This document shows positions 1 through 64,000 of a stretch of DNA of 64,000 nt, piece by piece. A model generated the notes under the pieces. It saw nothing but the letters and a program-made list of their open reading frames with translations, did no database searches and was not told the origin of the DNA. The position numbers were made by a program, and so were the translations under genes. Within the stretch, counting starts at the first letter, position 1; each line of letters opens with the position of its first letter. The stretch covers positions 6,653 through 70,652 of the forward strand of contig CAZWZF010000020.1 in assembly GCA_964638715.1 (NCBI GenBank), written 5' to 3'. This stretch comes from an uncultured bacterium. Its GTDB lineage: Bacteria > Armatimonadota > Hebobacteria > CAIYQO01.

Positions 1-413
1 TCTTTATTTCGCCGTACTATTAATTGCGGCGAATTAACATCAATAGCGGTAATTGCCGCCACCGGCGCAAGCGGATTGGACAACAAAGCGTTTATATCAT
101 ACTTAACGATAACTCTCGGAATTGTAATAACATCATCATCTGCCGCATCGTGGGCATTAAATTTGTTAATTACGATGGTGCCTTTTTTACTGAGGTCAAT
201 TCTGCCGATATTAATATCCCAACCGGTCTCAATTGACAGGTGGTAAATGGCTAATCGACGCGCTAATTCGTTGAAGTTTACCTGGCTGAAGGAATGGATT
301 AATACTAAAAGAAGGGCGGGCAAGATTACAGCAGGCCGCAACAGCAGAAAAAATAGCTGTCTGAAAAATGTTGATAAGCTGCTAATTTTGCGTTTTTTTC
401 TGTTTTTTGCCAT
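1..413 (-). CDS. AsmA/TamB-like membrane protein, N-terminal part only; the gene runs off the left edge of the window
   Basis: Manual translation of the minus strand from ATG (reverse complement of cat at about 411-413) gives an open frame with no stop down to nt 1: MAKNRKKRKISSLSTFFRQLFFLLLRPAVILPALLLVLIHSFSQVNFNELARRLAIYHLSIETGWDINIGRIDLSKKGTIVINKFNAHDAADDDVITIPRVIVKYDINALLSNPLAPVAAITAIDVNSPQLIVRRNK. It has a basic N-terminus, a hydrophobic signal-anchor and a beta-rich body resembling AsmA-family N-termini. It is absent from the ORF track because it has no in-window stop. It lies downstream of, and co-oriented with, the response regulator and a small TM ORF. Confidence 0.45.
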   Translation of the reverse strand, partial: MAKNRKKRKISSLSTFFRQLFFLLLRPAVILPALLLVLIHSFSQVNFNELARRLAIYHLSIETGWDINIGRIDLSKKGTIVINKFNAHDAADDDVITIPRVIVKYDINALLSNPLAPVAAITAIDVNSPQLIVRRNK

Positions 414-493
414 ACGCGTTGTAATCATCGTTACCAACGCCTTGCGGGACAGGGAAATCCCCTGCCCCGCATGTAGAGTTTAATAACTGCTGA

Positions 494-718
494 TTATTTA
501 TCCAGTTGCTTCTGGTATTCTGATAACTGTTGCAATCTATGCTCGATTTCATCCAGTAATCTATCTGATTTTGACTCAGGATCTTCTTTTGTCGCAGGAG
601 CACGGTTAATTGCCCATAAGCTCAATGCCGCCAGCCCTAATAAGGCAACAACGCCAAAGATGATCCCTGCTGAACTGGAGTTGCAGCAATTGCATTTAGA
701 TTGTGTAGGTGTGCCCAT
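494..718 (-). CDS. Small hypothetical membrane protein (Cys-rich N-terminus, one TM helix, coiled-coil tail)
   Basis: 74-aa ORF with CNCCNSS, a hydrophobic stretch GIIFGVVALLGLAALSLWAI and a charged C-terminus. It overlaps the response-regulator stop by 23 nt on the same strand. No recognisable family. Confidence 0.3.
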   Translation of the reverse strand: MGTPTQSKCNCCNSSSAGIIFGVVALLGLAALSLWAINRAPATKEDPESKSDRLLDEIEHRLQQLSEYQKQLDK

Positions 719-1100
719 CGTCTTCTCCCTCTGATTCAGTGAAGATTCTCTTCACGAAAGTCAGTAACTCCATGGGGTTAAATGGCTTGGTCAGATAAAT
801 GTCCGCGCCGCTTGAATAACCCGTAAAGATATCCTGATCCTGCGCTTTAGCCGTTAACATGATAACCGGGGTACGGTTTGTCATCGGATTTGCGCGGATA
901 CGCTTTAACGTTTCTAATCCGTCCATGAACGGCATCATCACGTCAAGAACAACCAGGTCAGGTCGCTCTTCTTCAATCTTCTTTAATGCCTCACGACCGT
1001 CAAAAGCTGTTATAACAGTATAACCAGCTCTTTCCAGGTTAACCTGGATTAATCGGACTATATGTCGTTCGTCATCAACCGCCAAAATTTTCTTAGGCAT
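696..1100 (-). CDS. Single-domain response regulator (CheY-like receiver)
   Basis: 134 aa, MPKKILAVDDERHIVRLI...DVMMPFMDGLE...MLTAKAQ...KPF, with the canonical receiver motifs (DD pair, phospho-acceptor D, T/K). The ORF track labels it +, but the reverse complement of nt 1066-1100 reads ATGCCTAAGAAAATTTTGGCGGTTGATGACGAA (MPKKILAVDDE), and the + strand at 696 starts ttagat. The gene is therefore on the minus strand. Confidence 0.85.
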   Translation of the reverse strand: MPKKILAVDDERHIVRLIQVNLERAGYTVITAFDGREALKKIEEERPDLVVLDVMMPFMDGLETLKRIRANPMTNRTPVIMLTAKAQDQDIFTGYSSGADIYLTKPFNPMELLTFVKRIFTESEGEDDGHTYTI

Positions 1101-1527
1101 GCCTGTTAGCCCCTTTACTATTTCTACGAATGGGTAATTCAGGTATAAATAATATATCTATCGTACTTTTTGAGTATAGCAAAACAGACACTATATCGTC
1201 AATGTAAGTAGATATAAACTACAAAAAAATATCTAAAAATAGGTATTTCACCTTATTTATTCCATAAATAAAGTACAACTGCATCAATTTTACTCTTTTT
1301 AGCGAAATAAAAAAATAGCAATAGTCGAATATTACAAAATATTAGATACGAATAATAGCAGTATCAAAAGTATTATATTACTGAGTCAATTTTAATATCT
1401 GCCACGAATTGTAGGGAATGCCGTCCCCGGCATTCCGCAAATTGGTAGTTTATTTCTCAATAAGGAGATACATTTCCCCCTGAAAAGTGGTATATTTATC
1501 TCGTAATATTTCGGCAAAGGTGATTTT

Positions 1528-2778
1528 ATGCGGGCGGAGATTTTATCTATTGGCACTGAACTGCTGTTGGGGCAGATTATTGATACTAACGCGGCGTGGC
1601 TGGCGGAACGGCTGGCGGAATTGGGCATTGGCGTGTATAACCGGCAAACCGTCGGTGACAACGATGAACGGCTGGCGGATGCTATCCGACTGGCGAAAAG
1701 TCGCGCTGACCTGATTATATGTACCGGCGGATTGGGGCCTACCGGCGATGACATTACCTCGGCGAATATCGCACGGGTATTTGACACTCCGCTGGAAATC
1801 AACCAGGAAGCCAAGGTTAATCTGGAAAAATTGTTTGCCCGCCGCAGTTACCCGTTCACGGAGAAACAATATAAACAGGCGATGCTGCCCGTCGGGTCGG
1901 AGATGATTCTCAACCCCACCGGCACCGCGCCGGGATTTATATTAGACAAAGACGGCGTGATAATAATGGCATTTCCCGGTCCGCCGTTGGAGCTATACCC
2001 CATGTGGCGTCAAACCGCGGAGCCATACCTGCGCGCACGCGGCGAAAATGTAATCCATTCAATAACGCTGCGTTTTTGCGGCATCGGCGAATCGGCGCTG
2101 GAATCGCTGTTGCAGGATTTGATGGACAAGCAGAGCAATCCCACCATCGCGCCTTACGCTAAAACCGGCGAATGCCACATTCGGTTGACCGCCTGCGCCG
2201 CGTCGGTAGATGAAGCGAAAAAGATGATTGCGCCGTTGCAGGCAGATGTGATGGCTCGCGCCGGGAAATATATGTATGGGGTGAATGATGAAACCCTGGA
2301 AGTTGCAACCGGCAAGATACTGCGCCAGCGCGGACTGACCCTGGCAGTGGCGGAATCCTGTACCGGCGGCGCGCTGGGCGGACGCATAACATCCGTCGCG
2401 GGGGCATCAGAATATTTCCTCGGCGGGGTAATATCTTACGATAACCGCATAAAAGAAGAACTATTGGGCGTGTCGGCAAAATTGCTGCAACAGCATGGCG
2501 CGGTGAGTGAAGAGTGCGCCAAAGAGATGGCGGATGGCGTACGCAGAACCACCGGAGCGGATATCGGCATATCGATAACCGGCATTGCCGGTCCGGGCGG
2601 TGGCACCCCGGAGAAACCGGTAGGCCTGGTATATATCGGCATCAGCGCACCGCAATTCGCCACCACCGCCGTGCGCGGAATATTGGGCAGCGACCGCGAG
2701 ATGATACGCATCCGCGCCACCACCCAGGCACTGTTGATTTTACGGGATTATTTAACCGGGGCAGGAGTAATAATATGA
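1528..2778 (+). CDS. cinA: CinA family protein (competence/damage-inducible protein A; N-terminal MoCF-type domain plus C-terminal CinA/PncC-like nicotinamide-nucleotide amidohydrolase domain)
   Basis: 416 aa starting MRAEILSIGTELLLGQIIDTNAAWLAERL, the typical CinA N-terminus. The C-terminal half has the CinA domain signature (LAVAESCTGGALG...ISYDN). Confidence 0.9.
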   Translation: MRAEILSIGTELLLGQIIDTNAAWLAERLAELGIGVYNRQTVGDNDERLADAIRLAKSRADLIICTGGLGPTGDDITSANIARVFDTPLEINQEAKVNLEKLFARRSYPFTEKQYKQAMLPVGSEMILNPTGTAPGFILDKDGVIIMAFPGPPLELYPMWRQTAEPYLRARGENVIHSITLRFCGIGESALESLLQDLMDKQSNPTIAPYAKTGECHIRLTACAASVDEAKKMIAPLQADVMARAGKYMYGVNDETLEVATGKILRQRGLTLAVAESCTGGALGGRITSVAGASEYFLGGVISYDNRIKEELLGVSAKLLQQHGAVSEECAKEMADGVRRTTGADIGISITGIAGPGGGTPEKPVGLVYIGISAPQFATTAVRGILGSDREMIRIRATTQALLILRDYLTGAGVII

Positions 2779-2978
2779 ATATGCCGGATTTGCTGGGCAT
2801 GACCGCGGAAAACGCGGAGATGGCGATTAAAAAAGCCGGCTACGAGGTGATTCGCATAGATTCCCCCCGCCCCCGCTTCCTGAAATTCCCCGCCGAAGCA
2901 AAAGTGGTGCGGCAAAGAATGGTAGAAGGCAAAATAGAAATCTTCGTCGCGTTGACACCGGTTATTTTAACGGATTGA
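2775..2978 (+). CDS. Stand-alone PASTA-domain protein (67 aa)
   Basis: An internal Met of track ORF 2514..2978: MNMPDLLGMTAENAEMAIKKAGYEV...VVRQRMVEGKIEIFVAL matches the PASTA fold pattern (vPdl.Gmt.eeA...L...G). Its ATG overlaps the cinA TGA (ATGA), suggesting translational coupling. Confidence 0.45.
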   Translation: MNMPDLLGMTAENAEMAIKKAGYEVIRIDSPRPRFLKFPAEAKVVRQRMVEGKIEIFVALTPVILTD

Positions 2979-2998
2979 ATATATAAATCTTAAATATT

Positions 2999-3070
2999 CT
3001 TGCAAAACCTGTGTAACCAAGAGTATTCCGAGTATCCTGCTCACAATACGTTGAGTTTTGCAATTGACTC
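2999..3070. repeat. About 70-bp segment that is an inverted copy of the interior of the family-B element at 7780-7850
   Basis: cttgcaaaacctgtgtaaccaagagtattccgagta...gagttttgcaattgactc matches the reverse complement of 7780-7850 with 1-2 mismatches. It lacks the family-B TIRs. Together the two copies bracket the CBS-hydrogenase cassette. Confidence 0.55.
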
Positions 3071-3374
3071 TGATAACTTTATTTTTACTTCATTCGAGAG
3101 GTGGCAAGAGCGTCCCTCTCGGAAAAAGAAAGCGCCGGAAATAAATTTCAGCACCTTGCACCTTCTTGCACAGCTAACGTCACCGGGACGGTGACGCCAC
3201 ATTTTGCGCTAAATCCTGATACTAACCCTCAACCCATACCCACTCAATCACTTCAATTACAAAAAATAAATAAATCTATCACTCGAATTCTGAAAAAACA
3301 GTGATATAATTTACTAAAGTCCAAACTTTATGCTGAGTTTCTTATATCGAAGTAGTGATATAAAAGGAGAACTT

Positions 3375-3776
3375 ATGGATTATAATAAAAAAGCGGCGCA
3401 GGTGATGAATACTGATATTGTCACCACCACGCCGGATTTGTTATTGACTGATGCAATACAGCTAATGCTTGATCATTCAATCAGCAGTCTGCCGGTTGTG
3501 GATGAAGATGGCATGCTGCTTGGGTTTATTACCGAGTATGACATCATTAATTTTGCGATTAGCGGTGAAGCAGACCGGACCCGGGTGAAAGAAGCGATGG
3601 CGTTGGCGCATAAAGTAGTATCTTTTTCACCTGACACAGATTTAGAGACGATGGCTAACTGCTTCGTCACACAACGCATTCACCGGGTACCCATCGTTTC
3701 TGATGGCAAGGTTATCGGCATGGTTAGCCGACGTGATATTTTACGTGAAATACTGAGAATTTATCGAAAGAATTAA
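3375..3776 (+). CDS. CBS-domain pair protein
   Basis: MDYNKKAAQVMNTDIVTTTPDLLLTDAIQLMLDHSISSLPVVDEDGMLLGFITEYDII...RIHRVPIVSDGKVIGMVSRRDILR shows two CBS motifs. An AGGAGA RBS lies 7 nt upstream of the ATG at 3375. It sits immediately upstream of the hydrogenase operon. Confidence 0.8.
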   Translation: MDYNKKAAQVMNTDIVTTTPDLLLTDAIQLMLDHSISSLPVVDEDGMLLGFITEYDIINFAISGEADRTRVKEAMALAHKVVSFSPDTDLETMANCFVTQRIHRVPIVSDGKVIGMVSRRDILREILRIYRKN

Positions 3777-3780
3777 CTGC

Positions 3781-4821
3781 ATGGGGGTGCAAGCCATGAT
3801 ATTAAAAAGCATTGATGTTGCAATGATGACAACATGGGTAGATCGCCTGATTCCAAAGTTTAATATTTACGGGGTACAGGCTAAAGAAGATAAGTTTGCT
3901 TATGGTCTTTTGACACGCGGTGCAGATTTGCGGTTGGATTTTGATGTTACAATTCTACCGCCGAAAAAATATTTCCAGCCTCTCAAAGAAACGATAATGA
4001 AGTTCGTCCGGGGTGGTGAATATGAGTCAGTTCATGATGACGAATCAATAGTTTTATTTGGCGTACATCCCTACGATGTTGTTGCCATTGCCCAGATAGA
4101 CAAAATATTCAGTCATGGTGTCTACGATAGCCATTATATGAACCGCCGCAATAAAGCCACCATCGTCGCCTGCGATATTCAGAATACATCTCCAAATATG
4201 TTTGCCGCCTGCATGGGAACTGCTGTTGTTGACGATGATTATGACATACTACTCACCAAACTGGGGAAACATTATGTCGTCGAAGTTCGCACGGAGAAAG
4301 GCGAAGCATTACTGGCAGAGTTGGGTGACGTACCGGACGCTGACGCGCTGCTGCTGGCGCGACGCGAACAATTTTGGGAAGATGCCCGGCGATTTATGAA
4401 CAAATATTTATTGAAATGCAAGCCGGAAGATCTCCCTGAATTGCTGACGCAAACTTACGAACATCCAATTTGGGAGGAAAATGCCGCCCTTTGCTATTCT
4501 TGCGGTTCATGTAATCTCGTATGTCCCACCTGTTACTGTTTTGATGTCTACGATGATGTTGACTGGACATTAGAGAGTGGTGAACGTTTCCGGCAATGGG
4601 ACGGCTGCATGCTGCGCAAATTTGCTGAAGTGGCGGGAGGGCATAACTTCCGTAAAAACAGGGAAGAGCGATACCGGCATCGTTTTTACCGCAAGGGAAA
4701 ATATTTGTGGGACCGCATGGGAATGATTGCCTGTGTTGGATGCGGACGCTGTACCACAGCATGCACTGCTAAAATCGCTAATCCCGTTACCCTTTATAAC
4801 ACATTATATGAGGATAAATAA
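3781..4821 (+). CDS. hydB: Group 3b [NiFe] hydrogenase (sulfhydrogenase-type) beta subunit, 2x[4Fe-4S] ferredoxin-like
   Basis: 346 aa with two ferredoxin-type Cys clusters (CYSCGSCNLVCPTCYC and CVGCGRCTTACTAK). It is the first gene of a beta-gamma-delta-alpha arrangement matching the Pyrococcus-type hydBGDA order. Confidence 0.75.
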   Translation: MGVQAMILKSIDVAMMTTWVDRLIPKFNIYGVQAKEDKFAYGLLTRGADLRLDFDVTILPPKKYFQPLKETIMKFVRGGEYESVHDDESIVLFGVHPYDVVAIAQIDKIFSHGVYDSHYMNRRNKATIVACDIQNTSPNMFAACMGTAVVDDDYDILLTKLGKHYVVEVRTEKGEALLAELGDVPDADALLLARREQFWEDARRFMNKYLLKCKPEDLPELLTQTYEHPIWEENAALCYSCGSCNLVCPTCYCFDVYDDVDWTLESGERFRQWDGCMLRKFAEVAGGHNFRKNREERYRHRFYRKGKYLWDRMGMIACVGCGRCTTACTAKIANPVTLYNTLYEDK

Positions 4822-5664
4822 ATGACTGAACCTTCTATTTCTATAAAAGATGCGTATTTGCCGGAAACCGCAACGATATTGCATACAGAAATGCTGACAG
4901 CGCAGGATTTGTATATTAAAATTAAACTTGCAAACGGCAAAGATTTGGGGCACTTACCCGGTCAATTTGTCCAAATATCCATTGCTGGTGTTGGCGAAGC
5001 GCCGCTTTCTATCTCCTCATCACCAGACCTTCATGGCGCATTTGAAGTTGTTGTTCGCAATGCCGGACGTGTAACAGATGTGCTGCATCGTCTGGAAACC
5101 GGCTCAACACTCGGTATTCGCGGTCCATTCGGAACACATTTCCCGGTAGAAGAAGAAATGAAAGGGAAAAACATAATATTCATTTGCGGAGGCATCGGAC
5201 TGGTTCCCATTCGTTCGGCTATACAATATGTGCTTAACCGCCGCGATAATTATGGCAAGATCGCTATCCTGCTTGGTACCCGCTCACCCGCTGAACGGCT
5301 ATTTACCGATGAACTGGCAGCCTGGGGCGCTGTTGAAGGAGTAACTTTTCTGGAGACGGTTGACCGTGCTGATGAGCAATGGACTGGAAATATCGGTGTC
5401 ATCACTACGCTGATTCCAAAAATAGAAGTTGTTCCCGCCAACACCTGTGCGATAATTTGCGGCCCACCAGTGATGTATAAGTTCGTCATACGCGAATTAA
5501 CCGCCCGCGGAATGATGCCTAATGAAATCTACGTTTCTCTTGAACGACGCATGAAATGCGGAGTGGGGAAATGCGGACATTGTCAGATTAACGGTCTGTA
5601 TACCTGTATGGACGGGCCAGTGTTCAATTACGCAGATGTTGCGGATGCGCCGGAGGCTATATAA
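4822..5664 (+). CDS. hydG: Hydrogenase gamma subunit (FAD/NAD(P)-binding oxidoreductase, PyrK-like, C-terminal [2Fe-2S])
   Basis: 280 aa with a ferredoxin-reductase-type FAD/NAD fold (GQFVQISIAG...IICGGIGLVP...IICGPPVM) and a C-terminal CGVGKCGHC cluster motif. Its ATG follows one nt after the hydB stop. Confidence 0.75.
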   Translation: MTEPSISIKDAYLPETATILHTEMLTAQDLYIKIKLANGKDLGHLPGQFVQISIAGVGEAPLSISSSPDLHGAFEVVVRNAGRVTDVLHRLETGSTLGIRGPFGTHFPVEEEMKGKNIIFICGGIGLVPIRSAIQYVLNRRDNYGKIAILLGTRSPAERLFTDELAAWGAVEGVTFLETVDRADEQWTGNIGVITTLIPKIEVVPANTCAIICGPPVMYKFVIRELTARGMMPNEIYVSLERRMKCGVGKCGHCQINGLYTCMDGPVFNYADVADAPEAI

Positions 5665-6417
5665 ATGAAAAAACCAAGAGTAGCTATTTTTGATTTTGCC
5701 TGTTGCGAAGGCTGCCAATTGCAGATTGTTAATATGGAAGAGGAATTACTCGACCTGATAGCGTTAATAACACCGGTAGAGTGGCGGGAAGCCATGTCGG
5801 AACAGAGCGACAAGTATGATATTGCCATCATCGAAGGTTCTATCACCCGCCCGGAAGATGAAGAGCGTATTAAAGAAATCCGCTCACGGGCAAGTATACT
5901 CATCGCACTGGGTGCCTGTGCCACCATCGGCGGAGTTAATAAGCTGAAGAATAATTTTGAAAGCATTGATGAGGTGAAACGATGTGTCTATGGCGACGCT
6001 GCCCGTATGCCCCATTTGGTAACCATGCCGGTAAAAGCGGTGAATGAAGTGGTGAAAGTTGATTACTACGTGCATGGGTGTCCTATTAATATCGACGAGT
6101 TCAGCTACATTGTGCGCTGCCTGGCGCGAAATGTGCCGCCGGTAATCCCCAACTTTCCCGTTTGTGTCGAATGCAAAATGCGCGAGAATATTTGCCGTTA
6201 TGAATACGGTGAACTATGCCTTGGCCCGGTAATTCGTGCCGGATGCAATGCGCCATGTCCGGCTGCCGGCATGTGGTGTTTTGGGTGTCGCGGGTATGTT
6301 GATGAGCCAAATGTAAACGCAGCGAAAGATGTAATGGACAAATACCGGTTAACCATTGCTGACTTGCAAAGCAGATTATTGCTGTTCAACAGCACACAGG
6401 AGTCGACCAATGTCTAA
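5665..6417 (+). CDS. hydD: [NiFe] hydrogenase small (delta) subunit
   Basis: 250 aa with an N-terminal FDFACCEGCQ proximal-cluster motif and C-terminal Cys clusters (CVECKMRENICRYE...CNAPCPAAGMWCFGC), typical of group 3 small subunits. Confidence 0.8.
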   Translation: MKKPRVAIFDFACCEGCQLQIVNMEEELLDLIALITPVEWREAMSEQSDKYDIAIIEGSITRPEDEERIKEIRSRASILIALGACATIGGVNKLKNNFESIDEVKRCVYGDAARMPHLVTMPVKAVNEVVKVDYYVHGCPINIDEFSYIVRCLARNVPPVIPNFPVCVECKMRENICRYEYGELCLGPVIRAGCNAPCPAAGMWCFGCRGYVDEPNVNAAKDVMDKYRLTIADLQSRLLLFNSTQESTNV

Positions 6418-7735
6418 AATTGTTGAAATTAACGTACATCATGTCACTCGCGTAGAAGGACACGGCAATATTCATGTGCGCATCAACGATTGCGGTGTTG
6501 AAAGCGTAGAATGGCAGGTACCGGAAGCACCGCGATTTTTCGAGGCAATGGTGCGCGGACGAAGCTGGGAAGATATCCAGACCGTGGTGGCGCGTATCTG
6601 CGGTATATGTTCCGTGACACATTCGCTGGCGGCACTGAAAGCCATAGAGGATGCCATGGAAATAGAAATTTCTGAACAAACAGAAATGCTGCGCATCCTC
6701 GCTTTGTATGGGGAACATATAGAAAGCCATGTCCTGCATATTGGTTACCTGGTGGCTCCTGACCTGTTGGGAGTAAAATCAGTCGTACCGCTGGTAACTT
6801 CACACCCCGAATTGCTGAAACTTGTCATCAGGCTGCATAAGTTGGGCAATACCATGATGGAAATACTCGCCGGTCGAAAAACGCATCCGATTTCATTCAG
6901 GCCTGGTGGGTTTGGACGTGTGCCAACTGAAAATGAATTGCGCGAGTTAAGAAAAATGCTGGTTGACGCAATTCCTGATTACCAGGTTTTAATGGACGCG
7001 GTATTTGGCCTGGCAGACAAATTGCCAAAGTTTGAACGCGATACCGAATATATTGCACTGATTGACCATGTTGATTATGCCCTTTACAACGGGAATATCG
7101 GCAGCAGCGACACCACGAAAACAATGCCGGTGCAAAAGTTCAAATCGGTAGTAAATGAATACGTCGTGCCGCAATCAACAGCAAAATGGGCAAAGTGGCA
7201 TCGTGAATCTTATGCCGTTGGTGCACTTGCGCGCTGCAACCTGAATAGCGAGTATCTGCTGCCGCTGGCACGGGACGTGGCAAAGAAGTTTGGATTATTA
7301 GACGGATGCTGCAACCCGTATATGAATACAGTTGCACAACTGGTAGAGGTGGCACAGGTTGTTGAACATGGTATACAACTCATCGACCAGCTGCTCACTG
7401 CCGGTGTAACGCATAATCTTCCAAAGATAAAACCACAGGCAGGATGGGGAGCAGGAGCGGTAGAGGCGCCTCGCGGAGTGCTTTTCCACAGTTATGCTTT
7501 TGATGATAACGGCATCTGCACCGGGGCAAACATGACTATTCCGACAAACCAGAATCACGCCAATATCCAGCATGACATGGAAAAACTGGTGAACTTAATC
7601 GCAGACCAGGATGAGGACAGTATAAGGCTGCAGCTTGAAATGCTGGTTCGCGCCTATGACCCCTGCATATCATGCTCAACTCACTATATGGACATCGAAT
7701 TTATCAAATGTGGGTATCCACCCACAACCCATTAA
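6410..7735 (+). CDS. hydA: [NiFe] hydrogenase large (alpha) subunit
   Basis: 441 aa from an internal ATG (MSKIVEINVHHVTRVEGHG) that overlaps the hydD stop by 8 nt and is preceded by ACAGGAG. It carries the N-terminal RICGICSVTH (L1) and C-terminal DPCISCSTHY (L2) Ni-Fe ligand motifs. Confidence 0.9.
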   Translation: MSKIVEINVHHVTRVEGHGNIHVRINDCGVESVEWQVPEAPRFFEAMVRGRSWEDIQTVVARICGICSVTHSLAALKAIEDAMEIEISEQTEMLRILALYGEHIESHVLHIGYLVAPDLLGVKSVVPLVTSHPELLKLVIRLHKLGNTMMEILAGRKTHPISFRPGGFGRVPTENELRELRKMLVDAIPDYQVLMDAVFGLADKLPKFERDTEYIALIDHVDYALYNGNIGSSDTTKTMPVQKFKSVVNEYVVPQSTAKWAKWHRESYAVGALARCNLNSEYLLPLARDVAKKFGLLDGCCNPYMNTVAQLVEVAQVVEHGIQLIDQLLTAGVTHNLPKIKPQAGWGAGAVEAPRGVLFHSYAFDDNGICTGANMTIPTNQNHANIQHDMEKLVNLIADQDEDSIRLQLEMLVRAYDPCISCSTHYMDIEFIKCGYPPTTH

Positions 7736-7736
7736 T

Positions 7737-7900
7737 ATTCACCACAAAAGAACGCAAAAACCACAAAAGAAGAATTTTAGAGTCAATTGCAAAACCCAAT
7801 GTTTTGCGAGCATCTTACTCGGAATACTCTTGGTTACACAGGTTATGCAATTACCTCTTTAGAAAACTCTTTGTGTTCTTTGAGTTCTTTTGCGGTGAAT
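7737..7900. repeat. MITE-like element, family B (TIRs ATTCACCACAAAAGAAC / GTTCTTTTGCGGTGAAT), copy 1, about 164 bp
   Basis: The TIRs match with one mismatch. The interior contains gagtcaattgcaaaac...tactcggaatactcttggttacacaggttatgcaa, which is the reverse complement of 2999-3070. It begins 2 nt after the hydA stop. Confidence 0.6.
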
Positions 7901-7967
7901 AATAGCCCATTACATTAATTTACAAACAACTGGTTATATTTCAATGTTCTTTGAACTTAAGGTACTA

Positions 7968-8438
7968 ATGAACAACCAGTCAAATCTGTCTGTTATTGGC
8001 CTTGGCAACATTTTATGCTCCGATGAAGGCATAGGAGTATATTTGTTGCGCCGATTACAGGAATGTTCATGGCCTGTAGCAATTGATTTCATTGAATTTG
8101 GCGTTGGCGGCATGCAATTGCTGCACCTGATAACCGGTCGGCAAAAAGTCATTCTACTCGACTGCGCTTTCATGGGTGACGCGCCGGGAACAATCCGCCG
8201 TTTCACCCCGGACGAAGTTATTTCACGAAAAAACAACACCGGCTTATCGCTTCATGAAGGCGATCTGCTATCAATTCTTACTCTCGCAGCAACTATTGGT
8301 GAATCCCCTGACGAAATAATCATCTTTGGTATTGAACCAGCGATTGTAACCCCGGGTATGGAACTATCACCAGTGTTAAGCAAACGTCTGGATGAATACC
8401 AGGCGATGGTGACAAAAGAAATTTTTCACATCGATTAA
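7968..8438 (+). CDS. Hydrogenase maturation endopeptidase (HycI/HyaD family)
   Basis: MNNQSNLSVIGLGNILCSDEGIGVYLL...LLDCAFMGDAPGTI, the typical GxGNxlxxDDGxG protease N-terminus. It lies downstream of hydA, after a 164-bp MITE-like insertion. Confidence 0.8.
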   Translation: MNNQSNLSVIGLGNILCSDEGIGVYLLRRLQECSWPVAIDFIEFGVGGMQLLHLITGRQKVILLDCAFMGDAPGTIRRFTPDEVISRKNNTGLSLHEGDLLSILTLAATIGESPDEIIIFGIEPAIVTPGMELSPVLSKRLDEYQAMVTKEIFHID

Positions 8439-8680
8439 CAGGATTTTAAAGATAAAATTGTTGAAGTAAATAGGAAAACCTATTTGCTAAATTATAGATT
8501 GATACCTTAAAAGCCCCTCCCCTCAATCCCCTCCCCGGTTGGAGAGAGGAAGAACGACTATCAGTGACTGACACCAAGTGGCGAAGCCAGGAAGGTGTCT
8601 GTCACATCGGGTTGCCGCAAGGTTTTGCAAGAGCCTATTAAAATATTAAATCTTTTAAATCCTGTTAATCGATGTGAAAA
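8423..8680. repeat. MITE-like element, family A (terminal inverted repeats TTTTCACATCGATTAACAGG / CCTGTTAATCGATGTGAAAA), copy 1, about 258 bp
   Basis: A perfect 20-bp TIR pair, extended imperfectly to about 29 bp. The left TIR overlaps the last codons (FHID*) of the hydrogenase protease gene. The interior contains G/C-rich palindromes (cccctcccctcaatcccctcccc...; gtgactgacacc/ggtgtctgtcac). Confidence 0.6.
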
Positions 8681-8778
8681 TTAGAATACCGCAAAATGTG
8701 AACAATTACATGAAACCATTGAATTTTTCAACTATTTCTGGTATAAAAACAATGTATTCAATTAGTGGGGGATTTACT

Positions 8779-9252
8779 ATGAAGTGGTTTGCTTTTATTG
8801 GTTTGCTGATTGTTTTGCTGTTATGCGGATGCACGCAGGATGGCACTTTGCGGCATGATGTTAACACCGGCAGCAATGGCTCGCTGGACGGATTATCCAT
8901 CACGCCTGCCCCGCAAAGCCTGGGCATCGCGACAGACACAGAGTTTTATCTTGATTGGGCAGTAAACACCTCGCCGCCATCCACCTTCACGGTAACCTTG
9001 CGAAAAATCGAGAAAAACGGCGACACCCACCTGGTACGTACCGTTTTAGATACATTAAGTACCGGCCATTATCGCCTGTACAAAGATTGGAACTTGGACA
9101 CTCAGTCATTTTATATGCTGGAGATAATAGGCGGCGGCAAACAAGTACGCACCATCTACCTCACCGGCGGCACATCCGGCGCCCAAAAACGCAATTCCGG
9201 CGAGGAAAAAGGCGAAGAAACGCACGAAGTTAAATTGACAATTGACAATTGA
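8779..9252 (+). CDS. Hypothetical lipoprotein
   Basis: MKWFAFIGLLIVLLLCGCTQDG is a signal peptide with a LCGC lipobox. The start was chosen at the internal Met preceded by a GTGGGGGA RBS-like stretch. There is a T-run directly after the stop. Confidence 0.5.
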   Translation: MKWFAFIGLLIVLLLCGCTQDGTLRHDVNTGSNGSLDGLSITPAPQSLGIATDTEFYLDWAVNTSPPSTFTVTLRKIEKNGDTHLVRTVLDTLSTGHYRLYKDWNLDTQSFYMLEIIGGGKQVRTIYLTGGTSGAQKRNSGEEKGEETHEVKLTIDN

Positions 9253-9295
9253 GATTTTTTTTTATCCATGTTAATTTTCTCCCGTAACCAAGTCA

Positions 9296-9332
9296 CAAAA
9301 AAGCGGGGCGGATTTCTCCGTCCCGTTTAAGT
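9296..9332 (-). terminator. Probable terminator between the convergent lipoprotein and lpxA genes
   Basis: The minus strand reads aaacgggacggagaaatccgccccgcttttttgtg, an imperfect GC stem followed by a U-run. On the plus strand a T9 run directly follows the lipoprotein stop (9254-9262). Confidence 0.45.
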
Positions 9333-9389
9333 TGCATTTTGTTAAGTTATAAAAAGCCGGTGGCCGTGTTTCCCTTCTTTTCGTTTAAC

Positions 9390-10187
9390 TTAGCAGGATG
9401 AAACCATGCTTTTTTGTTCCAAATGTCTTCCTGATCGTCCGCTTAATTCCAGGAACTCTATGAACTCCTGTACTTCCGGGAAATCGTTGGGTTTTTCTTT
9501 TGCTTCTGCTATCAGTCTGCTCAGATTTCCTTTGTTCACTAACAATTTGAATATCTCTTTCAATTCGTTGCGGGTTTTGCTGCTGACATTGTTTCTGCGC
9601 AACCCGACTCCGTTAAGTCCAATTAACCGCATCGGATTTCCCTCTGCGATTACAAATGGCGGCACATCGTGGGTAATTTTGCTGAGTCCGCCGACCATTG
9701 CCAGTCTGCCGATATGCACATTTTGATGTATGCCGGCCAGTCCACCGAGTACTACGCGATCATCTACCTGGCACCCGCCGCTGATTCCCACGTAATTTGT
9801 AATGTAAATGTTATTGCCAATTTTACAATTATGCCCAATATGGCTGTATGCCATCAGCATATTGTTATCGCCAATAACGGTCATGCAGCATTCGCCAACT
9901 GCGGAATGCACAGTAACGAACTCGCGAATGATGTTGTTGTCACCAATTATCACCCCGGATTTTTCGCCGTGATATTTTTTATCCTGGGGTGGTTCTCCCA
10001 ATACGGCGTGCGGGGATATGTGACAATCATTGCCGATTTTTGTGAGTCCTGAAACGATAGTGTGAGGCCCTATGACAGTACGGTTGCCGATATTAACATC
10101 GGGACCGATTACCGCGTAAGGGCCAATTTCAACGTCATCGCCCAGCACAGCACGCACATCGACTATTGCTGTGGAATGAATTTTCAA
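9390..10187 (-). CDS. lpxA: Acyl-ACP--UDP-N-acetylglucosamine O-acyltransferase LpxA
   Basis: Hexapeptide-repeat left-handed beta-helix protein (KIHSTAIVD...IGPYAVIGPDVNIGNRTVIGPHTIV...). The start is a TTG 5 nt downstream of the fabZ stop, with AAGGAAGGG 7 nt upstream. The track's ATG at 10250 lies inside fabZ. Confidence 0.9.
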   Translation of the reverse strand: MKIHSTAIVDVRAVLGDDVEIGPYAVIGPDVNIGNRTVIGPHTIVSGLTKIGNDCHISPHAVLGEPPQDKKYHGEKSGVIIGDNNIIREFVTVHSAVGECCMTVIGDNNMLMAYSHIGHNCKIGNNIYITNYVGISGGCQVDDRVVLGGLAGIHQNVHIGRLAMVGGLSKITHDVPPFVIAEGNPMRLIGLNGVGLRRNNVSSKTRNELKEIFKLLVNKGNLSRLIAEAKEKPNDFPEVQEFIEFLELSGRSGRHLEQKSMVSSC

Positions 10188-10191
10188 CGTT

Positions 10192-10647
10192 TCACCCTTC
10201 CTTTTCCTCTGTATTATAGGTAGGATTGGGCACCAGCATGAATGATGCAATGCCGCTCATTGCGACTTCATCGCCAACTTTGGAGATTATTTCGCATTTA
10301 CCGAAGCTTTTGCGCAGATTAGTGATGGTAACTTCAGTAATCAGTTGATCGCCCGGCACTACTTTACGTCGAAATTTCACTTCGTCGATGCCGGCAAACA
10401 AGCCTAATTTCCCTTTATTTTCCGGCATTGACATCATCAATAGAGACCCTATCTGCGCGGCATGCTCAACTATCAGCACCCCTGGCATAATCGGATTTCC
10501 CGGAAAATGACCCTGGAAAAATGGCTCGTTCATGGTAACGCATTTCAACCCAACCGCACGTTTGCCCGGTTCAAGTTCTAATATCCTGTCTACCAGTAAA
10601 AACGGATAACGGTGCGGGTTAGTATTCATGATCTGAACAATATCCAA
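10192..10647 (-). CDS. fabZ: 3-hydroxyacyl-ACP dehydratase FabZ
   Basis: ...NPHRYPFLLVDRILELEPGKRAVGLKCVTMNEPFFQGHFPGNPIMPGVLIVEHAAQ... is the hot-dog fold with the catalytic His and PGVL motif. The TTG start at 10647 has a GGGAGG RBS 7 nt upstream. Confidence 0.9.
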   Translation of the reverse strand: MDIVQIMNTNPHRYPFLLVDRILELEPGKRAVGLKCVTMNEPFFQGHFPGNPIMPGVLIVEHAAQIGSLLMMSMPENKGKLGLFAGIDEVKFRRKVVPGDQLITEVTITNLRKSFGKCEIISKVGDEVAMSGIASFMLVPNPTYNTEEKEG

Positions 10648-10682
10648 GCTAAAACCTCCCGATTTCGTCGCGTCGACGCATA

Positions 10683-11507
10683 TTATTTAACTGCGTATTT
10701 TACGCGCAGATTTTTTGCCATCTCGACATGGCTGTAATGTCCGCTGCGCACCGCAGTTATTCTGCCTTGCAAGCGGAATCCGGTTAATGCCAGGTCGCCC
10801 AATAAATCAAGCACCTTGTGCCATGCCGGTTCATTATGCCTTACATCGTTATTTAAATAACCGGTTTCGGTGATTATAACCGCGTTATCCAATGACCCGC
10901 CTTTTGCCAATCCGCTGTCCAGCAAATGCCGCACTTCGCGTTCAAGTCCATAGGTACGGGCAGATATTATATTTTCAATTACATCAGCATCAGTAATGTC
11001 GCCGCCAGCGGTCATTCCGGTTATTTTCGTCCCGGGTATAGTAATTTCCGCAAACAGTTCCAATTTATCTGACGCAGCAACATTAATATGCGAATTGCCT
11101 GTTGCCATGTCATCTTTATCTAATGCAATCGTTAATATTTCGCCTTCTAAACACCTTATTCCTGCCTGTTTCAGAATATCGTACCATATTTTTGCTGCGC
11201 CTTCTAAAGCCGGCAATTCCGGGCCGTCAACCTCAATATACATATCGGTTATTCCGCATAGGTAAATGGCAGCCATCAAGTGTTCAATAGTGCGCAGACT
11301 GGCTCCATTATTTGCTATCCTGGTGCAGCGGGTGGTGTCATCCACATACTCCGCCAGCGCGGGAATTTCTATCCCATTAACTGCAAATATTATACCGCAT
11401 CCAGACGATGCCGGTTTGCCTATGACATTAACCTGCTGTCCGGTATGCAGTCCGATGCCATTAATATGCCATTCATTATTTACAGTCGCTCTTTTCATGT
11501 CGAACAA
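10683..11507 (-). CDS. lpxC: UDP-3-O-acyl-N-acetylglucosamine deacetylase LpxC
   Basis: 274 aa ...KRATVNNEWHINGIGLHTGQQVNV...HLMAAIYLCGITD...SGHYSHVEMA shows the LpxC domain pattern. An alternative ATG start lies at 11498. It forms an lpxC-fabZ-lpxA operon. Confidence 0.9.
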   Translation of the reverse strand: MFDMKRATVNNEWHINGIGLHTGQQVNVIGKPASSGCGIIFAVNGIEIPALAEYVDDTTRCTRIANNGASLRTIEHLMAAIYLCGITDMYIEVDGPELPALEGAAKIWYDILKQAGIRCLEGEILTIALDKDDMATGNSHINVAASDKLELFAEITIPGTKITGMTAGGDITDADVIENIISARTYGLEREVRHLLDSGLAKGGSLDNAVIITETGYLNNDVRHNEPAWHKVLDLLGDLALTGFRLQGRITAVRSGHYSHVEMAKNLRVKYAVK

Positions 11508-11709
11508 ATTATATCAAAAATTTAAAAAAGTATGAAATACATGAAATTTCGGATGAAAGTAGTACAGATTTTATAGGTTCTTAATCAAGCTATTTTTGTT
11601 GTATAAAGAATAATTCCATAGCCCATAGCATCGCTCTCACCCTTATACACATTTTTATCAAATATATTTTGACTCCAGAGGAGTCACATATTTATAGAAA
11701 AGAATCAAT

Positions 11710-11778
11710 CATGAGATTTTCGACCCCAGCGTGGGTCGCATATAATGACCGACAATCTGCTTTGTTATATGCGACCCG
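11710..11778. repeat. Long inverted repeat (24-bp arms, 21-nt loop) 3-prime of galT
   Basis: cgaccccagcgtgggtcgcatata ... tatatgcgacccgcgctggggtcg has one mismatch in 24. It is not followed by a U-run on the galT strand, so it is not a canonical intrinsic terminator. Confidence 0.6.
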
Positions 11779-11810
11779 CGCTGGGGTCGTCTCAAATAAC
11801 ACATTATTTT

Positions 11811-12857
11811 CTACCCTTCCAAATAATGCACTTCAGACTGCCCGTGTAAACTTTTCGCTGCCGATTCGGCGGTTATGTCTCGTTGCGGGTTGCCCAGCAT
11901 TTCAAAGCCTACCATAAATTTTTTCACGCTGGCACTGCGCAATAGCGGCGGGTAAAAATGCGCATGCAGGTGCCATTCTTCATGATTGCCGCCATCGGTG
12001 GGAGCATGGTGCCAGCCCATGGAATACGGGAAGGAGCATTTGAACAAGTTGTCATATTTGCAGGTGATTTTTTTCAGAATATCGGCAAGCGAGGCTTTTT
12101 CTTTTTCTGTTAATTCTGCCAGCGATTTCACATGGCGGCGCGGCAGCAGCATTGTCTCGAACGGCCATGTCGCCCAGAAAGGAACCAACACCATAAAATC
12201 GTCATTTTCAACTACGATTCTTTCCTTCGTTTCTGCCTCTATTTTCAAGTAATCGCACAACAGGCATGATTGGGTTTCTGCCAGGTATTTGCTTTGATTA
12301 ACCAATTCCTTGGCGGGTTCGCCGGGAATATTTTCACTGGCCCATATCTGGCCATGCGGATGCGGGTTGCTGCACCCCATCATGGCACCTTTATTCTCGA
12401 ATATCTGTACGTAATTAATATAATCGCAGGCACCAAGTTCGATATACTGGTCTACCCACACATTTATAACGCCGGTAATATCTTCAATGCTCATGCGTGG
12501 CAGCGTCAGGTCGTGACGCGGTGAGAAACAAATCACCCGACACTTGCCGCGGTCGGCCTTGGCGCGCAGCAGGTTATTAACGTTCATCACACCGTCCGGG
12601 GTATCCGGCAGCAATGCGCTGAAATCATTGTCAAACACAAAAGTACTGGCATATTTCGGATTGCTGACACCCTCAGCGCGGGTATTGCCGGGGCACAGGT
12701 AGCATTTGGGGTCATACTGCGGACGATTGTCGGCGATTGCATCCTCTACCGCCCCCTGCCAGGGACGTTTGCCACGGTGCGGCGACACCAGCAGCCATTC
12801 ACCGTTAAGCGGGTTAAAACGCTGATGCGGATGTTCCGACATATTAAAAGACATCAA
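11811..12857 (-). CDS. galT: Galactose-1-phosphate uridylyltransferase (GalT, HIT superfamily)
   Basis: [12 protein letters not shown] zinc motif, the HPHGQIWAS active-site motif (HxHxQ) and [16 protein letters not shown]. Confidence 0.85.
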
Positions 12858-12937
12858 AATTACCTCGGGAAAGTTTAAGTTGAATATATATCTTTCGATA
12901 AATGAAGTAAAATTCCCTGCTGAACCAAAATGATATT

Positions 12938-13021
12938 ATTCACCACAAAAAAACGCAAAGACCGCAAAAGAAGACTAATTAATAACCTCTTTTGCGGTCT
13001 TTGTGTTCCATTGCGGTGAAT
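12938..13021. repeat. MITE-like element, family B, short copy (about 84 bp) between galT and fabH
   Basis: attcaccacaaaaaaacgcaaagaccgcaaaag...cttttgcggtctttgtgttccattgcggtgaat has the same outer TIRs as 7737-7900, plus a perfect internal 15-bp inverted repeat (caaagaccgcaaaag / cttttgcggtctttg). Confidence 0.55.
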
Positions 13022-13041
13022 CTATATCTTTTCAAAACCTT

Positions 13042-14019
13042 CTACCAGCGCATTGCCATTGCACCCCAGGTTAAGCCGCCCCCGAAGCCGACGAGGATTA
13101 TCAGGTCGCCTTTGTTTACCCGTCCCTGCTCAACAGCTTCGCTGAGAGCCAGCGGGATTGAGCCGGCGCTGGTGTTGCCGTATTCCTGCAGATTTACCAT
13201 CCAGCGTTCGATAGGTATGCCCAGCCGTTTTGCTGATGCGTCGATGATGCGCATATTTGCCTGGTGCGGTATAACCAGCGCGATATCGTCGACGACGGCA
13301 TTAATGCGCGACAGCACTTCGCGAACAGATTCTTCCAGAGATCGCACTGCAAATTTAAATACTTCGGCACCATTCATGCGTAGAAAATGTTCGTGCTTTT
13401 CAATGGTTTCGATGGATGCAGGTCGGCGCGAACCGCCCGCCGGTATGGTCAGCAAATCCGCACCGCTGCCATCAGCGCGCAGGTAAGATGCTAATATTCC
13501 ACTTCCCTGTTCTGTCGGCTGCAATACGCATGCTCCGCCGCCATCACCCAATAATACGCAGGTGCCGCGATCGGTATAATCGGTAATGCGCGATAAAATA
13601 TCTCCGCCAACCACCAGGGCATTTTTATATAATCTTGAGCCGATGAGCGACGCACCGACTGTTAAGCCATAAATAAAACCGGTACAGGCGGCGGCAATGT
13701 CAAATGCGGCGGCGTGAGTTGCACCCAGAAGATTTTGCAGCAAACAAGCGGTGGATGGCATTAAAGTGTCGCCGGTCACCGATGCCACAATTATGCAATC
13801 AAGGTCTGCGGCGTCTAACTTGGCTTCTTCCAATGCTGCCTGGGCGGCTGGCAATACCATATCTGATAAAGCCATATCTGGATCAGCGATGTGTCGGGTG
13901 ATGATTCCGCTTCGTGAGCGTATCCACTCATCTGAAGTATCCACCAATTTTTCCAAATCAGCATTTGTCATAATATGTTTTGGAGCACAAGCCTTAATTG
14001 AAGTAATCCCTGCTGGCAT
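13042..14019 (-). CDS. fabH: 3-oxoacyl-ACP synthase III FabH
   Basis: The start was set at the internal Met so that MPAGITSIKACAPKHIMTNADLEKLVDTSDEWIRSRSGI aligns with the canonical FabH N-terminus (M...GTGSYLPE..RTNADLEKMVDTSDEWI). It carries the active-site C in AAACTGFIYGL and the C-terminal GFGGGLTWGA. The track ORF extends to 14052. Confidence 0.9.
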   Translation of the reverse strand: MPAGITSIKACAPKHIMTNADLEKLVDTSDEWIRSRSGIITRHIADPDMALSDMVLPAAQAALEEAKLDAADLDCIIVASVTGDTLMPSTACLLQNLLGATHAAAFDIAAACTGFIYGLTVGASLIGSRLYKNALVVGGDILSRITDYTDRGTCVLLGDGGGACVLQPTEQGSGILASYLRADGSGADLLTIPAGGSRRPASIETIEKHEHFLRMNGAEVFKFAVRSLEESVREVLSRINAVVDDIALVIPHQANMRIIDASAKRLGIPIERWMVNLQEYGNTSAGSIPLALSEAVEQGRVNKGDLIILVGFGGGLTWGAMAMRW

Positions 14020-14078
14020 AATAGTATTTAACAATTCAGAATCTTTAATCACAGAAATCCCCTTTCCATATCAACCTT

Positions 14079-14105
14079 GCGAATTAAGAAATATAATTCG
14101 CAACC
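14079..14105. promoter_or_regulatory. Candidate operator palindrome upstream of fabH: TTGCGAATT-N9-AATTCGCAA
   Basis: Perfect 9-bp inverted arms about 60 nt upstream of the fabH start on its strand. A related half-site, caaggttacgaatt, recurs about 25 nt further upstream. Confidence 0.4.
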
Positions 14106-14210
14106 ATATTTCAGCAAGGTTACGAATTATTCTTACAATTCACCCTGCAACTAAACTTTACCAGTGAATTGGTTATACGTCAATAACTATATGATGAATG
14201 TCGAATACAT

Positions 14211-14726
14211 TTACCGTTCAGCGACTACCACTGCATTATCAATTATATACAACATTTTATCATCAGGCTTTCCAGTCGCTACTTTTAATGTTCCATATAT
14301 ACTTACCGGCCAATCAGTTAAATCTAACTGTTTGCCATTAGCTACATTTACCTGCACAATTTCCGCTACTCCAGGTGGATTGCAAAAATAGCATCCGCGC
14401 GGCCTTCCAGCTATGAAGAACTGAGATGATGGACCTGCTTCATGAAAAGGAAGCATGAAGCCTTTGACGTGCACATATTTGTCAGACATCTGTGCAATAT
14501 CTGGCTTAACTATCGGTTTTTTTCCATATTCCCAACATCCCTGTTGTAAATTTTTCCAATCAATATCTGCATATTGACCGGAAGGTGCATGCTTTGAATA
14601 ACCCGGCAATTTAGGCCCAATTACCAATTGCATCAAATCTTTATCTGACATTACCCAAATGACAAGAAGAAGAACTATTACACCAATAGCAATTAAAATA
14701 TTCCTCTTTCGTTTTTTCTGATTCAT
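14211..14726 (-). CDS. DUF3299-like periplasmic/anchored protein associated with the ABC exporter
   Basis: 171 aa with an N-terminal TM anchor (ILIAIGVIVLLLVIWV). It is the last gene of the ABC ATPase-permease operon. The family assignment is from memory of its usual genomic context, with moderate confidence. Confidence 0.5.
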   Translation of the reverse strand: MNQKKRKRNILIAIGVIVLLLVIWVMSDKDLMQLVIGPKLPGYSKHAPSGQYADIDWKNLQQGCWEYGKKPIVKPDIAQMSDKYVHVKGFMLPFHEAGPSSQFFIAGRPRGCYFCNPPGVAEIVQVNVANGKQLDLTDWPVSIYGTLKVATGKPDDKMLYIIDNAVVVAER

Positions 14727-14729
14727 CTT

Positions 14730-15962
14730 TTACTCCTGAACTAATATATCTGCAACCGATAAACGATATGCGATAATAGCCGGCAATAAACCGGCAAAAA
14801 CACCTAAAATCAAAACACTTAATGCAACTACACCTTCTATCGGCTCAAAATGCCAGGCATTTAAGGCAATGCCAAAGCGAGTCATTACCATCGACGACCC
14901 TAACGCGGTAATTCCATGACCAAGCAGCCAACCTGATATAACACCAAACGCCGACAATACCGACGCCTCTAAAGCTATTACACGAAATACATCAACACGG
15001 GTAGCACCCAGGGAACGAATAACAGCAATATCGCGACGACGCTGGTGTATTGAATAGTACAGACTGATAAGTATCGTTAAAGATGACACAAAAACCACCA
15101 GGTAAGCCACTATTAACAAAATACCTTGTAATGGTGCAATAAACGTACTGGCAACTTTATCAATTTGATCTACCGGAACAACAGCCATGGCAGCTTGATG
15201 AGCATTTAAATCCTGGATTAAACGAAACCTGGCAGCGGGCTGATTAAGCCGTACCAGCAGTGAAGTTACTTCGCTGGTTGGATCGTGTCCCGGCTCAGGC
15301 TTTTCATCAGCATCAGGATGCGAGTGAACTATCCAGGTACTGTGATAATCAACATATACCGCGCGATCTATATTTGTTCCGGTTGGTGATAAAACACCGA
15401 CAACTGTATATGGAAATTGCGGGTGAAAATCATCACTTTTACCCCACCCGTGCGCACCGATTATCTTCTGTCCAATTTGTAAATCACTTCTCCTTGCGAC
15501 TTCAGACCCAACTACTGCTTCAAATGGTTTAATAAAACATTTCCCCTGTGCGAATAAGCCATCATTATTTATTGCTTTCCTGCCATCAAAAAAAGCCGGG
15601 ATGGTGCCAACAATCGGTGACCCGAAATAATTGTCACCCATAGTTAGTGGAATCACCCGCTCAACTACCGGGTCAGATTGCAGTCGTTTCCATACAGATA
15701 TGTTTACATTGCCAACTGGCGAATCCAGATAATACAGGCTGTTCAAGACAATCTGCAACGGACTTCCCTTTGCCCCTACAACAATATCCCAATTTGCGGT
15801 TTCTTTATTAAGTGTAGACTGAGTTTGAGTAGATAATATAAGAACTATTGTCGCGAGTGCCAGACCCAAAGCTACAGAAATAACAGTGAGTGATGTCATC
15901 AGTATCCGGGAACGAAGGTATGAAAAAATTAATTTAAAATCAGTCATTATAAAGCTCCTCAT
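14730..15962 (-). CDS. ABC transporter permease, FtsX-like (MacB/LolE family)
   Basis: 410 aa with an N-terminal TM, a large periplasmic domain and three C-terminal TMs, and the FtsX-like conserved region (RRRDIAVIRSLGATRVDVFRVIALEA). It overlaps the upstream ATPase gene by 23 nt. Confidence 0.8.
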   Translation of the reverse strand: MRSFIMTDFKLIFSYLRSRILMTSLTVISVALGLALATIVLILSTQTQSTLNKETANWDIVVGAKGSPLQIVLNSLYYLDSPVGNVNISVWKRLQSDPVVERVIPLTMGDNYFGSPIVGTIPAFFDGRKAINNDGLFAQGKCFIKPFEAVVGSEVARRSDLQIGQKIIGAHGWGKSDDFHPQFPYTVVGVLSPTGTNIDRAVYVDYHSTWIVHSHPDADEKPEPGHDPTSEVTSLLVRLNQPAARFRLIQDLNAHQAAMAVVPVDQIDKVASTFIAPLQGILLIVAYLVVFVSSLTILISLYYSIHQRRRDIAVIRSLGATRVDVFRVIALEASVLSAFGVISGWLLGHGITALGSSMVMTRFGIALNAWHFEPIEGVVALSVLILGVFAGLLPAIIAYRLSVADILVQE

Positions 15963-16620
15963 GTGTCACCCATGTTGAGGCATCGATAATGCGGGTAAAT
16001 CGTGAAGCGATACTGGTATCATGGCTAACCATGACAAGAGTGGAATTATGTGTGTCGCAAATACGGAACAGCATATCCAATATCGTTGCAGCATTCGTTT
16101 TATCCAGGCTTGCCGTAGGCTCATCTGCCAATATTACTGCCGGCTCATTTATCACCGCACGGGCTATTGCAACCCGCTGCTGCTCTCCGATAGATAATAA
16201 TTTCGGCATTGCATGGACACGTTTTGTTAACCCAACTTCGGTCAGCAATTTATCAGCATGATGATGTGCTTCTGATGCAGACCATTTTCTACCGTATCGC
16301 GCGCCTAATAATAAATTATCAGTCACCGTAAGGGTGGATAATAACTGAAATGACTGAAAAATAAGCCCTAAATGGTGACCGCGAAAAATGTCGACATCAT
16401 GAGAACTCATGCTGTCGATGCGTTCACCAGCGATAGTTATTGTGCCTTCATCAGGACGCAATAATCCCGCAAGAAGATTTAATAATGTTGTTTTTCCGCA
16501 CCCGCTGGGACCGCTGATAAGTATGCGTTCACCCTTTTTTATTGATAGTTCATCAACAGCCCAATGCAAGGTATGACCAAAGATTGAATAATTTTTTTTG
16601 ATATCATGACAATAAATCAT
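15940..16620 (-). CDS. ABC transporter ATP-binding protein (MacB/LolD type)
   Basis: Walker A GPSGCGKTT, signature LSIGEQQRVAIARA, Walker B ILADEPTASLD and H-loop MVSHD. Confidence 0.9.
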   Translation of the reverse strand: MIYCHDIKKNYSIFGHTLHWAVDELSIKKGERILISGPSGCGKTTLLNLLAGLLRPDEGTITIAGERIDSMSSHDVDIFRGHHLGLIFQSFQLLSTLTVTDNLLLGARYGRKWSASEAHHHADKLLTEVGLTKRVHAMPKLLSIGEQQRVAIARAVINEPAVILADEPTASLDKTNAATILDMLFRICDTHNSTLVMVSHDTSIASRFTRIIDASTWVTHEELYND

Positions 16621-16715
16621 GTTTTATGCTCCAAATATATAGCTGGCAATTACTGACACGATAATGCTAAATAACATTACATTTTACTGTATCAGCAATA
16701 ATGGTTGAGGATAAA

Positions 16716-17075
16716 TTAACCTGCTAATGTTGGAGGAGCGCGGGACGGAGTGAATATTGATACCGTGCGCTGAATGAAGGAAGCGGCACAAGGTGGATTT
16801 TCTATTTTTATCAACTCTACGGAATAAGTTGGTATTAAAAGTGAACCGCAACTATTGAAAGCATCCTGGACGAAACAAGCCGGGCATGAATCACCATTAT
16901 TGTTAACACTATTTGATATAAATACGGTGCAGTTGCTGTATAGATTTGTTTGCGATAGACGAAAATTATTATGGTTATGACCAGACAACCCGATACCTGC
17001 ATAAAACAGATACGGAATTAAAAACAGCAATAACCAGGTTTTTCTGAAACTTCGCAACACGTTACACTTTACCAA
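16716..17075 (-). CDS. Hypothetical secreted/membrane protein
   Basis: 119 aa with a hydrophobic N-terminus (WLLLFLIPYLFYAGIGL), several Cys and a GHNHNN stretch. It is upstream of the ABC operon. No family recognised. Confidence 0.3.
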   Translation of the reverse strand: MVKCNVLRSFRKTWLLLFLIPYLFYAGIGLSGHNHNNFRLSQTNLYSNCTVFISNSVNNNGDSCPACFVQDAFNSCGSLLIPTYSVELIKIENPPCAASFIQRTVSIFTPSRAPPTLAG

Positions 17076-17154
17076 TGATTTACTTTATGGTTGGATTATA
17101 CCTGTTTTTTACCCGAAAAGACAAAAATGAAACATCGTTAATTAAACCGGAAGT

Positions 17155-18045
17155 TTAATTCAACAATTGTCCCTGGGTAGAGGCGATGCGGATTTGACCG
17201 AATAGTTCTTTCTGGATGATGGTTATCCGGTGCATGCGCATCAGTTCCAGTACGGCGAGGAAGGTTATTATTATGGTGGTGCGGGTCAGCGGAAAATCGC
17301 AATCGGGGGTGAAAAATATATCGGCAAATACGACGCCGTCGGGACCGCATTTTTCCAATTGTTTCAGGATATACATCATCTGCTGGCGAATGCTTACGCG
17401 CGGGCGGGCAACCTCGCGAAATGTCGGTCCGGCGGCTTCCGCACGTGCCAGCACTTCCTGCAATGCCTTCCACAGGTTAAATGAATCCGGGTCGACAGAA
17501 AACTCGGGGTTTATCTTTGGCAATGGTATAGTGGCGACGATATCGGGACGCGATACGCATTGACTTCTTTCTTCTGCACGTTTTTGCAGTTCCTGGGCGG
17601 CGGATTTGTATTGGGTATATTCCAGCAAGCGGCGTACTAATTCTGCCCGCGGATCTTCATCTTCGTCCAATTTTTCTTCAATCATCGCCGGCGGTCGCGG
17701 CAGCAGCATGCGGGATTTAATTTCCAACAGGGTAGCCGCCATTACCAGAAACTCGCTTGCCAATTCAATATCCAGCACTTCCATTAATTTAATGTAATCT
17801 AAAAATTGCCGGGTGATGGATGAAATGGGGATATCGTTGATGTCGATTTCCTGGCGTTTGATGAAGTATAACAATAAATCCAGGGGACCTTCGAATAAAG
17901 GCACGCTCACCGGATATCCGGTGAAACGTGCCCTCAATTCGTCTGAAATATTTACTACATTCGTTGCTGTATACATAATTGTGAAAGTTGCAATGATAAA
18001 AACTGCTAACGGATGAATAATACCACAGTCCCACAGATAGCGCAA
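17155..18045 (-). CDS. scpA: Segregation and condensation protein A (ScpA)
   Basis: ...FEGPLDLLLYFIKRQEIDINDIPISSITRQFLDYIKLM... is the conserved ScpA N-terminal block. The true start is probably the internal Met at about 17976 (MYTATNVV...). Confidence 0.8.
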   Translation of the reverse strand: MRYLWDCGIIHPLAVFIIATFTIMYTATNVVNISDELRARFTGYPVSVPLFEGPLDLLLYFIKRQEIDINDIPISSITRQFLDYIKLMEVLDIELASEFLVMAATLLEIKSRMLLPRPPAMIEEKLDEDEDPRAELVRRLLEYTQYKSAAQELQKRAEERSQCVSRPDIVATIPLPKINPEFSVDPDSFNLWKALQEVLARAEAAGPTFREVARPRVSIRQQMMYILKQLEKCGPDGVVFADIFFTPDCDFPLTRTTIIITFLAVLELMRMHRITIIQKELFGQIRIASTQGQLLN

Positions 18046-18173
18046 GGGGAAATTGAAAACACTATGGGTAGAGTTGAAAATATTTTCATTTATTTTTTTA
18101 CATTTAATTTACGCAAAAGCGATAATTATTATTGAAGTAATCGTTCCAATATGCTATCCTGCCAAAAAATGAG

Positions 18174-19418
18174 GTGGATATGAATAATAACGATATTAAA
18201 AGATTGCGCGAAATAGCGCAAAAGGTGAAACAAGTCAGCGAGTCTGACGAGAACCAGGCGAAAATTGCCAACTGGTACGCAATGGATGAAGGCAACGCAA
18301 CCCGTCCGAATATTGTAATCGAACTTGGCGGCATCCATGGCATTTTCGATAATTTCGTCACGCTGCAATGCGAAGATGAAATGGCGAGAGCGCAGGAACA
18401 CAGCATGCTGGCGACGTTATTCATTCATGATTATGTTAAAGATGACAACGCAATTTTGCCATATATCAATTTGGGTTGGAGTGTCAGCAGCACCGGCTAT
18501 GGAATTGAATCGCAAATCGACCGGTCAGACAATGACGGCAAAATGGGGGCATATCATATCGGTTCAGCATTAACAGATTTATCCCGCGAAGTGCCTTTGC
18601 TGAAAAAACGTGTATTCACCGTTGACCGTCAGAAAACCCTGGATAACAAGGCGGCACTGGAAGAAATTTATGACGGCATATTGAAAGTGCGTATGCGCGG
18701 CAACCCGTGGTGGACAATGGGATTAACCCAGGCCGCGGTATATCTAATTGGCGTGGAAGGCTTGATGATGCAGATGTATGATGATCCTGAAGGCCTGCAC
18801 GCGCTGATGTCTTTCCTGCGCGACGACTACATGGGAATGCTGGATTTTTACCAGAATGAAGGCCTGTTGAACCTGAACAATGAAGATGACTACATTGGCT
18901 CCGGCAGCCGCGGCTACACCCGCAGATTGCCGGTGAACACCGATGGCAAGATAACCACAAAAGATTTATGGTGCCTGATAGAATCCCAGGAAACCGTCAG
19001 TGTCAGCCCGGGAATGTATGAAGAGTTCGTATTCCAATACGAAAAACCGTTCGCAGAAAGATTTGGCAGCACATATTATGGCTGCTGCGAACCAGTGCAC
19101 ACACGCTGGCACCTGGTAAAAAAACTGCCAGGGCTGAAACGGGTATCGGTATCCCCCTGGTGCGATCAGGAACTGCTGGCGCAGGATATGCAGGGAATAG
19201 TATTCTCCCGCAAACCAAACCCGTCACTGATAAGCACAGACAAATTCGACGAAACCGCCATCCGCGAAGATTTGCAGAAAACCCTGCAAATAACGAAAAA
19301 GTATAATGTAGCCACCGAAATAGCCATGAAAGACGTCCACACCATCGCCAACGACCCCACCAGACTACCCCGCTGGGTGGAAATAGCAAGAGAAGAAGTG
19401 GCGAAGATATATGGGTAA
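18174..19418 (+). CDS. Hypothetical protein (about 410 aa, no family recognised)
   Basis: Long ORF with uniform codon usage, followed by a strong intrinsic terminator. The start is GTG at 18174 or ATG at 18180. I could not assign the sequence to a family by eye. Confidence 0.55.
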   Translation: MDMNNNDIKRLREIAQKVKQVSESDENQAKIANWYAMDEGNATRPNIVIELGGIHGIFDNFVTLQCEDEMARAQEHSMLATLFIHDYVKDDNAILPYINLGWSVSSTGYGIESQIDRSDNDGKMGAYHIGSALTDLSREVPLLKKRVFTVDRQKTLDNKAALEEIYDGILKVRMRGNPWWTMGLTQAAVYLIGVEGLMMQMYDDPEGLHALMSFLRDDYMGMLDFYQNEGLLNLNNEDDYIGSGSRGYTRRLPVNTDGKITTKDLWCLIESQETVSVSPGMYEEFVFQYEKPFAERFGSTYYGCCEPVHTRWHLVKKLPGLKRVSVSPWCDQELLAQDMQGIVFSRKPNPSLISTDKFDETAIREDLQKTLQITKKYNVATEIAMKDVHTIANDPTRLPRWVEIAREEVAKIYG

Positions 19419-19427
19419 ATAAATCGT

Positions 19428-19458
19428 AGGGTCAGGTTCTAAACCTGACCCATTTTTA
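19428..19458 (+). terminator. Rho-independent terminator after the 18174-19418 gene
   Basis: gggtcaggttctaaacctgaccc is a 9-bp GC-rich stem with a 4-nt loop, followed by atttttaac. Confidence 0.75.
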
Positions 19459-19486
19459 ACATTAAAACTTCGGTCTATAAAATAAT

Positions 19487-22120
19487 TTAATGATGATTTA
19501 TTAAATCATCAAATACATCAAGAGAATCAATTATTATTTTAACAGTTGAAATATCAAATTCTTCACAGTCTTCATTCTCATGTGTTGCATCATTTAAATA
19601 ACGCCATTCCTTCGATTGTCCATCAATACCAAGTATATTAGTAAAAGCAGAAAGTAATTCATCTTTTTTAGGGTGTGTGAACTCATTATTCGTTACCTTA
19701 GATTTAAGTTGCTCAATTTTGTTTCTTAATTCAGTTTTTGATTTAGGATCTTTAAACTTTAACTTTATAGTTCCATCCATTCGACGAGAAATTAATCTCC
19801 ATAATTCATTAGATATAAACTCCATAGCACGTCGACAATTTGTTAATGATTCTCTAATTTCTCTTCTACTAAATTTCTCAGTTGCTGCTACAATATAATT
19901 TCTCGGTGTTGTTTGATAGTCAATAATAAGTTGGTTATCACCAGTATGAGGAATAAAAGTAAAAGTCTTTGTTTTACAAAACTTGTCTACACCTAAAATA
20001 TTAGAGATATCTTTTAAGAACTCTTCACCATGACATGTTAATATTATTTGTGTATCAATGAATAAACCTTCACTAAATATCGTCTTACGAATTCCTTCAC
20101 GATGATCATCATCAATAGCATTAACAGGATCATCAAACACTAAAAGTGGGCACTTCTGATTTATATTTTTTGCTAATAATATTGATAATCCTAAACAACG
20201 TATATGACCTTCACTTAAAACATGCAACGCATCATACATTTGAGATGGATTACTATTGAAAGCGATTTCTATTTTACTTCCACTTTCGAGTGGTAAACGA
20301 ACATCTGCCAACAAATCTCCATTTTTATCTAATCTATTAAACCCATTATATAAAGTTTTAACCTTCTCTGCTAAATCAGCAATTAATAGAGAAGGCAAAG
20401 AATTTCTATAAATGTTTAATTTTTTTACAAACTCATTGTATGCTTTAGCAATTCTTTTATTAATATCAATTTTTATCTTTTCTGATTCAACTTCATCAAT
20501 CAAATCTTTGTTCTCTATATCAAATTGTGATATCTGTATACTTGCATTTTCTTTATCTTGTCTTTTACTTTCCTTTATTGCATTTATTTTGATTATTTCA
20601 TCTCGATATACTTTTATTCTATTTAATTCGTCAATATTATTTTTTCGTTTACTTACTAACACATCAATATTATTATCATAAATTTCTATCTGCTTAAGAA
20701 TTAACTCTATTTGTTGCCAAAACGAAACTCCATTTGTATGTTCTTGTTTATGTGTCATCCACCATTCCTCTGTAAAATCATTTTCTGAGTTTGGTATATC
20801 TTCAATATATAATTTACTTTCCATATGATCTTTATTAAAATCAATTACTAATTTCACCAATTTATATAATTCCTGTAACGATTTTTTCTGTATTTCCTTT
20901 TGATCTTTCAGATGCTGTTCAAGACTTGAAAGATACTCGAGATCTCTTAATCCTTTCTCTGCACATAAATAAGGATTTTGCGTTACTTTTTCTAATGGAG
21001 TTGAACACGCAGGACAAATATCTGGGTTGATAACATTTAATTCTTTTACAGATTGATACAGATTGCGAAAAGATATCCTATTTCGTTTTTCATCATATTC
21101 ATTTTCTAAATCATAAATTTGTTGTGTATTATTTTTAAGTAAAGCATCAATATCTGTCAATGATTTTATTGTTAGTCCTATTTTATTTTGTGGTACTGAT
21201 GTTGTTAAATTTTCAAGTTCCTGAATTCTTCCAGGATTTTTTAAAGTTCCCAGATAAATTTTCAATTCATCATACTTCATCTTTCCATTATCAAATTTAG
21301 AAGCAATCAACATTTCATCTTCTTCTATTTTTCTTAAATCTTTATCACATGATAAAAGAGTTCTCTCAAAAACATTTAATTCTTGTCTTTTCGAATTTAA
21401 CAATAATGCCTTTTGACCAGATAAATCAATGTGTCTCGAATCTAATTCTGATGAAAATCCAATTACAAACTCACTAAATGGTTCTAATCCAAATAAAGTA
21501 CTTATAAGTTTATTTTGTTGAGACGGTAATTTTGCTGCCATTCTAGAAAAATCATCTATTCTATTTTTTTCAACAAAACAAAATCTATATAAAGAATCAT
21601 TAGGAGAAATCAAGACAATTTCTTCATTTTCATTAAGTGCTTGTAACTCAGGTGACTTAAACTTCTTAGTTCGAGCATTTTCAAGATAATCATTTATTTC
21701 AAAGAAGCGTTTGACAGTAGCTTCTTCTACAGAACCCAACAGAGAATATTCAAGTGCCTCACAAAAACTGGATTTTCCAGAACCATTAGGGCCATATACA
21801 AGAACAAAGGATGCATCCAAATCAAAACTTTCTTTATTGGTAAAACCTCTAAAAGATTCAATATCAATTTTTTTTAATCTTTTGAAAGCAAACTCATTTG
21901 AATTATTATAATCAGATAGAGTTGTTATTTCTGGTTCTGTAAATGTAAACTCATTTTGCGCAATCTCTATAATTTTTTTTGAACGAAGAGAATGCGGTGT
22001 TCCAAGTGGAACAAGGGTGTTAAAATGTTTAAAAACGATATTGCCAATTCGCTTAGCATCATCTGAAACATCATTTTTATTAAGGTCTATTAAAAATCTT
22101 CTATATTCTTGAATTATCAT
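19487..22120 (-). CDS. Rad50/SbcC/RloC-like ABC ATPase with a coiled-coil CxxC zinc hook and a C-terminal extension of unknown function
   Basis: 877 aa with Walker A GPNGSGKSS (aa 109-117) and a long predicted coiled coil containing CPAC at aa 369-372, almost exactly midway to the ABC signature LSEGH (aa 635-639). Walker B LLVFDD (about aa 659-664), a D-loop and an H-loop TCHGEE follow. An about 100-aa N-terminal extension and an about 170-aa C-terminal domain have no recognisable motifs. The local GC is very low (about 30%). Confidence 0.75.
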   Translation of the reverse strand: MIIQEYRRFLIDLNKNDVSDDAKRIGNIVFKHFNTLVPLGTPHSLRSKKIIEIAQNEFTFTEPEITTLSDYNNSNEFAFKRLKKIDIESFRGFTNKESFDLDASFVLVYGPNGSGKSSFCEALEYSLLGSVEEATVKRFFEINDYLENARTKKFKSPELQALNENEEIVLISPNDSLYRFCFVEKNRIDDFSRMAAKLPSQQNKLISTLFGLEPFSEFVIGFSSELDSRHIDLSGQKALLLNSKRQELNVFERTLLSCDKDLRKIEEDEMLIASKFDNGKMKYDELKIYLGTLKNPGRIQELENLTTSVPQNKIGLTIKSLTDIDALLKNNTQQIYDLENEYDEKRNRISFRNLYQSVKELNVINPDICPACSTPLEKVTQNPYLCAEKGLRDLEYLSSLEQHLKDQKEIQKKSLQELYKLVKLVIDFNKDHMESKLYIEDIPNSENDFTEEWWMTHKQEHTNGVSFWQQIELILKQIEIYDNNIDVLVSKRKNNIDELNRIKVYRDEIIKINAIKESKRQDKENASIQISQFDIENKDLIDEVESEKIKIDINKRIAKAYNEFVKKLNIYRNSLPSLLIADLAEKVKTLYNGFNRLDKNGDLLADVRLPLESGSKIEIAFNSNPSQMYDALHVLSEGHIRCLGLSILLAKNINQKCPLLVFDDPVNAIDDDHREGIRKTIFSEGLFIDTQIILTCHGEEFLKDISNILGVDKFCKTKTFTFIPHTGDNQLIIDYQTTPRNYIVAATEKFSRREIRESLTNCRRAMEFISNELWRLISRRMDGTIKLKFKDPKSKTELRNKIEQLKSKVTNNEFTHPKKDELLSAFTNILGIDGQSKEWRYLNDATHENEDCEEFDISTVKIIIDSLDVFDDLINHH

Positions 22121-22168
22121 AGTTTCCTCATTAAACAGATTCCTATTTGATTGTTCTATAAAGTAACT

Positions 22169-23278
22169 TCAACCATCGCTGATGGTACTGGCTTTAGTAA
22201 GATATGCTTTTGCTTTACTTTCTGCAACTTTAGCTTTCTGTTCTAATGCTTTTGCGTTATTTGCGTCTTTAGCTATTTTTAATTTAAAATCAGCTACACT
22301 TGCGCATGGAGCGATTCGACTGAGAGTTTTTGGGTCTAATTCATTGAGTTCTAATATCATGGTATCTATTTCGTCCCTAAGAGATTGCATCATTACTTCC
22401 ATAGCAGTTTTCATTGCACAATCTGCAGCGTAGGAATAGGCTTTAACAGCGAATAGGTGTGAGTCACAATATGTTTCATATAGCTCACAGTATAATTTAT
22501 AAAGATCAGAATTCGAAACACAAAAAATTCTATTAGAACTCAAATTCACAAAAATAGCAGAAAGATTATCAAATGCTACGCAAAGGTTGTCAATAGCACT
22601 AGAATGAGAGTCCAAGTAGGCTTCGGTATATGGTTCAAAGTCTGCGGGATCTTTATAATGTGAAACTGTTTCATTATAGGTATCAACAGCGGATTGATCA
22701 TTACCATTGTCAAGAGCATTGGTAGCTTTTAGTATGGAATAACGATTATTTGCACGTTCGGTGTAAGGTTCAATTACTTTAAAAGCGGCATCATAGGTGT
22801 TTATAGCAATGTCAAATGCAATAGCGTCAGTATCCAATTTATTGGATGTGATGTAAAAACGACCATATATTATATCAAACTCTCGTCTTTGGTCAGAGCG
22901 AAATTCTTTAAACAAGGGAGAAAAAATCACAAATATAGTTCCAAGATTGGCACTCAAATTAAGCGCCAAGTTATTATACAAATATGTCGCTGTTGAAGGA
23001 CTAAAGAATCCAATCAAAAATGCTACTACGAATAAAAGTATTACCCAAGTTAAAACAACAAGAATTATTTTACCAAAAACAGCAGGACGCATCTGTTTTT
23101 TGAACACAAGTTTTATTGCAATTGGAAGATAAGATATAAGTGGTAAAATTACCTGTGCAGAAGTAAATAGACCAAAATAGTACCCTATAGGAACCCACCA
23201 CAATGCTGACCAACCTTGATGTATAATCATCAAGATAAGAAGTATACCTGTTAATATAAAAACTATTATTCTCCACAT
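22169..23278 (-). CDS. Four-TM membrane protein with an about 250-aa cytoplasmic domain, partner of the ATPase at 19487-22120
   Basis: 369 aa with four predicted TM helices in the first about 125 aa (IIVFILTGILLILMII; WWVPIGYYFGLFTSAQVILPLISYLPIAI; ILVVLTWVILLFVVAFLIGFF; GTIFVIFSPLF), then a soluble domain ending in a Lys/Ala-rich coiled coil. It is 48 nt upstream of the ATPase on the same strand, in the AT-rich island. Confidence 0.65.
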   Translation of the reverse strand: MWRIIVFILTGILLILMIIHQGWSALWWVPIGYYFGLFTSAQVILPLISYLPIAIKLVFKKQMRPAVFGKIILVVLTWVILLFVVAFLIGFFSPSTATYLYNNLALNLSANLGTIFVIFSPLFKEFRSDQRREFDIIYGRFYITSNKLDTDAIAFDIAINTYDAAFKVIEPYTERANNRYSILKATNALDNGNDQSAVDTYNETVSHYKDPADFEPYTEAYLDSHSSAIDNLCVAFDNLSAIFVNLSSNRIFCVSNSDLYKLYCELYETYCDSHLFAVKAYSYAADCAMKTAMEVMMQSLRDEIDTMILELNELDPKTLSRIAPCASVADFKLKIAKDANNAKALEQKAKVAESKAKAYLTKASTISDG

Positions 23279-23589
23279 ATTTCACTTCCATTTAAATTAA
23301 TTCTTATACGTTTTAATTCCTCTAAAATCAGAGATCTTCTATGAATACATCTTAGACATTTCACAATCCTTCATAAGTTTTATGAAATGTATATGAGTGC
23401 AAGTAGAATATCCTCATTTCAATAAACACATTATCTATGTGTTTACTACATTTGGTCAATACTAATTCAATACTTTTAACTATTATTTCTATAATAAAAC
23501 TCACTAATTTTATAGATAATAAAGACTTTATAAACTTCACTTCCTTATTTTAACGCAGCCCGGTTATCAAAATGTTGCTATTTATTTTG

Positions 23590-23670
23590 TTATTACACAG
23601 CGACTCACAGAGGAAATTTATTAACACCTCCGTGTATCTCTGTGTCTCCTCTGTGTATCTCTGTGTCACC
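23590..23670. repeat. Palindromic repeat unit, CACAGAG family (copy 1, about 80 bp), 5-prime flank region of the membrane-protein gene and 3-prime of the repeat-protein gene
   Basis: ttattacacagcgactcacagaggaaatttattaacacctccgtgtatctctgtgtctcctctgtgtatctctgtgtcacc shares its ends with 25760-25866 in the same orientation. Confidence 0.55.
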
Positions 23671-23693
23671 AAAAAAAATAAACTCTCAATTGA

Positions 23694-25676
23694 TCAATCC
23701 CACGCCAACTCCCCCTTCTCTACATCTACCCCTGACCCGCGCAGAATTGGTATTGGGGTTTTGTTTTGCTGGGTCCAGGTGCGGTTGTTGCCGTAATTCG
23801 CATTGGGGTAGGTATCATTGCCGTCAAGGTCGATAAAAAGGCCAACGGTGTTTATTTCGGTGCGAATGCCGGTGGGATTGGATATTACCGCCTGACCGAA
23901 GGAGCCGCCTTTGTAAATGTCGTTACCGCTTTTATCCACGAACAGCGCAATGCTGTTATTCAGCGCCTGCCCCATATTGCTGGCGCCTTCATAAATATCA
24001 TCACCCGACTCTTCAACGAACAGGCTGACGGAGAAATCGTGGGCGGCGCCAACGTTAACACAGTTTGTCGAGGTGTAGTGATCATTGCCGGTGCCATCCA
24101 CAAGGTAGCTGACGGCAAAATGAGCGGTGGCGGATTGGCCATACCAGACGCTGCGGTAATTGTCGTTGCCAGAACGGTCGTCTAATATGCCGATGCCGTA
24201 CCAATAACCCACTGCCTGGCTGAATACCCCGCCGAAATACGTGTCGTCACCCGCGCCATCCAGCAGCATCCCCACGCCGCCGGCGACGGAATGACCGTCA
24301 AGATAATCGCGGCGTTCCCCGGTTCCCGCACCCTGACACATGCTGGAGTTATGGGTTTTTGTTTGCGCACTGGGGTAAATAATGTCGGTGTCGTTGGCGG
24401 TATATTTATCATTTCCGGTCAGGTCATATAACAGACCAACCCCCATGGTGCGACCGCATCCCTGGCCGTTAACATAAGTTTCATAACTGTCCGACCCGCC
24501 GGTATCGGCGAGAATGCCAATGCCGAAATAACCATATCCCTGCGCGCCGGCAAGCGAAAAATACGTATCTTCGCCATCGCCGTAATCCGCCAGCAATCCG
24601 ACTCCGGCGATACCGCAACCCTGGCTGTAGCAACCCTTTGTCGTGTAGACATCCTTGCCGCCCTGGTCTACAAGAATCCCCCAACCCATTACCCCTGCGC
24701 CAAAGCACGGCAAAGTAGATGATGATTCGTAGCGGTCATTTCCACCGCCATCAATAATGATGCCAACCGGATATTGCGCGCCGCCGGTTGCCCCACCCGC
24801 CTGGTAAATGTCATCGCCGCCAGTATCGAAAATCAGCAGATTATGAGCGTTGGCAGTATATTTATCATTCCCACTGCCGGACAGACTTATCACACCAAGT
24901 TTTGTTTTGCAGGTAAAGTTGAACTGTTCCTTCACCGGGGTTTTCGCCAATTCATCATTAACCGCCTGCACTATCGTCATCATATCGTCATTGCCGGCAA
25001 ACATCAGCGACAAATCAAGGCTGCCTAAATTATCCATCTCCTTCAAACTATCGCCAATCTGGTCAGACTCGCTTCTTTCATACTTGCTGCCGGTTTTATC
25101 CTCGGGGTGGATTAGCGGGTCAATCAGCCGATTGTACAGCCAGACGCGGTCGCTTGCCGGTATCTTTCGCAGAGCCTGTTCGCGCCATTTCAAAGCATCC
25201 GCAGTGACAAACAACAATTCAGCCGCGAGTTTTTGCACCTGTGGCGGAACGTTTTTTGTTGATGGCACTTTTGCCCGCGGGTCAACTGCCAAAATCGCCG
25301 CCTTTAACGCGTCCGGCTTCGCCGCCATGGTGGTATATTTCACCAACGGTGTCGGCTCATTAAGACTGCGCCAGGTGGTGGTTCCCAGTATGCTGGCAGA
25401 GGTAACAAATAGCGGTTGCGGCGCGCCTTTTGCGCTCAGCATCTGCTCGCGCAGGTAACGCTCAAAAAACGGAATCCGCAGCGGATGCTGATACCACTGG
25501 TCAAAAAATGACAGTTTAAATGCAGTATTCCCCCGGCTCTTCACCGCTTCAGTATCAACCTTAAACCCATCCCGCGTCATGCTAACACCCGCCAACGCGG
25601 TATCTAACGCGTCCCCGGCAAACGCAAACTGCGCCATCATCACCAGCAAACAACAAAAAAACACCCGCTTTACCAT
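23694..25676 (-). CDS. Secreted repeat protein with about 11 beta-roll/beta-helix-like D-x-G-x-D-x-Y repeats
   Basis: 660 aa with a signal peptide (MVKRVFFCCLLVMMAQFAFAG). The C-terminal two-thirds is built from about 22-aa repeats with the cores DGGGNDRY, DQGGKDVY, DYGDGEDTY, DTGGSDSY, DLTGNDKY, DGAGDDTY, DRSGNDNY, DGTGNDHY, EESGDDIY, DKSGNDIY and DLDGNDTY. These resemble Ca-binding RTX/beta-roll nonapeptides but are not canonical. Confidence 0.7.
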   Translation of the reverse strand: MVKRVFFCCLLVMMAQFAFAGDALDTALAGVSMTRDGFKVDTEAVKSRGNTAFKLSFFDQWYQHPLRIPFFERYLREQMLSAKGAPQPLFVTSASILGTTTWRSLNEPTPLVKYTTMAAKPDALKAAILAVDPRAKVPSTKNVPPQVQKLAAELLFVTADALKWREQALRKIPASDRVWLYNRLIDPLIHPEDKTGSKYERSESDQIGDSLKEMDNLGSLDLSLMFAGNDDMMTIVQAVNDELAKTPVKEQFNFTCKTKLGVISLSGSGNDKYTANAHNLLIFDTGGDDIYQAGGATGGAQYPVGIIIDGGGNDRYESSSTLPCFGAGVMGWGILVDQGGKDVYTTKGCYSQGCGIAGVGLLADYGDGEDTYFSLAGAQGYGYFGIGILADTGGSDSYETYVNGQGCGRTMGVGLLYDLTGNDKYTANDTDIIYPSAQTKTHNSSMCQGAGTGERRDYLDGHSVAGGVGMLLDGAGDDTYFGGVFSQAVGYWYGIGILDDRSGNDNYRSVWYGQSATAHFAVSYLVDGTGNDHYTSTNCVNVGAAHDFSVSLFVEESGDDIYEGASNMGQALNNSIALFVDKSGNDIYKGGSFGQAVISNPTGIRTEINTVGLFIDLDGNDTYPNANYGNNRTWTQQNKTPIPILRGSGVDVEKGELAWD

Positions 25677-25759
25677 AGCAACACCTCAACAGGAAAATCT
25701 ATTATTGAATGGTATTGATATGCAGGGTGGTTTGTCAATGTCAGGTTTGTTGAAGACGA

Positions 25760-25866
25760 TTATTACACAGAGATTCACAGAGGAGACACAGAGTCTCACG
25801 GAGGAAAATTTATAAAAACACCTCCGTGTATCTCCGTGTCTCCTCTGTGAATCTCTGTGTAACACC
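25760..25866. repeat. Palindromic repeat unit, CACAGAG family (copy 2, about 107 bp)
   Basis: ttattacacagagattcacagaggagacacagagtctcacggaggaaaatttataaaaacacctccgtgtatctccgtgtctcctctgtgaatctctgtgtaacacc contains nested inverted repeats (cacagaggagacacagag / ctctgtgtctcctctgtg; cacggagg / cctccgtg). Together with copy 1 it flanks the 660-aa repeat-protein gene as direct repeats. Confidence 0.55.
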
Positions 25867-25879
25867 CCGAAAAACTAAA

Positions 25880-26152
25880 CTATATCTCTTCGCCGTCAAC
25901 ATCAAAGCTCTCTTCATCATCCGCCTGTGGTTGTTGTTCCGGGTGAATTTCTATTTTCTGGTCTTCCGGGTACCAAACCATTTTTGGCTGGTTTGCCAGT
26001 ACCAGTGCCGCGTTTACTATTTTTTTAGCATTTACATTATTGTCGCCGGATACGATATCCGGGGTTAACGCGATGTTGACATAGCCGTATTCCACCGTGG
26101 TGCGTTGTACGCGAACCTGACAGGTAAAAGTTTTAGCTTTCTTTTCAGACAT
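25880..26152 (-). CDS. Hypothetical small acidic protein
   Basis: 90 aa ending in an acidic tail (DDEESFDVDGEEI). It lies upstream of the repeat-protein gene on the same strand. No family recognised. Confidence 0.35.
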   Translation of the reverse strand: MSEKKAKTFTCQVRVQRTTVEYGYVNIALTPDIVSGDNNVNAKKIVNAALVLANQPKMVWYPEDQKIEIHPEQQPQADDEESFDVDGEEI

Positions 26153-26219
26153 TTACTGGTCTCCCTAATCAAAAATTGCCTGGTTGATGATAGCAATTGG
26201 GCATTTGATGGTCAAGAGA

Positions 26220-26360
26220 ATGAAGAGAGAGGAGTGAAGAGAGAAAATTTGAAATGGCAAATAGCAAATGGCAAATTAATTAAAAATTAAAAATTAAAAA
26301 ATTCGGTTACGCTAAATGTTGTCGATTTCTACCGATTTCTACCGATTTCAATCGACACCA
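26220..26360. repeat. Low-complexity promoter-proximal region with several short tandem repeats
   Basis: Consecutive tandem repeats: gaagagaga x2, aaatggcaaatagcaaatggcaaatt, (aattaaa)x3 and ctaccgatttctaccgatttc (10-bp unit x2.5, ending in a short palindrome gtcgat...atcgac). They lie upstream of the minus-strand 90-aa ORF. Confidence 0.5.
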
Positions 26361-26381
26361 TCGATAAATATAACATATTTT

Positions 26382-26476
26382 TATTGAACCACGATTTATT
26401 GGATTATAAGATTAGAGGATAATAAAAAATTCTTAAATCTCAAAAAATCCTCTCAATCCGTGGTTCAGATAAACAG
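26382..26476. repeat. Inverted-repeat element, GAACCACGATT family (copy 1), immediately 3-prime of the FGE gene
   Basis: ttattgaaccacgatttattggatta...aatcctctcaatccgtggttcagataaaca has inverted arms tgaaccacg / cgtggttca about 60 bp apart. Confidence 0.5.
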
Positions 26477-26484
26477 ATAAGGAT

Positions 26485-27315
26485 TTATTGACATGGCGAA
26501 GCACAACGGAAACCGATAACGCCGTAGCCGTAGTAGTCTGGGTTGGTGTAGCCGCGACACGCGACACGACACCAGTAGTAGTCGTAGTAGTCGCCCCAAG
26601 AACCACCCCGAAGCACGCGTTTATCTCCAGTTACTGGACCAGTAGGATTCTTCGCCGGTGCAGTCTTATAATAATTATCACCATACCAATCTGCACACCA
26701 CTCATACGCATTGCCAGACATATCTATCACACCAAACGGGCTGGCTCCTTTAGGAAAACTGCCAACCTGATGAGTTCCCGTCAACGTATCACCATCACAG
26801 GAATTTGACCAATTCGCACATTTAGTTTTATCCCACTCATTACCCCACGGGTAAACGCGGCCATCGGTTCCCCGTGCCGCTTTCTCCCATTGTGCCTCGG
26901 TTGGTAACACAACACCTGCCCAATCTGCATAAGCCTTTGCGTCATTCCAGCTTACATTAACTATCGGGTGATTATCCTGCCAACCCCAATCTGGTGCATC
27001 CGGCATTTTCCTTCCTGTTGCTACACAGAACTTACGGTACTGTGCTACAGTAACTTCAGTTTTATAGATATAGTAGGAATTCAGATTAACTTTACGTTGT
27101 GGTTTTTCATTGTCTTTTGCCTTTTTATCAGTATCAGTACTGCCCATCAGGAACTCACCGGCGGGGATAAATATCATTTCTGCTCCGTCTTTCGAATTTA
27201 TTTTCGTAGCTGGCAACGGAACAGTAGCCGGAGTGGCAGCCGGTTCATCAACCGCAAACACAGCATTTCCAATAGAGCATGTCAGTAAATAGACAAAGAA
27301 CATCACTTTGTTCAT
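26485..27315 (-). CDS. Formylglycine-generating enzyme family protein (SUMF1/FGE-sulfatase domain)
   Basis: FIPAGEFLMGS..., LPTEAQWEKAARG, GNAYEWCADWY and RVLRGGSW are the hallmark FGE-domain blocks. The start is an internal ATG with an AGGAGA RBS 9 nt upstream (MNKVMFFVYLL is a signal peptide). The track ORF begins at a TTG at 27339. Confidence 0.8.
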   Translation of the reverse strand: MNKVMFFVYLLTCSIGNAVFAVDEPAATPATVPLPATKINSKDGAEMIFIPAGEFLMGSTDTDKKAKDNEKPQRKVNLNSYYIYKTEVTVAQYRKFCVATGRKMPDAPDWGWQDNHPIVNVSWNDAKAYADWAGVVLPTEAQWEKAARGTDGRVYPWGNEWDKTKCANWSNSCDGDTLTGTHQVGSFPKGASPFGVIDMSGNAYEWCADWYGDNYYKTAPAKNPTGPVTGDKRVLRGGSWGDYYDYYWCRVACRGYTNPDYYGYGVIGFRCASPCQ

Positions 27316-27354
27316 AAAATAAAGTCTCCTAAAATACAATTATTTTTTTGTCTG

Positions 27355-27592
27355 AACCACGATTTATAGGATTAATGGATTAGGGGATTATTATTTTCGA
27401 ATTAGCCATAATTTTTTGAATTAAAAAAATCCTGTAATCCCAAAATCCCCAGAATCGTGGTTCAGACAAAAATCCTCTAATGAAATATTATATGTATCTT
27501 GCGGGTGTGTCAATGAATGTTTGGGGGGTATTTGTCTGAACCACGGATTGAGAGGATTTTTGGGATTACAGGGAATTAGCATCGAAATTGGG
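27355..27592. repeat. Cluster of GAACCACGATT-family inverted repeats (copies 2-4) 5-prime of the FGE gene
   Basis: tgtctgaaccacgatttataggatta..., cccagaatcgtggttcagacaaaaatcctctaatg (inverted) and tgtctgaaccacggattgagaggatttttgggattacagggaatt. There is also a second nested pair, aatcctgtaatcccaaaatcc / ggatttttgggattacagg. Confidence 0.5.
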
Positions 27593-27636
27593 ATAAAAGA
27601 CGTGGTTTTAAATTGAAAATCTCATATCGTCGAAGA

Positions 27637-27833
27637 CCACCCCCTGCCCCCTCCTTGTCAAGGAGGGGAGTTTACTTTATATAGTACTATTTTAATCACT
27701 AAGAAATCGAAGTGACCTCTACCGAAAACTTAACACTTTTCCAATTTATTGGGGTTAGGTATTAGGTGTAATAGTGACAATTAATATCAAACGAACTCCC
27801 CTCCTTGCCAAGGAGGGGGCAGGGGGTGGTTTG
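27637..27833. repeat. MITE-like element, family C (about 40-bp G/C-rich TIRs ACCACCCCCTGCCCCCTCCTTGTCAAGGAGGGGAGTT / AACTCCCCTCCTTGCCAAGGAGGGGGCAGGGGGTGGTTTG), copy 1
   Basis: The near-perfect inverted termini are each internally palindromic (ctccttgNcaaggag). It sits in the large FGE / DUF1549 intergenic region and is flanked by TTAGGGG/TTAGGT-type imperfect repeats at about 27741-27780 and 27881-27910. Confidence 0.6.
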
Positions 27834-28023
27834 ATTAAGATAAAATTTGATATAGTAATAAAATTTTTAACAAAAACTAAGAACCTAACCCCTAAACTCC
27901 TAACCCCTAAAATGCAACTATTCCACCCCAAATAAGGTATAATAAAGCATAATGACCTGCTGTTACGTCCGGGGTTTTGTGGAATAATTCTCTACCGCAC
28001 CCTGTAACGAGGAAGGATTGTTG

Positions 28024-29595
28024 ATGAATAAATTAATTTTGCTGATAATAACCTTAATGCTTGCATGTACTGCTCAACTAATGGCGCAAGACCAAACCGT
28101 GATAAAACCTTATGAGACCGATAAATGGGCTACTGCTGGTAATATTATCGACACCAAGGTTGAGGCGACACTGGCGAAGTCCGGCGTGAAAATGCGCAAC
28201 TCCTGCAGCGATGAAGTATTCATTCGCCGGGTATACCAGGATATGATAGGCACGCTGCCCAACTTCAAGGAAGTCGATGCTTTTCTCAAAGACACTCGAC
28301 CTGACAAGCGCGCATTGCTGATTGAAGCGCTTTTCAACCGCGATGAGTTTGCGGATTATTCAGCGCTGCGCTGGTGCGATTTATTACGGGTAAAGTCGGA
28401 ATTTCCCATTAACCTGTGGCCAAACGCGGTGCAGGCATACCACCACTGGATACGAGACGCGGTGCAAAAAAATATGCCGTATGACCAGTTCGTCCGCGAA
28501 CTGCTCACCAGCAGTGGAAGCAACTTTCGTGTGCCGCCGGTGAATTTTTACCGCGCCTTGCCCAGCAAAGACCCGACAACCATCGCCAGAACCGTCGCCC
28601 TTAATTTCATGGGGACGCGCTATGATAAATGGCCCGACCAGCAGCAGAAAGATATGACTGTATTCTTTTCCCGAGTGGCGTATAAAAAAACCGGCGAGTG
28701 GAAAGAAGAGATGGTTTACCTGAACCCGGCGGATAACAGTGCGTTAAAAACAAAATTCCCGGATGGCACCGACGCGTTAATACCCGCTGACAGCGATCCG
28801 CGAGTTGTTTTTGCAAACTGGCTGCTGGCTCCCGGCAATAAATGGTTTGCCCGCAATATTGTTAATTGCGTTTGGACATGGACAATGGGTCACGGAATAA
28901 TCCACGAAACTGATGATATACGCGCCGACAACCCGCCGGCAAGCCCGGAAACCCTTGCTGCACTTGAAGCTGAATTTGTTAAATCAAAATACGATATCCG
29001 GCAAATTTACCGATTGATATTAAACTCTAAAACCTACCAGCAGTCGTCAATACCACACGGCGATACTGCCGACCCGAACATGCAATTTGCCCACTACACC
29101 GTGCGCCGATTGGATGCCGAGGTATTGATAGATGCGCTGTGCTGGATTGGTGGGCACGGTGAGAACTATTCCAGCGCAATTCCAGAACCATTCACTTATA
29201 TACCAAAAGAGAATCACACCATATCCCTGGCAGACGGCAGCATCACCAGTACATTCCTGATGAAATTTGGCCGGCCATCACGAGATACCGGACTTGAATC
29301 TGAACGCGACAATCACCCATCGGAAGACCAGGCGTTGTATATGCTCAATTCGTCTGATATTCAGCGCAGAATCGACACTTCTCCGCGATTGCTGGCGGTT
29401 AATTCCCTTGCCAAAGGCAATAAACAAACAATAATCAAGTGGATTTACCTGCCGCTGCTGTCGCGTTTCCCTACCCCCGCCGAAATGGCTACCGCAGACA
29501 AATATTTCCAAACCCCAGGTCTGCAAACCAGACAAGCACAAAGCGACCTGGCATGGTCGCTGATTAACAGCAAAGAATTTTTGTATAAGCATTGA
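28024..29595 (+). CDS. DUF1549/DUF1553 (PSCyt2/PSD1) domain protein, Planctomycete-type secreted protein
   Basis: Signal peptide MNKLILLIITLMLACTAQLMAQ. The conserved DUF1549 block is ...FNRDEFADYSALRWCDLLRV..., with DUF1553-like C-terminal blocks. It forms the usual pair with a downstream DUF1501 protein. Confidence 0.7.
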   Translation: MNKLILLIITLMLACTAQLMAQDQTVIKPYETDKWATAGNIIDTKVEATLAKSGVKMRNSCSDEVFIRRVYQDMIGTLPNFKEVDAFLKDTRPDKRALLIEALFNRDEFADYSALRWCDLLRVKSEFPINLWPNAVQAYHHWIRDAVQKNMPYDQFVRELLTSSGSNFRVPPVNFYRALPSKDPTTIARTVALNFMGTRYDKWPDQQQKDMTVFFSRVAYKKTGEWKEEMVYLNPADNSALKTKFPDGTDALIPADSDPRVVFANWLLAPGNKWFARNIVNCVWTWTMGHGIIHETDDIRADNPPASPETLAALEAEFVKSKYDIRQIYRLILNSKTYQQSSIPHGDTADPNMQFAHYTVRRLDAEVLIDALCWIGGHGENYSSAIPEPFTYIPKENHTISLADGSITSTFLMKFGRPSRDTGLESERDNHPSEDQALYMLNSSDIQRRIDTSPRLLAVNSLAKGNKQTIIKWIYLPLLSRFPTPAEMATADKYFQTPGLQTRQAQSDLAWSLINSKEFLYKH

Positions 29596-29682
29596 GTAGG
29601 GGCAGGTTCGTAACCTGCCCATGTGACCGTAACGCAGTTCGGTCGCTGAGTTTGTCGAAGTGGACATGCAAAAGGAAAAAAG

Positions 29683-31020
29683 ATGAATATCAAATCATTA
29701 ATAAAATATCAACTTGTCGCATTGCTGGTGACAGCATTTATCAGCGCAATGCCGCAGGCGCCGACACCAACTCCAACAACACCTACACCCGTTGTAGATG
29801 CACCGGTAAAAAAGCCAAATGCAAAAGCCGTCATCCAGATATGGATGTGGGGCGGTCCGTCGCATCTCGACACTTTTGACCCCAAGCCGGATGCCGGTTA
29901 CGACTATTCCGGTCCGCTGAAAAATCCGATACAGACAAATGTGGAAGGTATTAAGATAAGCGAATTGCTGCCTTTATTGGCACAGCAGGCCGACAAATAC
30001 GCCATCATTCGCAGTATGACCCACGGCAGCAATTCTCACGAAACTGCGGCATATATGATGCAGACCGGCCACGAACCGGGAGTTGGTTTGGTTTACCCAT
30101 CATGTGGCGCGATAGTATCCTGTTTTAAGGGGTACGACCATGGCTACACCGGCATGATTCCGCCGTATATCGTGCTTACCGAAGGGCAGGGACGCTTTGC
30201 TGAAGAAGGATTTTTAGGCCCGAAATACAAACCATTCATCACCGGCGGTGACCCCAGCAGAACGCCATTCGCGGTAGAAGGAATCATTGCCGCCGATATA
30301 ACCGATCAACGCCAGCAGGCCCGGCGCGAATTGATGCACAATTTAGATACCCTTGGCATCGCTATTCCTGACAATCCTGATTTTGTAACAGCAAAAAAAT
30401 GCGAAGATAAAGCATACGATTTAATTTTAGGCAATGCCCGCAAGGTATTCGACCTGACCCAGGAAACTGATGAAATGCGCGACAAATATGGACGAACGAA
30501 GTTCGGACAGGAATGCCTGGTGGCGCGGAGACTGGTCGAAAGCGGCGTGCCTTATGTAACAATCAATTATGGCGGTTGGGATACCCACAAACAACATTTT
30601 GAAGCGATGAAACAAAAATTGCCCGACCTGGACCGCGGCATGTCGGCATTATTGCAGGATTTATCTGATAAAAAATTGCTTGATACCACCATCGTATGGT
30701 GGGGCGGCGAATTCGGTAGAACCCCGAAAGTATCCTGGGAAGCCCCGTGGAATGGCGGACGCAGCCATTACGGCAATGTCTTTTCCGTTGTTCTTGCTGG
30801 TGGTGGATTTCAGGGTGGCAAGGTTGTTGGCGCGTCTGACGCAAAAGGCGAAAAAGTAGCTGACCGTCCGGTTTACCCGCGCGATTTAATCGGCTCTATT
30901 CTGGAACGCCTTGGTATCGACCCCGACGCCAAGTTGCCCAATGACAAGGGTCTGGATTTAAAAGTCATGCCTTCCACCGATAATAAACCAGGTGCTGGCC
31001 GCTTGAAAGAGATAATGTAG
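29683..31020 (+). CDS. DUF1501 domain protein (sulfatase-like fold)
   Basis: 445 aa with ...IQIWMWGGPSHLDTFDPKP..., a central GWDTH and C-terminal WWGGEFGRTP blocks characteristic of DUF1501. It follows the DUF1549/DUF1553 gene after 87 nt. Confidence 0.8.
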   Translation: MNIKSLIKYQLVALLVTAFISAMPQAPTPTPTTPTPVVDAPVKKPNAKAVIQIWMWGGPSHLDTFDPKPDAGYDYSGPLKNPIQTNVEGIKISELLPLLAQQADKYAIIRSMTHGSNSHETAAYMMQTGHEPGVGLVYPSCGAIVSCFKGYDHGYTGMIPPYIVLTEGQGRFAEEGFLGPKYKPFITGGDPSRTPFAVEGIIAADITDQRQQARRELMHNLDTLGIAIPDNPDFVTAKKCEDKAYDLILGNARKVFDLTQETDEMRDKYGRTKFGQECLVARRLVESGVPYVTINYGGWDTHKQHFEAMKQKLPDLDRGMSALLQDLSDKKLLDTTIVWWGGEFGRTPKVSWEAPWNGGRSHYGNVFSVVLAGGGFQGGKVVGASDAKGEKVADRPVYPRDLIGSILERLGIDPDAKLPNDKGLDLKVMPSTDNKPGAGRLKEIM

Positions 31021-31037
31021 GCTTGAGGAGTATCACT

Positions 31038-33383
31038 ATGAATTTGCTCACGCGATTAATTATATTAACATCATTGTTTGCCGGGTCTCTTGCATTATTG
31101 CATGCGGCAAATGAACCATACATAGCCTACGTTTATCCTGCCGGCGGTCAGCAAGGCACCACCTTTCAGGTTACTATTGCCGGCCAGCGCCTGCGCGGTG
31201 TAAATACCGTATATTTCACCGGCAGCGGTATAAAAGCATCTATTCTCGACTACACACCTGCTAATGGCAAACTAAATAAATTGCAGGAAGAAGAATTGCA
31301 GAAGCGCCTTCAGGAAATTAGAAAAACGCGTTTAGATGAAATGCGCAATAAGAATAAAAAACCTGCTCCAGTTGCACCAGTTACTAATCCTGCTGCACCT
31401 GTGACCGCTCCTGTTGTACCAGCCACTGCTACTCCTGCTGTGCCGCCAGCGAATCCACCAGTTGTTGCACCAGGAACAACTCCCGCCGCCACACCAGCAG
31501 AACCGCCAGTTGTTACACCGCCGCCAATCGTACTGCCTGATTTACCGGAACTTCGCAATCTGGACCAGATGACAATTAAACAGCTTCAGCAAGTATATGA
31601 TAAATTTTTAAACAAGCAAAAACAGCCAAAAGCGCCTATGAATGAAATAGTGGTGATTGAAGTGACCATTGACGCCGATGCAGCCATCGGTAATAGAGAA
31701 TTGCGTCTTCGTACCCCTGCGGGCGGATTGACGAACCCGATGATGTTTCAGGTGAGCAATCTGCCGGAGATGCACGAACCAACCGAATATGATACCCCGC
31801 CAGAAAATCCAGTACCACTGACAGCACCCGCTGTATTAAACGGGCAAATAATGCCTGGCGAGGTAGATAAATATAATATACAGCTAAAAGGCGGGCAAAA
31901 ACTGATCATCGCCGCCCAGGCACGCAACCTGATACCATATATCGCGGATGCCGTGCCGGGATGGATACAGGGAATACTCACCATCAGCGACTCTACCGGC
32001 AAGGAGTTAGCATTTAACGACGACAACGGGTTCGACCCCGACCCGATATTATATTTCAATGTTCCGCAGGATGGGAATTACACCATAAAATTCCGCGACT
32101 CCATTTACCGCGGACGCTGGGATTTCGTCTATCGTATCTACATCGCGGATCAACCGGCAATGCAGGTATTATTCCCCACCGGCAGCCGCGTTGGCATGTC
32201 AATGAATAATGTACCGGCAGACTGGGGAGTAACCGTAAAACCACCGATGACAGACGTGCAATTCCCGGAATTGCCGCGTGCTGCCGAGGTAGAACCGAAT
32301 AATACCATCGAGAAAGCACAGGCTATCACCATACCGGTAGTAATAAATGGCTGCATCAACAGCAGCGACACCGATTATTACAAATTTACCGGCAGCACCG
32401 GCGATACCATTGTCGCTGCGGTATATGCCCGGCAATACGGGTCGCAGTTAGATTCCATATTGCGGTTAACCGATGCCGCCGGCAAGGTTGTCGCGTCGAA
32501 TGACGACTTTGAAAATAAAGACCTGGGATTAATGACCCACCATGCGGATTCTTACCTGATGATAAAATTGCCGGCAAACGGAATATATTACCTGCAGATA
32601 ACCGACGCAGAACGTCACGGCAGCGATTTATTCACTTACTCACTGCGGGTCAGCCCGCCGCAGCCAGATTTCTCGCTGACTATCTCGCCATCGTGCGTCA
32701 ATGTGCCACCGGGACGACCGGGAATTATCACAGTATCCGCGGTACGCAAAGATGGCTGGGATGGCGACATCGAAGTAGCATTAAAGGATGCGCCTGCCGG
32801 ATTCTCACTGGGCGGAGCAGTTATCCCACACGGTAAAAACAGCATACGAATGACCCTGACAGCACCAGATAAAAAATCTGAACAGCCTATCAGTATAAAT
32901 CTGGAAGGCCGTGCCACCGTTGGAGACAAAGTAATTACCCGCTCGGTAATCGCCGCCGATAACGTAATGCAGGCATTTGCGTATATGCACCTGGTACCGT
33001 CACAAAATCTGGAAGTCGCCATTGCCGGCGGACGCAGAGCACCGATTATCATCCTGCTAAACAAAGACCGCCTGAAAATCCCTTCCGGCGGAACGGCAAT
33101 AACCACCATCACCATCGTACCGGCAATAAACATAAACTTGCCTATCAGCATAGAATTAAGCGACCCGCCGGCAGGAATAACCCTGAAAGACGCCAGCAAC
33201 ACCGCGCAGGGAATAGTGCTGACCTTCGCCGCCGATGATAAACACACCGGCACCATCGACAACCTGATAGCAGAAGTATTCACCACCATAGATGTTCCTG
33301 ACAAGAAAACCGGAACCACAAAAAAACAAAGAGTCTCCGCCGGAGTATTGCCGGCAATACCGGTTGAGGTGGTGAAACAGTAA
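31038..33383 (+). CDS. Secreted protein with a Pro/Ala/Val-rich linker and two bacterial pre-peptidase C-terminal (PPC)-like domains
   Basis: The start is an ATG preceded by GAGGAG (signal peptide MNLLTRLIILTSLFAGSLALLHA). The linker is PAPVAPVTNPAAPVTAPVVPATATPAVPPANPPVVAPGTTPAATPAEPPVVTPPP. There are two PPC-like modules (DKYNIQLKGGQKLIIAA...NDDNGFDPDPILYFNVPQDGNYTIKF and DYYKFTGSTGDTIVAAVYA...NDDFENKDLGL...ANGIYYLQI). Confidence 0.6.
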   Translation: MNLLTRLIILTSLFAGSLALLHAANEPYIAYVYPAGGQQGTTFQVTIAGQRLRGVNTVYFTGSGIKASILDYTPANGKLNKLQEEELQKRLQEIRKTRLDEMRNKNKKPAPVAPVTNPAAPVTAPVVPATATPAVPPANPPVVAPGTTPAATPAEPPVVTPPPIVLPDLPELRNLDQMTIKQLQQVYDKFLNKQKQPKAPMNEIVVIEVTIDADAAIGNRELRLRTPAGGLTNPMMFQVSNLPEMHEPTEYDTPPENPVPLTAPAVLNGQIMPGEVDKYNIQLKGGQKLIIAAQARNLIPYIADAVPGWIQGILTISDSTGKELAFNDDNGFDPDPILYFNVPQDGNYTIKFRDSIYRGRWDFVYRIYIADQPAMQVLFPTGSRVGMSMNNVPADWGVTVKPPMTDVQFPELPRAAEVEPNNTIEKAQAITIPVVINGCINSSDTDYYKFTGSTGDTIVAAVYARQYGSQLDSILRLTDAAGKVVASNDDFENKDLGLMTHHADSYLMIKLPANGIYYLQITDAERHGSDLFTYSLRVSPPQPDFSLTISPSCVNVPPGRPGIITVSAVRKDGWDGDIEVALKDAPAGFSLGGAVIPHGKNSIRMTLTAPDKKSEQPISINLEGRATVGDKVITRSVIAADNVMQAFAYMHLVPSQNLEVAIAGGRRAPIIILLNKDRLKIPSGGTAITTITIVPAININLPISIELSDPPAGITLKDASNTAQGIVLTFAADDKHTGTIDNLIAEVFTTIDVPDKKTGTTKKQRVSAGVLPAIPVEVVKQ

Positions 33384-33413
33384 GTCAGTTGATAGTGGAC
33401 AGTGGACAGTTTT

Positions 33414-33536
33414 TTTCACATCGATTAATAAGATAAAAAGGATATTAACACCTTGATATCACAGTAACTGCGAAGACATCTGATTTTAAAATCAGATGTC
33501 TTCTATCTTTTCAATCCTATTAATCGATGTGAAAAG
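33414..33536. repeat. MITE-like element, family A, copy 2 (about 123 bp; TIRs TTTTCACATCGATTAATAAG / CTATTAATCGATGTGAAAAG) containing a terminator-like hairpin
   Basis: It has the same 15-nt TIR core, TTTCACATCGATTAA, as the copy at 8423-8680. The interior holds a perfect palindrome, gaagacatctgattttaaaatcagatgtcttc, followed by a T-rich tract. Confidence 0.6.
33472..33512 (+). terminator. Terminator-like perfect hairpin after the PPC-domain protein gene, inside a family-A MITE-like element
   Basis: gaagacatctgattttaaaatcagatgtcttc followed by tatcttttc. Confidence 0.55.
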
Positions 33537-33632
33537 ATAGAAGCCTACAGTATATGTACTGTTACTAAAAAAATCACATTGACGTATCTGACGATAAATA
33601 GAGATAATACAGTCGGATGGCAGGAATAAAAA

Positions 33633-36600
33633 ATGGCTTCTTTAAATATAAATGACATTGTTGTAATTAATAAAGGTACTCTCGACCCGGATTTAGGCAT
33701 AGATATCGGGGGTTGGCAAGGTAAAATTACCGAATTCGAGGTTGAGAATGATGAGCAATTTGCTTGTGTTGAATTAGACGATTTTACCATTCTTAACATG
33801 GCTGATTGGATTATTAAATTCTGCGATGAAGAACGAATGGACATGGCATTGTTAAGAGTAGCGGTTGTTAACTTAACACCAGCCAAACCTGATGAAATAA
33901 AAGCGCACATTTTACAGAAAGCCGCTGAATTAGGTTCTCAATTCCATGATTTAACGCTTGAAGATGTTAAACTGCTTGCCGATTCAAATACAATATTCAA
34001 ACGCGGTAAAGACTATTATAATTCGGGAGCAATCCTGCATTATATAATATCCAATGGCAAAATCACCGCTCATGTTGAAGGAAGTTATAGCAATTATATA
34101 GTACATGCCGCTGAAGGACCAAGGGATATAAAAACGAATTGCACATGCCCATACGAAGGGGATATCTGTAAACATATCGTAGCGGTGCTGCTGAAAACTG
34201 TAAATGAAATTGCAAAAAGCAAACAGCTTTCCTTTGCTGAACTAATGAAAAATGGACCGGTATTAATATCAAAAACACCGAATATTAATGAAGTTAATAA
34301 TGCTATATCAACTGTTCAAACCCGGCATCAGCAAACAACTTCTGCCAATGATGAAATAGAGATAGCGACCCCGGAACCGATAGAGGAAATAGTTCCTGAA
34401 ATACAATCGCATTTGCTTGATATATTTCGGAAAGCTAAATCATTGACCCCGCTTTTTACCCGGGTAAACCATCGTGCCCACCCCATGGGAAAAGAACTAT
34501 TTCATAAAAAAGCTGCCGTATTGAATCATATAACAAATACTGCGGCTGAATTTGATGTTATAGAAGATGAAAAACTTTTATATCGGGTGAAAATAGTAAA
34601 CGATACGGATAGCCTGAGTGCGACAAAGATGTATTGCACCTGTTCCGGTTCGCGGGGGTACGGGTCGTATAATACTTGCGTTCATCAGGTAGCGGCAGTT
34701 TTCGCTCTGCATAAATTAGCTACGGATAATATCTCGCTGGAACAACAAAAAGCTGATACCGCATCAATATGGGAATCAAAATTATCCAATTTAATAGAAG
34801 GAACGAAAGCTGTAAAAAAACATCCATCAACTGCCGCAATACTGGCATTTTGTCTGAAAACAAATATTTCAACCGAAAAATGGAACTTAAAGGCATATAC
34901 CATCGCCACCTCGCATTTTGATGAAGATATTTTAAATGACCGGGCAGCGCTGCAAAATGCCATCTCTACCACCTTTAACTATCAAACAGCAAAAGAAATA
35001 TCACAATACAGTGCAATTCCGACAAACCTAATATATGGATCACCAGAATTAAACACCCTCGCGCGACTGGTAAGCCAGGCAAATTTTTATCACACCGGAA
35101 ATCCGCTGGAATTTTTGCTTCCTCAATTACGCAATGCGCTGGTATTTCATGGAGAACCGGATTATTACGGCAACCCATTTCTGCAGCCAATTATCGAGGT
35201 AGACCCCGAACCGCGAAAATTACTGCTTAATATTGAACAGGATGAAGTTAATATCTATATTCAACCCGCCATAATTGATGACGGAATTGAATATACATTA
35301 ACCCAGGAAGATACATCTATTGTTAATAATTCACCTTTGTGGATACTCGCGAAAAACAAGTTGCTGCTGATAGACGGCAATTATGAATTATTGCGGCGAC
35401 TATTGGAAACCCGCACGATAACAATACCTGTAGAAGGCAAGAAGAGATTCATCACCAACTATCTTCCCAAGCTGATTGACCGTGCTGAAGTATCTGGTGA
35501 TGCCATCGCCAACAAAATAGAATTGAGCGTAAAACCGGTAAACAGGGTTTATTTAACTGAAGACGAAAAATCTATCGTCGCTGAATTATCTTTCGGTTAT
35601 AATAATCTTGAGATACCGGCAGACACCTCCTGGCCGGAGAAATCGCTGCAATATGATGAAGATAGAAATATATTAGTCACAGTTACCCGCAATAAAGAAA
35701 TAGAGATGGAATCCTGGCGGATGATGAGTGAATTTGGCCTGAAACGCGACGGCGAACGCTTTATCCTCAGACAAAAAGTATCGCCGGTAGATTTCCTGCT
35801 GCGTCATCTGCCAAAAATGCAGGAATCCGGCTTTGAAGTGTTTGGCGAAGAAACATTGAAAAATAACCGGGTTAATAGAAATCAACCCCGGATGCGCATG
35901 TCGGTATCGTCTGGCATTGACTGGTTTGATGTAACGACAGTGGTCAGTTACGGCGATATAGAAGTCAGTTTGCTGGAAATCCGCAAGGCGCTTAAGCATC
36001 GGCAGGGATATGTTAAACTTCCTGATGGTTCGATGGGATTATTGCCGGATGAACTGTTAGCGCAATACCGCATGATATTCGCAATGGGACAAGAAACAGA
36101 GCAGGGAGTTCGCATGTCGAGAACCCAGGCTTCGCTGCTTGAATTAACATTAAGAAACACCGACGTGGTTACAGACGAGGAGTATACTAAACGCGTTGAG
36201 CAATTAAAAAACTTCACTCATATAGAAAACCGCCAGTTGCCAGCCAACTTCACCGGCGAATTACGGCATTATCAACAGGAAGGTTTCAACTGGCTGTATT
36301 TCCTGCATGATTACGGATTTGGCGGATGCCTGGCGGATGATATGGGCATCGGCAAAACGGTGCAGGCACTGGTTTTTCTGCAATCCCTGTTTGCCACCGG
36401 CCATACAAAATCCGCGTCGCTCATCGTTATGCCGCGCTCATTACTGGAAAACTGGGCACGTGAATCTGCCCGTTTCACCCCGGATTTAAAGGTGCTGATA
36501 CATGCCGACAATGACCGCAGCGACAGCCACACCTCATTTGACGGGTATCAACTGGTACTTACCACCTATGGCATTATGCTGCGCGATATAGAGTTGTTTA

Positions 36601-37643
36601 AAAAATATAAATTCCACTATATCGTACTTGACGAAGCACAGGTGGTAAAAAATGGCGTATCACAATCTGCCCGCGCCGCGCGACTGCTGCACTGCGAACA
36701 TCGACTGGCGTTAACCGGCACACCGGTAGAAAACTCTACCGAAGAATTATGGTCGCTCTTCGCCTTTCTCAATCCCGGGCAATTGGGCACTCAAAACGCA
36801 TTTCGCGATCAATTCGCCATTCCCATCCAACGTTATCAGGATGAAAAAGCGGCACAAATGCTGCGCGCGCTGGTACGCCCATTCATCCTGCGCCGAACCA
36901 AAGAACAGGTCGCGCCGGAATTGCCACCCCGCACAGAACGGCTTATTTTCTGCGAAATGTCAGCGGGTCAAAAGAAGATGTATGACCAAACCCGGGATAA
37001 ATACCGGGCAGAACTGATGGGATTAATTAAGAAAAGCGGCGTACAGCAGGCAAAACTGAAAGTATTGGAAGGCTTATTGCGGCTGCGGCAAATAGCGAAT
37101 GACCCGCGTCTGGTAGATAAAAGCTATGTCGGAGAATCATCAAAGTTCGAGGCTATTCTGGAAGCGATGGAAATACTGCGGGAAGAAGGGCATAAAGCAC
37201 TGATTTTCTCGCAATTCACCAGCATGCTAAAACTGCTGCGGACATCGATGGACGAACGCAAATGGCCATATTTATACCTGGATGGCAAAACGAAAAACCG
37301 CCAGGAAATGGTAGATAATTTTCAGACAGACGAAAATATCCCCTTCTTTCTCATTAGCCTTAAAGCAGGCGGAACCGGCCTGAACCTGACTGCCGCCGAC
37401 TACGTAATACATATTGACCCCTGGTGGAACCCGGCAGTAGAACGCCAGGCAACCGACCGAACCCACCGCATAGGACAGGAACGACCGGTAATGGTATACA
37501 AATTCATCGCCGAAGATACCGTGGAAAAGAAAATACTACTGCTGCAGGAAAAGAAACAAGCCCTGGTAAACCAGATAATCTCAACAGAAGCCGGCCTGAT
37601 GAAGTCGCTAACCCCAGACGACATCGCGGCGTTGTTTATGTGA
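33633..37643 (+). CDS. SNF2-family helicase with two SWIM zinc fingers and a long central region (1336 aa)
   Basis: Two SWIM zinc fingers are present: CTCPYEGDICKHIVAVLL at about aa 170 and CTCSGSRGYGSYNTCVHQVAAVF at about aa 325. The C-terminal about 480 aa is a SNF2 ATPase (LADDMGIGKTVQ, DEAQVVKN, TGTPVEN, helicase-C block LISLKAGGTGLNLTAADYVIHIDPWWNPA...QATDRTHRIGQ). Confidence 0.85.
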   Translation: MASLNINDIVVINKGTLDPDLGIDIGGWQGKITEFEVENDEQFACVELDDFTILNMADWIIKFCDEERMDMALLRVAVVNLTPAKPDEIKAHILQKAAELGSQFHDLTLEDVKLLADSNTIFKRGKDYYNSGAILHYIISNGKITAHVEGSYSNYIVHAAEGPRDIKTNCTCPYEGDICKHIVAVLLKTVNEIAKSKQLSFAELMKNGPVLISKTPNINEVNNAISTVQTRHQQTTSANDEIEIATPEPIEEIVPEIQSHLLDIFRKAKSLTPLFTRVNHRAHPMGKELFHKKAAVLNHITNTAAEFDVIEDEKLLYRVKIVNDTDSLSATKMYCTCSGSRGYGSYNTCVHQVAAVFALHKLATDNISLEQQKADTASIWESKLSNLIEGTKAVKKHPSTAAILAFCLKTNISTEKWNLKAYTIATSHFDEDILNDRAALQNAISTTFNYQTAKEISQYSAIPTNLIYGSPELNTLARLVSQANFYHTGNPLEFLLPQLRNALVFHGEPDYYGNPFLQPIIEVDPEPRKLLLNIEQDEVNIYIQPAIIDDGIEYTLTQEDTSIVNNSPLWILAKNKLLLIDGNYELLRRLLETRTITIPVEGKKRFITNYLPKLIDRAEVSGDAIANKIELSVKPVNRVYLTEDEKSIVAELSFGYNNLEIPADTSWPEKSLQYDEDRNILVTVTRNKEIEMESWRMMSEFGLKRDGERFILRQKVSPVDFLLRHLPKMQESGFEVFGEETLKNNRVNRNQPRMRMSVSSGIDWFDVTTVVSYGDIEVSLLEIRKALKHRQGYVKLPDGSMGLLPDELLAQYRMIFAMGQETEQGVRMSRTQASLLELTLRNTDVVTDEEYTKRVEQLKNFTHIENRQLPANFTGELRHYQQEGFNWLYFLHDYGFGGCLADDMGIGKTVQALVFLQSLFATGHTKSASLIVMPRSLLENWARESARFTPDLKVLIHADNDRSDSHTSFDGYQLVLTTYGIMLRDIELFKKYKFHYIVLDEAQVVKNGVSQSARAARLLHCEHRLALTGTPVENSTEELWSLFAFLNPGQLGTQNAFRDQFAIPIQRYQDEKAAQMLRALVRPFILRRTKEQVAPELPPRTERLIFCEMSAGQKKMYDQTRDKYRAELMGLIKKSGVQQAKLKVLEGLLRLRQIANDPRLVDKSYVGESSKFEAILEAMEILREEGHKALIFSQFTSMLKLLRTSMDERKWPYLYLDGKTKNRQEMVDNFQTDENIPFFLISLKAGGTGLNLTAADYVIHIDPWWNPAVERQATDRTHRIGQERPVMVYKFIAEDTVEKKILLLQEKKQALVNQIISTEAGLMKSLTPDDIAALFM

Positions 37644-37713
37644 AGACATTCATAAATGATTAAAACAACCCACATATTTAATCACAAAAACCTAATTCCT
37701 ATTAAATTAATTC

Positions 37714-37747
37714 GATAGCCCACAGCAACGCTGTGGGTCTGATTTAG
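37714..37747. repeat. REP-like palindromic unit ATAGCCCACAGCAACGCTGTGGG (left boundary of the R-M/accessory island)
   Basis: gatagcccacagcaacgctgtgggtctgattt has an 8-bp stem (cccacagc/gctgtggg). Related copies lie in inverted orientation at about 46216-46257 and about 11609-11650 (shared aattccatagccca). Confidence 0.45.
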
Positions 37748-37784
37748 ATAGATTATTTACGCTCTGTAGGAGCATAATTCCTCA

Positions 37785-39248
37785 TTACTTCACATTTGAT
37801 GCAGATGGTTTGTTATCTGCACGAGCATCAATAAGAATGATATCAGGATCATTATCTATTTCAAGTTCACGTAAAATGCTTTTTACACGTTTTTCTTCAT
37901 CTTCGGTGAAAAATACGATAACTTTTAATGATTTATTTGTTTGATTTGCAGTTTCATATACTTTAACCTGGTTTTCAAGGTTTTGTTTTAATTTAGAGTT
38001 TTTTGCTAGTTTAAACTCAACAAGTGATTTATCACGACTACCACGAGAGACTTTAAAATCAACTGGTCCACGACCATTATTAACCTCTCTATTGACATCC
38101 GATGGAGTCGCATACCATGTTAGTCGATAAAGGATTTGTAAATCTGACTCACGATGTATCGGCTCATCTCCTTTATCGAAAAGTCGATAACCATCATTGT
38201 GCTCAATAACTTGTTTTAAATAAAAAACTCGTTCTCGTGCTTCATCAAGAGTATCACCATGAATTTTATAAAAATCGGTATTTGATAAGATTTGTTCAAC
38301 AAACGTTTTCACCTGTGTAATAAATTGTTGTTCTGTTTCAGCAACATATTCATTACTAACATTTGCAGCTTCTTCACCATTATCTTCTTTATTACGAATA
38401 TAATAATCTATAATAGCAGGAAACCTTTGTATTGTGTTAAACCATGCAAACTCTTTATCTTTATTTTTTGATTTTTTAGATAATTGAGAGCGAAAATGAT
38501 AATCAATTTGACCTCGAAGTTGCTCATCTGGAATTGACGGTGGTATCTCATAATATCCTTTCTGTAATTCACAACGACTAATCCATGTTTCATGTCGAGT
38601 CAACATATCTTTTGGTGTCAAGATCACATAGTTTTTCCCATCAATTGTTGGTAAATAAAAAATATCTGTTTTCCAAATATTTTTATCATAGTCAAATCTT
38701 ACTTTATCTATACTGAACAATTGACAATATGATTTATCGATAAACTCACTGGCAAAATTTTGTGTGTAATTAAGTAAATATTCTTTTATTAAATTAACTG
38801 TGAAATCACTGATATTGTCGCGACCAACACCATTATCAATAAGACAAAGTTTTTCAAGGTGACTACCTTTAGTGATTTGTTCTTGTCCAAATGAAATGAA
38901 TTCATTGCGGAGATTTTGATATAATGAATATGCAAAATCTTTACCTAAACCAGAACCATTGTTTCCTACTGTAGAATATCCAAGCCAATTTTCCTTTACT
39001 TCTTTAAATGTAAACCACCGAAATAATAGTCCGTCAGAAATCGAATCAGAAACAGCTACATCGCGAAGAAATTGGAGATATCGAATTATCCCATCATGTA
39101 AATCCTGGTATTCCTGTTTTGAACTGCCAAATAATAAGAATGGGTCAATAAATAGCGGTAAATCATTAACCAATGATATATCAAAAGCACCATATTTTTC
39201 AAGAATATCTGGATCAACTTCAAAAAAATCTGAAAAGTAAATTAACAT
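37785..39248 (-). CDS. Hypothetical protein with a C-terminal PD-(D/E)xK nuclease-like motif
   Basis: 487 aa in AT-rich DNA. The C-terminal region reads ...HRESD(369)...GRGPVD(397)FKVSRGSRDKSLVE(411)FK(413)LAK, matching E/D...PD...(D/E)xK with 14-aa spacing. The N-terminal 350 aa has no recognisable motifs. Confidence 0.55.
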   Translation of the reverse strand: MLIYFSDFFEVDPDILEKYGAFDISLVNDLPLFIDPFLLFGSSKQEYQDLHDGIIRYLQFLRDVAVSDSISDGLLFRWFTFKEVKENWLGYSTVGNNGSGLGKDFAYSLYQNLRNEFISFGQEQITKGSHLEKLCLIDNGVGRDNISDFTVNLIKEYLLNYTQNFASEFIDKSYCQLFSIDKVRFDYDKNIWKTDIFYLPTIDGKNYVILTPKDMLTRHETWISRCELQKGYYEIPPSIPDEQLRGQIDYHFRSQLSKKSKNKDKEFAWFNTIQRFPAIIDYYIRNKEDNGEEAANVSNEYVAETEQQFITQVKTFVEQILSNTDFYKIHGDTLDEARERVFYLKQVIEHNDGYRLFDKGDEPIHRESDLQILYRLTWYATPSDVNREVNNGRGPVDFKVSRGSRDKSLVEFKLAKNSKLKQNLENQVKVYETANQTNKSLKVIVFFTEDEEKRVKSILRELEIDNDPDIILIDARADNKPSASNVK

Positions 39249-39306
39249 TATTTCTCCTAATTATGGGAACGATTAGTAAATATTTATTATGATTAATCAT
39301 CATTTC

Positions 39307-39906
39307 TCACACCTTCATTTTTTGCCATAAATAAACTTCAATATCTTTAATTGCATTTTTGAACTCTATAGAAAAGGCATCTTCATCTGATATATAAAAT
39401 AATATATTTGGTGGATTTTCATGAAGTAACTTTAAAATATCATCAGTTTTCTTTACTGAAAGTATCTTTAGGATTTGTACATACATCTTTTTAAATAACA
39501 TTTCAAATTTCTCAAATTTATTTATTACTTCATCTCCCCATAATACTTCAACTTCATTTTTTATCACATCATATTCAGCAACACATTGCATTACTTTATC
39601 CCAGCGTAAATTGTATACAGCTTTATAAACTTCAGCATCATTTATTTTATTATTATTCTCTATACCATATGTATTCAATGCATTAATTACTTCTACTCCT
39701 ATTAATGGATGTTGTCTTGTATTATAAATCGCATTTCTCACTTTATATACCGCAGCTAACATTTTAAGTGATAATTCATAAGATTTATTTCCTTTTAATT
39801 GTTTTCTCCATGTTTGAAGTCCTAACCAAGCAATAATAACAGCAAATAATGGAGCAACAACAGCAATAACATCTCTAATTATCGGCATAATATTATTATA
39901 TGACAT
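39307..39906 (-). CDS. Hypothetical single-TM protein translationally coupled to hsdS
   Basis: 199 aa with an N-terminal TM (IIRDVIAVVAPLFAVIIAWLGLQTW). Its ATG begins 2 nt after the hsdS stop (TAAAAATG). It is AT-rich, unlike hsdM and hsdR. Confidence 0.5.
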   Translation of the reverse strand: MSYNNIMPIIRDVIAVVAPLFAVIIAWLGLQTWRKQLKGNKSYELSLKMLAAVYKVRNAIYNTRQHPLIGVEVINALNTYGIENNNKINDAEVYKAVYNLRWDKVMQCVAEYDVIKNEVEVLWGDEVINKFEKFEMLFKKMYVQILKILSVKKTDDILKLLHENPPNILFYISDEDAFSIEFKNAIKDIEVYLWQKMKV

Positions 39907-39908
39907 TT

Positions 39909-41339
39909 TTATTTCCTCTTTTTACCAACCGTTACCACTTTCTTCTCCGCCTTTATCCTCCCCAACAATACCTTCGCCGGTTCGTCGTTCGGGTCTTGTG
40001 GTACCAGTTCACCGCGAAAGGCTTTGGCGAGGATGGATTGCGTGAGTCGGTCAACATGGGTTTTTGCCTGTTTGTAACGCGCTTCTACCTGGTCGGAAAA
40101 GGCGAATAAAGTTGTGACACGACGAACTATTTCTTGTTGTTCTTCAATTGGTGGAAGATTAACTTGTAATTCACGAACACGTTGACAATTGAGAGCCTGT
40201 GGTCCTGACCCATTACCTTCTTCACGATTCAATTCATAGCGATGTTGGAACCAATACCAAAGATACTCAGAATTAATAATATCAAATTGTGGAATTATTG
40301 CAGCAATATTTTGATTAATTGTCGCATCTATTTTCAAGATAGCAGTTTGACCACGAGTCTTACCCTCACCAATCATCGCTAATAATACTGTTCCTTTTGG
40401 AAGAATGTGAACTGAAGTTTTTTGATATCCAATTTCAGTAATTTGCTCTCGGGTATTAGTAATTTCATTGTTACGTACTTCACCTGAACTGACCCACGGT
40501 ATTGAACCACCCCAATATGTTAAATCTTTTCGGGATGGCGTACTACCATTACTGACTATTCCTATATGCCCAATATTACAACATAACCATGACATAGGTA
40601 ATTCTTTTTCTATATAACTATCAATATTAAGTGGATAATTGTTAACAAATTCATTAATAACTTTCAGTTCTCGTCCAGATAATGCATCATTTGAAAACCA
40701 TAATTTGCTTACTTTTAATAAAAGTTCAGAGGCATCCTCTTTTTCCCCAACTTCTTCTCTCCAATCCTCAGTCAACCTTCCAGAACACGCGGCGACAAGG
40801 ACGGACTGACGAAAACGTTTCAGGATGGTTGGCACTTTATCTATTTGGGCGCGACAGGCATCCACCCGCGCAAGTAGTTGCTCAAGTTTTGCGACTATTC
40901 TGTGTTGTTCTGGAAGAGGAGCTAAAGGAACATCAAGATTCCAAAACAATTCTGGATCAACATGTGGTATACCTGTACCCCGAGTATTTGAATTGATAGT
41001 ATCAAATTGTGATGTCAAGAAAAATCGTAAATAATCAGTATCAACTTCCTTTGGTGTCAATGCCATTATTGTAGACCCTATTGCACCCACTTGTCCTTTC
41101 CCGATCCAACCACTTCTTGCACCGTCCCAAACAACATAAATATCATTCTCATCAGTTAATCGTGATGATGATATCTCTGCATATTGCCTTGCAACACCTT
41201 TCTCAATAGCAAATATGTCAAGATAAGGAACGAAACCTTCTACAATCGTATCACGTTGTTGTTTAGGTTTTTTACCTTTCTTTTTTATGACAATTTCATC
41301 AAGACGAGTGGAAACCCACCCCTTCGGCAATTCACTCAT
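39909..41339 (-). CDS. hsdS: Type I restriction-modification system specificity subunit HsdS
   Basis: Two target-recognition domains separated by conserved repeats (LPPLPEQHRIVAKLEQLLARVDA... and LPPIEEQQEIVRRV...LTQSILAKAFRGELVPQDPNDEPA). The start was moved to the internal ATG (MSELPKGWVS) that overlaps the hsdM stop by 8 nt. The track ORF extends 135 nt into hsdM. Confidence 0.9.
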   Translation of the reverse strand: MSELPKGWVSTRLDEIVIKKKGKKPKQQRDTIVEGFVPYLDIFAIEKGVARQYAEISSSRLTDENDIYVVWDGARSGWIGKGQVGAIGSTIMALTPKEVDTDYLRFFLTSQFDTINSNTRGTGIPHVDPELFWNLDVPLAPLPEQHRIVAKLEQLLARVDACRAQIDKVPTILKRFRQSVLVAACSGRLTEDWREEVGEKEDASELLLKVSKLWFSNDALSGRELKVINEFVNNYPLNIDSYIEKELPMSWLCCNIGHIGIVSNGSTPSRKDLTYWGGSIPWVSSGEVRNNEITNTREQITEIGYQKTSVHILPKGTVLLAMIGEGKTRGQTAILKIDATINQNIAAIIPQFDIINSEYLWYWFQHRYELNREEGNGSGPQALNCQRVRELQVNLPPIEEQQEIVRRVTTLFAFSDQVEARYKQAKTHVDRLTQSILAKAFRGELVPQDPNDEPAKVLLGRIKAEKKVVTVGKKRK

Positions 41340-42750
41340 CAAAACTTCCCCCGTTGGAGTCGATAAGCAGCAATATCTCCTGCAAATCAATAACGGCGGC
41401 TTCCAATGCGGTGATGGCTTCGGCAGCCAGGTCTTGCGGTTCCGGCAAGGTGTCGGGGTCGTCGAGGGAGTCATCTTTCAGCCAGGTTATATCGAGTTTG
41501 TAATCCCGCGCCTTGATGTCGCTGATATGGAAACGGCGAAAACGGCATTCCTCGCCAAGGTCGGATCGCGGACTGGTACCGTTGGGGTTTGCGCCGTAAA
41601 CAGCCTCGAAATCGTCAAAATGCGCGGCAATTAACGGACGGTCTTTCTTGGTAATTCCAGGCACATTGCTGCGGGCATCGTAAATCCAGGTGTATTCGGT
41701 AGGCATCCCCTTTTGAAAGAAGATAACATTTGCCTTTACCCCCTGGCTGTATGGGGTAAAGGTGCCGCGCGGCAGCCGCAATACCGTATGCAGGTTGCAG
41801 TCCTGCATCAGCAATTCAAATACTTCACCCGCCTTGCCTTCAAACAGGCAGTTGTCCGGCAGCACCATTGCCGCCCGCCCGCCAGGTTTAAGGGTAGTCA
41901 CAACATGCTGGATAAAGTTCAACTGTTTATTGCTTGTCTCAATTGTAAAATCATCCCGCGCCGGCGCCTGATTCGCTCCCTTGGTACCAAAAGGCGGGTT
42001 GGTGAGAATGCAATCAAAACGTTCTGGGCCAGCCGGTTCGTAAATGGTATCGCCGAGTTTTATATGCGGTTCCACGCCATGCAGGTAAAGATTCATCAAC
42101 GCCAGCCGCCGGGGACGATGCACCAAATCCTGACCATAATAGGTTTCAAACTTTATATGACCGGCAATCTTTCTGTCCATTACTCCGCCGGTAATTTCTT
42201 TCAACCATTCATAAGCACAAACCAGAAAACCGCCGGTACCGCACGCCGGGTCGCAAATGGTGAAGCCGGGTGATACGCGCGGGTCGGGCTTCATTACTCG
42301 TACAATAGACTGAATCAATACCCGCGGGGTGAAATATTGCCCTGCTCCCTTTTTCCCCTCGCTGGCTGCCCTCTCCAGCAATCCCTCAAACGCCTGCCCC
42401 TTCACGTCAACATCCATGGCCGACCATTCTTCCTCGTCTATCATGGCTATAACGCGTTTCAGGTTAACCGGGTTGTTAAACCGCGGCATAGACTGGGCAA
42501 ATATATCGCCAAGTATCCCCGGTTCATCGCGCAATACCCGCAATGAATCGCCAAAATGGTCCATCAACTCCTGTCCCGACTTGCCGCAAAGCGTCTCCCA
42601 GTCATACCCGTCAGGAAGTTCCACATTACGTTCATGCGCCATCTTTAAAAACAGCAGGTAAGTAAGCTGCTCAATATAATCGCCATAATCAATGCCATCA
42701 TGCCGCAGCGTATGGCAAAATCCCCAAAGTTTATTTACAATGTCAGACAT
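41332..42750 (-). CDS. hsdM: Type I restriction-modification system DNA methyltransferase subunit HsdM (N6-adenine)
   Basis: N-terminal HsdM_N helix bundle, AdoMet motif I (DPACGTGGFL) and catalytic motif IV NPPFG in ILTNPPFGTKG. Confidence 0.9.
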   Translation of the reverse strand: MSDIVNKLWGFCHTLRHDGIDYGDYIEQLTYLLFLKMAHERNVELPDGYDWETLCGKSGQELMDHFGDSLRVLRDEPGILGDIFAQSMPRFNNPVNLKRVIAMIDEEEWSAMDVDVKGQAFEGLLERAASEGKKGAGQYFTPRVLIQSIVRVMKPDPRVSPGFTICDPACGTGGFLVCAYEWLKEITGGVMDRKIAGHIKFETYYGQDLVHRPRRLALMNLYLHGVEPHIKLGDTIYEPAGPERFDCILTNPPFGTKGANQAPARDDFTIETSNKQLNFIQHVVTTLKPGGRAAMVLPDNCLFEGKAGEVFELLMQDCNLHTVLRLPRGTFTPYSQGVKANVIFFQKGMPTEYTWIYDARSNVPGITKKDRPLIAAHFDDFEAVYGANPNGTSPRSDLGEECRFRRFHISDIKARDYKLDITWLKDDSLDDPDTLPEPQDLAAEAITALEAAVIDLQEILLLIDSNGGSFDE

Positions 42751-42868
42751 ATAATGTTTTCCTATATATTTGCGAATGATAACAACAACAATTCAATATT
42801 CCCCATGGAATTAATGTTAATTTAAAAAATTACAATAAAACTATTGATTTTAATATTTATAAATAATA

Positions 42869-43387
42869 TCAAACCTGACCAGTAATTTTTATAAACGTAT
42901 TAAATAGTGCTATTTTTGTTTTATTTTTTGTATCATATGTACAACTGCTAAACACTGTATCTCCTAATGACTTCATGCCATATTTAGGATAAGCAATGCT
43001 AAAACTCCATCTGCTGTTTTTTGGAAATACAGTTAGTGTGTAATCATCTATAACTAAATAATCATTCCCTTTAGCAGACATTTTCCAAACACGATTTAGC
43101 CACCGTTTACGTCTATTGGCAATATTTCTAAGTGCTCTTTCCCTATTTTCTGCATCAACATAATCATCAGACATTTTTTGAGCGCATACACTACCTACTC
43201 CTATCACATCAGGATAATCTTCATGTTTCATGTAATGAATATATCTTAGACCCTCATTTTCACACATCTCGCAAAATTGATAAGGAATAGCTTCTCCTTC
43301 TTCTAAATTTTCTCCAAGATCATGAACATCAACACACTCCCAACCCTTATGAGGTATATTAGGTTTATCCCATAATCCACTCATCAT
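42869..43387 (-). CDS. Hypothetical Cys/His-rich protein embedded between hsdR and hsdM
   Basis: 172 aa, AT-rich, with WECVDVH...FCEMCENEGLRYIHYMKHEDYPD...SVCAQKM (CxxC...HxxxH...C). It lies 18 nt downstream of hsdR and 118 nt upstream of hsdM on the same strand. No family recognised. It is possibly a zinc-ribbon/HNH-like fold. Confidence 0.5.
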   Translation of the reverse strand: MMSGLWDKPNIPHKGWECVDVHDLGENLEEGEAIPYQFCEMCENEGLRYIHYMKHEDYPDVIGVGSVCAQKMSDDYVDAENRERALRNIANRRKRWLNRVWKMSAKGNDYLVIDDYTLTVFPKNSRWSFSIAYPKYGMKSLGDTVFSSCTYDTKNKTKIALFNTFIKITGQV

Positions 43388-43405
43388 TTACCTCCATTAT
43401 TCTTT

Positions 43406-46099
43406 TCATACCGCCACAGCCTCATTAAGCTCTTCAATTAACCATTGCAGAACATCCGGCTGAAATACCCGTTGTGCCCGACCCAGCCCGCCGTGCTGCT
43501 CGAATACCGGAATAAGGTTAAGGTCATTTATATCTATGGTGAGATTTTCTACCAGGTGCTCGCGAATGTAACCAAGCCATGCCTGCTGTTCACTGGAGAA
43601 AGTTTTGCCTGTTGTCACCTGCTGCATAGCTTTATCAACGCGCTGTTCGGCGGTTAACAGCGGTTCTTCTTCGCGGGCGGCGTGTTTTACCATTGATATT
43701 ATATCTGCCAGCGCGATATGATACACTTCGCTGTGCGCGTCGCGCAATGCCGATTCCGGGAATCCCTGCATACCTAATTTTATTCTCAAATCATCCAGCA
43801 CTTCCGGCCGCCAACCGGCAGGACGTTTTAATAGAACCTGCAACCCGTCTATTTCATCGCGTTTTTCATTCACAAAACGGCTGAATGCAGTCAGGTAATC
43901 CTCGGGTTTAAGGGTGTTATCGCCAACGCGGAAAATGCGCTCTGACACGACGTTATCCTGTATATCGTTGGCAATCCAAAATGACCGTGGCGCGCGTTCG
44001 TAATTCACCAATAATTTCTGAAAATCAGAATTTCGCAGAAGATTCATTGTATCAATAAAGTTTCTATCCAGTCTTCCCGGCAATTCATTGGCAAATAGTT
44101 CCATATTGCCGTCGGATATTCCCCACTGCGCAAATGCGATACGGGCATTCCCGCTCATATCGCGGCTAATCCGGCGTAAGCGTTTTTGCAATACCCGGAT
44201 ATGATATTCGCGCTCAACATTCTGGTAAATATTCTCAATTACCTGAACAATACCAAGCGGGTCTTTAGGCGGCAGCGTAATTTGAAAATCGGTGGCATTA
44301 CGGAAATATTCAATGAGAGTACCATCAAAACAATCAAAAACGGTAAAGTTTGTCTTGTTAATATCAGTACAAAGCCGCGTACCACGACCAAGCATCTGTG
44401 TCCAAAGAATGCGCGACTTAACCGGACGCAGGAAAACGATAAACTCCAATGCCGGAATATCAACACCGGTGGAAAGCATATCAACGGTGACAACAATTTT
44501 TGGATTAGGTCGGTTGCGAAATTCGCGAATACGCTGCAAAGGACGGTCAACAGTGGGACTGCCGGTGATTTTCTGTACAAATTCATCACCGCGCTTGAAA
44601 ATATCGCGGCACTGCTGCACCAATTGGTCGGCATGCGAGGTATGCGGCAAATCGTTAGCCGCAAAAATCAGCATTTTGGGAAAACGCCCGGTTTCTTCCT
44701 CATGCCTCAGCGCATAACCAGCGATTTCCTGCATAATGCGCCGATTGCTGTCAGGTGCGGTAATGCGTGATTCGATATCAGAGGTATCAAATTGCCGTTC
44801 ATCTTCCAACCTGTCCTGAAACAAAGTGCCGGTTTCAGGATTAACAACCCCAACATTATCACCCTCGCGCAGAAAAACACCGTTCATGCGGACATCAGAA
44901 TGTATGCGCACAGCATCATAATCAACAAGATAACCATCTGCTATCGCTTCTTCAGTGGTATAGCGGTAAACAGGTTCGCCAAACAGGTTTACCGTATGAC
45001 TTGCCGGTGTCGCGGTAAGCCCAATCTTCAGCGCGTCAAAATGATCCATCACCTGCCGCCATATACCGAGTTCCTGCGAGGTATAACCACGGTGACACTC
45101 ATCAGCAATTATCACATCAAATGCAGATATTGGAATATCAAGAATATTTGCGTCTTCTTCTAAATCCGGGTCATTGGCATTTTGAGCGAATGAGTATTGA
45201 GGGCCATAAAGATTAATCGCCATCCGCTGAATAGTTGAAACGTATACGAAGGTTTGAGATTCTTTAGGCGAAGTCAGATAACTACCGGGCAAAACTTTCG
45301 GGTCGAAGGTTTGATTATCAGAATCTTCCAAATCTTCACGGCGAAATTGCTGATGAAAAACTTCGTATTCCTGATTGAACTTATTGCCATGTTGAGTTTG
45401 AAAAGAAGCAAATGCCATGACAGCCTGTGCCGCCAATGCGCGACGGTCTACCAGGAAAAGGATTCTCTTTGCAACTGTGGATTTCAACAAACGATATATC
45501 TGTGCAACCGTGGTGAATGTTTTCCCGGTACCGGTCGCCATAGCAACAAGAAAAGAACGCTGGCCACGGGTAATGCCATCTTCAACAGCTTCAATTGCTT
45601 CACGCTGATAATTTCGTATGCCTTGAATATTAACAGGATTATTGGCGAACCAATCATTTCGCGTTGAATGTGAAAACATCTCTTCGAGTGCGTGAATATT
45701 GTGATAATTTGCTAATCGCCGCGACATGGCACGGTCGTCGCGTATATCAATAAACCAGATAGTTTCGCCATTGGTAGAGTAGAGGAAGGGAACGCCGTAT
45801 TCACCCCATTTTCCTGCGTTGTTATGAATACCGCGGGAATAACGTTTTGCCTGTTCGAGAACATTATAAGGGTCTAATGCAACCTTTTTTGCTTCTATAA
45901 TCCCAAGAATTTTGCCATTTACAAAAAGTGCATAATCAGCCGGTCCGCTATCTGTCGGATATTCTTCAACAGCAACACCATGAAGACACGAACAATCCAG
46001 ACCATCCTGATACCGGATGATCTTCCATGGTGGGGTCATAGATTTCAAGCGGGCATCTATTCGCTTTTTTCTGGTTAGTTTCTCCGACTCATCAAACAT
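43406..46099 (-). CDS. hsdR: Type I restriction enzyme endonuclease/helicase subunit HsdR
   Basis: 897 aa with an N-terminal PD-(D/E)xK region (...YALFVNGKILGIIEAKK...), SF2 helicase motifs (MATGTGKTFT, DECHRG, TATP) and a C-terminal HsdR helical domain. Confidence 0.9.
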   Translation of the reverse strand: MFDESEKLTRKKRIDARLKSMTPPWKIIRYQDGLDCSCLHGVAVEEYPTDSGPADYALFVNGKILGIIEAKKVALDPYNVLEQAKRYSRGIHNNAGKWGEYGVPFLYSTNGETIWFIDIRDDRAMSRRLANYHNIHALEEMFSHSTRNDWFANNPVNIQGIRNYQREAIEAVEDGITRGQRSFLVAMATGTGKTFTTVAQIYRLLKSTVAKRILFLVDRRALAAQAVMAFASFQTQHGNKFNQEYEVFHQQFRREDLEDSDNQTFDPKVLPGSYLTSPKESQTFVYVSTIQRMAINLYGPQYSFAQNANDPDLEEDANILDIPISAFDVIIADECHRGYTSQELGIWRQVMDHFDALKIGLTATPASHTVNLFGEPVYRYTTEEAIADGYLVDYDAVRIHSDVRMNGVFLREGDNVGVVNPETGTLFQDRLEDERQFDTSDIESRITAPDSNRRIMQEIAGYALRHEEETGRFPKMLIFAANDLPHTSHADQLVQQCRDIFKRGDEFVQKITGSPTVDRPLQRIREFRNRPNPKIVVTVDMLSTGVDIPALEFIVFLRPVKSRILWTQMLGRGTRLCTDINKTNFTVFDCFDGTLIEYFRNATDFQITLPPKDPLGIVQVIENIYQNVEREYHIRVLQKRLRRISRDMSGNARIAFAQWGISDGNMELFANELPGRLDRNFIDTMNLLRNSDFQKLLVNYERAPRSFWIANDIQDNVVSERIFRVGDNTLKPEDYLTAFSRFVNEKRDEIDGLQVLLKRPAGWRPEVLDDLRIKLGMQGFPESALRDAHSEVYHIALADIISMVKHAAREEEPLLTAEQRVDKAMQQVTTGKTFSSEQQAWLGYIREHLVENLTIDINDLNLIPVFEQHGGLGRAQRVFQPDVLQWLIEELNEAVAV

Positions 46100-46215
46100 A
46101 TATCATCCTGCTGCAACATTCAATTGCTAAAATTATTATTCAACGCAACTATATTAGTATCCTTTTATTACAGATAGGAATTGTGCTCTTACAGAGCGTA
46201 TTCTTTGTGATGGTA

Positions 46216-46257
46216 CCAAATCCCAGCGGCGTTGCCGTGGGCTATGGAATTGATTTT
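46216..46257. repeat. REP-like palindromic unit (inverted copy) just upstream of hsdR, at the right boundary of the R-M island
   Basis: The reverse complement reads caattccatagcccacggcaacgccgctgggatttgg. Compare atagcccacagcaacgctgtgggtctgattt at 37714 and aattccatagcccatagcatcgctctcaccc at about 11609. Confidence 0.45.
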
Positions 46258-46373
46258 GTTATCACTTTTGTTGGTAAAATGATAAATTTATTATAATCCG
46301 CCGGGCTCTCGCCCAGTTCCAAACGGAGACTGACTGTTGATAAGCTATTTTATAAATTCGGGTACTTTCACCC

Positions 46374-47537
46374 TTACACCAACACCTTCCCAATCCTACC
46401 CAAACAATCCGACAGCACTGCGTGGCTGGTGGCGTAGTTCATGCGCAGGAAGCCTTCTCCTGTTTTGCCGAATACGGTGCCGGAGGTGAGGCGAACGTGG
46501 GCATCGCGAAGGAGTGTGGCGGATAGTTCTTCGCTGGTTTTACCGAGTTGGCGGCAATCGAGCCAGGCGAGGTAGGAGCCTTCCGGTTCTATCAGGTTGA
46601 TGCCGTCTTTATCCGCAAAGAAATCTCGCATTATTGTTCGGCTGGTATCGAGATATTTCAGCAGATTTTCGAGCCAGTCGTCGCAATTGGTGTATGCCTG
46701 CTCCAGTGCGATGTTGGCGAACAGGTTCTGGTGGGTGTTGCCGGCGCCGGTGTTCTCGCGGCGTATCTTTTCGCGAAAAACGGGATTCTGGATTATTTCA
46801 TAAGATATATTCAAACCGGCAATATTGAATGTTTTGCTGGGAGAAAAACAGGTGATGCTGTTTTGCGCAAAATCATCATTTAGCGATGCAAACGGGGTAT
46901 ATGGATGGTTCCAGGTAAAGTCGGCATGAATGTCGTCGGAGATTACGATGACGCCATTTTCCAGGCAGATATTCCCTAATTGGATGAGTTCATCAGCAGT
47001 CCACACCCGACCTACCGGATTGTGGGGGTTGCAGAGAATGAGCAGTTTCGCGTCCTTTGCCTGTTGTGCCAGCGAGTCAAAATCCATGCTGTATTTGCCA
47101 TCTGCCAGCAACAGAGTATTTTCCACCACCACCCGCTGGTTATCCTCTACCACAGTGAAAAATGGACGATAAACCGGGGGTTGGATGATAACCTTGTCAC
47201 CCGGTTGCGACAACGCGCGAATGATAGTGCAGAGAGAGGTAACAACTCCCTGATTCATCGATATCATGCTTTTATTTATTTTCAAACCGTATTGCCTTGC
47301 TGTCCAGGCGGCAATGGTATCGAGAAAAGTATCTGAATGACCGGTGTAACCGTAAATGTCGTGGGCAATCCGCGCCGCCAGTGCCGATGATATAGCAGGC
47401 GCAACCGAATATTCCATATCCGCAAGGCACATGGCAACGGCATCGTCAGACGACAATCCCTTCCATTTGATGCTATTGGTATTTCTGCGATTTAAAATAG
47501 TGTCAAAATCATTCATAAGAGATATCCTTTCCGCCAA
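46374..47537 (-). CDS. MalY/PatB-family PLP-dependent C-S lyase (class I/II aminotransferase fold)
   Basis: ...FDTILNRRNTNSIKW... N-terminus and the PLP-lysine block SPSKTFNIAGL. A possible alternative start is the internal Met at 47516. Confidence 0.8.
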   Translation of the reverse strand: MAERISLMNDFDTILNRRNTNSIKWKGLSSDDAVAMCLADMEYSVAPAISSALAARIAHDIYGYTGHSDTFLDTIAAWTARQYGLKINKSMISMNQGVVTSLCTIIRALSQPGDKVIIQPPVYRPFFTVVEDNQRVVVENTLLLADGKYSMDFDSLAQQAKDAKLLILCNPHNPVGRVWTADELIQLGNICLENGVIVISDDIHADFTWNHPYTPFASLNDDFAQNSITCFSPSKTFNIAGLNISYEIIQNPVFREKIRRENTGAGNTHQNLFANIALEQAYTNCDDWLENLLKYLDTSRTIMRDFFADKDGINLIEPEGSYLAWLDCRQLGKTSEELSATLLRDAHVRLTSGTVFGKTGEGFLRMNYATSHAVLSDCLGRIGKVLV

Positions 47538-47640
47538 CTTATTTTATCATTGTTACGGGGGAAAGGATAAGGGGGTAAGGTGATAGGGTCTTAGGTGTTA
47601 GGGTTTTCAGTTTTCAGTTTTCAGTTTTCAGTGTTAGTCA

Positions 47641-47790
47641 CTTGGCCCCATCCCCAAACCCCTTCCCCGAAGGAGAAGGGGCTTATAGATGATAGTTTTA
47701 AGATAAAATGATAGACTGTCCATAAAAACGGGGCAACATCAGCCCCTCTCCCGCTGGGGAGGGGTTGGGGAGGGGCTTATAGGTGGTAAG
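47641..47790. repeat. Degenerate family-C-like palindromic element in the aminotransferase/araC intergenic region
   Basis: ccccatccccaaaccccttccccgaaggagaaggggcttatag ... cccctctcccgctggggaggggttggggaggggcttatag has G/C-rich inverted arms related to family C. It is flanked by a TTAGGG-like inverted pair (47571-47610 and 47806-47845) and a (TTTTCAG)x4 tandem at about 47605-47632. Confidence 0.45.
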
Positions 47791-47885
47791 CAAACATCAT
47801 GTAAAACCTAAGAACCTAATACCTACCCCCTTACCCCTATCCCTTGCAAAAGGTTTTCCCCGCCTGATACAGAATAATTTTACCC

Positions 47886-48707
47886 ATGTTGGCTTTGGGG
47901 AATATTTTATTACAAATATATGATGCTAAATGGGCGGAGTTAACGCCGGAGTCGTGGCAGCGGCAATACATGGGTGATGTATTCTGGCGATTTTATCAGC
48001 ATAATGGCAATGGCGCTTATGTGCGGTCGAGTGATGTCACCCTGGAAATGACCACAGGTAGGATATATCTTATCCCGGCGGGTGTCAGGTTTGACTATTG
48101 GACTTCGCAAAAATGCGGGCAATTTTACGTTCATTTTGACTTGCCGGGAATATCGCGACCGGTATATTCAGAGTTATGCGACCGACCGGTGGCGGTGCGC
48201 AATGACCATGAATTGCAACATAACGCGGCGAAATTTGGACGATATATTCAAAACGGCGGCATCATGACATCATCGCGGGAATGTCAATTAAAGTCAGTGC
48301 TTTACGGCGCTTTGGCGCATTATTTTGACGATATCCCGGAAGAAAGATTCACTCGAGCACTGCACCGCGCGACATTTATGCAGCCAATCGGCCCGGCGAT
48401 AAAATATATTGAAGAAAATTACTCACGGCAAATAACCATCACCGAACTGGCAGAGATCTGCTGTCTGTCACCACAGCATTTTGTGCGAAAATTTGGCCAG
48501 GCCACCGGAATAACGCCAATACAGCACCTGCACACCCAGCGTGTTGGCGCGGCAGCAAAACTGCTGCTGTCTACCGATATCACTATTGACGAAATCGCGC
48601 TGCGAGTGGGATTTCACACCCGGGAATACCTGACGCGGATATTCACCCGCCACACCAGCATGTCGCCGGCAGCATACAGAAACACAATGAAAGCGAAACT
48701 AAAATGA
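47886..48707 (+). CDS. AraC-family transcriptional regulator
   Basis: An N-terminal cupin-like sensor domain and a C-terminal double HTH (ITITELAEICCLSPQHFVRKFGQATGITPIQHLHTQRVGAAAKLL...IDEIALRVGFHTREYLTRIFTRHTSMSPAAYR). Confidence 0.8.
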   Translation: MLALGNILLQIYDAKWAELTPESWQRQYMGDVFWRFYQHNGNGAYVRSSDVTLEMTTGRIYLIPAGVRFDYWTSQKCGQFYVHFDLPGISRPVYSELCDRPVAVRNDHELQHNAAKFGRYIQNGGIMTSSRECQLKSVLYGALAHYFDDIPEERFTRALHRATFMQPIGPAIKYIEENYSRQITITELAEICCLSPQHFVRKFGQATGITPIQHLHTQRVGAAAKLLLSTDITIDEIALRVGFHTREYLTRIFTRHTSMSPAAYRNTMKAKLK

Positions 48708-49312
48708 GCCTGTTCGATGATTTCTTTCGTACTAAAGAACCCCCGAAAAAACAAATAATAGATGTTCGCGAGGAGATAATGCCGGTAATCGTCAGCCTGG
48801 TCAAAGATATACCATTGTTATCTCATATCGACACCCGGCGCATTCGGTTATACGCCACCCAGGCGCGAACAGATAGTAAACACGGATCTTACGCAAAAAT
48901 TGTTCCGATGCGATTCCCGGACGGCAAACCATCCAGAACAAAGAAAACCCATACCGAAACCATCCAACAAATATCCGGACCGGATGGTGATATCCTGTAC
49001 CTGATTTACCTGTATGTTCCGCGCTTTTTAGAAGTAACCCTGGAAGAAAAAATGCTGACCCTTATCCACGAACTGTACCATATCAGCCCGGCATGCGACG
49101 GAACCATAAGAAAAGTAGGTCGCGGCGCCCACGGCCATTCCCGCGAGTCGTTCAACAACATGCTGAAACCGATAGTCCGTGAATATCTGCTGCACCATAA
49201 ACCGGAAGATATAACCATACTGCTGCGGGAAAAATACTCGACAATAGAAAAACAATACGAAATAACTTACCCCTCACTGCCTATGCCAAAGATAAGGGTG
49301 CATAGGTTGTAG
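48704..49312 (+). CDS. Putative HExxH zinc metallopeptidase (SprT/DUF45-like)
   Basis: 202 aa with HELYHI (HExxH) at about aa 122. It overlaps the araC stop by 4 nt (ATGA). The family assignment is tentative. Confidence 0.5.
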   Translation: MSLFDDFFRTKEPPKKQIIDVREEIMPVIVSLVKDIPLLSHIDTRRIRLYATQARTDSKHGSYAKIVPMRFPDGKPSRTKKTHTETIQQISGPDGDILYLIYLYVPRFLEVTLEEKMLTLIHELYHISPACDGTIRKVGRGAHGHSRESFNNMLKPIVREYLLHHKPEDITILLREKYSTIEKQYEITYPSLPMPKIRVHRL

Positions 49313-49444
49313 TTTTCATTTTACATCGATTTACAGAATTGAAAGGATAAAGACAAGGGATAACAAAAGTAATTTTTAATTTGCACAGCCAATTGCAAAA
49401 CTTATTTTATCAAATGTTTATGTTGAAGTTTTTTTGTAGTTGAA

Positions 49445-49586
49445 AACCACCCCGACCTTCGGCCACCCCTCCTTGGCAAGGAGGGGAATTTAAAATGAAG
49501 GTTTTGATTATGAAAGCAGCCATTATTTTATCAAGTAACTATCATAACTCCCCTCCTTGCCAAGGAGGGGGTAGGGGGTGGTTTGG
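49445..49586. repeat. MITE-like element, family C, copy 2 (about 142 bp)
   Basis: aaaccaccccgaccttcggccacccctccttggcaaggaggggaattt ... aactcccctccttgccaaggagggggtagggggtggtttgg has the same TIR family as 27637-27833. It lies between the metallopeptidase gene and feoA. Confidence 0.55.
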
Positions 49587-49634
49587 TTGATAATATAATC
49601 AATATAGTTTTGCAAGAACCTTCGTAATTATTAA

Positions 49635-49952
49635 TTACTTCTTATTCACCACAGTATGCAAAACATGGTGTTTGGCATCATGGGTGCTTTTATCTACCGG
49701 TATGTAAATTATTATCTCCTGCGCCAATTCTGCATCGATAGCTACCTGGGTGTGTCCGATGCGGAAAAGGATGCCGGGGTAGGTTTGTTGTACTGTTACC
49801 CGCATACCCGGCAAGACACCCAACGCCATTAATTTGTGCATGGTCTGGTTATTTTTTGACAATAAAGATACGATAATTCCGTGCTGACCTGACCTTAACT
49901 TGCTAAGAGGAATTAATCCTGCCGCGTCATATTTTTCTTCTATTTTTTCCAT
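49635..49952 (-). CDS. feoA: FeoA family protein
   Basis: 105 aa with an SH3-like FeoA pattern (LSKLRSGQHGIIVSL...LMALGVLPGMRVTV). It is the last gene of the dtxR-feoB operon. Confidence 0.7.
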   Translation of the reverse strand: MEKIEEKYDAAGLIPLSKLRSGQHGIIVSLLSKNNQTMHKLMALGVLPGMRVTVQQTYPGILFRIGHTQVAIDAELAQEIIIYIPVDKSTHDAKHHVLHTVVNKK

Positions 49953-50161
49953 ATTTTTTTCACCATTTCAGTTGCTTTATTGTATGCTGCCGCTATCTTT
50001 GCGGGTAATACTGCCGGAGCAGGAACTTCGTAACTGCACTTCGGACATTTCAATTTAGTACAGCCACCGGATAACCCTTTGCAACCGGCACAGGAATATT
50101 TGCTTTCTTTCACTGTATATACATTGCCGCAAAACGGGCAGGTTACGTTGCCATCGCTCAT
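49940..50161 (-). CDS. Small double zinc-ribbon protein coupled to feoB
   Basis: 73 aa MSDGNVTCPFCGNVYTVKESKYSCAGCKGLSGGCTKLKCPKCSYEV... with CxxC...CxxC...CxxC pairs. Its ATG overlaps the feoB TGA (ATGA). The track ORF starts further upstream, inside feoB. Confidence 0.5.
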   Translation of the reverse strand: MSDGNVTCPFCGNVYTVKESKYSCAGCKGLSGGCTKLKCPKCSYEVPAPAVLPAKIAAAYNKATEMVKKIWKK

Positions 50162-52113
50162 AATTGTACCCCCAGCGTAGTGATTGCCATATTCACCAGG
50201 TAGCCAATAATGAAGGCATACGGAAAAATGAACGCCGCCATTCCCAACGCCATTCCCCATCCGCGTTCTTTAATAGCCACGGCAAATTGCGCGACGCACG
50301 GCATAAATAGCGCCATTGTCACCACTGCTACGATTAACTGCTGGCTTTGCAGAATATGATGCTGATGCAGGTCATACAAACCGGCGGCGCCATAATCACG
50401 GCGAAAGAAACCATAAAGAAACGATACTGCGGCTTCTTTTGGCAAACCAATCCATTGCACCGGATAGCTCATCCAACTCACCAATATATCAAACAACCCG
50501 GTCAGCCGACCCACCCAGATGAATACAGATGCCAGTATGAATAACGGCAGGATTTCCTTTAGATACCACTCAACCCGAGTGTAGGTTTTCACCATTACAT
50601 TTTTAAAAGTAGGTACTCGCAGCGGCGGTATTTCCATGTAAAATATCGGCTTTTCACCCGGCAAAAATTGCGCGGTAAGGAAACCGATAAGCAGGAAATT
50701 TGCCGCCATCACCACGATAAATATCCATAATGACAAAATATGCCCGCCCAGCAACGCGAGAATAACCCCCATCTGTGCGGAACATGGTATGGTCAGCGCC
50801 AACAGGAAAGTTGCGATAATTCGTTCGCGGCGGGATTCAAGAGTGCGGGTTACGATGGTAGCCATCGTCGCACAGCCAAAACCCAACACCATCGGTATCA
50901 CAGCGCGTCCATTAAGACCGATAGCCTTGAAAATACGGTCGATTAACATTGCCAGACGCGGCATATATCCGCTGTCTTCCATGATAGAAAATACGATGAA
51001 AAATGTCGTTACTATCGGCAATATTATGGCGAAGGCATATCGCAAACCGAGGGTGAATATGCCGTATTCATTCACAAATAAATCGCGGCCAACCTGCCAG
51101 GGGATTATTGAATTGATAAAATGAGTCACCGGCGGCAGCAAGTACTTGCCAAATACCACCGTTTCAAGATAATTCACCGCGAACTGTGCGCCAAATACTC
51201 CGACTATTTCATAAAAGACGAATAAGATTGCCAGTAAAATCGGGATTCCCCACAATGGGTGCATCATCATTCGGCTCATTCTCTCGCGAAAATCAATTTT
51301 AGATGGCGTATCATCAACAACAACTGATTTCAGGATTTCCTGCACCGCGCGCTGGCGCGACATGGTGATGTAATATGTCAGCGGATACTCGCCGCCAGTG
51401 GTTGTCTGTGCAATTATTTCCGCAACAGTATTGTAGTCATCACCCATGCGGTCTTGCAGAATTTCTACAACTTCGCGGTCATCCTGCAATGCCAGAAGAG
51501 CGGTTGCCCGCGATGACATCGGCATGATACCAGCCGGCAATAACGCAGTAATTTTCGCCAATGCGTCTTCAACGAACGAGTCATATTCTATCTTTATGGT
51601 ATCTTTAACATACTGGAATTTCGCGATTGCCTCTTTAATTTTATCAATACCGATGCCACTGGGGGCAATAGTGCTGATAACGGGTATCTGCAGCTTTTTG
51701 CTCAATTCATCGACATTTATGGTCATCCCGACCTTTTCTGCTTCATCCATCAGGTTCAGCACCAGTATCACCGGCAAACCAGCTTCCAACAACTGCATGG
51801 TGAATCCCAGCATTCGCTCAATATTCTTTGCGTCGGCTACATGAATGATTACTTCCGGTGATTCCTCAAATATGATAGACCGCGCCACTCGTTCTTCCTC
51901 GGTTATCGGCATGAAAGAATACATCCCCGGCGTGTCGCAGATTTCATATTCTTTATCAGTCTTCATCTTCCCGCGGGTTATCTCAACGGTGGTTCCCGGA
52001 TAATTTGCCACCACTGCGTATGTCCCCGTCAGTTGACCGAACACCACCGACTTTCCAACATTCGGTGTGCCAACCAGCGCTATTTTATTAATATCTTTTT
52101 GTATTTTATTCAT
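50158..52113 (-). CDS. feoB: Ferrous iron transport protein B (FeoB)
   Basis: 651 aa with an N-terminal G-domain (IALVGTPNVGKSVVFGQLTG, DTPG, NLMD) followed by the polytopic FeoB membrane domain. Confidence 0.9.
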   Translation of the reverse strand: MNKIQKDINKIALVGTPNVGKSVVFGQLTGTYAVVANYPGTTVEITRGKMKTDKEYEICDTPGMYSFMPITEEERVARSIIFEESPEVIIHVADAKNIERMLGFTMQLLEAGLPVILVLNLMDEAEKVGMTINVDELSKKLQIPVISTIAPSGIGIDKIKEAIAKFQYVKDTIKIEYDSFVEDALAKITALLPAGIMPMSSRATALLALQDDREVVEILQDRMGDDYNTVAEIIAQTTTGGEYPLTYYITMSRQRAVQEILKSVVVDDTPSKIDFRERMSRMMMHPLWGIPILLAILFVFYEIVGVFGAQFAVNYLETVVFGKYLLPPVTHFINSIIPWQVGRDLFVNEYGIFTLGLRYAFAIILPIVTTFFIVFSIMEDSGYMPRLAMLIDRIFKAIGLNGRAVIPMVLGFGCATMATIVTRTLESRRERIIATFLLALTIPCSAQMGVILALLGGHILSLWIFIVVMAANFLLIGFLTAQFLPGEKPIFYMEIPPLRVPTFKNVMVKTYTRVEWYLKEILPLFILASVFIWVGRLTGLFDILVSWMSYPVQWIGLPKEAAVSFLYGFFRRDYGAAGLYDLHQHHILQSQQLIVAVVTMALFMPCVAQFAVAIKERGWGMALGMAAFIFPYAFIIGYLVNMAITTLGVQL

Positions 52114-52116
52114 ATC

Positions 52117-52803
52117 TTAATTTACAATTTTCACCATGATATGCCCGGCAGCTTCAACCGATAATGCCTGGCGTTCATTATTAACTTCAATCAGAAAAGG
52201 GCCATTCCCCGGTGCTATGTCAACAATCTTCACCATTTGCCCGGGGGTTATCTTCACACGTTCCAGATAGTTCAACAACTCATCATTTTCATCAGTTATG
52301 CAGCAAACCTCGCATTTGTTACCTATCGAAAATTCTGCCAGCGGTGATAAACCGTTATCCTCGCCTTTCTCGCCAGAAAGCGGATTGCCGTGTGGACAGG
52401 TAAGCGGGTTATTTAATGCCTTCAATAAATATGGCTCTATTTCTGCCGTTATGACATGTTCAAAACTGCATGCCAGCGAATGTGCCCGCGACCATGGCAT
52501 TTTCAAAAGGTCAGTCAGCATCCGTTCCGCCAACCGATGCCGTCGCCGCAAATTCATCGCCGCTCCTTCGCCGGTCGGAGTCAAAATCACCGGGCAGCGT
52601 TTTTCATATAATATTAATCCCATCTCTGACATTCGCTTCAGCATGCCAACAACCGACGGGGCGGCAACCTGCAACTCCCGCGCCAGTGTTGTTGCGGTAG
52701 GTGTTTCACCACGATCAAGTATGCGGCACAGCGCTTCAAGGTATTCTTCCATCGGCGCGCTGGGCCTATTTTCTATTGTCAGCAAATCAGTCTGTTTTAA
52801 CAT
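52117..52803 (-). CDS. DtxR/IdeR-family metal-dependent transcriptional regulator with a C-terminal FeoA(SH3-like) domain
   Basis: MEEYLEALCRIL...TATTLARELQVAAPSVVGMLKRM is the DtxR wHTH, followed by a dimerisation/metal-binding region and a C-terminal FeoA-like domain (VKITPGQMVKIVDI). The start was set to the ATG (MLKQ...) just downstream of a 20-bp palindrome. The track uses a TTG at 52836. Another possible start is M at 52752. Confidence 0.75.
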   Translation of the reverse strand: MLKQTDLLTIENRPSAPMEEYLEALCRILDRGETPTATTLARELQVAAPSVVGMLKRMSEMGLILYEKRCPVILTPTGEGAAMNLRRRHRLAERMLTDLLKMPWSRAHSLACSFEHVITAEIEPYLLKALNNPLTCPHGNPLSGEKGEDNGLSPLAEFSIGNKCEVCCITDENDELLNYLERVKITPGQMVKIVDIAPGNGPFLIEVNNERQALSVEAAGHIMVKIVN

Positions 52804-52816
52804 CGGATAACCCTTG

Positions 52817-52836
52817 TTGTTAGTGTGCACTAACAA
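52817..52836. promoter_or_regulatory. Candidate metalloregulator (DtxR-type) operator: a 20-bp perfect palindrome TTGTTAGTG-TG-CACTAACAA
   Basis: It lies about 14 nt upstream of the chosen dtxR-family start, in the divergent dtxR / PLD-nuclease intergenic region. A partial half-site repeat (acttagtgtg) follows about 8 nt further upstream. Its length and dyad symmetry match DtxR/IdeR-type iron boxes, although the sequence differs from the classical TTAGGTTAGCCTAACCTAA. Confidence 0.45.
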
Positions 52837-52947
52837 TACTACTTAGTGTGTATTTTTGTCAAGATAGTAATTGAAATAAATATAAAAAATAATCCTTCCC
52901 CTAACCGACAATAACGGTTACAATACAATATACCAATAGGAGCTATC

Positions 52948-53514
52948 ATGAATAAAAATATTGTTATTACTATCCTTGTCATTGTTTGCATCGCTTTATT
53001 CCTGGGGACAAACTTTAAATCTTCTTCTTCAGGTTCCAGTCCGGCGGGATCAGGTAATAATGCTCTACATTGGCGGGTATATTTCTCGCCGGATGGTGGT
53101 TGTACCGACGCTATTGTCAGCGAAATTAATGCGGCATCCTCGGTCATCAGGGTTCAGGCATATTCATTCACATCAACACCTATTGCGAAAGCATTGGTTG
53201 ACGCAAAAAATCGTGGTGTTGATGTGCAAGTAATATTGGACAAAAGCCAGCGAACCGCCAACTACTCATCGGCAGATTTCGTCGCCCATGCCGGAATGCC
53301 AACATATATCGACGCAGAACACGCCATCGCCCATAACAAGATCATTATCATCGACAACCAGACAGTAATCACCGGCAGTTTCAACTTCACAAAAGCGGCA
53401 GAAAGCAAAAACGCGGAAAACTTGCTGATACTGAAAGATGCCGAATTAGCGAAAAGTTACCTGGCAAACTGGCAAAAACATCTGGAACATTCAGAGAAGT
53501 ATGAGGGTAGGTAA
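52948..53514 (+). CDS. Phospholipase D-family nuclease (Nuc-like endonuclease)
   Basis: 188 aa with an N-terminal TM/signal and the single HKD motif HNKIIIIDNQTVITGSFNFT (HxKxxxxD...GSxN). Confidence 0.8.
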   Translation: MNKNIVITILVIVCIALFLGTNFKSSSSGSSPAGSGNNALHWRVYFSPDGGCTDAIVSEINAASSVIRVQAYSFTSTPIAKALVDAKNRGVDVQVILDKSQRTANYSSADFVAHAGMPTYIDAEHAIAHNKIIIIDNQTVITGSFNFTKAAESKNAENLLILKDAELAKSYLANWQKHLEHSEKYEGR

Positions 53515-53531
53515 AGAGTAAATTGCAAGCC

Positions 53532-55460
53532 TCACCGCAATTGCGCGTGAAAAAACAGGTCCGGGATTAATTCGTCTTTTGCGAGGGTGAATATTTTGCC
53601 GAATATTTTTGCGGTATCGTCTGCGTTATCCTCAATGTCCCAATTAAAATCATCTGTATATAACTCAATCTGTCGTCCTGATGGCTGCAGGAATATTGTT
53701 CCTGAGCTTATATTCACGCGGTAATCTGCTAATTTTCCAAATATCAGCACAATCGGAGAGTCGTGACTGCAGATAATATTGACATATCCTTCCGCGCGTA
53801 CTAATTCCCGCAATAATGCCGTCCGCATCCTTACTGTTTCTGCCGATGATAATAATCCTTCGCCGATGGCAGCCCTGGCCGCCAGCAGGTCGGCAGTGCG
53901 CAAAGCCTCGCTGATATACGCGGGATTAACATCGTCTAAACTTAGCTTTTCGCCATCTTTCTCAAACCATACATCTCCCAGAGTTACCACCCCGCTGGTC
54001 TTACTGGAATAAATCTCTTTATTATTTTTCCCGACAGCCCAATTTATGCAGGCGGTCACACCATGCGCTATTACCTGGCGGGCAATGCCTTCTCCCGGCT
54101 GATATCCGGCGGTTCGCAGCAACGCGTATGCAATATCGACGGTAATTTCTCTGCCTTTTAAATTATTGCAAAGGTATTTGTCTTCACCAGGGAAATATAC
54201 TTCGCGGAATATCTGACGGAATGGCTGGGTAAACCTGTTGTCAACTGCCCATGATTGCCAGGCGGTGATTGTTTTTGCGTTATGCAATTCTATCGGATGT
54301 ACCGGGTAAACAGTAAATGGCGCATCAAAACCGGTCAGCCAGACATTCTCGCCATCCAGCATTTTCCAATGGCCTTCACCTGCCGATGTAAACTCGCGGC
54401 CATCTCCAGCTTTCCACACGATTCTTTCTGCGAGATGTGCGAAAATTGGCGATCTCATCATTTCGCTGAACACACCGATATTGTATACAAATCCAGTATT
54501 CATATCGTTTTCCAGCAATTCACGCACCATTTTCAATTCATCGTCAATTATCTTTTTTGCCTGAATCGCGTTCGCATATCCGGCTGCTTTTCGTGCGGGG
54601 GCAGGAATCTTTTCAAATGCACCTGCTTCGCTAATCGCTTCTATTCTTCCCCTGCCGGCGCGCAGCGAAAGGCGAAAACACCATCCATCACCGTGCCAGC
54701 TTACTTTTACCCGTTCACCTTCTAATATTTGATCTCTCCGGGCAATATCCATCATTGTCTGGCGTTGCAGTTCCTCTATACTGGAAATCCCTTTTCGTTT
54801 TGCTATTTTATCCAATGCCATAGCCGCATTTTCAGAACAACTTTTATTGCCTTTTTGCCGGATATTGAATAATTCTATAATATTTTCCGGCAACACTACA
54901 GATGACAAACCGGCGGACATAATAGCTGTATGATATGTATCAAAATCGAATAACCCTTTGGTCATTAAATCAGCGAAGTATATAAATTGAAAATTCTGAC
55001 GAATAACGTGATAATTAGGCATGAAAGATGCGATATATTGTAAATCACCATCATGGCAATATTCCCTGACATTACTATATGCTGCTGAAAATCCTTCGAT
55101 ATTCTCTGATAATGCTATGTCCCATTCAACGGTATAGTTATAAGGGAAATCGTATCTCTTTTTCGACGAATCGGCTGTAGACCATTCCATAAATTTTCGC
55201 TGATGCGGGTTTGCAGCAAGCCTATCTATCAAAAAAGGGTGTATCCAAAATAATATCCACCTCAAAGCTATTGGAATTTCAGCGGGAATATTAATTTTAT
55301 CCTTATAACTGTGGTGCATTTTATGAATTGTTTGCAGCAGTTTAATATCTTTATCACCAGACACCAACCGCAACAAAGCCGCGTTTACCCGCGAGATATT
55401 AGTTTCTGCATCCCTCTTGTTATCTTTTTTATTATATTCAGGGAGAAAATTATCAAACAT
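53532..55460 (-). CDS. Hypothetical protein (642 aa)
   Basis: Long ORF with no motif I can assign confidently. It resembles the large DUF4132-type proteins found in variable regions, but this is unverified. Confidence 0.45.
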   Translation of the reverse strand: MFDNFLPEYNKKDNKRDAETNISRVNAALLRLVSGDKDIKLLQTIHKMHHSYKDKINIPAEIPIALRWILFWIHPFLIDRLAANPHQRKFMEWSTADSSKKRYDFPYNYTVEWDIALSENIEGFSAAYSNVREYCHDGDLQYIASFMPNYHVIRQNFQFIYFADLMTKGLFDFDTYHTAIMSAGLSSVVLPENIIELFNIRQKGNKSCSENAAMALDKIAKRKGISSIEELQRQTMMDIARRDQILEGERVKVSWHGDGWCFRLSLRAGRGRIEAISEAGAFEKIPAPARKAAGYANAIQAKKIIDDELKMVRELLENDMNTGFVYNIGVFSEMMRSPIFAHLAERIVWKAGDGREFTSAGEGHWKMLDGENVWLTGFDAPFTVYPVHPIELHNAKTITAWQSWAVDNRFTQPFRQIFREVYFPGEDKYLCNNLKGREITVDIAYALLRTAGYQPGEGIARQVIAHGVTACINWAVGKNNKEIYSSKTSGVVTLGDVWFEKDGEKLSLDDVNPAYISEALRTADLLAARAAIGEGLLSSAETVRMRTALLRELVRAEGYVNIICSHDSPIVLIFGKLADYRVNISSGTIFLQPSGRQIELYTDDFNWDIEDNADDTAKIFGKIFTLAKDELIPDLFFHAQLR

Positions 55461-55625
55461 TTTTTAAAAAAATATAAAATATTTTATATTTCCTCTTTGT
55501 GCTTTTCGTAAACAGGTTTATACTAATCATTAAGCGATAGCTTCTTAACCCCGGGGTTGGACAGACGCACATTCTGCGCCCGTTCCTAAAAACCTCAAAT
55601 GTCCAGCTTTGGGGTAGAAATAGAA

Positions 55626-55660
55626 CTTCACCCGCATTTTCTTGCGGGTGAAGTTTTTTT
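55626..55660. terminator. Hairpin with a T-run at the 3-prime end of the pseudopilin gene (bidirectional-looking)
   Basis: cttcacccgcattttcttgcgggtgaag then ttttttt on the plus strand. On the minus strand the hairpin is followed by a moderately U-rich ttctatttct. Confidence 0.45.
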
Positions 55661-56291
55661 ATCTTGGTGCCTTGCTGAGCATCCAAAATTCATCATCAAG
55701 GACATCCGGCTTTATATTTGGCTTTATATCAGGTTTGGAAAAATCCACCGTTCCATCTTTGCGCAGTATGACATATTTGCCTGCCATATCGGTATGATTG
55801 ACACAAATAGTAACAATGGTGCCGTTCGGGCAATTAGGGTTCGCTAAACCGGGGAAATCTGAATCCGGGTAATCATTCGGATGCCAATAATGCTGAGCGT
55901 TATTGTTAAGCGCGCTATATACCGCTTTGGCACTGGCTAAATCTTTCAATGGAGTTGGTGTTGTCGCCTTGGCATATCCCCAATAATTATACATTGCCGA
56001 ATATGAATCAGTACCATCAGCATCCTTCGGACATGTTCTTCTTCCTGTCAACTTCTTTTCATTTATCAATACAGATTGAAGTCCAACCTGCGAAGTAATA
56101 TCCGGGAATATTGCTTTATCCTGACGGTAAGCAATCAATGCTGCTCCAATTTCCCGCATATTATTAACACAGGTAGCCTTATACCCGCTTTTGCGGGCGT
56201 TAGTAACCACAGGAATTAAAATCGCTGCCAAAACAGCTATAATGCCTATAACCACTAATAATTCCATCAATGTAAAACCACGTTTATGCAT
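55659..56291 (-). CDS. Prepilin-type N-terminal cleavage/methylation domain protein (pseudopilin, PVC-type)
   Basis: MHKRGFTLMELLVVIGIIAVLAAILIPV is the class III signal with conserved E+5 and the Planctomycete/Verrucomicrobia-type N-terminus. Confidence 0.8.
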   Translation of the reverse strand: MHKRGFTLMELLVVIGIIAVLAAILIPVVTNARKSGYKATCVNNMREIGAALIAYRQDKAIFPDITSQVGLQSVLINEKKLTGRRTCPKDADGTDSYSAMYNYWGYAKATTPTPLKDLASAKAVYSALNNNAQHYWHPNDYPDSDFPGLANPNCPNGTIVTICVNHTDMAGKYVILRKDGTVDFSKPDIKPNIKPDVLDDEFWMLSKAPR

Positions 56292-56384
56292 ACTTACCCC
56301 TTACGAATTACGAATTACTCTAATAATGATTAACTATCCATTGTCAACTTTTTTTCTCTCTTCTCTCTTCACCCTTCTCTCTTC

Positions 56385-57389
56385 CTACCCCCCCATCTGG
56401 TTAGTCCACCACTGCCAGAATGTCGCGACGGTTCTTACTGCCCATTCGGGGGCATACGCTACAGCAACAGCAGCAGCGGTAAGGAATGGGCCGAATGGCA
56501 TGTAATATCCTTCGGGTTCTTCTTCCGGTACTTCGGGAACGGGTTTGCCTTTTTTCTTTTTCTTTTTATCTTGTTTGCTGACTGCATTTGCCGCAGCAGC
56601 TTTCTCTTCACTCGCGGGTGATTTTGATTTTTTTAATGATCCACCAAGAATCATAACTATACCAACTATCGCGCCAAGGGTGATGGCTATGCCAAACACC
56701 AGCATTGCCTTGCCGGGTCCCAGCAATGCGCCTATTGCCGCACCAATGAAGGAATCGCCTAATCCCATACTATCCTTATGAAAAATTGCGCGGCCAAGCC
56801 AATCGACACCAATGAAAAAAAGAAAACCGATTATCATACCAGGTACTGCTGCCGGTAAAAATTGGATTCCCTGCCAGGCTATCGTTTCGCCGGTGAGGGT
56901 TTTAGATGATAACTCGGTAATAATGCCCGCCACCATGGCAACCCAGCAAACGCCATCAATAACGTAAGTAGTTTCCCAGTCGATAACGAATGTTACCAGC
57001 ATCATGGAAACCCACACCACAGTGCCAACTAACAAAATCAACCCGGCAGGAGTCCAAATGCCTTCGATGGTGAAACGGGTGCAGGCGGAATGCCAAAAAG
57101 CGAGAAATAACAGCGCGGTAATTAACTCAACGAAAAAATAACGCGGTGTAATGCGTACCCCGCAATACCGGCATTTGCCGCGAAGAAATAAGTAACTGAG
57201 CAGCGGAAATAAATCAAGAAACCCCAGTCGATGATTGCAGGCGGGGCAATGAGACGGCGGCGATGATAACGATTTATTAAGTGGTAAACGATATATGCAA
57301 ACATTTAAGAAAGAACCAATAGAAGCGCCAAATAAAAAAGAAAAAATAGCACCCAATAAATATTTTACTTGTTCAATTTCCACAACCAC
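56385..57389 (-). CDS. Prepilin peptidase (A24 family, PilD-like) with a Lys-rich C-terminal extension
   Basis: N-terminal Cys tetrad (CPACNHRL...CRYCGVRI) and polytopic peptidase A24 TM domains. The C-terminal KKKKKKGKPVPEVPEEEPEGYY tail is unusual. Confidence 0.8.
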   Translation of the reverse strand: MVVEIEQVKYLLGAIFSFLFGASIGSFLNVCIYRLPLNKSLSSPPSHCPACNHRLGFLDLFPLLSYLFLRGKCRYCGVRITPRYFFVELITALLFLAFWHSACTRFTIEGIWTPAGLILLVGTVVWVSMMLVTFVIDWETTYVIDGVCWVAMVAGIITELSSKTLTGETIAWQGIQFLPAAVPGMIIGFLFFIGVDWLGRAIFHKDSMGLGDSFIGAAIGALLGPGKAMLVFGIAITLGAIVGIVMILGGSLKKSKSPASEEKAAAANAVSKQDKKKKKKGKPVPEVPEEEPEGYYMPFGPFLTAAAVAVAYAPEWAVRTVATFWQWWTNQMGG

Positions 57390-57444
57390 ACCCTTTCAAA
57401 AAAAAAGCGGAGGGAGCATATAATCCTCCCTCCGCATAATAAAT

Positions 57445-58716
57445 TTATTTAGACAAACCGTCAATTAACTTAACCAATGGCATAAACATGGCGACAACGA
57501 TAAAGCCTACCACGCCACCGAGGAAGATAATCAGCAAAGGTTCAATAGCGGATGTCAATGATTCCATCGCCGCTTCAACTTCACTTTCATAGAAGTCTGC
57601 AACCTTTTCAAGCATGCTGTCGAGAGTACCGGTTTCCTCACCGATGGCAATCATTTGAATAATCATCGGCGGGAATAGTTTTGAGCGTTCCAGCGGGTCA
57701 CCCACTCGTTCACCTTCACGCACCGCGGTACGGGCATCAAGTACGGCGCCGGATATAACCTCGTTATCCAACGCCCCCGCCACCGTTTCCAATGCCTGCA
57801 AAATCGGCACACCTGATGCAAGCAAAGTACCCATAGTACGTGCGAAACGAGCGATAGCAACCTTATGAATAAGCACACCAAAAACAGGCGCCTTCAACAT
57901 CATCTTATCTAAAATACGCTTACCGGATTTAGTCGCTTTAATCCTATTGATGGCAAAGACAAGACCTACCACCGTACCTACAGTAATACCGATATTGGTC
58001 GGGTTGCTCATTGCGTTGCTGATATTCATCAGGAACAGCGTCGGGCCAGGCAATGTCATACCGAAATCTTTAAACAATTCCATAAACTTCGGTACGATAA
58101 AGGTTACCAATCCCCATACAATCAACAATGCCGCTGACATAACAACCGTTGGGTATGTCATAGCGGATTTGAACTTTTGTACCAGCTTCATATCTTCTTC
58201 AAGGAAGGTAGATAACCGTTCCATCGTTTCGTCCAATACACCACCGACTTCACCGGCGCGTACCAGACCGACAAACAGGTTGTTGAATATATGCGGATAG
58301 CGCTGCATGGCACGGGTGAGAGTTTCACCCTGTTCTACCGAGTTTGAAAGTTCGCGAATTACATTTTTCAAGGAAGGTGCGGTCGCCTGCTGTTCCAACA
58401 CTGCAAGGCAGCGTACCAGCGACACACCGGCATTAATCATGGTTGCAAACTGGCGGCAAAACATCGTCAAGTCGCGTTGTTTAACTCTACCAATGCGCAC
58501 TTTCTTTTTGCCTTTTTTCGTCACTGCAGCCGTGGCATTAGCACCGCCTTTTGCGCCAGCTTTAGCACCGGCACCACCTTTTACCTGGCTAATTTGCTGC
58601 ACCCACAATCCACGTTCGCGCAGTTGTTTTCGCAGTGAAACATCATTGTCAGCATCGGCAGTACCTTGCTGGGTTTGTCCAGCCTGGTCACGGGCGACAT
58701 ACGAAAAAGTTGCCAT
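57445..58716 (-). CDS. Type II secretion system F / type IV pilus assembly PilC family inner-membrane platform protein
   Basis: Two GspF repeats each followed by TM segments. An N-terminal Gly/Ala/Lys-rich insert is present. Confidence 0.85.
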   Translation of the reverse strand: MATFSYVARDQAGQTQQGTADADNDVSLRKQLRERGLWVQQISQVKGGAGAKAGAKGGANATAAVTKKGKKKVRIGRVKQRDLTMFCRQFATMINAGVSLVRCLAVLEQQATAPSLKNVIRELSNSVEQGETLTRAMQRYPHIFNNLFVGLVRAGEVGGVLDETMERLSTFLEEDMKLVQKFKSAMTYPTVVMSAALLIVWGLVTFIVPKFMELFKDFGMTLPGPTLFLMNISNAMSNPTNIGITVGTVVGLVFAINRIKATKSGKRILDKMMLKAPVFGVLIHKVAIARFARTMGTLLASGVPILQALETVAGALDNEVISGAVLDARTAVREGERVGDPLERSKLFPPMIIQMIAIGEETGTLDSMLEKVADFYESEVEAAMESLTSAIEPLLIIFLGGVVGFIVVAMFMPLVKLIDGLSK

Positions 58717-58731
58717 GTTCAGCCTCCTTTA

Positions 58732-59889
58732 TTATTCCTCATCAGCGTCGGGCAGAGTACCGTCCGACATCATCATTTTCTTTAATTCCTCAACATTCAT
58801 CGCTCGATCCATTGCCAGCCTATATGTTATCTGTCCGGAAGCATACAGGTCACGAAGGCACTGGTCCATTGTTTTCATGCCAAGGTGTGCCGAGGTTTGA
58901 ATAATTGAGTTAATCTGGTGCGCTTTTGCCTCTCGAATAAGGTTGCGGATAGCCGGCGAGCAAATCATGATTTCCTGTGCGCAGGCACGACCACCGCCTA
59001 TCTTTGGCAATAATTGCTGGGTTACCACCGCCTGCAGGTTATTGGATAACATAACGCGAATCTGCGACTGCTGAGCTACTGGGAAAACGTCAACAACGCG
59101 GTCTACGGTTTGAGACGCGGAGTTGGTATGAACTGTTCCAAACACAAGGTGACCTGTTTCCGCCGCATGTACTGCTAATTCCATCGTTTCCAGGTCACGC
59201 ATCTCACCTACCAACAGGATATCAGGGTCTTCACGAAGGGCAGCGCGTAAAGCGTTTTTAAAAGCTTTGGTATCTGTACCAACCTCACGCTGATTAATTA
59301 CACAAGATCGATGATAATGCATATACTCGATGGGGTCTTCAATGGTAATTATATGTTTCCGCTGATTAATGTTGATGTCATTCAGCATCGCCGCAAGAGT
59401 TGTAGATTTACCAGAACCGGTCGGGCCGGTTACCAAAACTAAACCGCGGTGTTTATGGCATAACTCTCGCACAGCAGGTGGCTGATTTAACTGCTCAAGA
59501 GTTGGAATTTTAAGAGGAATCGTTCGGAAAGCTGCTGCTAATGAACCACGATCGCGGAAATAATTAGCGCGAAAGCGCGACGCCTTGCCTAACTGGTAAG
59601 AAAAGTCCAGCTCAAGAGAGTTTTCAAAGCGCTGTATCTGTTCGTCTGTTAAAATATCATAAAGCAGACGTTGTGCTACCTGTGGCGTAAACTTCGTATA
59701 ATTGCCCGGCAGCAAATCGCCGTCGCAACGATACACCGGAGGAATATCAACGGCGATATGCAAGTCGGAACCTTTCGCCTCGATAAGTAATTCTAATAAC
59801 TCATCAAGATGAACTTCCGACAGGTCGCGTTCATCCGCCGAATTAGCCCTTAAAGTTAGTACTTTTCTCTCTGCTGTTGCTTCTGCCAT
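58732..59889 (-). CDS. pilT: Type IV pilus twitching-motility ATPase PilT
   Basis: Walker A GPTGSGKSTT, Asp box, Walker B ILVGEMRD and the His box, at PilT size (385 aa), with a PilT-specific C-terminal AIRNLIRE. Confidence 0.85.
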   Translation of the reverse strand: MAEATAERKVLTLRANSADERDLSEVHLDELLELLIEAKGSDLHIAVDIPPVYRCDGDLLPGNYTKFTPQVAQRLLYDILTDEQIQRFENSLELDFSYQLGKASRFRANYFRDRGSLAAAFRTIPLKIPTLEQLNQPPAVRELCHKHRGLVLVTGPTGSGKSTTLAAMLNDININQRKHIITIEDPIEYMHYHRSCVINQREVGTDTKAFKNALRAALREDPDILLVGEMRDLETMELAVHAAETGHLVFGTVHTNSASQTVDRVVDVFPVAQQSQIRVMLSNNLQAVVTQQLLPKIGGGRACAQEIMICSPAIRNLIREAKAHQINSIIQTSAHLGMKTMDQCLRDLYASGQITYRLAMDRAMNVEELKKMMMSDGTLPDADEE

Positions 59890-59922
59890 ATATATAATAT
59901 CTCCGTTATTTTGCTATTTAAA

Positions 59923-61722
59923 CTAATGGCTGGAAACTACGCGCAAGACTTCGTCAATTGTAGTAACACCAGTTTTAACTTTTTGCAGTCCGTCTTTAAC
60001 CAATGTAGTCATGCCATTAGCGATTGCAGCCTGGGTAATTTCTGACAAAGGTGCGCGGCGCACGATAAGGTCTTGTAATTCCTCTGTCATAATTAATAAT
60101 TCGTATAAACCAACGCGGCCTTTATATCCACGGTTATTGCATTTATCGCAGCCTACCGGTTTAAAGAAGGTAGCACTTTCTATTTCATCTTCTTTTAAAC
60201 CTAAGCGCAGTAATGCTTCCAATGGCGGTTCGATAGGTGCCTTACATTCAGAGCACAATTTTCGACCCAGGCGCTGGGCGATAATACCGATGGTGGATGC
60301 CGCGATTAAGAACGGTTCTACACCCATGTCGGACAAACGGGTGATGGTTGCCGGTGCGTTATTAGTATGCAAGGTAGACAAAACAAGGTGACCGGTTAAT
60401 GATGCCTGAACGGCGATTTCAGCGGTTTCAAGGTCACGAATCTCACCGACCATGATGATGTCCGGGTCTTGACGCAAGAAAGCGCGCATCGCGATAGGGA
60501 AGGTCAAACCTGACTTTCTGTTAACAGATACCTGATTGATACCGGGAAGCTGATACTCGACCGGGTCTTCAACTGTGATGATATTTTTTTCAATCGAGTT
60601 AATCTGGTTTAAAATTGAATACAGGGTAGTGGTTTTACCAGAACCTGTAGGGCCGGTTACCAGCAGCATACCGTTTGGCTGAACGATTAATTCTTCAAGG
60701 TCGGCCATCATGCCCGGCATAAAACCGAGTTTGCCCAAACCGATTAACACTGATGACTGGTCCAATAGACGCATAACGCATTTTTCACCATGTACCAGCG
60801 GCAGTGTATTAACGCGCATATCAAATTCGCGTCCATCATGTTTAATGTGAATACGGCCATCCTGCGGTACGCGACGCTCAGCGATATTCATATCACTCAT
60901 GATTTTTAAGCGGGAAATTAATGGAGGATGAACATATTTCTGCAGGGTCATGGCTTCGTATAAAACACCGTCAACACGGTAGCGGACACGAACATTCTTT
61001 CTGTCCGGTTCGATGTGAATGTCAGATGCTCCCTGCTTGATAGCCTCACCCAGAATAACATTCACCAATTTAATAACCGGCGCCTGGTCAGCAAGATCCA
61101 TCCCGCTGTCGTCTACCCTGGATTGAATTTCTTCATGAGTAGGTTTTCTGATACCATCCAACATGCTGTCCAGGTCTGGTATTGAGTCCATACTTGGTGC
61201 GGATGAAGAATCACTGGCTGGTGCCGCCGGTGCTGGCGCACCGCCACTGGAAGCAGGAGGAGCAACTGCGGTTTCTACCCCGCCTTTACCGCCACGGTGA
61301 ATGGCAGAAATATCATCCAGTGTTGCAAGAACCGGAATGATGTCATAACCAGTAACCATGCGCAAATCATCTAAAGCGAATACGTTAGTGGGATCATTCA
61401 TTGCCACCATCAGTTTATTGCCATCCCGGCGCAATGGCGCAATATTATATCTGGTAACTAAATTATCTGGAAAACTTTTTGCCACTTGCGGGTCAATTGC
61501 TATCTTTGCCGGATCATAAACCTGGCAATTCAATTGACGCGCATAAGCACCCAATACATCACGTTCCTGTACAAATCCAAGGTCAACGAGCAACCGCCCC
61601 AACTTTTCAGTTGTGGTCTTTTGCATTGCAAGAGCCTGTTTTAATTGATCAGGCGTAATCTTATTGTCATCTAATAAAATTTTCCCAATAGGGATTTTAG
61701 GTCCGCGTTGTGTAACCGTCAT
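59923..61722 (-). CDS. GspE/PilB-family secretion ATPase (T2SS E / type IV pilus assembly ATPase)
   Basis: 599 aa with an N-terminal T2SSE_N domain, Walker [11 protein letters not shown], Walker B IMVGEIRD and the tetracysteine motif CSECKAP...CDKC. Confidence 0.9.
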
Positions 61723-61971
61723 CCGTTCCTCTCACAGTAAGTTCACTACATGATTATACCATATTTTAGCCTTTGTCATGCTCTACAAATGCAAAAGTAA
61801 GATATTTCTCATAATTTCAACTGTCCATTTCAATCCCAATTTTGCGAATTCCGCGTTTTGCATCTGCGGTGAAATTGAATGCGCAACAGGATAACCCATT
61901 ACCCCGGTAACGATTTATTAGCCGGTAACCTGACACAACAATTCATCCATGCATATATTTTAATGATTTTT

Positions 61972-62006
61972 GCAAAAAAAAACAGCCCCCCGTTTCCGGG
62001 AGGCTG
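61972..62006 (-). terminator. Rho-independent terminator after the SLH/collagen-like outer-membrane protein gene
   Basis: On the minus strand: cagcctcccggaaacggggggctg followed by ttttttttt. Confidence 0.75.
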
Positions 62007-62030
62007 ATTTTATACCATTTAAGGTTTGGA

Positions 62031-64000
62031 TTAGAGTGCGAAGTCCATACCGAAGCGGATAACATCCAACTTCTTGCCAATCTGTTCGAGCTTAAGTTCG
62101 CGCCATCCGTAAAGGAGGGTGCAACTTACGCTGTCGTTGACTTGTTTCTTCACGCTCAATACAGCACAGGTATCAGCATCTACATTTGCAATGGTTGATA
62201 CATGGCTGCCGCCGTATACGCGGAGACCGAAGTTATAATTATACTTCCAGTCGTAGTTGGCTTTGATTTCCCAACCGCGGGTAACATTTTCCGGGTCGAG
62301 ATACAGACCGCGATCAATCCAGTTGGTATCGAATGCATTAATTGCAGCATACGGATACAAGGCTGAATAAATTGGGCGGTAGTTCTGTGAAATCTTACCA
62401 TATTTGTAGGTTACGGTTAAATCTTTCCAGTCGTTAACGATATCGCCACCGACCATGTAAGCATAACCCTGGCCGCTTGCAGCAGCTTTCTTAAGTAATG
62501 ATGCTGCGCTGATGAATACGTTGCGGTTGCCCCAAGGAAGGGTTGCGTTGCCATCTACAGACAAGCCTCTTTCTGAACCCATACCGGAAATCAACAATGC
62601 ACCGGTCAGGTTAACATCAGAAACAGTTCCAACCTTGGCTTTTGCCCAACTGGCTGCCAGATATGAATACATATCTTCAACATTAATCGGATCAACAGAA
62701 ACAGGGTTAGTTACTTTGTCCAACATGCCGATATGACCTTCATAAGTGAAATTCTTATATGAAGTGTCAGCTGTTACGCCAACAGTTGGTGCATGTGAAG
62801 TGTCAATCAACAGACCGCTGCCTACATTAACGGACTTGCGACCGAATGTAGTCTGTACTGATCTGCCGAGAACTGTTGATGTGTATTCGCCGTACCATTC
62901 CCAAACGTAAATGCCATCAGGATGAACTGGAGCAAGAGCACCAGCTACCGGGAAGTCGCTGATTACATAACCGTAGTAAGGCTGAGTGAGATTCTCATTT
63001 ACTGAGTTGGTATAAGGAGCAGCAGTTACTGCGAGTGGACTGATTATGCGCATGGTTACATGACCATTAAACTTATCGTTTGCTTTTGCGTCAAAGTTTA
63101 AATCGGTGGAATATACGCCGTATCGGCTGCCTTTTAAAATGTCTTTGCCTAATGTTTCATCTGCATTAGCGGCAATGCCATTCTTTTTATTATAGATATC
63201 CTGGTTATCTTTAGCAACGATGGTGTCATCAGTTAATGAAATGCTGGAACCCTGTAGGCCATAACGCATTCCACCAGTCATGCTGATGGTAACTGCGGTA
63301 CCTTTGTTGCCAGTGGTGCCTTTCAATTTTGCAACTTCATCTTGCAATGCACGAATGTCGCTGCGGATAGCAGAGATTTCCGGGCCATAAGCGGTTAACA
63401 GTTCTTTTACTTTAACTAATGTTGCTTTTTCGTCATCGGTTAAACCTGCAGCTTTCGGGTTCTTAATCATTTGATTGAGAACGTCTACTGAGCTGTAACT
63501 GCCTAAGAACTTGCTGGCTGAATCCAGAGTGGCTTTCTCAGCATTTGATAAAGCGGTAACGGTTTTTCCATCAGCATTAACAACCTTGGTTTCGCCTGGT
63601 GCGCCAGGTTCGCCATTCTTGCCGTCTTTGCCATTCAGACCGTTGGTACCGTTTTTGCCGTCTACGCCATTCTTGCCGTCTACGCCATTGGTGCCATTTT
63701 TGCCATCAACGCCGTTTTTGCCATTCTGACCGTCAACGCCATTCTTGCCGTCTTTGCCATCTCGGCCATTCAGACCGGGTTGGCCATCTTTGCCATTAAC
63801 GCCGTCTTTGCCAGCATCGCCTTTCAGCGCGGTGCGTACTTCAGGGTCATTCATGATTGCTTTCTTGATGGCTTCTACATTTTTGCCTTCATTAATCATG
63901 CCCTGAACTACGTCAAGCATTCTTGCTAAAGCCATAGCGGCTTCATAACGGGTCATCGGACGCTGGCCTTCGAATGTTGCGCCTTTGCCGACACCTTCAA
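62031..64000 (-). CDS. SLH-domain outer-membrane protein with collagen-like Gly-X-Y repeats and a C-terminal beta-barrel/porin-like domain (N-terminus beyond the window)
   Basis: The first in-window residues ...TRYEAAMALARML are the end of an SLH domain. A coiled coil follows, then about 25 GxxGxxG triplets (GKDGVNGKDGQPGLNGRDGKDGKNG...). The about 400-aa C-terminal region has alternating-hydrophobic beta strands ending ...RFGMDFAL. The frame stays open through nt 64000, so the true start lies outside the window. Confidence 0.7.
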   Translation of the reverse strand, partial: EGVGKGATFEGQRPMTRYEAAMALARMLDVVQGMINEGKNVEAIKKAIMNDPEVRTALKGDAGKDGVNGKDGQPGLNGRDGKDGKNGVDGQNGKNGVDGKNGTNGVDGKNGVDGKNGTNGLNGKDGKNGEPGAPGETKVVNADGKTVTALSNAEKATLDSASKFLGSYSSVDVLNQMIKNPKAAGLTDDEKATLVKVKELLTAYGPEISAIRSDIRALQDEVAKLKGTTGNKGTAVTISMTGGMRYGLQGSSISLTDDTIVAKDNQDIYNKKNGIAANADETLGKDILKGSRYGVYSTDLNFDAKANDKFNGHVTMRIISPLAVTAAPYTNSVNENLTQPYYGYVISDFPVAGALAPVHPDGIYVWEWYGEYTSTVLGRSVQTTFGRKSVNVGSGLLIDTSHAPTVGVTADTSYKNFTYEGHIGMLDKVTNPVSVDPINVEDMYSYLAASWAKAKVGTVSDVNLTGALLISGMGSERGLSVDGNATLPWGNRNVFISAASLLKKAAASGQGYAYMVGGDIVNDWKDLTVTYKYGKISQNYRPIYSALYPYAAINAFDTNWIDRGLYLDPENVTRGWEIKANYDWKYNYNFGLRVYGGSHVSTIANVDADTCAVLSVKKQVNDSVSCTLLYGWRELKLEQIGKKLDVIRFGMDFAL

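Follow-up and report, generated by a model that had tools for sequence, protein, structure and literature searches.

The closest described counterparts of the hydrogenase considered here are the group 3b [NiFe]-hydrogenases of the Thermococcales, namely SHI and SHII of Pyrococcus furiosus (hydBGDA, shyBCDA) and the enzyme of Thermococcus kodakarensis (PDB 9nez, 9e15, 5yxy). Their genes follow the order beta-gamma-delta-alpha and encode an AsrA-like Fe-S protein and an AsrB-like protein with FAD/NAD(P) and [2Fe-2S] domains; the small subunit is of the Oxidored_q6 type, and RxCGxC and DPCxxCxxH motifs mark the large one. Group 3b enzymes have previously been reported in Armatimonadota (PMC10290634). 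Bacterial MITEs and REP-like elements such as Correia, RUP, ERIC and RPE (PMC3184786) are small non-coding sequences that end in inverted repeats and fold into a strong hairpin. They are dispersed between genes and nested in one another, fuse to the 3' ends of genes, supplying terminal codons and stops, and break short-read assemblies. In IMU, which surrounds an integron in Enterobacter cloacae (Poirel 2009, as presented in PMC3184786), two elements with terminal inverted repeats flank a cassette that varies between relatives.

Many of these features recur in the locus presented here, which lies in a 64-kb stretch of DNA (the window) from a lake bacterium with a repeat-rich genome. We consider it quite likely that a self-contained operon, CBS-hydB-hydG-hydD-hydA-hycI, here encodes a bacterial group 3b [NiFe]-hydrogenase and that the repeats are passengers. 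The initial annotation had taken the genome for PVC-type, but for CinA as for HydA the closest relatives with a name are MAGs labelled Armatimonadota.

Subunits and class of the hydrogenase

All genes of the operon are on the forward strand. The first (3375..3776), preceded by an AAGGAG ribosome-binding site at 3364-3369, encodes a CBS-pair protein of 133 aa and is a conserved first gene of this bacterial 3b cassette type. It is followed by genes for a hydB-like beta subunit (3796..4821; AsrA-like Fe-S protein, PF17179; ShyB 198.7 bits), a hydG-like gamma subunit (4822..5664; FAD/NAD(P)-binding, with a DHODB-type [2Fe-2S] domain), a hydD-like small subunit (5665..6417; Oxidored_q6) and a hydA-like [NiFe] large subunit of 441 aa (6410..7735; L1 RICGICSVTH, L2 DPCISCSTHY). 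The last gene (7968..8438) encodes a maturation endopeptidase of the hycI/hupD type (TIGR00072, 116 bits versus a cut-off of 47), with a product of 156 aa from the ATG at 7968 or 164 aa from the ATG at 7944. A putative extended -10 box, TGATATAAT (3302..3310, forward strand), lies 65 nt upstream of the CBS start codon and outside element A (see below). It is probably the operon promoter and was missed by the sigma-70 scan because its -35 box is poor.

Shy/Hyd sulfhydrogenase models were the top NCBIfam matches for all four hydrogenase subunits. Among solved structures, P. furiosus SHI and the T. kodakarensis cytosolic hydrogenase scored highest (237-240 bits), above Mvh (group 3c, 190 bits), the NAD-reducing enzyme (3d, 129 bits) and Frh (3a, 100-161 bits). 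From its motifs, its subunit set and the closest solved sulfhydrogenases, we assign the hydrogenase to group 3b. Gene series, HydA motifs, four-subunit 3b assignment and the Pyrococcus hydBGDA order thus agree with what had been annotated initially. By homology, the predicted reaction of the enzyme is an electron exchange between NAD(P)H and H2, and the operon itself is an ordinary one of the NADP type. Unlike the Thermococcales genes, however, the cassette opens with a CBS-pair gene and closes with a maturation protease gene of its own, and its subunits score far under the equivalog cut-offs (ShyA 288.6 bits versus 700). Judged by sequence, the window hydrogenase belongs to a distant bacterial branch and is not an orthologue of SHI or SHII.

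Closer counterparts were available in MAGs of Armatimonadota and Planctomycetota (L010, GCA_054606775.1; L011, GCA_054642535.1; L016, GCA_024231675.1; L017, GCA_054641855.1). These share the (CBS)-hydBGDA-hycI module, with HydA 66-85% identical, and L011, L016 and L017 carry the full cassette including the CBS-pair gene. The flanking genes differ in every genome, and the comparator loci contain no A or B elements.

Repeat families around the operon

As initially annotated, inverted repeats flank CBS-hydB-hydG-hydD-hydA. A repeat search of the window gave arms of 86 nt (3000-3085 and 7765-7850) with 84% complementarity, and BLAST a core of 72 nt with 88.9% identity. The copies share 36 nt near-perfectly (one mismatch) and a further 17 nt; the 27-mer CCTGTGTAACCAAGAGTATTCCGAGTA has two exact occurrences in 64 kb, one per strand, with none expected (100 shuffles). 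We call this palindromic MITE-like repeat element A. Copy 1 (2998..3085, forward strand; nhmmer 86 bits), a short and decayed form, begins 21 nt past the stop of a 67-aa gene that follows cinA. It retains the left arm of the inner hairpin, CGAGTATCCTGCTC, and its left terminus is degenerate beyond TTGCAAAACC. Copy 2 (7772..7857, reverse strand; 92.8 bits) retains the right arm, CGAGTAAGATGCTCG, as does a copy in L006, and is flanked on both sides by TTTAG, the target-site duplication being seen for this A copy only.

The full form of A, about 100 nt long with termini CAATTGCAAAACC and GGTTTTGCAATTG, is a near-perfect hairpin (-38 kcal/mol, z -11.1). In L007/L008 it occupies the space where a RhaT-like gene and a HEAT/CBM9 gene converge, while the L006 copy lies between an unknown ORF and an OmpR-type regulator gene. 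Copy 2 is closest to the L006 copy (93.8% identical), and copy 1 shares 97.7% identity with L007/L008 over its left half. Each window copy has lost a different 23 nt of the ~100-nt hairpin, which makes the two independent relics rather than products of a recent inverted duplication. The pair accordingly reads as two independent, decayed copies of a palindromic MITE/REP-like element. The proposal of a shared hydrogenase regulatory site is not borne out, as the other A copies follow unrelated genes, one of them between convergent gene ends.

Compared with the described MITEs and REP-like elements, A differs in having a target-site duplication at one copy only and in being apparently low-copy, with two copies in 64 kb and one further locus per public scan, in a census by exact-word scans, which miss diverged copies, and a metagenome collection scan that left out L002, a JGI contig carrying both A copies. 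No autonomous partner element was found for A, and no cognate transposase or RAYT was identified for the window repeats. A separate observation is that the two A copies are just 4.7 kb apart despite the low copy number, which is not expected from random scatter.

Element B (7710..7968, forward strand; left end placed only to 7710-7721) is a palindromic repeat with arms at 7733-7767 and 7870-7904 and a tail of about 64 nt; its palindrome folds at -53.7 kcal/mol (z -6.3). A copy 2 lies at its exact centre, which upholds the initial observation that the downstream repeat is nested in a family B element separating hydA from the protease gene. B without A occurs in L007 (5168-5337) and L014 (9458-9624), and a short copy lies at 12934-13021 of the window. 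The site of B is the ancestral overlap of the hydA stop and the hycI start (TAATG in relatives). In L010 and L011, hycI abuts hydA with a shared stop/start, whereas the window has a composite repeat of about 250 nt between the two genes, and both gene ends are rewritten. Nucleotide homology to L010 ends at 7701, restarts at 7987 and finishes at 8422. AAA at 7706-7708 replaces the TAA stop of the relatives, and the last nine codons of hydA, KCGYPPTTH (7706-7732), and its stop (7733-7735) read into B. HydA consequently ends in ...THYMDIEFIKCGYPPTTH in the window, versus ...THYVDVQFV in L010 and L011. The hycI start sits at the distal end of B.

A further palindromic repeat, D (8423..8680, no strand assigned), has terminal arms of 43 nt and a second copy at 33413-33535. 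Its left terminus contains the last five codons and the stop of hycI, and element C (8470..8635, forward strand) is nested at its centre. C is a relative of L008 740-846 (78.7%), and its termini, AGGAAAACCT ... AGGTTTTGCAAGAGCC, are A-like. The four families A to D are undescribed, matching nothing in Rfam or in the literature.

The best reading of these data is that the repeats are selfish or neutral passengers and do not form the ends of a mobile unit or act as an inversion switch. B would have inserted on the hydA-stop/hycI-start overlap before receiving A, uncoupling both genes, extending the cleavable C-terminal tail of HydA by nine residues and giving hycI a new start. One A copy would have settled in the loop of B and the other in the spacer upstream of the operon. 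C inside D forms a third nested pair, which overlaps the 3' end of hycI. At most, the repeats may supply RNA hairpins that modulate read-through or mRNA stability.

Relatives with and without the cassette

In a close relative, L014 (CinA 97% identical), positions 5410-6921 correspond to window 1468-2978 and positions 7038-7544 to window 8713-9218. Window 2979-8712 is replaced there by 116 nt, mostly a B-family hairpin, and a second assembly gives the same gene order. This segment (2979..8712, no strand assigned) comprises A, CBS-hydBGDA, B with nested A, hycI, and D with nested C. The cassette is accessory, because L014 lacks the segment entirely; the difference is either a gain here or a loss there. 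No HydA more than 85% identical was found outside the window's own cluster, even though the relative with 97% CinA identity is in the database.

Mobilisation of the module by the repeats had been suggested initially. The cassette is indeed structurally variable, but a role of the A pair as agent or boundary of mobilisation is not supported. At its left end (2979), the missing segment comes within 21 nt of A copy 1, but it takes in hycI and ends about 860 nt past copy 2. As to synteny, absence was observed, in L014, and inversion was not: in a comparison spanning ENA, JGI, NCBI and Logan assemblies, the five same-strain contigs listed run collinear with the window wherever they overlap it. L001, L002 and the window cross both junctions, L003-L005 the downstream one, all in the same orientation. 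Neither the scanned window ORFs of 170 aa or more nor the genes called at 1-17.7 kb showed a transposase or recombinase domain. The Rfam scan returned no significant family and the tRNA gene search no gene. The suggested inversion is thus not supported.

Alternative roles of the inverted pair

A might also be a co-opted RNA or DNA hairpin, for instance one that terminates or attenuates transcription, stabilises mRNA 3' ends or binds a protein, and selection would keep it where transcription units end, on both sides of hydBGDA among other places. All four known A copies are directly 3' of gene ends (by 21 nt for the 67-aa gene, 37 nt for hydA and 14 nt for the L006 ORF, and between convergent genes in L007/L008), a 21-nt core, TGTAACCAAGAGTATTCCGAG, is identical in all four, and transcript stabilisation or termination by hairpins of the REP and MITE type is known (PMC3184786). 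However, the window copies lack half of the hairpin and fold weakly, no better than shuffled sequence (z -1.1 for copy 1 and -2.0 for copy 2), changes in the outer stem break pairs without compensation in the four-copy alignment, no T-run follows the stem, and Rfam gives no match. We regard such a role as unlikely. More doubtful still, and hardly credible, is that the pair is a recombination substrate inverting the 4.7-kb hydBGDA segment, a phase-variable switch that would uncouple the operon from its promoter and from hycI. Inverted copies with 36 nt of near-perfect identity and a further 17 nt would suffice in principle for rare RecA-dependent exchange, but they are just 89% identical and independent in origin, a single orientation is seen in the window and L001-L005 across all four sources, and the scanned window ORFs include no site-specific recombinase gene. 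To our knowledge, the known invertible switches use short inverted repeats around promoters and do not act on whole operons.

The cassette could also be cargo: A-type elements would bound a composite mobile unit that an unseen transposase moved in trans, with outer termini at A copy 1 (3000) and at A copy 2 (7850) or C (8635); the operon would have been delivered into the cinA-lipoprotein spacer. L014 lacks the cassette at exactly this spacer, with A copy 1 next to the left breakpoint. The only two perfect TTGCAAAACCT sites of the window, at 3000-3010 (forward) and 8620-8630 (reverse), point towards one another close to the two ends of the variable segment, with about 0.03 further sites expected by chance, and AT-rich near-repeats, TTAAATAT and TTAAAATAT, flank those ends. 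MITE pairs can mobilise cargo in trans, as in IMU. Compared with IMU as summarised in PMC3184786, however, the A copies are inverted relics of different deletion lineages that do not delimit the variable segment on both sides, no duplication is seen to flank the unit as a whole, and no second location of it is known. A unit from A to A (3000-7850) would leave out hycI and mismatch the segment missing from L014. C sits in the middle of an intact D palindrome whose right arm lies beyond the proposed unit; it therefore inserted in place rather than arriving as the end of a unit. The left terminus of copy 1 is degenerate, the hyd cassettes of L010, L011 and L015-L017 have no flanking A or B, cassette and window have the same composition, and the scanned window ORFs include no transposase gene. 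We therefore hold a mobile unit to be very improbable and favor passenger repeats. As with other repeats of this kind, the nested elements also coincide with assembly breaks: four same-strain contigs terminate within or just before C (8474-8542).

Hydrogenase genes and their relatives

The gene series described in the initial annotation was recovered, with a CBS-pair gene (3375-3776), hydB (3796-4821), hydG (4822-5664), hydD (5665-6417), hydA (6410-7735) and a gene for a HycI/HupD-type maturation protease (hycI, 7968 or 7944 to 8438). The translation of 6410-7735 contains both nickel-binding motifs, RICGICSVTH (RxCGxCxxxH) and DPCISCSTH (DPCxxCxxH), and matches PF00374. When HydA was compared with PDB sequences by phmmer, P. 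furiosus sulfhydrogenase I (SHI) and the T. kodakarensis cytosolic hydrogenase came out on top (237-240 bits), versus 190 bits for Mvh (group 3c), 129 bits for the NAD-reducing enzyme 5xf9 (3d) and 100-161 bits for Frh (3a). Among NCBIfam models, ShyA (288.6 bits) and HydA (251.9 bits) scored above VhuA (179) and FrhA (139), and sulfhydrogenase (Shy/Hyd) models were best for all four subunits. The partner subunits form an AsrA-like/AsrB-like pair, as typical of group 3b, and not a HoxEFU, FrhB or MvhD/Hdr set: the beta subunit matches ShyB (198.7 bits) and PF17179 (AsrA-like Fe-S), the gamma subunit PRK08345 (258 bits), HydG (214 bits), and PF00175 with PF10418 (AsrB-like FAD/NAD(P), [2Fe-2S]). 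Based on the motifs, the scores and the partner subunits, we accept the predicted enzyme as a group 3b hydrogenase, in agreement with the earlier four-subunit assignment. Group 3b enzymes are described in HydDB as NADP-coupled and reversible (PMC5037454). The enzyme belongs to the same subgroup as the Thermococcales sulfhydrogenases SHI and SHII, but is not their orthologue, as scores are far below the equivalog cut-offs (NCBIfam NF040828-NF040836; ShyA 288.6 against 700, ShyB 198.7 against 690, HydG 214 against 650, HydD 167 against 500). The protease scores 116 bits with a family cut-off of 47, and its SDEG, LLDCA and SLHEGD segments, which we take to be the sites of the metal-binding residues, are all intact.

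The HydA family is very common, with at least 8000 proteins at E <= 1e-30. The best 120 matches are all at least 64% identical, and their named sources are MAGs of Armatimonadota, Kiritimatiellae, Planctomycetota and Lentisphaerae. The CBS-hydBGDA-hycI module was also found in L011, L016 and L017, with a truncated CBS gene in L010 (GCA_054606775.1) and without a CBS gene in L015; the genes flanking the module vary among all these genomes. In Armatimonadota- and Planctomycetes-labelled MAGs, this bacterial 3b cassette has a CBS-pair gene (about 130 aa) as a conserved first gene (window 3375-3776, L011 6866-7258, L016 2890-3276, L017 2817-3224). A literature search found no paper tying a CBS domain to group 3b hydrogenases; the protein could be a nucleotide-sensing partner. 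In L010, the 3b operon is directly followed by a HoxEFU-like diaphorase and a second small/large subunit pair (12153-16984), which is a group 3d-like cluster and hence places two cofactor-coupled hydrogenases in tandem.

Of the relatives with the cassette, L010 is closest (85% identity in HydA). By both CinA (60%, then 52-54%) and HydA (85%, 70%), the nearest named relatives are MAGs with the label Armatimonadota, and the match to the repeats in the genome collection is an Armatimonadota MAG as well. The description of the genome as PVC-type can therefore not be upheld; it probably goes back to the PVC-typical families in the data (DUF1549, DUF1553, DUF1501, DUF1559). Group 3b enzymes are already known from Armatimonadota (PMC10290634). 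The locus encodes an enzyme of a known class, already on record for this phylum, and carries undescribed but conventional small palindromic repeats. The value of the analysis is mostly housekeeping; among other things, the taxonomic frame is corrected from PVC to that of the Armatimonadota-labelled nearest relatives.

Repeat A and the palindromes around it

The inverted repeat (A) reported around the cassette was confirmed in position. An inverted-repeat search returned arms of 86 nt (3000-3085 and 7765-7850, 84% complementary), BLAST aligned a 72-nt core with 88.9% identity, and the 27-mer CCTGTGTAACCAAGAGTATTCCGAGTA has exactly two occurrences in the 64 kb of the window, one per strand, with none expected (100 shuffles). 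In the alignment, a 36-nt block with a single mismatch and a perfect 17-nt block are common to both copies, and a cluster of mismatches lies in between.

Additional A loci were found by exact-word scans. A is known at four loci (two copies in the window, L006 and L007/L008), so that few copies were seen. In L006, which comes from a Lake Mendota Armatimonadota MAG, it lies 14 nt past an uncharacterised ORF and upstream of a gene for an OmpR-type regulator. L007 and L008 are one locus from two JGI samples (the window strain is also present in the sample of L007), with A between a RhaT-like gene and a HEAT/CBM9 gene whose ends converge. This copy is full-length (about 100 nt), with termini CAATTGCAAAACC and GGTTTTGCAATTG and a 15-bp inner hairpin (CGAGCATCCTGCTCG ... 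CGAGCAGGATGCTCG; fold -38 kcal/mol, z -11.1). The alignment shows that each window copy derives from the full form by a different 23-nt deletion. What is left of the inner hairpin is its left arm (CGAGTATCCTGCTC) in copy 1 and its right arm (CGAGYAAGATGCTCG) in copy 2 and in the L006 copy. The central mismatches between the window copies arise because each has kept the opposite arm. Copy 2 shares 93.8% identity with the L006 copy and the left half of copy 1 shares 97.7% with L007/L008, versus 88.9% between the two window copies. Judged by the different deletions and by the identities to outside copies, the bracket is to be read as two independent relics of A and not as an inverted duplication. 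It is odd that an element seemingly so low in copy number should be present twice within 4.7 kb.

A shows several features of a MITE, namely terminal inverted repeats, a short non-coding hairpin core, dispersed copies at unrelated loci and a host site seen both filled and empty (see below); the short forms in the window fold no better than shuffled sequences (z -1.1 and -2.0). Searching with an nhmmer profile added no copies, either in the window or across L009-L012, including the neighbourhood of the hyd cassettes of more distant relatives. Among the scanned window ORFs (170 aa or more) and in the loci retrieved around A, no transposase domain was found that could mark an autonomous partner. 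Other origins of A were tried and rejected. No credible Rfam family was detected (gathering threshold for the whole window, permissive scan of 2900-8800), the sole match (mir-2005, E = 0.33) being noise inside hycI. The window has zero tRNA genes that could have provided an att site, no sigma-54 or sigma-70 promoter was matched within A by eye and consensus hits were at background numbers, and a viral contig scan returned nothing.

Copy 2 of A is central in a second palindrome, B (arms 7733-7767 and 7870-7904; fold -53.7 kcal/mol, z -6.3), so that the nesting of the downstream repeat noticed earlier holds. B with A spans 7721-7968. B elements without A are present in L007 (5168-5337) and L014 (9458-9624), and a short B hairpin without A lies at 12934-13021 of the window (-45.6 kcal/mol, z -11.6). 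The filled B site reads GAAGAAT-TTTAG-[A]-TTTAG-AAAACTC and the empty site GAAGAAT-TTAT-TAAAACTC, with TTTAG on either side of copy 2 (7767-7771, 7858-7862) versus TTTAT at the empty site, which may be a target-site duplication. No clear duplication was seen at copy 1, L006 or L008.

D is another palindromic element (8423-8680, second copy at 33413-33535), whose termini begin TTTTCACATCGATTAA and measure 32-43 nt. The element or hairpin nested in the centre of D differs between the two copies; at 8423-8680 it is C (about 8470-8635), which has A-like termini and is a relative of L008 740-846. The ends of four same-strain contigs fall at 8474-8542, and one contig begins at 3016, within A, as is typical when assemblies break at repeats.

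The palindromes have rewritten the ends of the adjoining genes. In L010 and L011, the start codon of hycI overlaps the stop codon of hydA (GTG TAA TGG), and HydA ends in ...STHYVDVQFV. The window counterpart is ATC AAA TGT, where AAA replaces the old stop and HydA continues for nine codons (KCGYPPTTH) to a TAA within B. Nucleotide homology to L010 ends at 7701, restarts at 7987 and ends finally at 8422. The new hycI start (ATG 7968, preceded by AAGG) is at the distal end of the B tail, and hycI takes its last five codons and its stop from the left terminus of D. Nested palindromes on a coupled stop/start overlap have thus rewritten the C-terminal tail of the large subunit and both ends of hycI, with both frames intact. 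This tail, 16 residues long versus 7 in the ancestral form, is the peptide that the protease cuts off. A 76-aa ORF across the B/A composite (7672-7902) holds the ancestral hycI start (ATG 7708-7710), after which come repeat sequence and a stop codon. This ORF is almost certainly no real gene but could be mis-annotated as one.

Presence and absence of the cassette next to cinA

The cassette is accessory between close relatives. L014 has a CinA protein 97% identical to that of the window (the nucleotides of this block are 90.7% identical). Its alignment to the window covers 1468-2978 and continues directly at 8713-9218. The intervening 5.7 kb correspond to 116 nt in L014, mostly a B-family hairpin (left arm against B: score 50, 0 of 3000 shuffles). 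The same gene order was found in a second assembly, no hyd genes follow cinA in L013 (CinA 90%) or L018 (62%), and none of the HydA matches listed is more than 85% identical outside the window's own cluster. For the prediction of H2 metabolism from MAGs, the cassette in one population is therefore no predictor for a population with a 97% identical CinA.

Two other placements of the right breakpoint were considered. The L014 junction hairpin as an orthologue of D, which would have moved the breakpoint to 8423, was rejected, as similarity to D was within shuffles (345 and 90 of 3000). The L014 spacer also shows no similarity to 8636-8712 beyond that of shuffles (561 of 2000), and the breakpoint stays at about 8712. 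A comparison of CinA and HydA divergence in L010 was dropped as a test of horizontal transfer, since the candidate CinA (P0138) came from another assembly. Plasmid carriage was rejected with all plasmid HydA matches below 60% identity (35-37% for the eight best listed).

Among genomes about 81-91% identical over cinA (window versus L014, L013 and L018), only blocks of 0.5-1.5 kb are left of synteny, namely 1468-2978 (cinA and a 67-aa gene) and 8713-9218 (a lipoprotein gene), and all surroundings differ. Rearrangement between these genomes is unusually fine-grained.

The initial annotation had suggested that the A pair could reflect mobilisation or inversion of the hydrogenase module, and that related genomes should be compared for presence, absence or inversion. 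Presence and absence were found, and no inversion was seen in the assembled contigs compared. The ends of the variable segment (2979-8712) do not coincide with the A copies (3000-3085 and 7765-7850): the segment takes in hycI and the C/D repeats, and its right end is about 860 nt past copy 2. Synteny beyond the two small shared blocks differs on both sides, so that the region is a mosaic rather than the product of a single clean insertion. The cassette is also not foreign in composition (GC 0.459 versus 0.438 for the window, GC3 within the range of neighbouring genes). The extent of the segment, the mosaic synteny and the window-like composition together weaken the link between the A pair and the variable segment. 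Oddly, the only two perfect TTGCAAAACCT sites of the window (3000-3010, plus strand, and 8620-8630, minus strand) face each other near the ends of the segment. A composite unit reaching from A to C is unlikely, because C lies inside an intact D palindrome whose right arm is beyond the proposed unit, which implies that C was inserted in place. Mobilisation by the A pair thus finds no support in the segment ends or in the nesting of C.

As to inversion, all overlaps between the window and the five same-strain contigs listed, which come from four sources (ENA, JGI twice, NCBI, Logan), are collinear, and the second orientation was not detected in these assembled sequences. No recombinase or transposase domain was found in the gene calls of 1-17.7 kb or in scanned ORFs of at least 170 aa beyond, and both observations speak against inversion of the module. 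The bracket is incidental: it stems from the abundance of repeats in the genome and is no device for mobilisation or switching.

In the window, A and C are at the exact centres of their host palindromes (A in B, C in D). By analogy, this central nesting hints that A-type elements may target loops, for which there is a precedent in IS elements aimed at REP sequences (PMC3184786). More speculatively, A- and C-type elements (termini TTGCAAAACCT) might be a non-autonomous family homing to the exact centres of other palindromes and, with other repeats, driving the fine synteny mosaic between genomes 85-91% identical, including gain or loss of the complete hydrogenase operon at the cinA-lipoprotein spacer; we regard this as rather improbable.

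Other features of the window

The region 19487-25676 is an AT-rich island. It contains a gene for an 877-aa SMC_N/AAA_21 ATPase (19487-22120, minus strand) with a GC content of 0.28 and GC3 of 0.155, compared with 0.438 for the window; the protein matches Lamassu LmuB models (PDLC03859, 3.3e-22). The adjoining 369-aa and 660-aa ORFs had no family match, and palindromic repeats lie at 23623-23669 and 25763-25863. The island is probably an acquired defence locus. The region 37785-46099 contains a type I restriction-modification set (hsdS 39909-41474, hsdM 41332-42750, hsdR 43406-46099), and an adjoining gene codes for a 487-aa protein matching PDC-M36A, a candidate defence family.

Small palindromic elements are abundant in the genome in general. 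Further families are found at 27636-27856 and 49546-49608, and at 26378-26423 and 27345-27472 (for example AACTCCCCTCCTTGCCAAGGAGGGGGCAGGGGGTGG), and L008 2895-2953 matches window 49445-49570. Near the window end, a collagen-like gene (62031-63956, minus strand) consists of imperfect 9-nt tandem units (Gly-X-Y).

What the first reader, a model, noticed from the sequence alone, without database searches (positions are those of the whole stretch)
19430..23560. AT-rich island encoding a 4-TM membrane protein plus a Rad50/RloC-like zinc-hook ABC ATPase: candidate uncharacterised two-gene defence/abortive-infection system
An about 4.1-kb block at roughly 30% GC, against 47-50% for its neighbours, sits between a terminator-ended housekeeping-like gene and a secreted-protein gene. 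It carries a two-gene minus-strand operon.
- Gene 1 (22169-23278) has four N-terminal TM helices and an about 250-aa cytoplasmic domain.
- Gene 2 (19487-22120) is an 877-aa ABC ATPase of the SMC/Rad50 type. Its features in order are: Walker A GPNGSGKSS at about aa 110, CPAC (aa 369-372) at the geometric midpoint of an about 500-aa coiled-coil insert (as in Rad50/SbcC zinc hooks and in the tRNA anticodon nuclease RloC), signature LSEGH, Walker B LLVFDD, H-loop TCHGEE, then an about 170-aa C-terminal domain with no motif I can name. There is also an about 100-aa N-terminal extension.
- ATPase sensors paired with membrane effectors are the logic of several antiphage systems. I do not recognise this particular pairing (hooked Rad50-like ATPase with C-terminal extension plus S-4TM-like protein) as any named system (not Septu, Gabija, PARIS, Lamassu, Wadjet, Kiwa or Zorya by domain content).
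Basis: partly seen in the sequence, partly recalled or inferred. Interest (0 to 1): 0.85.

Follow-up and report, generated by a model that had tools for sequence, protein, structure and literature searches.

The report
RloC-like ATPase–RNase defence gene, unrelated neighbour
The large gene is a horizontally acquired, self-contained sensor-plus-RNase protein built like the bacterial anticodon nuclease RloC (Rad50-type ATPase, zinc hook, C-terminal HEPN RNase), and the membrane-protein gene next to it is not a conserved partner, so the proposed new two-gene defence system is not supported.

Summary
The sequence features are real. There is a low-GC islet of 28–34% GC (window average 44%), with two same-strand genes 48 nt apart.

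The interpretation does not hold.
- **The ATPase family is large and usually stands alone.** It has full-length relatives in at least 306 species, 31 plasmids and 21 E. coli genomes. In about 15–19% of loci it sits inside R-M or BREX operons, as RloC and PrrC do.
- **The membrane protein is not a conserved partner.** It belongs to a separate modular family (162 relatives). No relative was found in any of 84 ATPase loci. None of its own ~37 surveyed loci holds such an ATPase.

The ATPase is not a member of the curated RloC family. It scores below Pfam AAA_13's cut-off and only weakly on PADLOC PDC-S06. It also has an extra 80-aa N-terminal domain.

Verdict: an untested RloC-like variant, probably an abortive-infection RNase. 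It is moderately interesting.

The parts
19487..22120 (-). RloC-like ABC ATPase / zinc hook / HEPN protein, 877 aa (whole gene including stop)
   Evidence: ORF. More than 600 full-length relatives. AlphaFold model with mean pLDDT 84. Foldseek top hits are Rad50 and SMC proteins.
21881..22120 (-). Family-specific N-terminal helical domain (aa 1-80), absent from RloC
   Evidence: Helices 2-15, 20-31, 33-36 and 42-60 in the model. E5 is conserved in 116/118 and R46 in 118/118 relatives. No Pfam match.
21416..21880 (-). ATPase head, N-lobe (aa 81-235), with Walker A GPNGSGKSS at aa 110-118 (nt 21767-21793)
   Evidence: Pfam SMC_N at 72 bits. K116 is invariant.
20339..21415 (-). Coiled-coil insert (aa 236-594) with the zinc-hook loop at aa 365-382; CPAC is aa 369-372 (nt 21005-21016)
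   Evidence: Secondary structure of the model. C369, C372 and T374 are conserved in 118/118.
19988..20338 (-). ATPase head, C-lobe (aa 595-711): signature LSEGH 635-639, Walker B LLVFDD 659-664, H-loop TCHGEE 695-700
19490..19987 (-). C-terminal HEPN RNase domain (aa 712-877). Predicted catalytic residues are R799/E803 (nt 19712-19726) and the WRYLNDATH motif ending in H847 (nt 19580-19606). R763/E767 are also invariant.
22121..22168 (-). 48-nt spacer with GAGGA five nt upstream of the ATPase start codon (separated by AACT). No terminator-like site was found in it.
22169..23278 (-). Neighbouring 369-aa membrane protein: a 4-TM module (aa 1-147, nt 22838-23278) plus an Ala/Asp-rich helical domain (aa 150-369, nt 22172-22831). 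It lies in the same islet but is not a conserved partner.
   Evidence: ORF. Hydropathy. 162 relatives with the two modules occurring separately. Contexts lack the ATPase.
19429..19451 (+). G+C-rich hairpin flanked by A-rich and T-rich tracts, between the convergent 414-aa gene and the ATPase gene. It could terminate both.
39909..46099 (-). Type I R-M genes of the same genome, about 17 kb away (hsdR 43406-46099, hsdM 41332-42750, hsdS 39909-41474). This is a possible in-trans partner by analogy with RloC. It is context, not a demonstrated part.
   Evidence: tblastn. Pfam HSDR_N/ResIII/EcoEI_R_C, N6_Mtase/HsdM_N and Methylase_S.

Best explanation
Gene 19487-22120(-) encodes a single-polypeptide sensor-plus-effector protein of the RloC type.

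**What is shown**
- It has a Rad50/SMC-class ABC ATPase head split by an antiparallel coiled coil, with a CPAC zinc hook at the apex.
- The head is followed by a C-terminal HEPN fold that carries an RloC-like Arg-X3-Glu...His set.
- A family-specific 80-aa helical domain precedes the head.
- The gene is foreign to this genome. Its family is patchily distributed and mobile, and it is recurrently inserted in R-M and BREX operons.

**What is inferred, by analogy with GkaRloC and AbaRloC (PMC2610378, PMC3458546, PMC3874168)**
- The ATPase and hook hold the HEPN RNase off.
- A DNA-linked signal, such as DNA ends or loss of function of a restriction system during phage attack, drives an ATP-dependent switch.
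- The switch unleashes the RNase on tRNA anticodon loops or another essential RNA. This stops translation and aborts the infection.

**The neighbouring gene**
- The upstream 4-TM gene was probably acquired in the same AT-rich islet and may be co-transcribed. It is not a conserved component of the system.
For: **Architecture.** All ABC motifs, the hook cysteines and H847 are 100% conserved in 118 relatives. R799 is conserved in 111/118, and position 803 is Glu or Asp in 110/118. The full-length model has pLDDT 84 with CPAC in the apex loop. Foldseek's top hits are Rad50, cohesin/condensin and LmuB.

**RloC likeness.**
- The full-length profile-profile comparison against a bona fide RloC alignment gives 94% probability, E 1.5e-7. 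It pairs RloC's MRNILE...RYINRGSH with ELRNLxEQL...WRYLNKGTH.
- The resulting spacing, E803-X43-H847 with Thr before His, fits RloC's published Arg-X3-Glu-X36-52-His pattern with Ser often before His.
- The landmarks are colinear with GkaRloC K44/C291/D572/R692/E696/H737.

**Context.**
- R-M or BREX genes are adjacent in 13/84 loci and lie within 4 ORFs in 16/84.
- Examples are hsdM-hsdS-X-hsdR (L030), hsdS overlapping X by 4 nt (L095), MmeI-X (L003, L097), Res-X (L067/68) and PglZ-BrxL-X (L062, L026).
- The gene stands alone at prophage or island sites in Morganella and E. coli.
- It occurs on 31 plasmids, 21 of them conjugative, and on 10 IMG/VR contigs.

**Foreign origin.** GC3 is 15.5% against 53-60% in neighbouring genes.

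**Pairing not conserved.**
Against: - No biochemical or phage data exist for any member.
- The sequence link of the HEPN domain to RloC is weak on its own. Domain-only hhalign gives P 0.008 and probability 5%, with only the His motif aligned confidently. The 94% figure therefore rests largely on the Walker B/H-loop segment.
- Pairwise BLAST to RloC is not significant.
- Family members score 24-32 bits on Pfam AAA_13, whose cut-off is 36. They score 35-43 bits on PADLOC PDC-S06, where true RloC scores 845.
- A second, fully invariant Arg-X3-Glu (R763/E767) exists. Which pair is catalytic is unresolved.
- Seven of 118 members lack R799.
- The RNA target and the trigger are pure analogy.
- Tight spacing and a shared islet mean a local functional link to the TM protein cannot be excluded.
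Confidence: 0.68

Rival explanations
1. One reading: a two-gene defence system. The hooked ATPase senses infection and activates the upstream 4-TM protein as a membrane-disrupting effector.
For: The genes share a strand, lie 48 nt apart and have no terminator-like site between them. Both have foreign low GC in one islet. The 4-TM module is a modular family fused to variable C-terminal domains, a pattern seen in some conflict-system proteins.
Against: - None of 84 other ATPase loci encodes a relative of the TM protein. The upstream slot is instead variable or empty.
- None of about 37 loci encoding TM-family members holds this ATPase or an RloC.
- The ATPase keeps an intact effector domain of its own.
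- The TM protein has no PADLOC or Pfam match.
- The two genes differ in GC3, 24% against 15.5%.
Confidence: 0.07
2. A Lamassu-like or other SMC-type DNA-sensing system. The protein acts as an LmuB-type DNA-end sensor, and the C-terminal HEPN-fold domain is non-catalytic (a regulatory or partner-binding module). The effector would be supplied in trans.
For: The best PADLOC matches are LmuB models at 77-92 bits covering head and coiled coil. Lamassu LmuB structures are among the Foldseek hits. Some family members are followed by SbcD/SbcC-like genes with a 4-nt overlap. HEPN domains without activity are known (PMC3710099).
Against: No LmuA or LmuC-type gene is adjacent here or in most loci, where the gene stands alone. 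The scores are far below what a true family member gives on its own model. The His, Arg and Glu residues expected of an active HEPN are conserved.
Confidence: 0.12
3. A diverged housekeeping DNA-repair ATPase (SbcC/RecN/RecF-like) with an unrelated membrane-protein neighbour.
For: Pfam SMC_N, weak RecF/SMC/Rad50 NCBIfam hits to the Walker A region, and Rad50 as the top structural hit.
Against: The distribution is patchy, with 306 of about 185,000 species found by pattern scan and 21 of 5,426 E. coli genomes. The gene is located on plasmids, in prophages and in R-M operons. Its composition is foreign. It has a HEPN domain and no Mre11/SbcD partner here.
Confidence: 0.03

Closest known systems
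RloC (wobble-nucleotide-excising anticodon nuclease; Pfam PF13166/AAA_13; PADLOC candidate PDC-S06). The reference used here is the E. coli APEC O1 P2-prophage protein, L094:45933-48149(-).
   Same: - Single polypeptide with the same domain order: ABC ATPase head, coiled coil with a CxxC zinc hook, then a C-terminal HEPN nuclease.
- It has the Arg-X3-Glu-X36-52-[ST]-His pattern and the motif [WY]-R-Y-[LI]-N-x-G-[ST]-H.
- Its size, 877 aa, is within RloC's 658-897 aa range.
- It is mostly stand-alone, is R-M/BREX-linked in a minority of loci, and occurs at prophage sites.
   Different: - It scores below the curated cut-off of AAA_13 and only weakly on PDC-S06 models. Pairwise BLAST is not significant.
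- It has an extra conserved 80-aa N-terminal domain.
- It has about 35-40 extra residues N-terminal to the RN..E helix, carrying a second invariant R-X3-E (R763/E767).
- Its head is closer to SMC_N/LmuB profiles than RloC's head is.
- No activity has been tested.
PrrC (tRNA-Lys anticodon nuclease embedded in the type Ic R-M locus EcoprrI)
   Same: It is an ABC ATPase followed by a HEPN anticodon-nuclease domain. Some family members sit in the hsdM-hsdS-X-hsdR position (L030), exactly like prrC.
   Different: PrrC has no coiled coil or zinc hook, is 341-416 aa, and is always R-M linked. The PADLOC PrrC model hits RloC but not this family.
Lamassu LmuB (SMC-like ATPase of the LmuA/B/(C) systems)
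   Same: The best PADLOC profile match covers head and coiled coil. LmuB structures appear among the Foldseek hits. It is a Rad50/SMC-class head with a coiled coil.
   Different: Lamassu needs a separate LmuA effector, often with LmuC, and none is adjacent. LmuB has no fused HEPN domain. The scores indicate a relative, not a member.
Other ABC-HEPN families catalogued in PMC3710099 (APECO1_4465 group; ERFG_01251 group; the 'HEPN/RES-NTD1' domain occasionally fused to ABC ATPases)
   Same: An ABC ATPase fused to a C-terminal HEPN domain, found in prophage, R-M and Pgl/BREX neighbourhoods. A small all-alpha N-terminal domain is described for some.
   Different: The ERFG_01251 or KPK_1764 sequences could not be obtained, so identity with either group is untested. 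ERFG_01251 is described with a 240-aa alpha+beta NTD, which this family lacks.

Membership tests
RloC | ABC ATPase motifs (Walker A, signature, Walker B/D-loop, H-loop) | tested here: met
   GPNGSGKSS 110-118, LSEGH 635-639, LLVFDD 659-664 and TCHGEE 695-700. K116, SEG and DD are conserved in 118/118, and H697 in 107/118.
RloC | Coiled-coil insert in the ATPase with a CxxC zinc hook at its apex | tested here: met
   CPAC 369-372 is invariant. In the AlphaFold model it lies in the loop between helical arms 236-364 and 383-594. Zinc binding itself was not tested.
RloC | C-terminal anticodon-nuclease (HEPN) domain with Arg-X3-Glu-X36-52-His, Ser often preceding His (PMC2610378) | tested here: met
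RloC | Sequence-family membership (Pfam PF13166 gathering score; PADLOC PDC-S06 models) | tested here: not met
   AAA_13 gives no hit for the window protein. Relatives score 24-32 bits against a cut-off of 36. PDC-S06 scores are 35-43 bits, against 845 for a true RloC.
RloC | DNA-dependent, ATP-driven activation of tRNA anticodon cleavage with wobble-nucleotide excision | not testable with these tools
   This needs biochemistry. Only the conservation of candidate catalytic residues is shown.
PrrC | Short ABC ATPase without a coiled coil, with obligatory linkage to a type Ic R-M locus | tested here: not met
   A 359-aa coiled-coil insert is present. Most loci are not R-M linked. There is no hit to the PADLOC PrrC model.
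Lamassu | LmuB SMC-like ATPase | tested here: inconclusive
   PDLC03859 scores 77-92 bits over nearly the whole profile. This is homologous but weak for a member.
Lamassu | Adjacent LmuA effector gene (and LmuC in type II) | tested here: not met
   The neighbours here are a 4-TM protein with no PADLOC hit and a convergent unrelated gene. Most family members have no conserved neighbour.
   0 of 84 ATPase loci has a TM-protein relative. 0 of about 37 TM-family loci has the ATPase or an RloC.

The most novel reading that the evidence does not exclude
The family may not be a diverged RloC. It could be an independent fusion of an SMC/LmuB-type hooked ATPase with a HEPN RNase, plus a dedicated 80-aa N-terminal sensor domain. 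That domain would read the state of neighbouring R-M or BREX machinery, or detect a phage anti-restriction factor. This would be a second, convergent 'guard of restriction' design. In this genome it might additionally have recruited a 4-TM protein as a local accessory.
Probability: 0.12. Interest if true: 0.7.

Novelty: new variant of a known kind. Interest (0 to 1): 0.45.

Why it matters
ABC-HEPN anticodon nucleases such as PrrC and RloC are the classic example of a second-line defence that fires when DNA restriction is compromised. Only those two families have been studied, and no structure exists for either.

This family has three features that make it worth testing.
- It is widespread. It occurs in at least 306 species across more than ten phyla, on conjugative plasmids, in prophages, and in E. 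coli, Klebsiella and Morganella.
- It is annotated only as 'AAA family ATPase'.
- It escapes the curated RloC/PrrC models in Pfam and PADLOC, so current defence-system annotation would probably miss it.

The family is recurrently placed directly after hsdS, MmeI-type enzymes, type III Res and BrxL. Together with its extra N-terminal domain, this makes it a tractable case for asking how such proteins sense the failure of restriction.

For the genome scan itself, the result is a caution. A tight two-gene arrangement in an AT-rich islet is not evidence of a two-gene system.

Tried and rejected
- **Direct family scans of the C-terminal and N-terminal domains.** Pfam and PADLOC gave nothing meaningful.
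- **PDB sequence searches.** The full-length and HEPN-domain profiles returned only Rad50/SMC Walker A hits, or noise. No PrrC or RloC structure is available.
- **afdb50 Foldseek.** The library was unavailable, so E. coli PrrC could not be used as a structural reference.
- **HEPN-only profile-profile comparisons with RloC.** These were weak. I therefore do not claim statistically significant HEPN-to-HEPN sequence homology.
- **'ORFan' status of the membrane protein.** I first inferred this from the word-indexed search, which returned 1 hit. I rejected it after exhaustive phmmer found 162 relatives.
- **Island borders.** I found no tRNA, no flanking direct repeats and no integrase.
- **Promoter-like matches in the islet.** The count equals the chance expectation (26 against 26.1), so I made no promoter claim.
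- **Identity with the ERFG_01251 and HEPN/RES-NTD1 groups of PMC3710099.** The sequences were not retrievable. The ABC ATPase classification paper PMC7544218 is not held.
- **DARNA/PD-T7-3 and HepS.** I checked both and rejected them because their architecture is different.
- **Accession-number literature search for E. coli members.** It found nothing.

Full report
**1. Observation**

The window contains two same-strand ORFs: 22169-23278(-) of 369 aa and 19487-22120(-) of 877 aa. They sit in a block of 25-35% GC between flanks of 45-55%.
- Gene-level GC is 34.3% and 28.0%. GC3 is 24% and 15.5%, against 53-60% for neighbouring genes and 43.8% GC for the whole window.
- The spacer is 48 nt, with GAGGA five nt upstream of the ATPase start codon.
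- A strong hairpin at 19429-19451 separates the ATPase gene from the convergent 414-aa gene.
The Walker A lysine is K116, not K115.
- A stop-free run of 369 codons at this composition has a probability of about 1e-12.
- Hydropathy shows four hydrophobic segments within residues 1-122 of the upstream protein.
- There is no tRNA, integrase or flanking repeat.

**2. What the ATPase is**

Family scans:
- Pfam gives SMC_N (72 bits) and AAA_21.
- PADLOC's best hits are LmuB models, MADS3 and DndD, all modest.
- NCBIfam gives only sub-threshold RecF/SMC/Rad50 Walker A hits.

A search of 5.8 billion proteins found more than 600 relatives. The best 120 are almost all 865-910 aa, about 40% identical over 99-100% of the query, and annotated at most as 'AAA family ATPase'. 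Conservation runs through the whole length:
- the N-terminal 80 residues (R46 invariant);
- K116, C369/C372, SEG 636-638 and D663/D664, all in 118 of 118;
- a C-terminal domain with invariant R763, E767, W774, N843 and H847.

A pattern scan of one genome per species found 306 encoded relatives, and the 80 best cover more than ten phyla: Proteobacteria, Campylobacterota, Desulfobacterota, Nitrospirota, Bacillota, Verrucomicrobiota, Kiritimatiellia, Spirochaetota, Cyanobacteria/Melainabacteria, Bdellovibrionota, Cloacimonadota and Bacteroidota. The family is also present in:
- 21 of 5,426 complete E. coli genomes;
- 31 plasmids, 21 of them conjugative;
- 10 IMG/VR contigs;
- no deposited phage genome.

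**3. The C-terminal domain is a HEPN domain**

- the HEPN toxins 8xdj and 7ae2;
- 1wwp, 1ufb, HI0074, ST0689 and sacsin HEPN.

The full-length model, built on 70 sequences, has pLDDT 84. It shows, in order:
- a helical N-domain (2-60);
- the head N-lobe;
- helical arms 236-364 and 383-594, joined by the loop that holds CPAC;
- the head C-lobe;
- the HEPN helices (740-875).

Foldseek places the head and arms with Rad50 first, then cohesin/condensin, Lamassu LmuB, JetC and MukB. The architecture is therefore N-domain, then Rad50/SMC-type head with zinc hook, then HEPN.

**4. Comparison with RloC**

RloC is defined in PMC2610378 by:
- ABC motifs;
- a coiled-coil/CxxC insert;
- a C-terminal Arg-X3-Glu-X36-52-His triad, with Ser often before His;
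- a size of 658-897 aa;
- only occasional R-M linkage (8 of 72).

As a reference I located the E. coli APEC O1 P2-prophage protein. It is a full-length PF13166 member at 374 bits. Its relatives are named 'wobble nucleotide-excising tRNase' by several sources. It scores 845 bits on PADLOC PDC-S06 and also hits the PrrC model. Its sequence shows CPFC, MRNILE and YRYINRGSH.

Profile-profile comparison of the two families gives 94% probability, E 1.5e-7, from Walker B to the HEPN histidine. It pairs MRNILE with ELRNLxEQL (R799, E803) and RYINRGSH with WRYLNKGTH (H847). The window protein's spacing, E803-X43-H847 with T846 before the histidine, fits the RloC definition. After subtracting about 72 N-terminal residues, the landmarks are colinear with GkaRloC K44/C291/D572/R692/E696/H737.

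The limits of this evidence are as follows.
- With the ATPase part removed, hhalign finds only the His motif with confidence (P 0.008, probability 5%). Relaxed and global alignments still pair the W, DG, RN..E and RYxN.G[ST]H motifs in order.
- Pairwise BLAST is not significant.
- Family members score 24-32 bits on AAA_13, below its 36-bit cut-off and only over the ATPase and coiled coil. They score 35-43 bits on the long PDC-S06 sub-models.
- A second, fully invariant R763-X3-E767 lies one helix earlier. Which pair acts with H847 is open.

I therefore call the family RloC-like in architecture and motifs, and not a member of the curated RloC family.

**5. Genomic context of the ATPase family**

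In 84 non-redundant loci no neighbour is conserved throughout. Many members stand alone with upstream gaps of 300-430 nt:
- Klebsiella, next to an Mrr-like gene;
- Morganella, between icd and a prophage integrase;
- Cellvibrio;
- E. coli, at the ssrA prophage site, in a CP4-like island and beside IS2.

A sizeable minority sit directly after restriction genes:
- hsdM-hsdS-X-hsdR in an Akkermansiaceae MAG (L030);
- hsdR-hsdM-hsdS-X (L036/37, L056, L069);
- type III Res-X (L012, L067, L068);
- PglZ-BrxL-X, followed in L062 by SbcD- and SbcC-like genes and in L026 by a truncated SbcD-like ORF.

Counting only the R-M/BREX types for which I had references, 13 of 84 are immediately adjacent and 16 of 84 lie within four ORFs.

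The four closest relatives of the window protein (48-57% identity) follow an MmeI-type enzyme (P0002, P0004), overlap hsdS by 4 nt (P0003), or follow an HNH protein next to a TIR gene (P0006).

These are the associations described for RloC-type ABC-HEPN proteins: R-M operons, RhuM, Pgl and prophages (PMC3710099). The window itself carries a complete type I R-M operon about 17 kb away. For RloC this has been discussed as possible in-trans coupling.

**6. The membrane protein**

It has no Pfam, PADLOC or NCBIfam match. The word-indexed search found only itself. Exhaustive phmmer against 1.84 billion representatives changed that picture: 162 relatives, 94 of them at E of 1e-10 or better. The protein is modular.
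- The 4-TM module (aa 5-147) occurs alone in proteins of 143-170 aa.
- The same module occurs fused to Sel1 repeats or to other C-terminal domains.
- The Ala/Asp-rich helical C-domain (aa 153-365) also occurs behind other membrane anchors.

Contexts of the closest full-length relative (P0240, 41% identity), of P0241, of a C-domain-only protein and of 35 metagenomic TM-module loci contain small unknown ORFs. None has this ATPase or an RloC. No TM-family member is found on viral contigs. Conversely, no ORF in the 84 ATPase loci resembles the membrane protein (best E 0.07).

The pairing is unique to this genome. It appears in two assemblies with identical synteny.

**7. Mechanism**

What is shown:
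- domain composition;
- conservation of the ATPase, hook and HEPN residues;
- mobility;
- restriction linkage.

What is inferred, from RloC biochemistry:
- the hooked ATPase keeps the HEPN RNase silent;
- a DNA-linked cue, such as DNA ends or a disabled restriction complex, triggers one ATP-dependent switch;
- the RNase then cuts tRNA anticodon loops, or another essential RNA, and aborts infection.

The N-domain has no counterpart in RloC. It is a candidate regulatory or partner-docking module, and this is speculation. It might correspond to the all-alpha 'HEPN/RES-NTD1' domain noted as occasionally fused to ABC ATPases. I could not test that.

**8. Rivals**
- **The two-gene model.** It keeps a small probability, because co-transcription is plausible.
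- **A Lamassu-like reading.** It is favoured by the LmuB profile scores, but no LmuA or LmuC is present and the HEPN catalytic residues are conserved.
- **A housekeeping repair role.** It is contradicted by the distribution and composition.

**9. Novelty and verdict**

ABC-HEPN anticodon nucleases are a known kind, and several such families were catalogued in 2013. I found no paper naming or testing this family, and current curated models do not capture it.

I rate it a new variant of a known kind, of moderate interest (0.45). It is a good candidate for experimental validation as a single-gene defence. It is not the categorically new two-gene sensor and membrane-effector system that was proposed.

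Noticed in passing
window 37785-46099 (minus strand): A complete type I R-M operon with extra genes interleaved: hsdR 43406-46099, ORF172 42869-43387 (no match), hsdM 41332-42750, hsdS 39909-41474, ORF199 39307-39906 (no match) and ORF487 37785-39248. ORF487 matches the PADLOC candidate PDC-M36A (E 3.5e-19).
   Followed up: partly
window 23627-23668 and 25766-25859: Tandem 21-nt units (CCTC[CT]GTGTATCTCTGTGTC) occur in both intergenic regions flanking the 660-aa ORF 23694-25676. Five copies of the 13-nt core are present where none is expected by chance. Function unknown.
   Followed up: partly
L026, L029, L062, L067 (about 8637-9875); L062 9881-13570: In one subclade the RloC-like gene is followed, with a 4-nt overlap, by an SbcD-like phosphoesterase. 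In L062 a 1229-aa SbcC-like ATPase then follows, downstream of PglZ-BrxL. This may be a three-gene module.
   Followed up: partly
L079, L082-L087 (about 4839-5891): A Pseudomonas/Methylovorus subclade has a 350-aa DUF3800 gene immediately upstream, overlapping the ATPase ORF as called. A 249-aa 5-TM protein lies convergent downstream.
   Followed up: no
L095 7119-7910; contigs of P0006 and P0007 (no DNA held): The closest relatives of the window ATPase are each followed by an unannotated ORF of 263-274 aa. The window has none, and whether these ORFs are related to each other could not be checked.
   Followed up: no
window 22169-23278 and P0240-P0388: The 4-TM module defines an unannotated modular membrane-protein family with no Pfam model. 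It occurs stand-alone at 143-170 aa, fused to Sel1 repeats, or fused to an Ala-rich helical domain that also occurs behind other TM anchors. It is found mostly in soil and peat metagenomes.
   Followed up: partly
(method): The word-indexed homology search reported one hit for the membrane protein, whereas exhaustive phmmer found 162. 'No homologues' from the indexed search alone would have been a wrong conclusion.
   Followed up: yes
window 23694-25676 and 18174-19418: Both genes flanking the islet (660 aa with a signal-peptide-like N-terminus, and 414 aa) have no Pfam match. Further flanks encode PSCyt2/PSD1/DUF1501 and FGE-sulfatase proteins, which suggests a host in the Planctomycetota-Verrucomicrobiota group.
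   Followed up: no
L094 45933-48149 (E. coli APEC O1, NC_008563 925932-928148): A bona fide RloC (PF13166, 374 bits) sits in the P2-like prophage hotspot between the replication endonuclease and portal genes. PADLOC's candidate 'PDC-S06' is evidently this RloC family.
   Followed up: yes

Follow-up and report, generated by a model that had tools for sequence, protein, structure and literature searches.

A DUF8370+DUF8371 protein encoded at the end of a type I restriction-modification operon is a candidate single-protein defence system

In a 64,000-nucleotide stretch of DNA from an uncultured bacterium of the Armatimonadota (hereafter the window), the gene for a 487-aa protein (p487; 37785..39248, minus strand) is the last gene of a type I restriction-modification (R-M) operon. 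The protein belongs to the uncharacterised DUF8370+DUF8371 family and is probably an autonomous immune or abortive-infection protein consisting of a single polypeptide. Since a conserved N-terminal module is joined in this family to interchangeable cell-killing domains, of which the C-terminal PD-(D/E)xK domain of p487 is one, the gene is most likely a candidate anti-phage gene.

All genes of the operon are on the minus strand, in the order hsdR, a 172-aa ORF (p172), hsdM, hsdS, a 199-aa ORF (p199) and p487. The hsdR gene (43406..46099) encodes the Pfam domains HSDR_N, ResIII, Helicase_C and EcoEI_R_C, and hsdM (41332..42750) encodes N6_Mtase (5.6e-63) and HsdM_N. The hsdS gene (39909..41339) encodes a 476-aa subunit with two target-recognition domains (Methylase_S, 5e-38); its start is at 41339, as in gene callers, rather than that of a 521-aa ORF. 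The hsdS stop codon TAA (39909-39911) is followed by AA and then by the ATG of p199 (39307..39906), whose Shine-Dalgarno sequence, AGAGGA, lies within the 3′ end of hsdS, and this 2-nt spacing makes it plausible that translation of p199 is coupled to that of hsdS. A gap of 58 nt leads from p199 to p487, which is preceded by AGGAG, and no terminator-like site was found on the minus strand between hsdS, p199 and p487. Both p199 (GC 26.3%, GC3 16%) and p487 (GC 31.1%, GC3 17%) are AT-rich in comparison with hsdM (51.5% GC), hsdR (45.7%) and the window (43.8%). The chance that an ORF stays open in such AT-rich DNA is approximately 5e-10 for p199 and 3e-19 for p487, so both ORFs are far longer than expected by chance. 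The coordinates and GC values thus confirm the gene order, spacing and AT-richness of p199 and p487 that had been described in an earlier note on this DNA. The note had also given hsdR, hsdM and hsdS a normal GC content, which needs correction for hsdS (39.5% GC, GC3 27.5%).

An identical protein, P0001, carries precomputed matches to PF28123 (DUF8370) and PF28130 (DUF8371), and both domains are present in P0001 and in all 120 homologues listed. The protein has more than 6900 homologues, the family occurs in at least 565 species, and its members include proteins of Bacillota, Pseudomonadota, Cyanobacteria, Planctomycetota, lineages of the candidate phyla radiation (CPR) and other phyla. p487 also matches the phage family phrog_30194 (PHROG) at 4e-28. 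On its own, the sequence retrieved nothing informative from Pfam, NCBIfam or PDB sequences; it matches no NCBIfam model and no validated PADLOC 2.0 defence model, and a full-length profile that included divergent homologues had no match among PDB sequences. A literature search for DUF8370, DUF8371, PF28123, PF28130 and PDC-M36 found no publication and no experimental work on the family.

Judging from its residues, the C-terminus of p487 (aa 356-487; 37788..38183) is a real, conserved PD-(D/E)xK core of RecB/Cas4-like type, and a predicted nuclease. All of 30 homologues have E367, D397, E411 and K413, and 90% or more of them also have D369. In an alignment of 69 sequences (68 divergent representatives and the query), E367 is found in 61, D397 in 49 (with gaps in another 14), E411 in 49 (with D in another 4) and K413 in 62. 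The motif Q427xxxY431 is also conserved, as in RecB/Cas4-type members. The predicted structure of the domain has a restriction-endonuclease-like alpha/beta fold and finds its best match in restriction endonucleases; the catalytic loop at 385-396 is of low confidence in the AF2 model. Of 30 members searched, nine match PDDEXK_9 (best E 0.002, under the curated threshold) and one matches the DpnII-MboI model. A search of PDB sequences with a profile of this domain returned ankyrin/DARPin matches to the ‘DVN..NGRGP’ loop, which we rejected as spurious. The earlier note had placed the motif at exactly these positions (E367/D369, D397, E411 and K413) and had read it as a restriction-endonuclease-like core, a reading with which both the conservation of the catalytic residues among homologues and the predicted fold agree.

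The family's conserved hallmark, however, is the N-terminal ~380 aa, which comprise a conserved module and a helical linker. The first 350 aa had seemed unassignable in the earlier note, but correspond to the DUF8370 module, and approximately the first 230 of them are related to the PADLOC model PDC-M36A. The conserved module (aa 1-235; 38544..39248) has 55-60% identity across phyla and many invariant Asp, His and Glu residues. Among 55-69 representatives, down to 30% identity, six residues never vary (D29, D35, P36, E83, D144 and D148), and a further four (H51, N96, H130 and E132) are shared by 90% or more. The linker (aa 236-355; 38184..38543) is the least conserved region of p487 and is modelled by AF2 with long helices at 242-350. 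Neither sequence nor fold searches found a relative of the N-terminal module with a solved structure, Foldseek searches of PDB and viral BFVD structures giving nothing significant and only weak RPB5-like matches. Possible Walker A and HKD motifs in the module were rejected, because their residues are not conserved or their spacing is wrong, and a second PD-(D/E)xK motif at E83-V-K85 was rejected because K85 is not conserved.

In relatives of p487, domains of several other kinds take the place of the C-terminal nuclease or are added to it. These are TIR (P0139, P0174, P0208, P0217, P0187, P0160, P0163, P0177 and P0265), SIR2 (P0135), CHAT (P0131, P0173 and P0183), caspase (P0152 and P0156), the nucleoside phosphorylase PNP_UDP_1 (P0212) and the adaptor EAD7 (P0140 and P0156). 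The alignments of relatives with a swapped effector to p487 stop at approximately aa 380-395, and the linker is kept. Restriction endonuclease, TIR, SIR2, caspase/CHAT and PNP domains make up the effector repertoire of prokaryotic conflict systems already known (Kaur et al. eLife 2020, PMC7159879), and a constant N-terminal module with exchangeable effectors behind it is what marks out an immune protein built of sensor and effector. The Avs/NLR-like, vWA-MoxR and EAD-linked systems share this repertoire and the EAD7 adaptor (Kaur et al. eLife 2020, PMC7159879), but p487 differs from them in lacking a STAND, MoxR or other NTPase, and in having a core for which no relative of known structure could be detected.

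We therefore regard the N-terminal module as a putative sensor or regulatory domain, possibly with an enzymatic activity. We propose that the ~380-aa N-terminal part, including the helical linker, would act as a sensor or switch that controls the C-terminal PD-(D/E)xK DNase. Upon infection the nuclease would be released, probably via oligomerisation through the linker, and would then cut DNA, such that the phage is stopped and the cell is sacrificed. The extreme conservation of the module suggests that the signal to which it responds is an invariant one, for example a danger molecule derived from nucleotides or a component of the host, and not a variable phage protein. Against a sensor role, such conservation is unusual in a protein that would have to follow rapidly evolving phage proteins, and the module may be an enzyme instead, or a binder of a small molecule or host component.

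The protein is similar to Shedu (SduA, DUF4263) in that a single protein combines a PD-(D/E)xK nuclease with a regulatory region at the N-terminus, the latter putative in p487. The analogy to Shedu made in the earlier note is nonetheless reversed, because the nuclease is the hallmark of Shedu and its N-terminal domains vary, whereas in the p487 family the N-terminal module is constant and the C-terminal effector varies. The note had also proposed comparisons with DUF4263, Mrr, NucS and Cap4, and no model of any of these matched p487 (for DUF4263/SduA, none at E <= 0.1 in Pfam and PADLOC).

The genomic context of the family also argues for a role in defence. We examined related loci for hsd genes using phmmer with multiple seeds, and found that 23 of 81 independent loci (~28%) have such genes of type I at a distance of 10 kb or less, an enrichment gauged against a textbook background rate only; the corresponding figure is 12-14 of 41 among loci flanked by 5 kb or more on each side. 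The linked hsd genes mostly share the strand of the family gene (X), in the orders M-X-S (L008, L009, L019 and L032), S-X with gaps of 3-111 nt (L016, L023, L024, L026 and L063) and R-X (L036 and L076). The closest homologue of p487 (62% identity) comes after hsdM-S-R-YgjP, and two copies are inside DISARM operons, as DrmD-X-DrmMI (L010) and DrmA-X-GmrSD (L040). Family genes thus occupy recurrent same-strand sites in, or abutting, unrelated type I R-M and DISARM operons, which is the pattern used to nominate defence genes by ‘guilt by embedding’. The suggestion that a nuclease gene such as this one rides on type I R-M loci therefore holds for the family. The stronger claim that it is hard-wired to them fits the operon in the window but not the family, since approximately 70% of the loci examined have no hsd gene within the flanking DNA that was examined. 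Solitary copies adjoin integrases, resolvases and transposases and, on plasmids, Tn3 and toxin-antitoxin genes. No conserved neighbour or partner family was found next to the family gene in 83 loci. A convergent SNF2/SWIM helicase was considered as a partner, with SNF2 matches in six of the 83 other loci (seven with the window), and was rejected, since the context in L010 and L040 is DISARM and the helicase gene in the window is on the opposite strand.

Among the known systems closest to p487 is the candidate PDC-M36, whose nomination likewise rests on guilt by embedding, in its case within BREX, DISARM and type I R-M loci (Payne et al., bioRxiv 10.1101/2024.01.29.577857). PDC-M36A matches the N-terminus of p487 with an E-value of 3.5e-19, residues 21-233 being aligned to profile positions 22-226. 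The N-terminal ~210 aa are homologous, and both are R-M-embedded candidates with a putative function. However, the match covers just the N-terminal 226 of 457 profile positions and leaves the C-terminal half (227-457) unmatched. Furthermore, the PDC-M36 cassette comprises three genes (FAM_01399, then two FAM_00303 genes), whereas p487 consists of one gene and lacks such partners, and neither p199 nor p172 matches the PADLOC PDC-M36 models.

Among alternatives to an autonomous immune protein, the one that survives best, although we consider it unlikely, is that p487 is a guard of the R-M system, held inactive by HsdMSR and unleashed when a phage anti-restriction protein disables R-M. PrrC provides a precedent (bioRxiv 10.1101/2024.01.29.577857), and like PrrC and RloC, p487 would be a latent toxic nuclease that is encoded within an hsd operon or at its end, is co-expressed with it and serves as a second line of defence. 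The copy in the window is operonic with hsdS, and several of the ~28% of copies linked to R-M are truly inside the operon, with overlapping or 3-nt junctions. On the other hand, the ~70% of copies with no nearby hsd gene, which are alone on plasmids or transposons or are in DISARM, imply that a protein of this type must function without HsdMSR, and PrrC differs in being almost exclusive to R-M loci. In addition, the partner HsdM proteins belong to at least 10 subfamilies, which makes a specific protein-protein interface unlikely. PrrC and RloC also combine an ABC-ATPase N-terminal domain with tRNA cutting, and p487 has neither ABC ATPase nor anticodon-nuclease features: it has no similarity to them in sequence or models, matches no ATPase, PrrC or RloC model in Pfam, PADLOC or NCBIfam, and contains no Walker A motif.

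Somewhat less probable still is a type IV restriction enzyme, in which the N-terminal module would recognise phage DNA that carries modifications, for the C-terminal PD-(D/E)xK domain to cut, in the manner of the Mrr and MspJI types that are often near hsd genes. Such enzymes, including Mrr and McrBC, resemble p487 in that a PD-(D/E)xK nuclease adjoins type I R-M genes; the architecture of an N-terminal domain followed by a restriction-endonuclease-like fold would also be in keeping with this idea, as would the position of the family beside type I R-M and DISARM, with a GmrSD neighbour in L040. However, p487 has no similarity to Mrr_cat or McrBC, nor does it match Mrr, SRA, YTH/EVE, PUA or GmrSD models, and the predicted fold of the N-terminal module contains nothing recognisable as DNA-binding. 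Effector swapping further argues against a simple DNA reader and cutter, because the same module is fused to TIR, SIR2, caspase/CHAT, PNP and EAD7 in place of the nuclease, and the swapped effectors target NAD+, proteins or nucleotides rather than a bound DNA site.

The earlier note had treated p199 and p487 as a pair, and they could in principle form a two-gene module, with, for example, p199 as membrane sensor or antitoxin and p487 as nuclease toxin acting jointly, but we judge this to be quite improbable. The two genes have a tight operonic layout and the same extreme AT content, and p199 is an all-helical protein with, as had been noted, a single TM helix (residues 12-31, mean Kyte-Doolittle 2.38), called by independent gene callers. 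In the closest genomic relative (L004), a 247-aa protein with an N-terminal TM helix, not homologous to p199, is encoded 76 nt upstream of the family gene. However, p199 has no homologue other than itself among 5.8 billion proteins and none in the 83 related loci, so that the pair is unsupported. The TM proteins encoded ahead of the family gene in L004 and L046 are similar neither to p199 nor to each other, and we rejected a recurrent theme of a small TM protein upstream, as only 7 of 60 upstream neighbours contain a TM helix. The single-sequence AF2 model of p199 is unusable because its pLDDT is 46. We conclude that p199 is a lineage-specific ORFan lodged at the junction of hsdS and p487, separate from p487 and not a conserved partner of it.

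Finally, it is very improbable that p487 is a housekeeping or DNA-processing nuclease of mobile elements (for recombination, repair or addiction) that accumulates in variable regions: integrases, resolvases and transposases are frequent neighbours, the family gene is horizontally mobile and, in 65 of 71 loci, richer in AT than the flanking DNA, and one homologue is annotated by JGI as a ‘Cas4/RecB-family exonuclease’, but exchanging the nuclease for TIR, SIR2, caspase, PNP or EAD7 would be senseless in repair or recombination, and the gene is embedded within R-M and DISARM operons, not at element ends.

Returning to the reading of p487 as an autonomous immune protein, its gene probably entered the R-M operon at the 3′ end, as foreign DNA rich in AT, and would be co-transcribed with it, in which case both defences would travel and be expressed together. 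For the family as a whole, we tentatively suggest that the DUF8370 module is an undescribed immune sensor or enzyme-switch that defines a large family of one-protein abortive-infection systems with plug-in effectors. If the defence role is real, prokaryotic immunity would gain a module that is compact, consists of one gene and is very widespread, and the locus would be a further clear case in support of guilt by embedding for the discovery of defence genes. A sensor that naturally drives a nuclease, TIR, SIR2 or caspase domain would provide a ready experimental handle and, being conserved, may respond to a universal infection signal; the triggers of most defence systems are still largely unidentified.

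Besides p199 and p487, the operon contains a third AT-rich ORF, the near-orphan p172 (42869..43387, minus strand) at the junction of hsdR and hsdM, whose one other homologue (47% identity) is not linked to R-M. The junctions between the genes of an R-M operon can thus take up several inserts of AT-rich foreign DNA, here p172, p199 and p487.

The type I restriction-modification (R-M) operon of the window consists of six minus-strand genes spanning 37785-46099, in the order hsdR (43406-46099; HSDR_N, ResIII, Helicase_C and EcoEI_R_C domains), a 172-aa ORF called p172 (42869-43387), hsdM (41332-42750; N6_Mtase, 5.6e-63), hsdS (39909-41339, 476 aa; Methylase_S, 5e-38), a 199-aa ORF called p199 (39307-39906) and a 487-aa ORF called p487 (37785-39248). 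The 521-aa hsdS ORF of the mechanical ORF list (39909-41474, minus strand), which overlaps hsdM by 143 nt, is an in-frame upstream extension; the real start is the internal one at 41339 called by independent gene callers, which gives an 8-nt overlap with the hsdM stop and a 476-aa protein with the N-terminus MSELPKGW. The hsdS-p199 junction reads ...AAGAGGAAA TAA AA ATG..., so 2 nt separate the hsdS stop from the p199 start, exactly as the earlier note had it, and a Shine-Dalgarno sequence is located within hsdS. The p487 start, preceded by AGGAG, lies 58 nt past the p199 stop, and no terminator-like sites were found on the minus strand between hsdS, p199 and p487.

The earlier note had also described p199 and p487 as AT-rich genes behind hsd genes of normal GC. 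The former is true (GC 26.3% and GC3 16% for p199, 31.1% and 17% for p487), as is the latter for hsdM (51.5%, GC3 57%) and hsdR (45.7%, GC3 42.4%; whole window 43.8%), but not for hsdS (39.5%, GC3 27.5%), whose low GC is consistent with exchanged target-recognition domains. A third AT-rich insert is p172 (33.3%, GC3 20%), between hsdR and hsdM. Since the chance of an open frame at such AT content is ~5e-10 for 200 codons and ~3e-19 for 488 codons, p199 and p487 are real genes.

p487 is a putative sensor-effector defence gene, a known kind, embedded in R-M-type operons. Homologues number more than 6900 among the 5.8 billion proteins searched. The top 120, with identities of 56-62%, are full-length, and each has the recent Pfam models PF28123 (DUF8370) and PF28130 (DUF8371). 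The family is known in Pfam only as these two DUFs, and neither NCBIfam nor the Pfam copy that we searched holds a model for it. Among homologues, the annotations 'Cas4/RecB-family exonuclease' and 'coiled-coil protein' occur once each; all others read 'hypothetical protein'. The family is present in at least 565 GTDB species genomes, including Chloroflexota, Acidobacteriota, Planctomycetota, Pseudomonadota, Bacillota, Nitrospirota, Cyanobacteria, Verrucomicrobiota and the candidate phyla radiation (CPR). There is a full-length relative in PHROGs (phrog_30194, 4e-28), and the sole real PADLOC match joins residues 21-233 to the candidate PDC-M36A (3.5e-19), a similarity by which the N-terminal domain ties the family to PDC-M36. 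The latter is a three-gene cassette from a 'guilt by embedding' screen, which looked for genes located within BREX, DISARM and type I R-M operons (bioRxiv 10.1101/2024.01.29.577857). We found no paper on DUF8370, DUF8371 or PDC-M36, and no experimental work on the p487 family in the literature.

The C-terminus of p487 is predicted to be a canonical PD-(D/E)xK core with a RecB/Cas4-type fourth motif. Among 30 close homologues E367, D397 (GRGPVD), E411, K413 (VEFK), Q427 and Y431 are invariant. In a wider alignment of 69 sequences (the query and 68 representatives, with identity down to ~31%), E367 is kept in 61, D397 in 49 (plus 14 gaps), E411 in 49 (plus 4 with Asp), K413 in 62, Q427 in 46 and Y431 in 48. 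In an AlphaFold model based on a 30-sequence alignment (mean pLDDT 77), E367 opens a helix, D397 stands just ahead of a strand, ExK lies in the strand after it and QxxxY in the helix after that; model confidence is low for the catalytic loop 385-396. Pfam PDDEXK_9 matches 9 of 30 family members weakly, and Foldseek gave no significant match to the model. Because the motif is conserved and the model resembles a nuclease, the PD-(D/E)xK reading of the earlier note stands, with modest evidence for the fold. Outside the nuclease core, the C-terminal tail (aa 474-487; 37788-37830, minus strand) carries an invariant D-A-R-x-D-N-K-P-S-A-S, mostly Ala-ended, which is conserved across phyla and could serve either for interaction or as a degradation tag.

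The best-conserved part of p487 is its N-terminal module, in which D29, D35, P36, E83, D144 and D148 are invariant across divergent representatives and H51, N96, H130 and E132 are retained in at least 90% of them; these residues are better conserved than the nuclease motif. Neither sequence nor fold searches found a relative of the module among solved structures, and the core domain of p487 is structurally novel. An all-against-all search among representatives (2465 at E <= 1e-3) revealed that the first ~380 residues of the family are joined to other C-terminal domains, in place of the nuclease or appended: TIR or SEFIR (n=9), SIR2, CHAT, caspase (Peptidase_C14), PNP_UDP_1 phosphorylase and the EAD7 adaptor domain. 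The helical linker is kept in all effector variants. The same effector repertoire occurs in known prokaryotic conflict systems, where EAD domains recruit effectors (PMC7159879). The exchanged domains thus indicate a constant sensor or switch with an interchangeable killing domain. This is the reverse of Shedu, with its variable N-domain and constant nuclease, to which the earlier note had likened p487. Compared with the usual sensors of phage proteins, this presumed sensor is conserved to a far higher degree, and many of its invariant residues are acidic or His; it may act as an enzyme or else recognise a small, invariant ligand.

The best-supported reading, which we consider fairly probable, is that p487 is an autonomous one-protein system of the abortive-infection type. 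The N-terminal module would detect infection, the helical linker would pass the signal on, probably via oligomerisation, and the PD-(D/E)xK domain would degrade DNA. In the window genome p487 would be co-transcribed with hsdRMS, and its inheritance and expression would therefore be tied to the R-M system.

In a second reading, p487 is a PrrC-like guard of the R-M complex. We called ORFs in 83 related loci (L numbers denote fetched loci carrying p487 homologues) and used several HsdM, HsdS and HsdR seeds to query them. In 23 of 81 independent loci, hsd genes lie within 10 kb of the family gene (12-14 of the 41 that extend 5 kb or more to each side), most of them on its strand. Type I systems occur about once per genome, so that for a random gene the background chance of having one no more than 10 kb away can be estimated at less than about 1%. 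The family gene is found between hsdM and hsdS (L008, L009, L019, L032), 3-111 nt past hsdS (L016, L023, L024, L026, L063), directly behind hsdR (L036, L076) and, for the closest homologue, after hsdR-YgjP (L001, L004). However, ~70% of the copies in the fetched loci are independent of R-M, and those that are linked have diverse partner systems (at 40% identity their HsdM proteins split into 10 or more subfamilies), so a guard is unlikely. The nearest relative is R-M-linked for 15 of 24 linked members versus 14 of 58 unlinked ones; since linked members cluster only in part, these relationships point to repeated independent embedding. Two copies lie inside DISARM, as DrmD-X-DrmMI (L010, 6698-16240) and DrmA-X-GmrSD (L040, 7065-13226), X being the family gene. 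In L040 it has DrmA (DUF499) on one side and a GmrSD/HEC-05-like type IV enzyme on the other, two embedded genes thus being adjacent.

That p487 is itself a type IV modification-dependent restriction enzyme is quite improbable, as the family includes TIR, SIR2, caspase and PNP variants.

The earlier note's observation was confirmed, its interpretation only in part; one point not supported is p199 and p487 as a pair. Apart from a single strongly hydrophobic stretch at residues 12-31 (mean Kyte-Doolittle 2.38), p199 is predicted to be helical. It has no homologue in the 83 loci and in a database search matches only itself, from the same organism. TM-containing upstream neighbours of the family gene are rare (7/60), and because no other gene family is common to more than 9 of the loci, the family gene has no conserved partner. 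A true two-gene module is hence highly improbable; p199 is a real lineage-specific ORFan at the hsdS junction rather than a partner conserved with the nuclease, and may be another small embedded gene. Proteins of ~247 aa with hydrophobic N-terminal segment(s) are encoded 76-111 nt upstream in L004 (9182-9925, plus) and L046 (9138-9878, plus), with no Pfam match and no sequence similarity to p199 or each other. In three independent assemblies of this organism, the contigs with the same locus (L088, L089, L090) end within p199, a possible sign of strain heterogeneity or of coverage falling off at the AT-rich junction. p172, with a CxxC pair, is similar in kind: among 5.8 billion proteins it has a single homologue (47% identity), which adjoins a DUF87/FtsK-like ATPase gene and has no R-M context.

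Other neighbours of the family gene are heterogeneous, integrases, resolvases and transposases being commonest, and plasmid-borne copies adjoin Tn3 and VapBC genes or an XRE regulator; that p487 is a non-defence mobile-element nuclease is nevertheless scarcely credible. In 65 of 71 loci the family gene has a lower GC content than its flanks (median -5.7 GC points), as is typical of horizontally mobile defence cargo.

Flanking plus-strand genes at 28018-33383 encode PSCyt2/PSD1, DUF1501 and PPC-domain proteins, a set characteristic of Planctomycetota and of the PVC group at large, which hints at the lineage of the host. Convergent with the p487 side of the operon is a gene for a 1336-aa SWIM/SNF2_assoc/SNF2 helicase (33633-37643, plus), AT-rich in its N-terminal half (35-40% GC), with strong but sub-threshold PADLOC similarity to the DpdE and ZorD helicases; in the metagenome assembly L089 it is split into 458-aa and 842-aa pieces.
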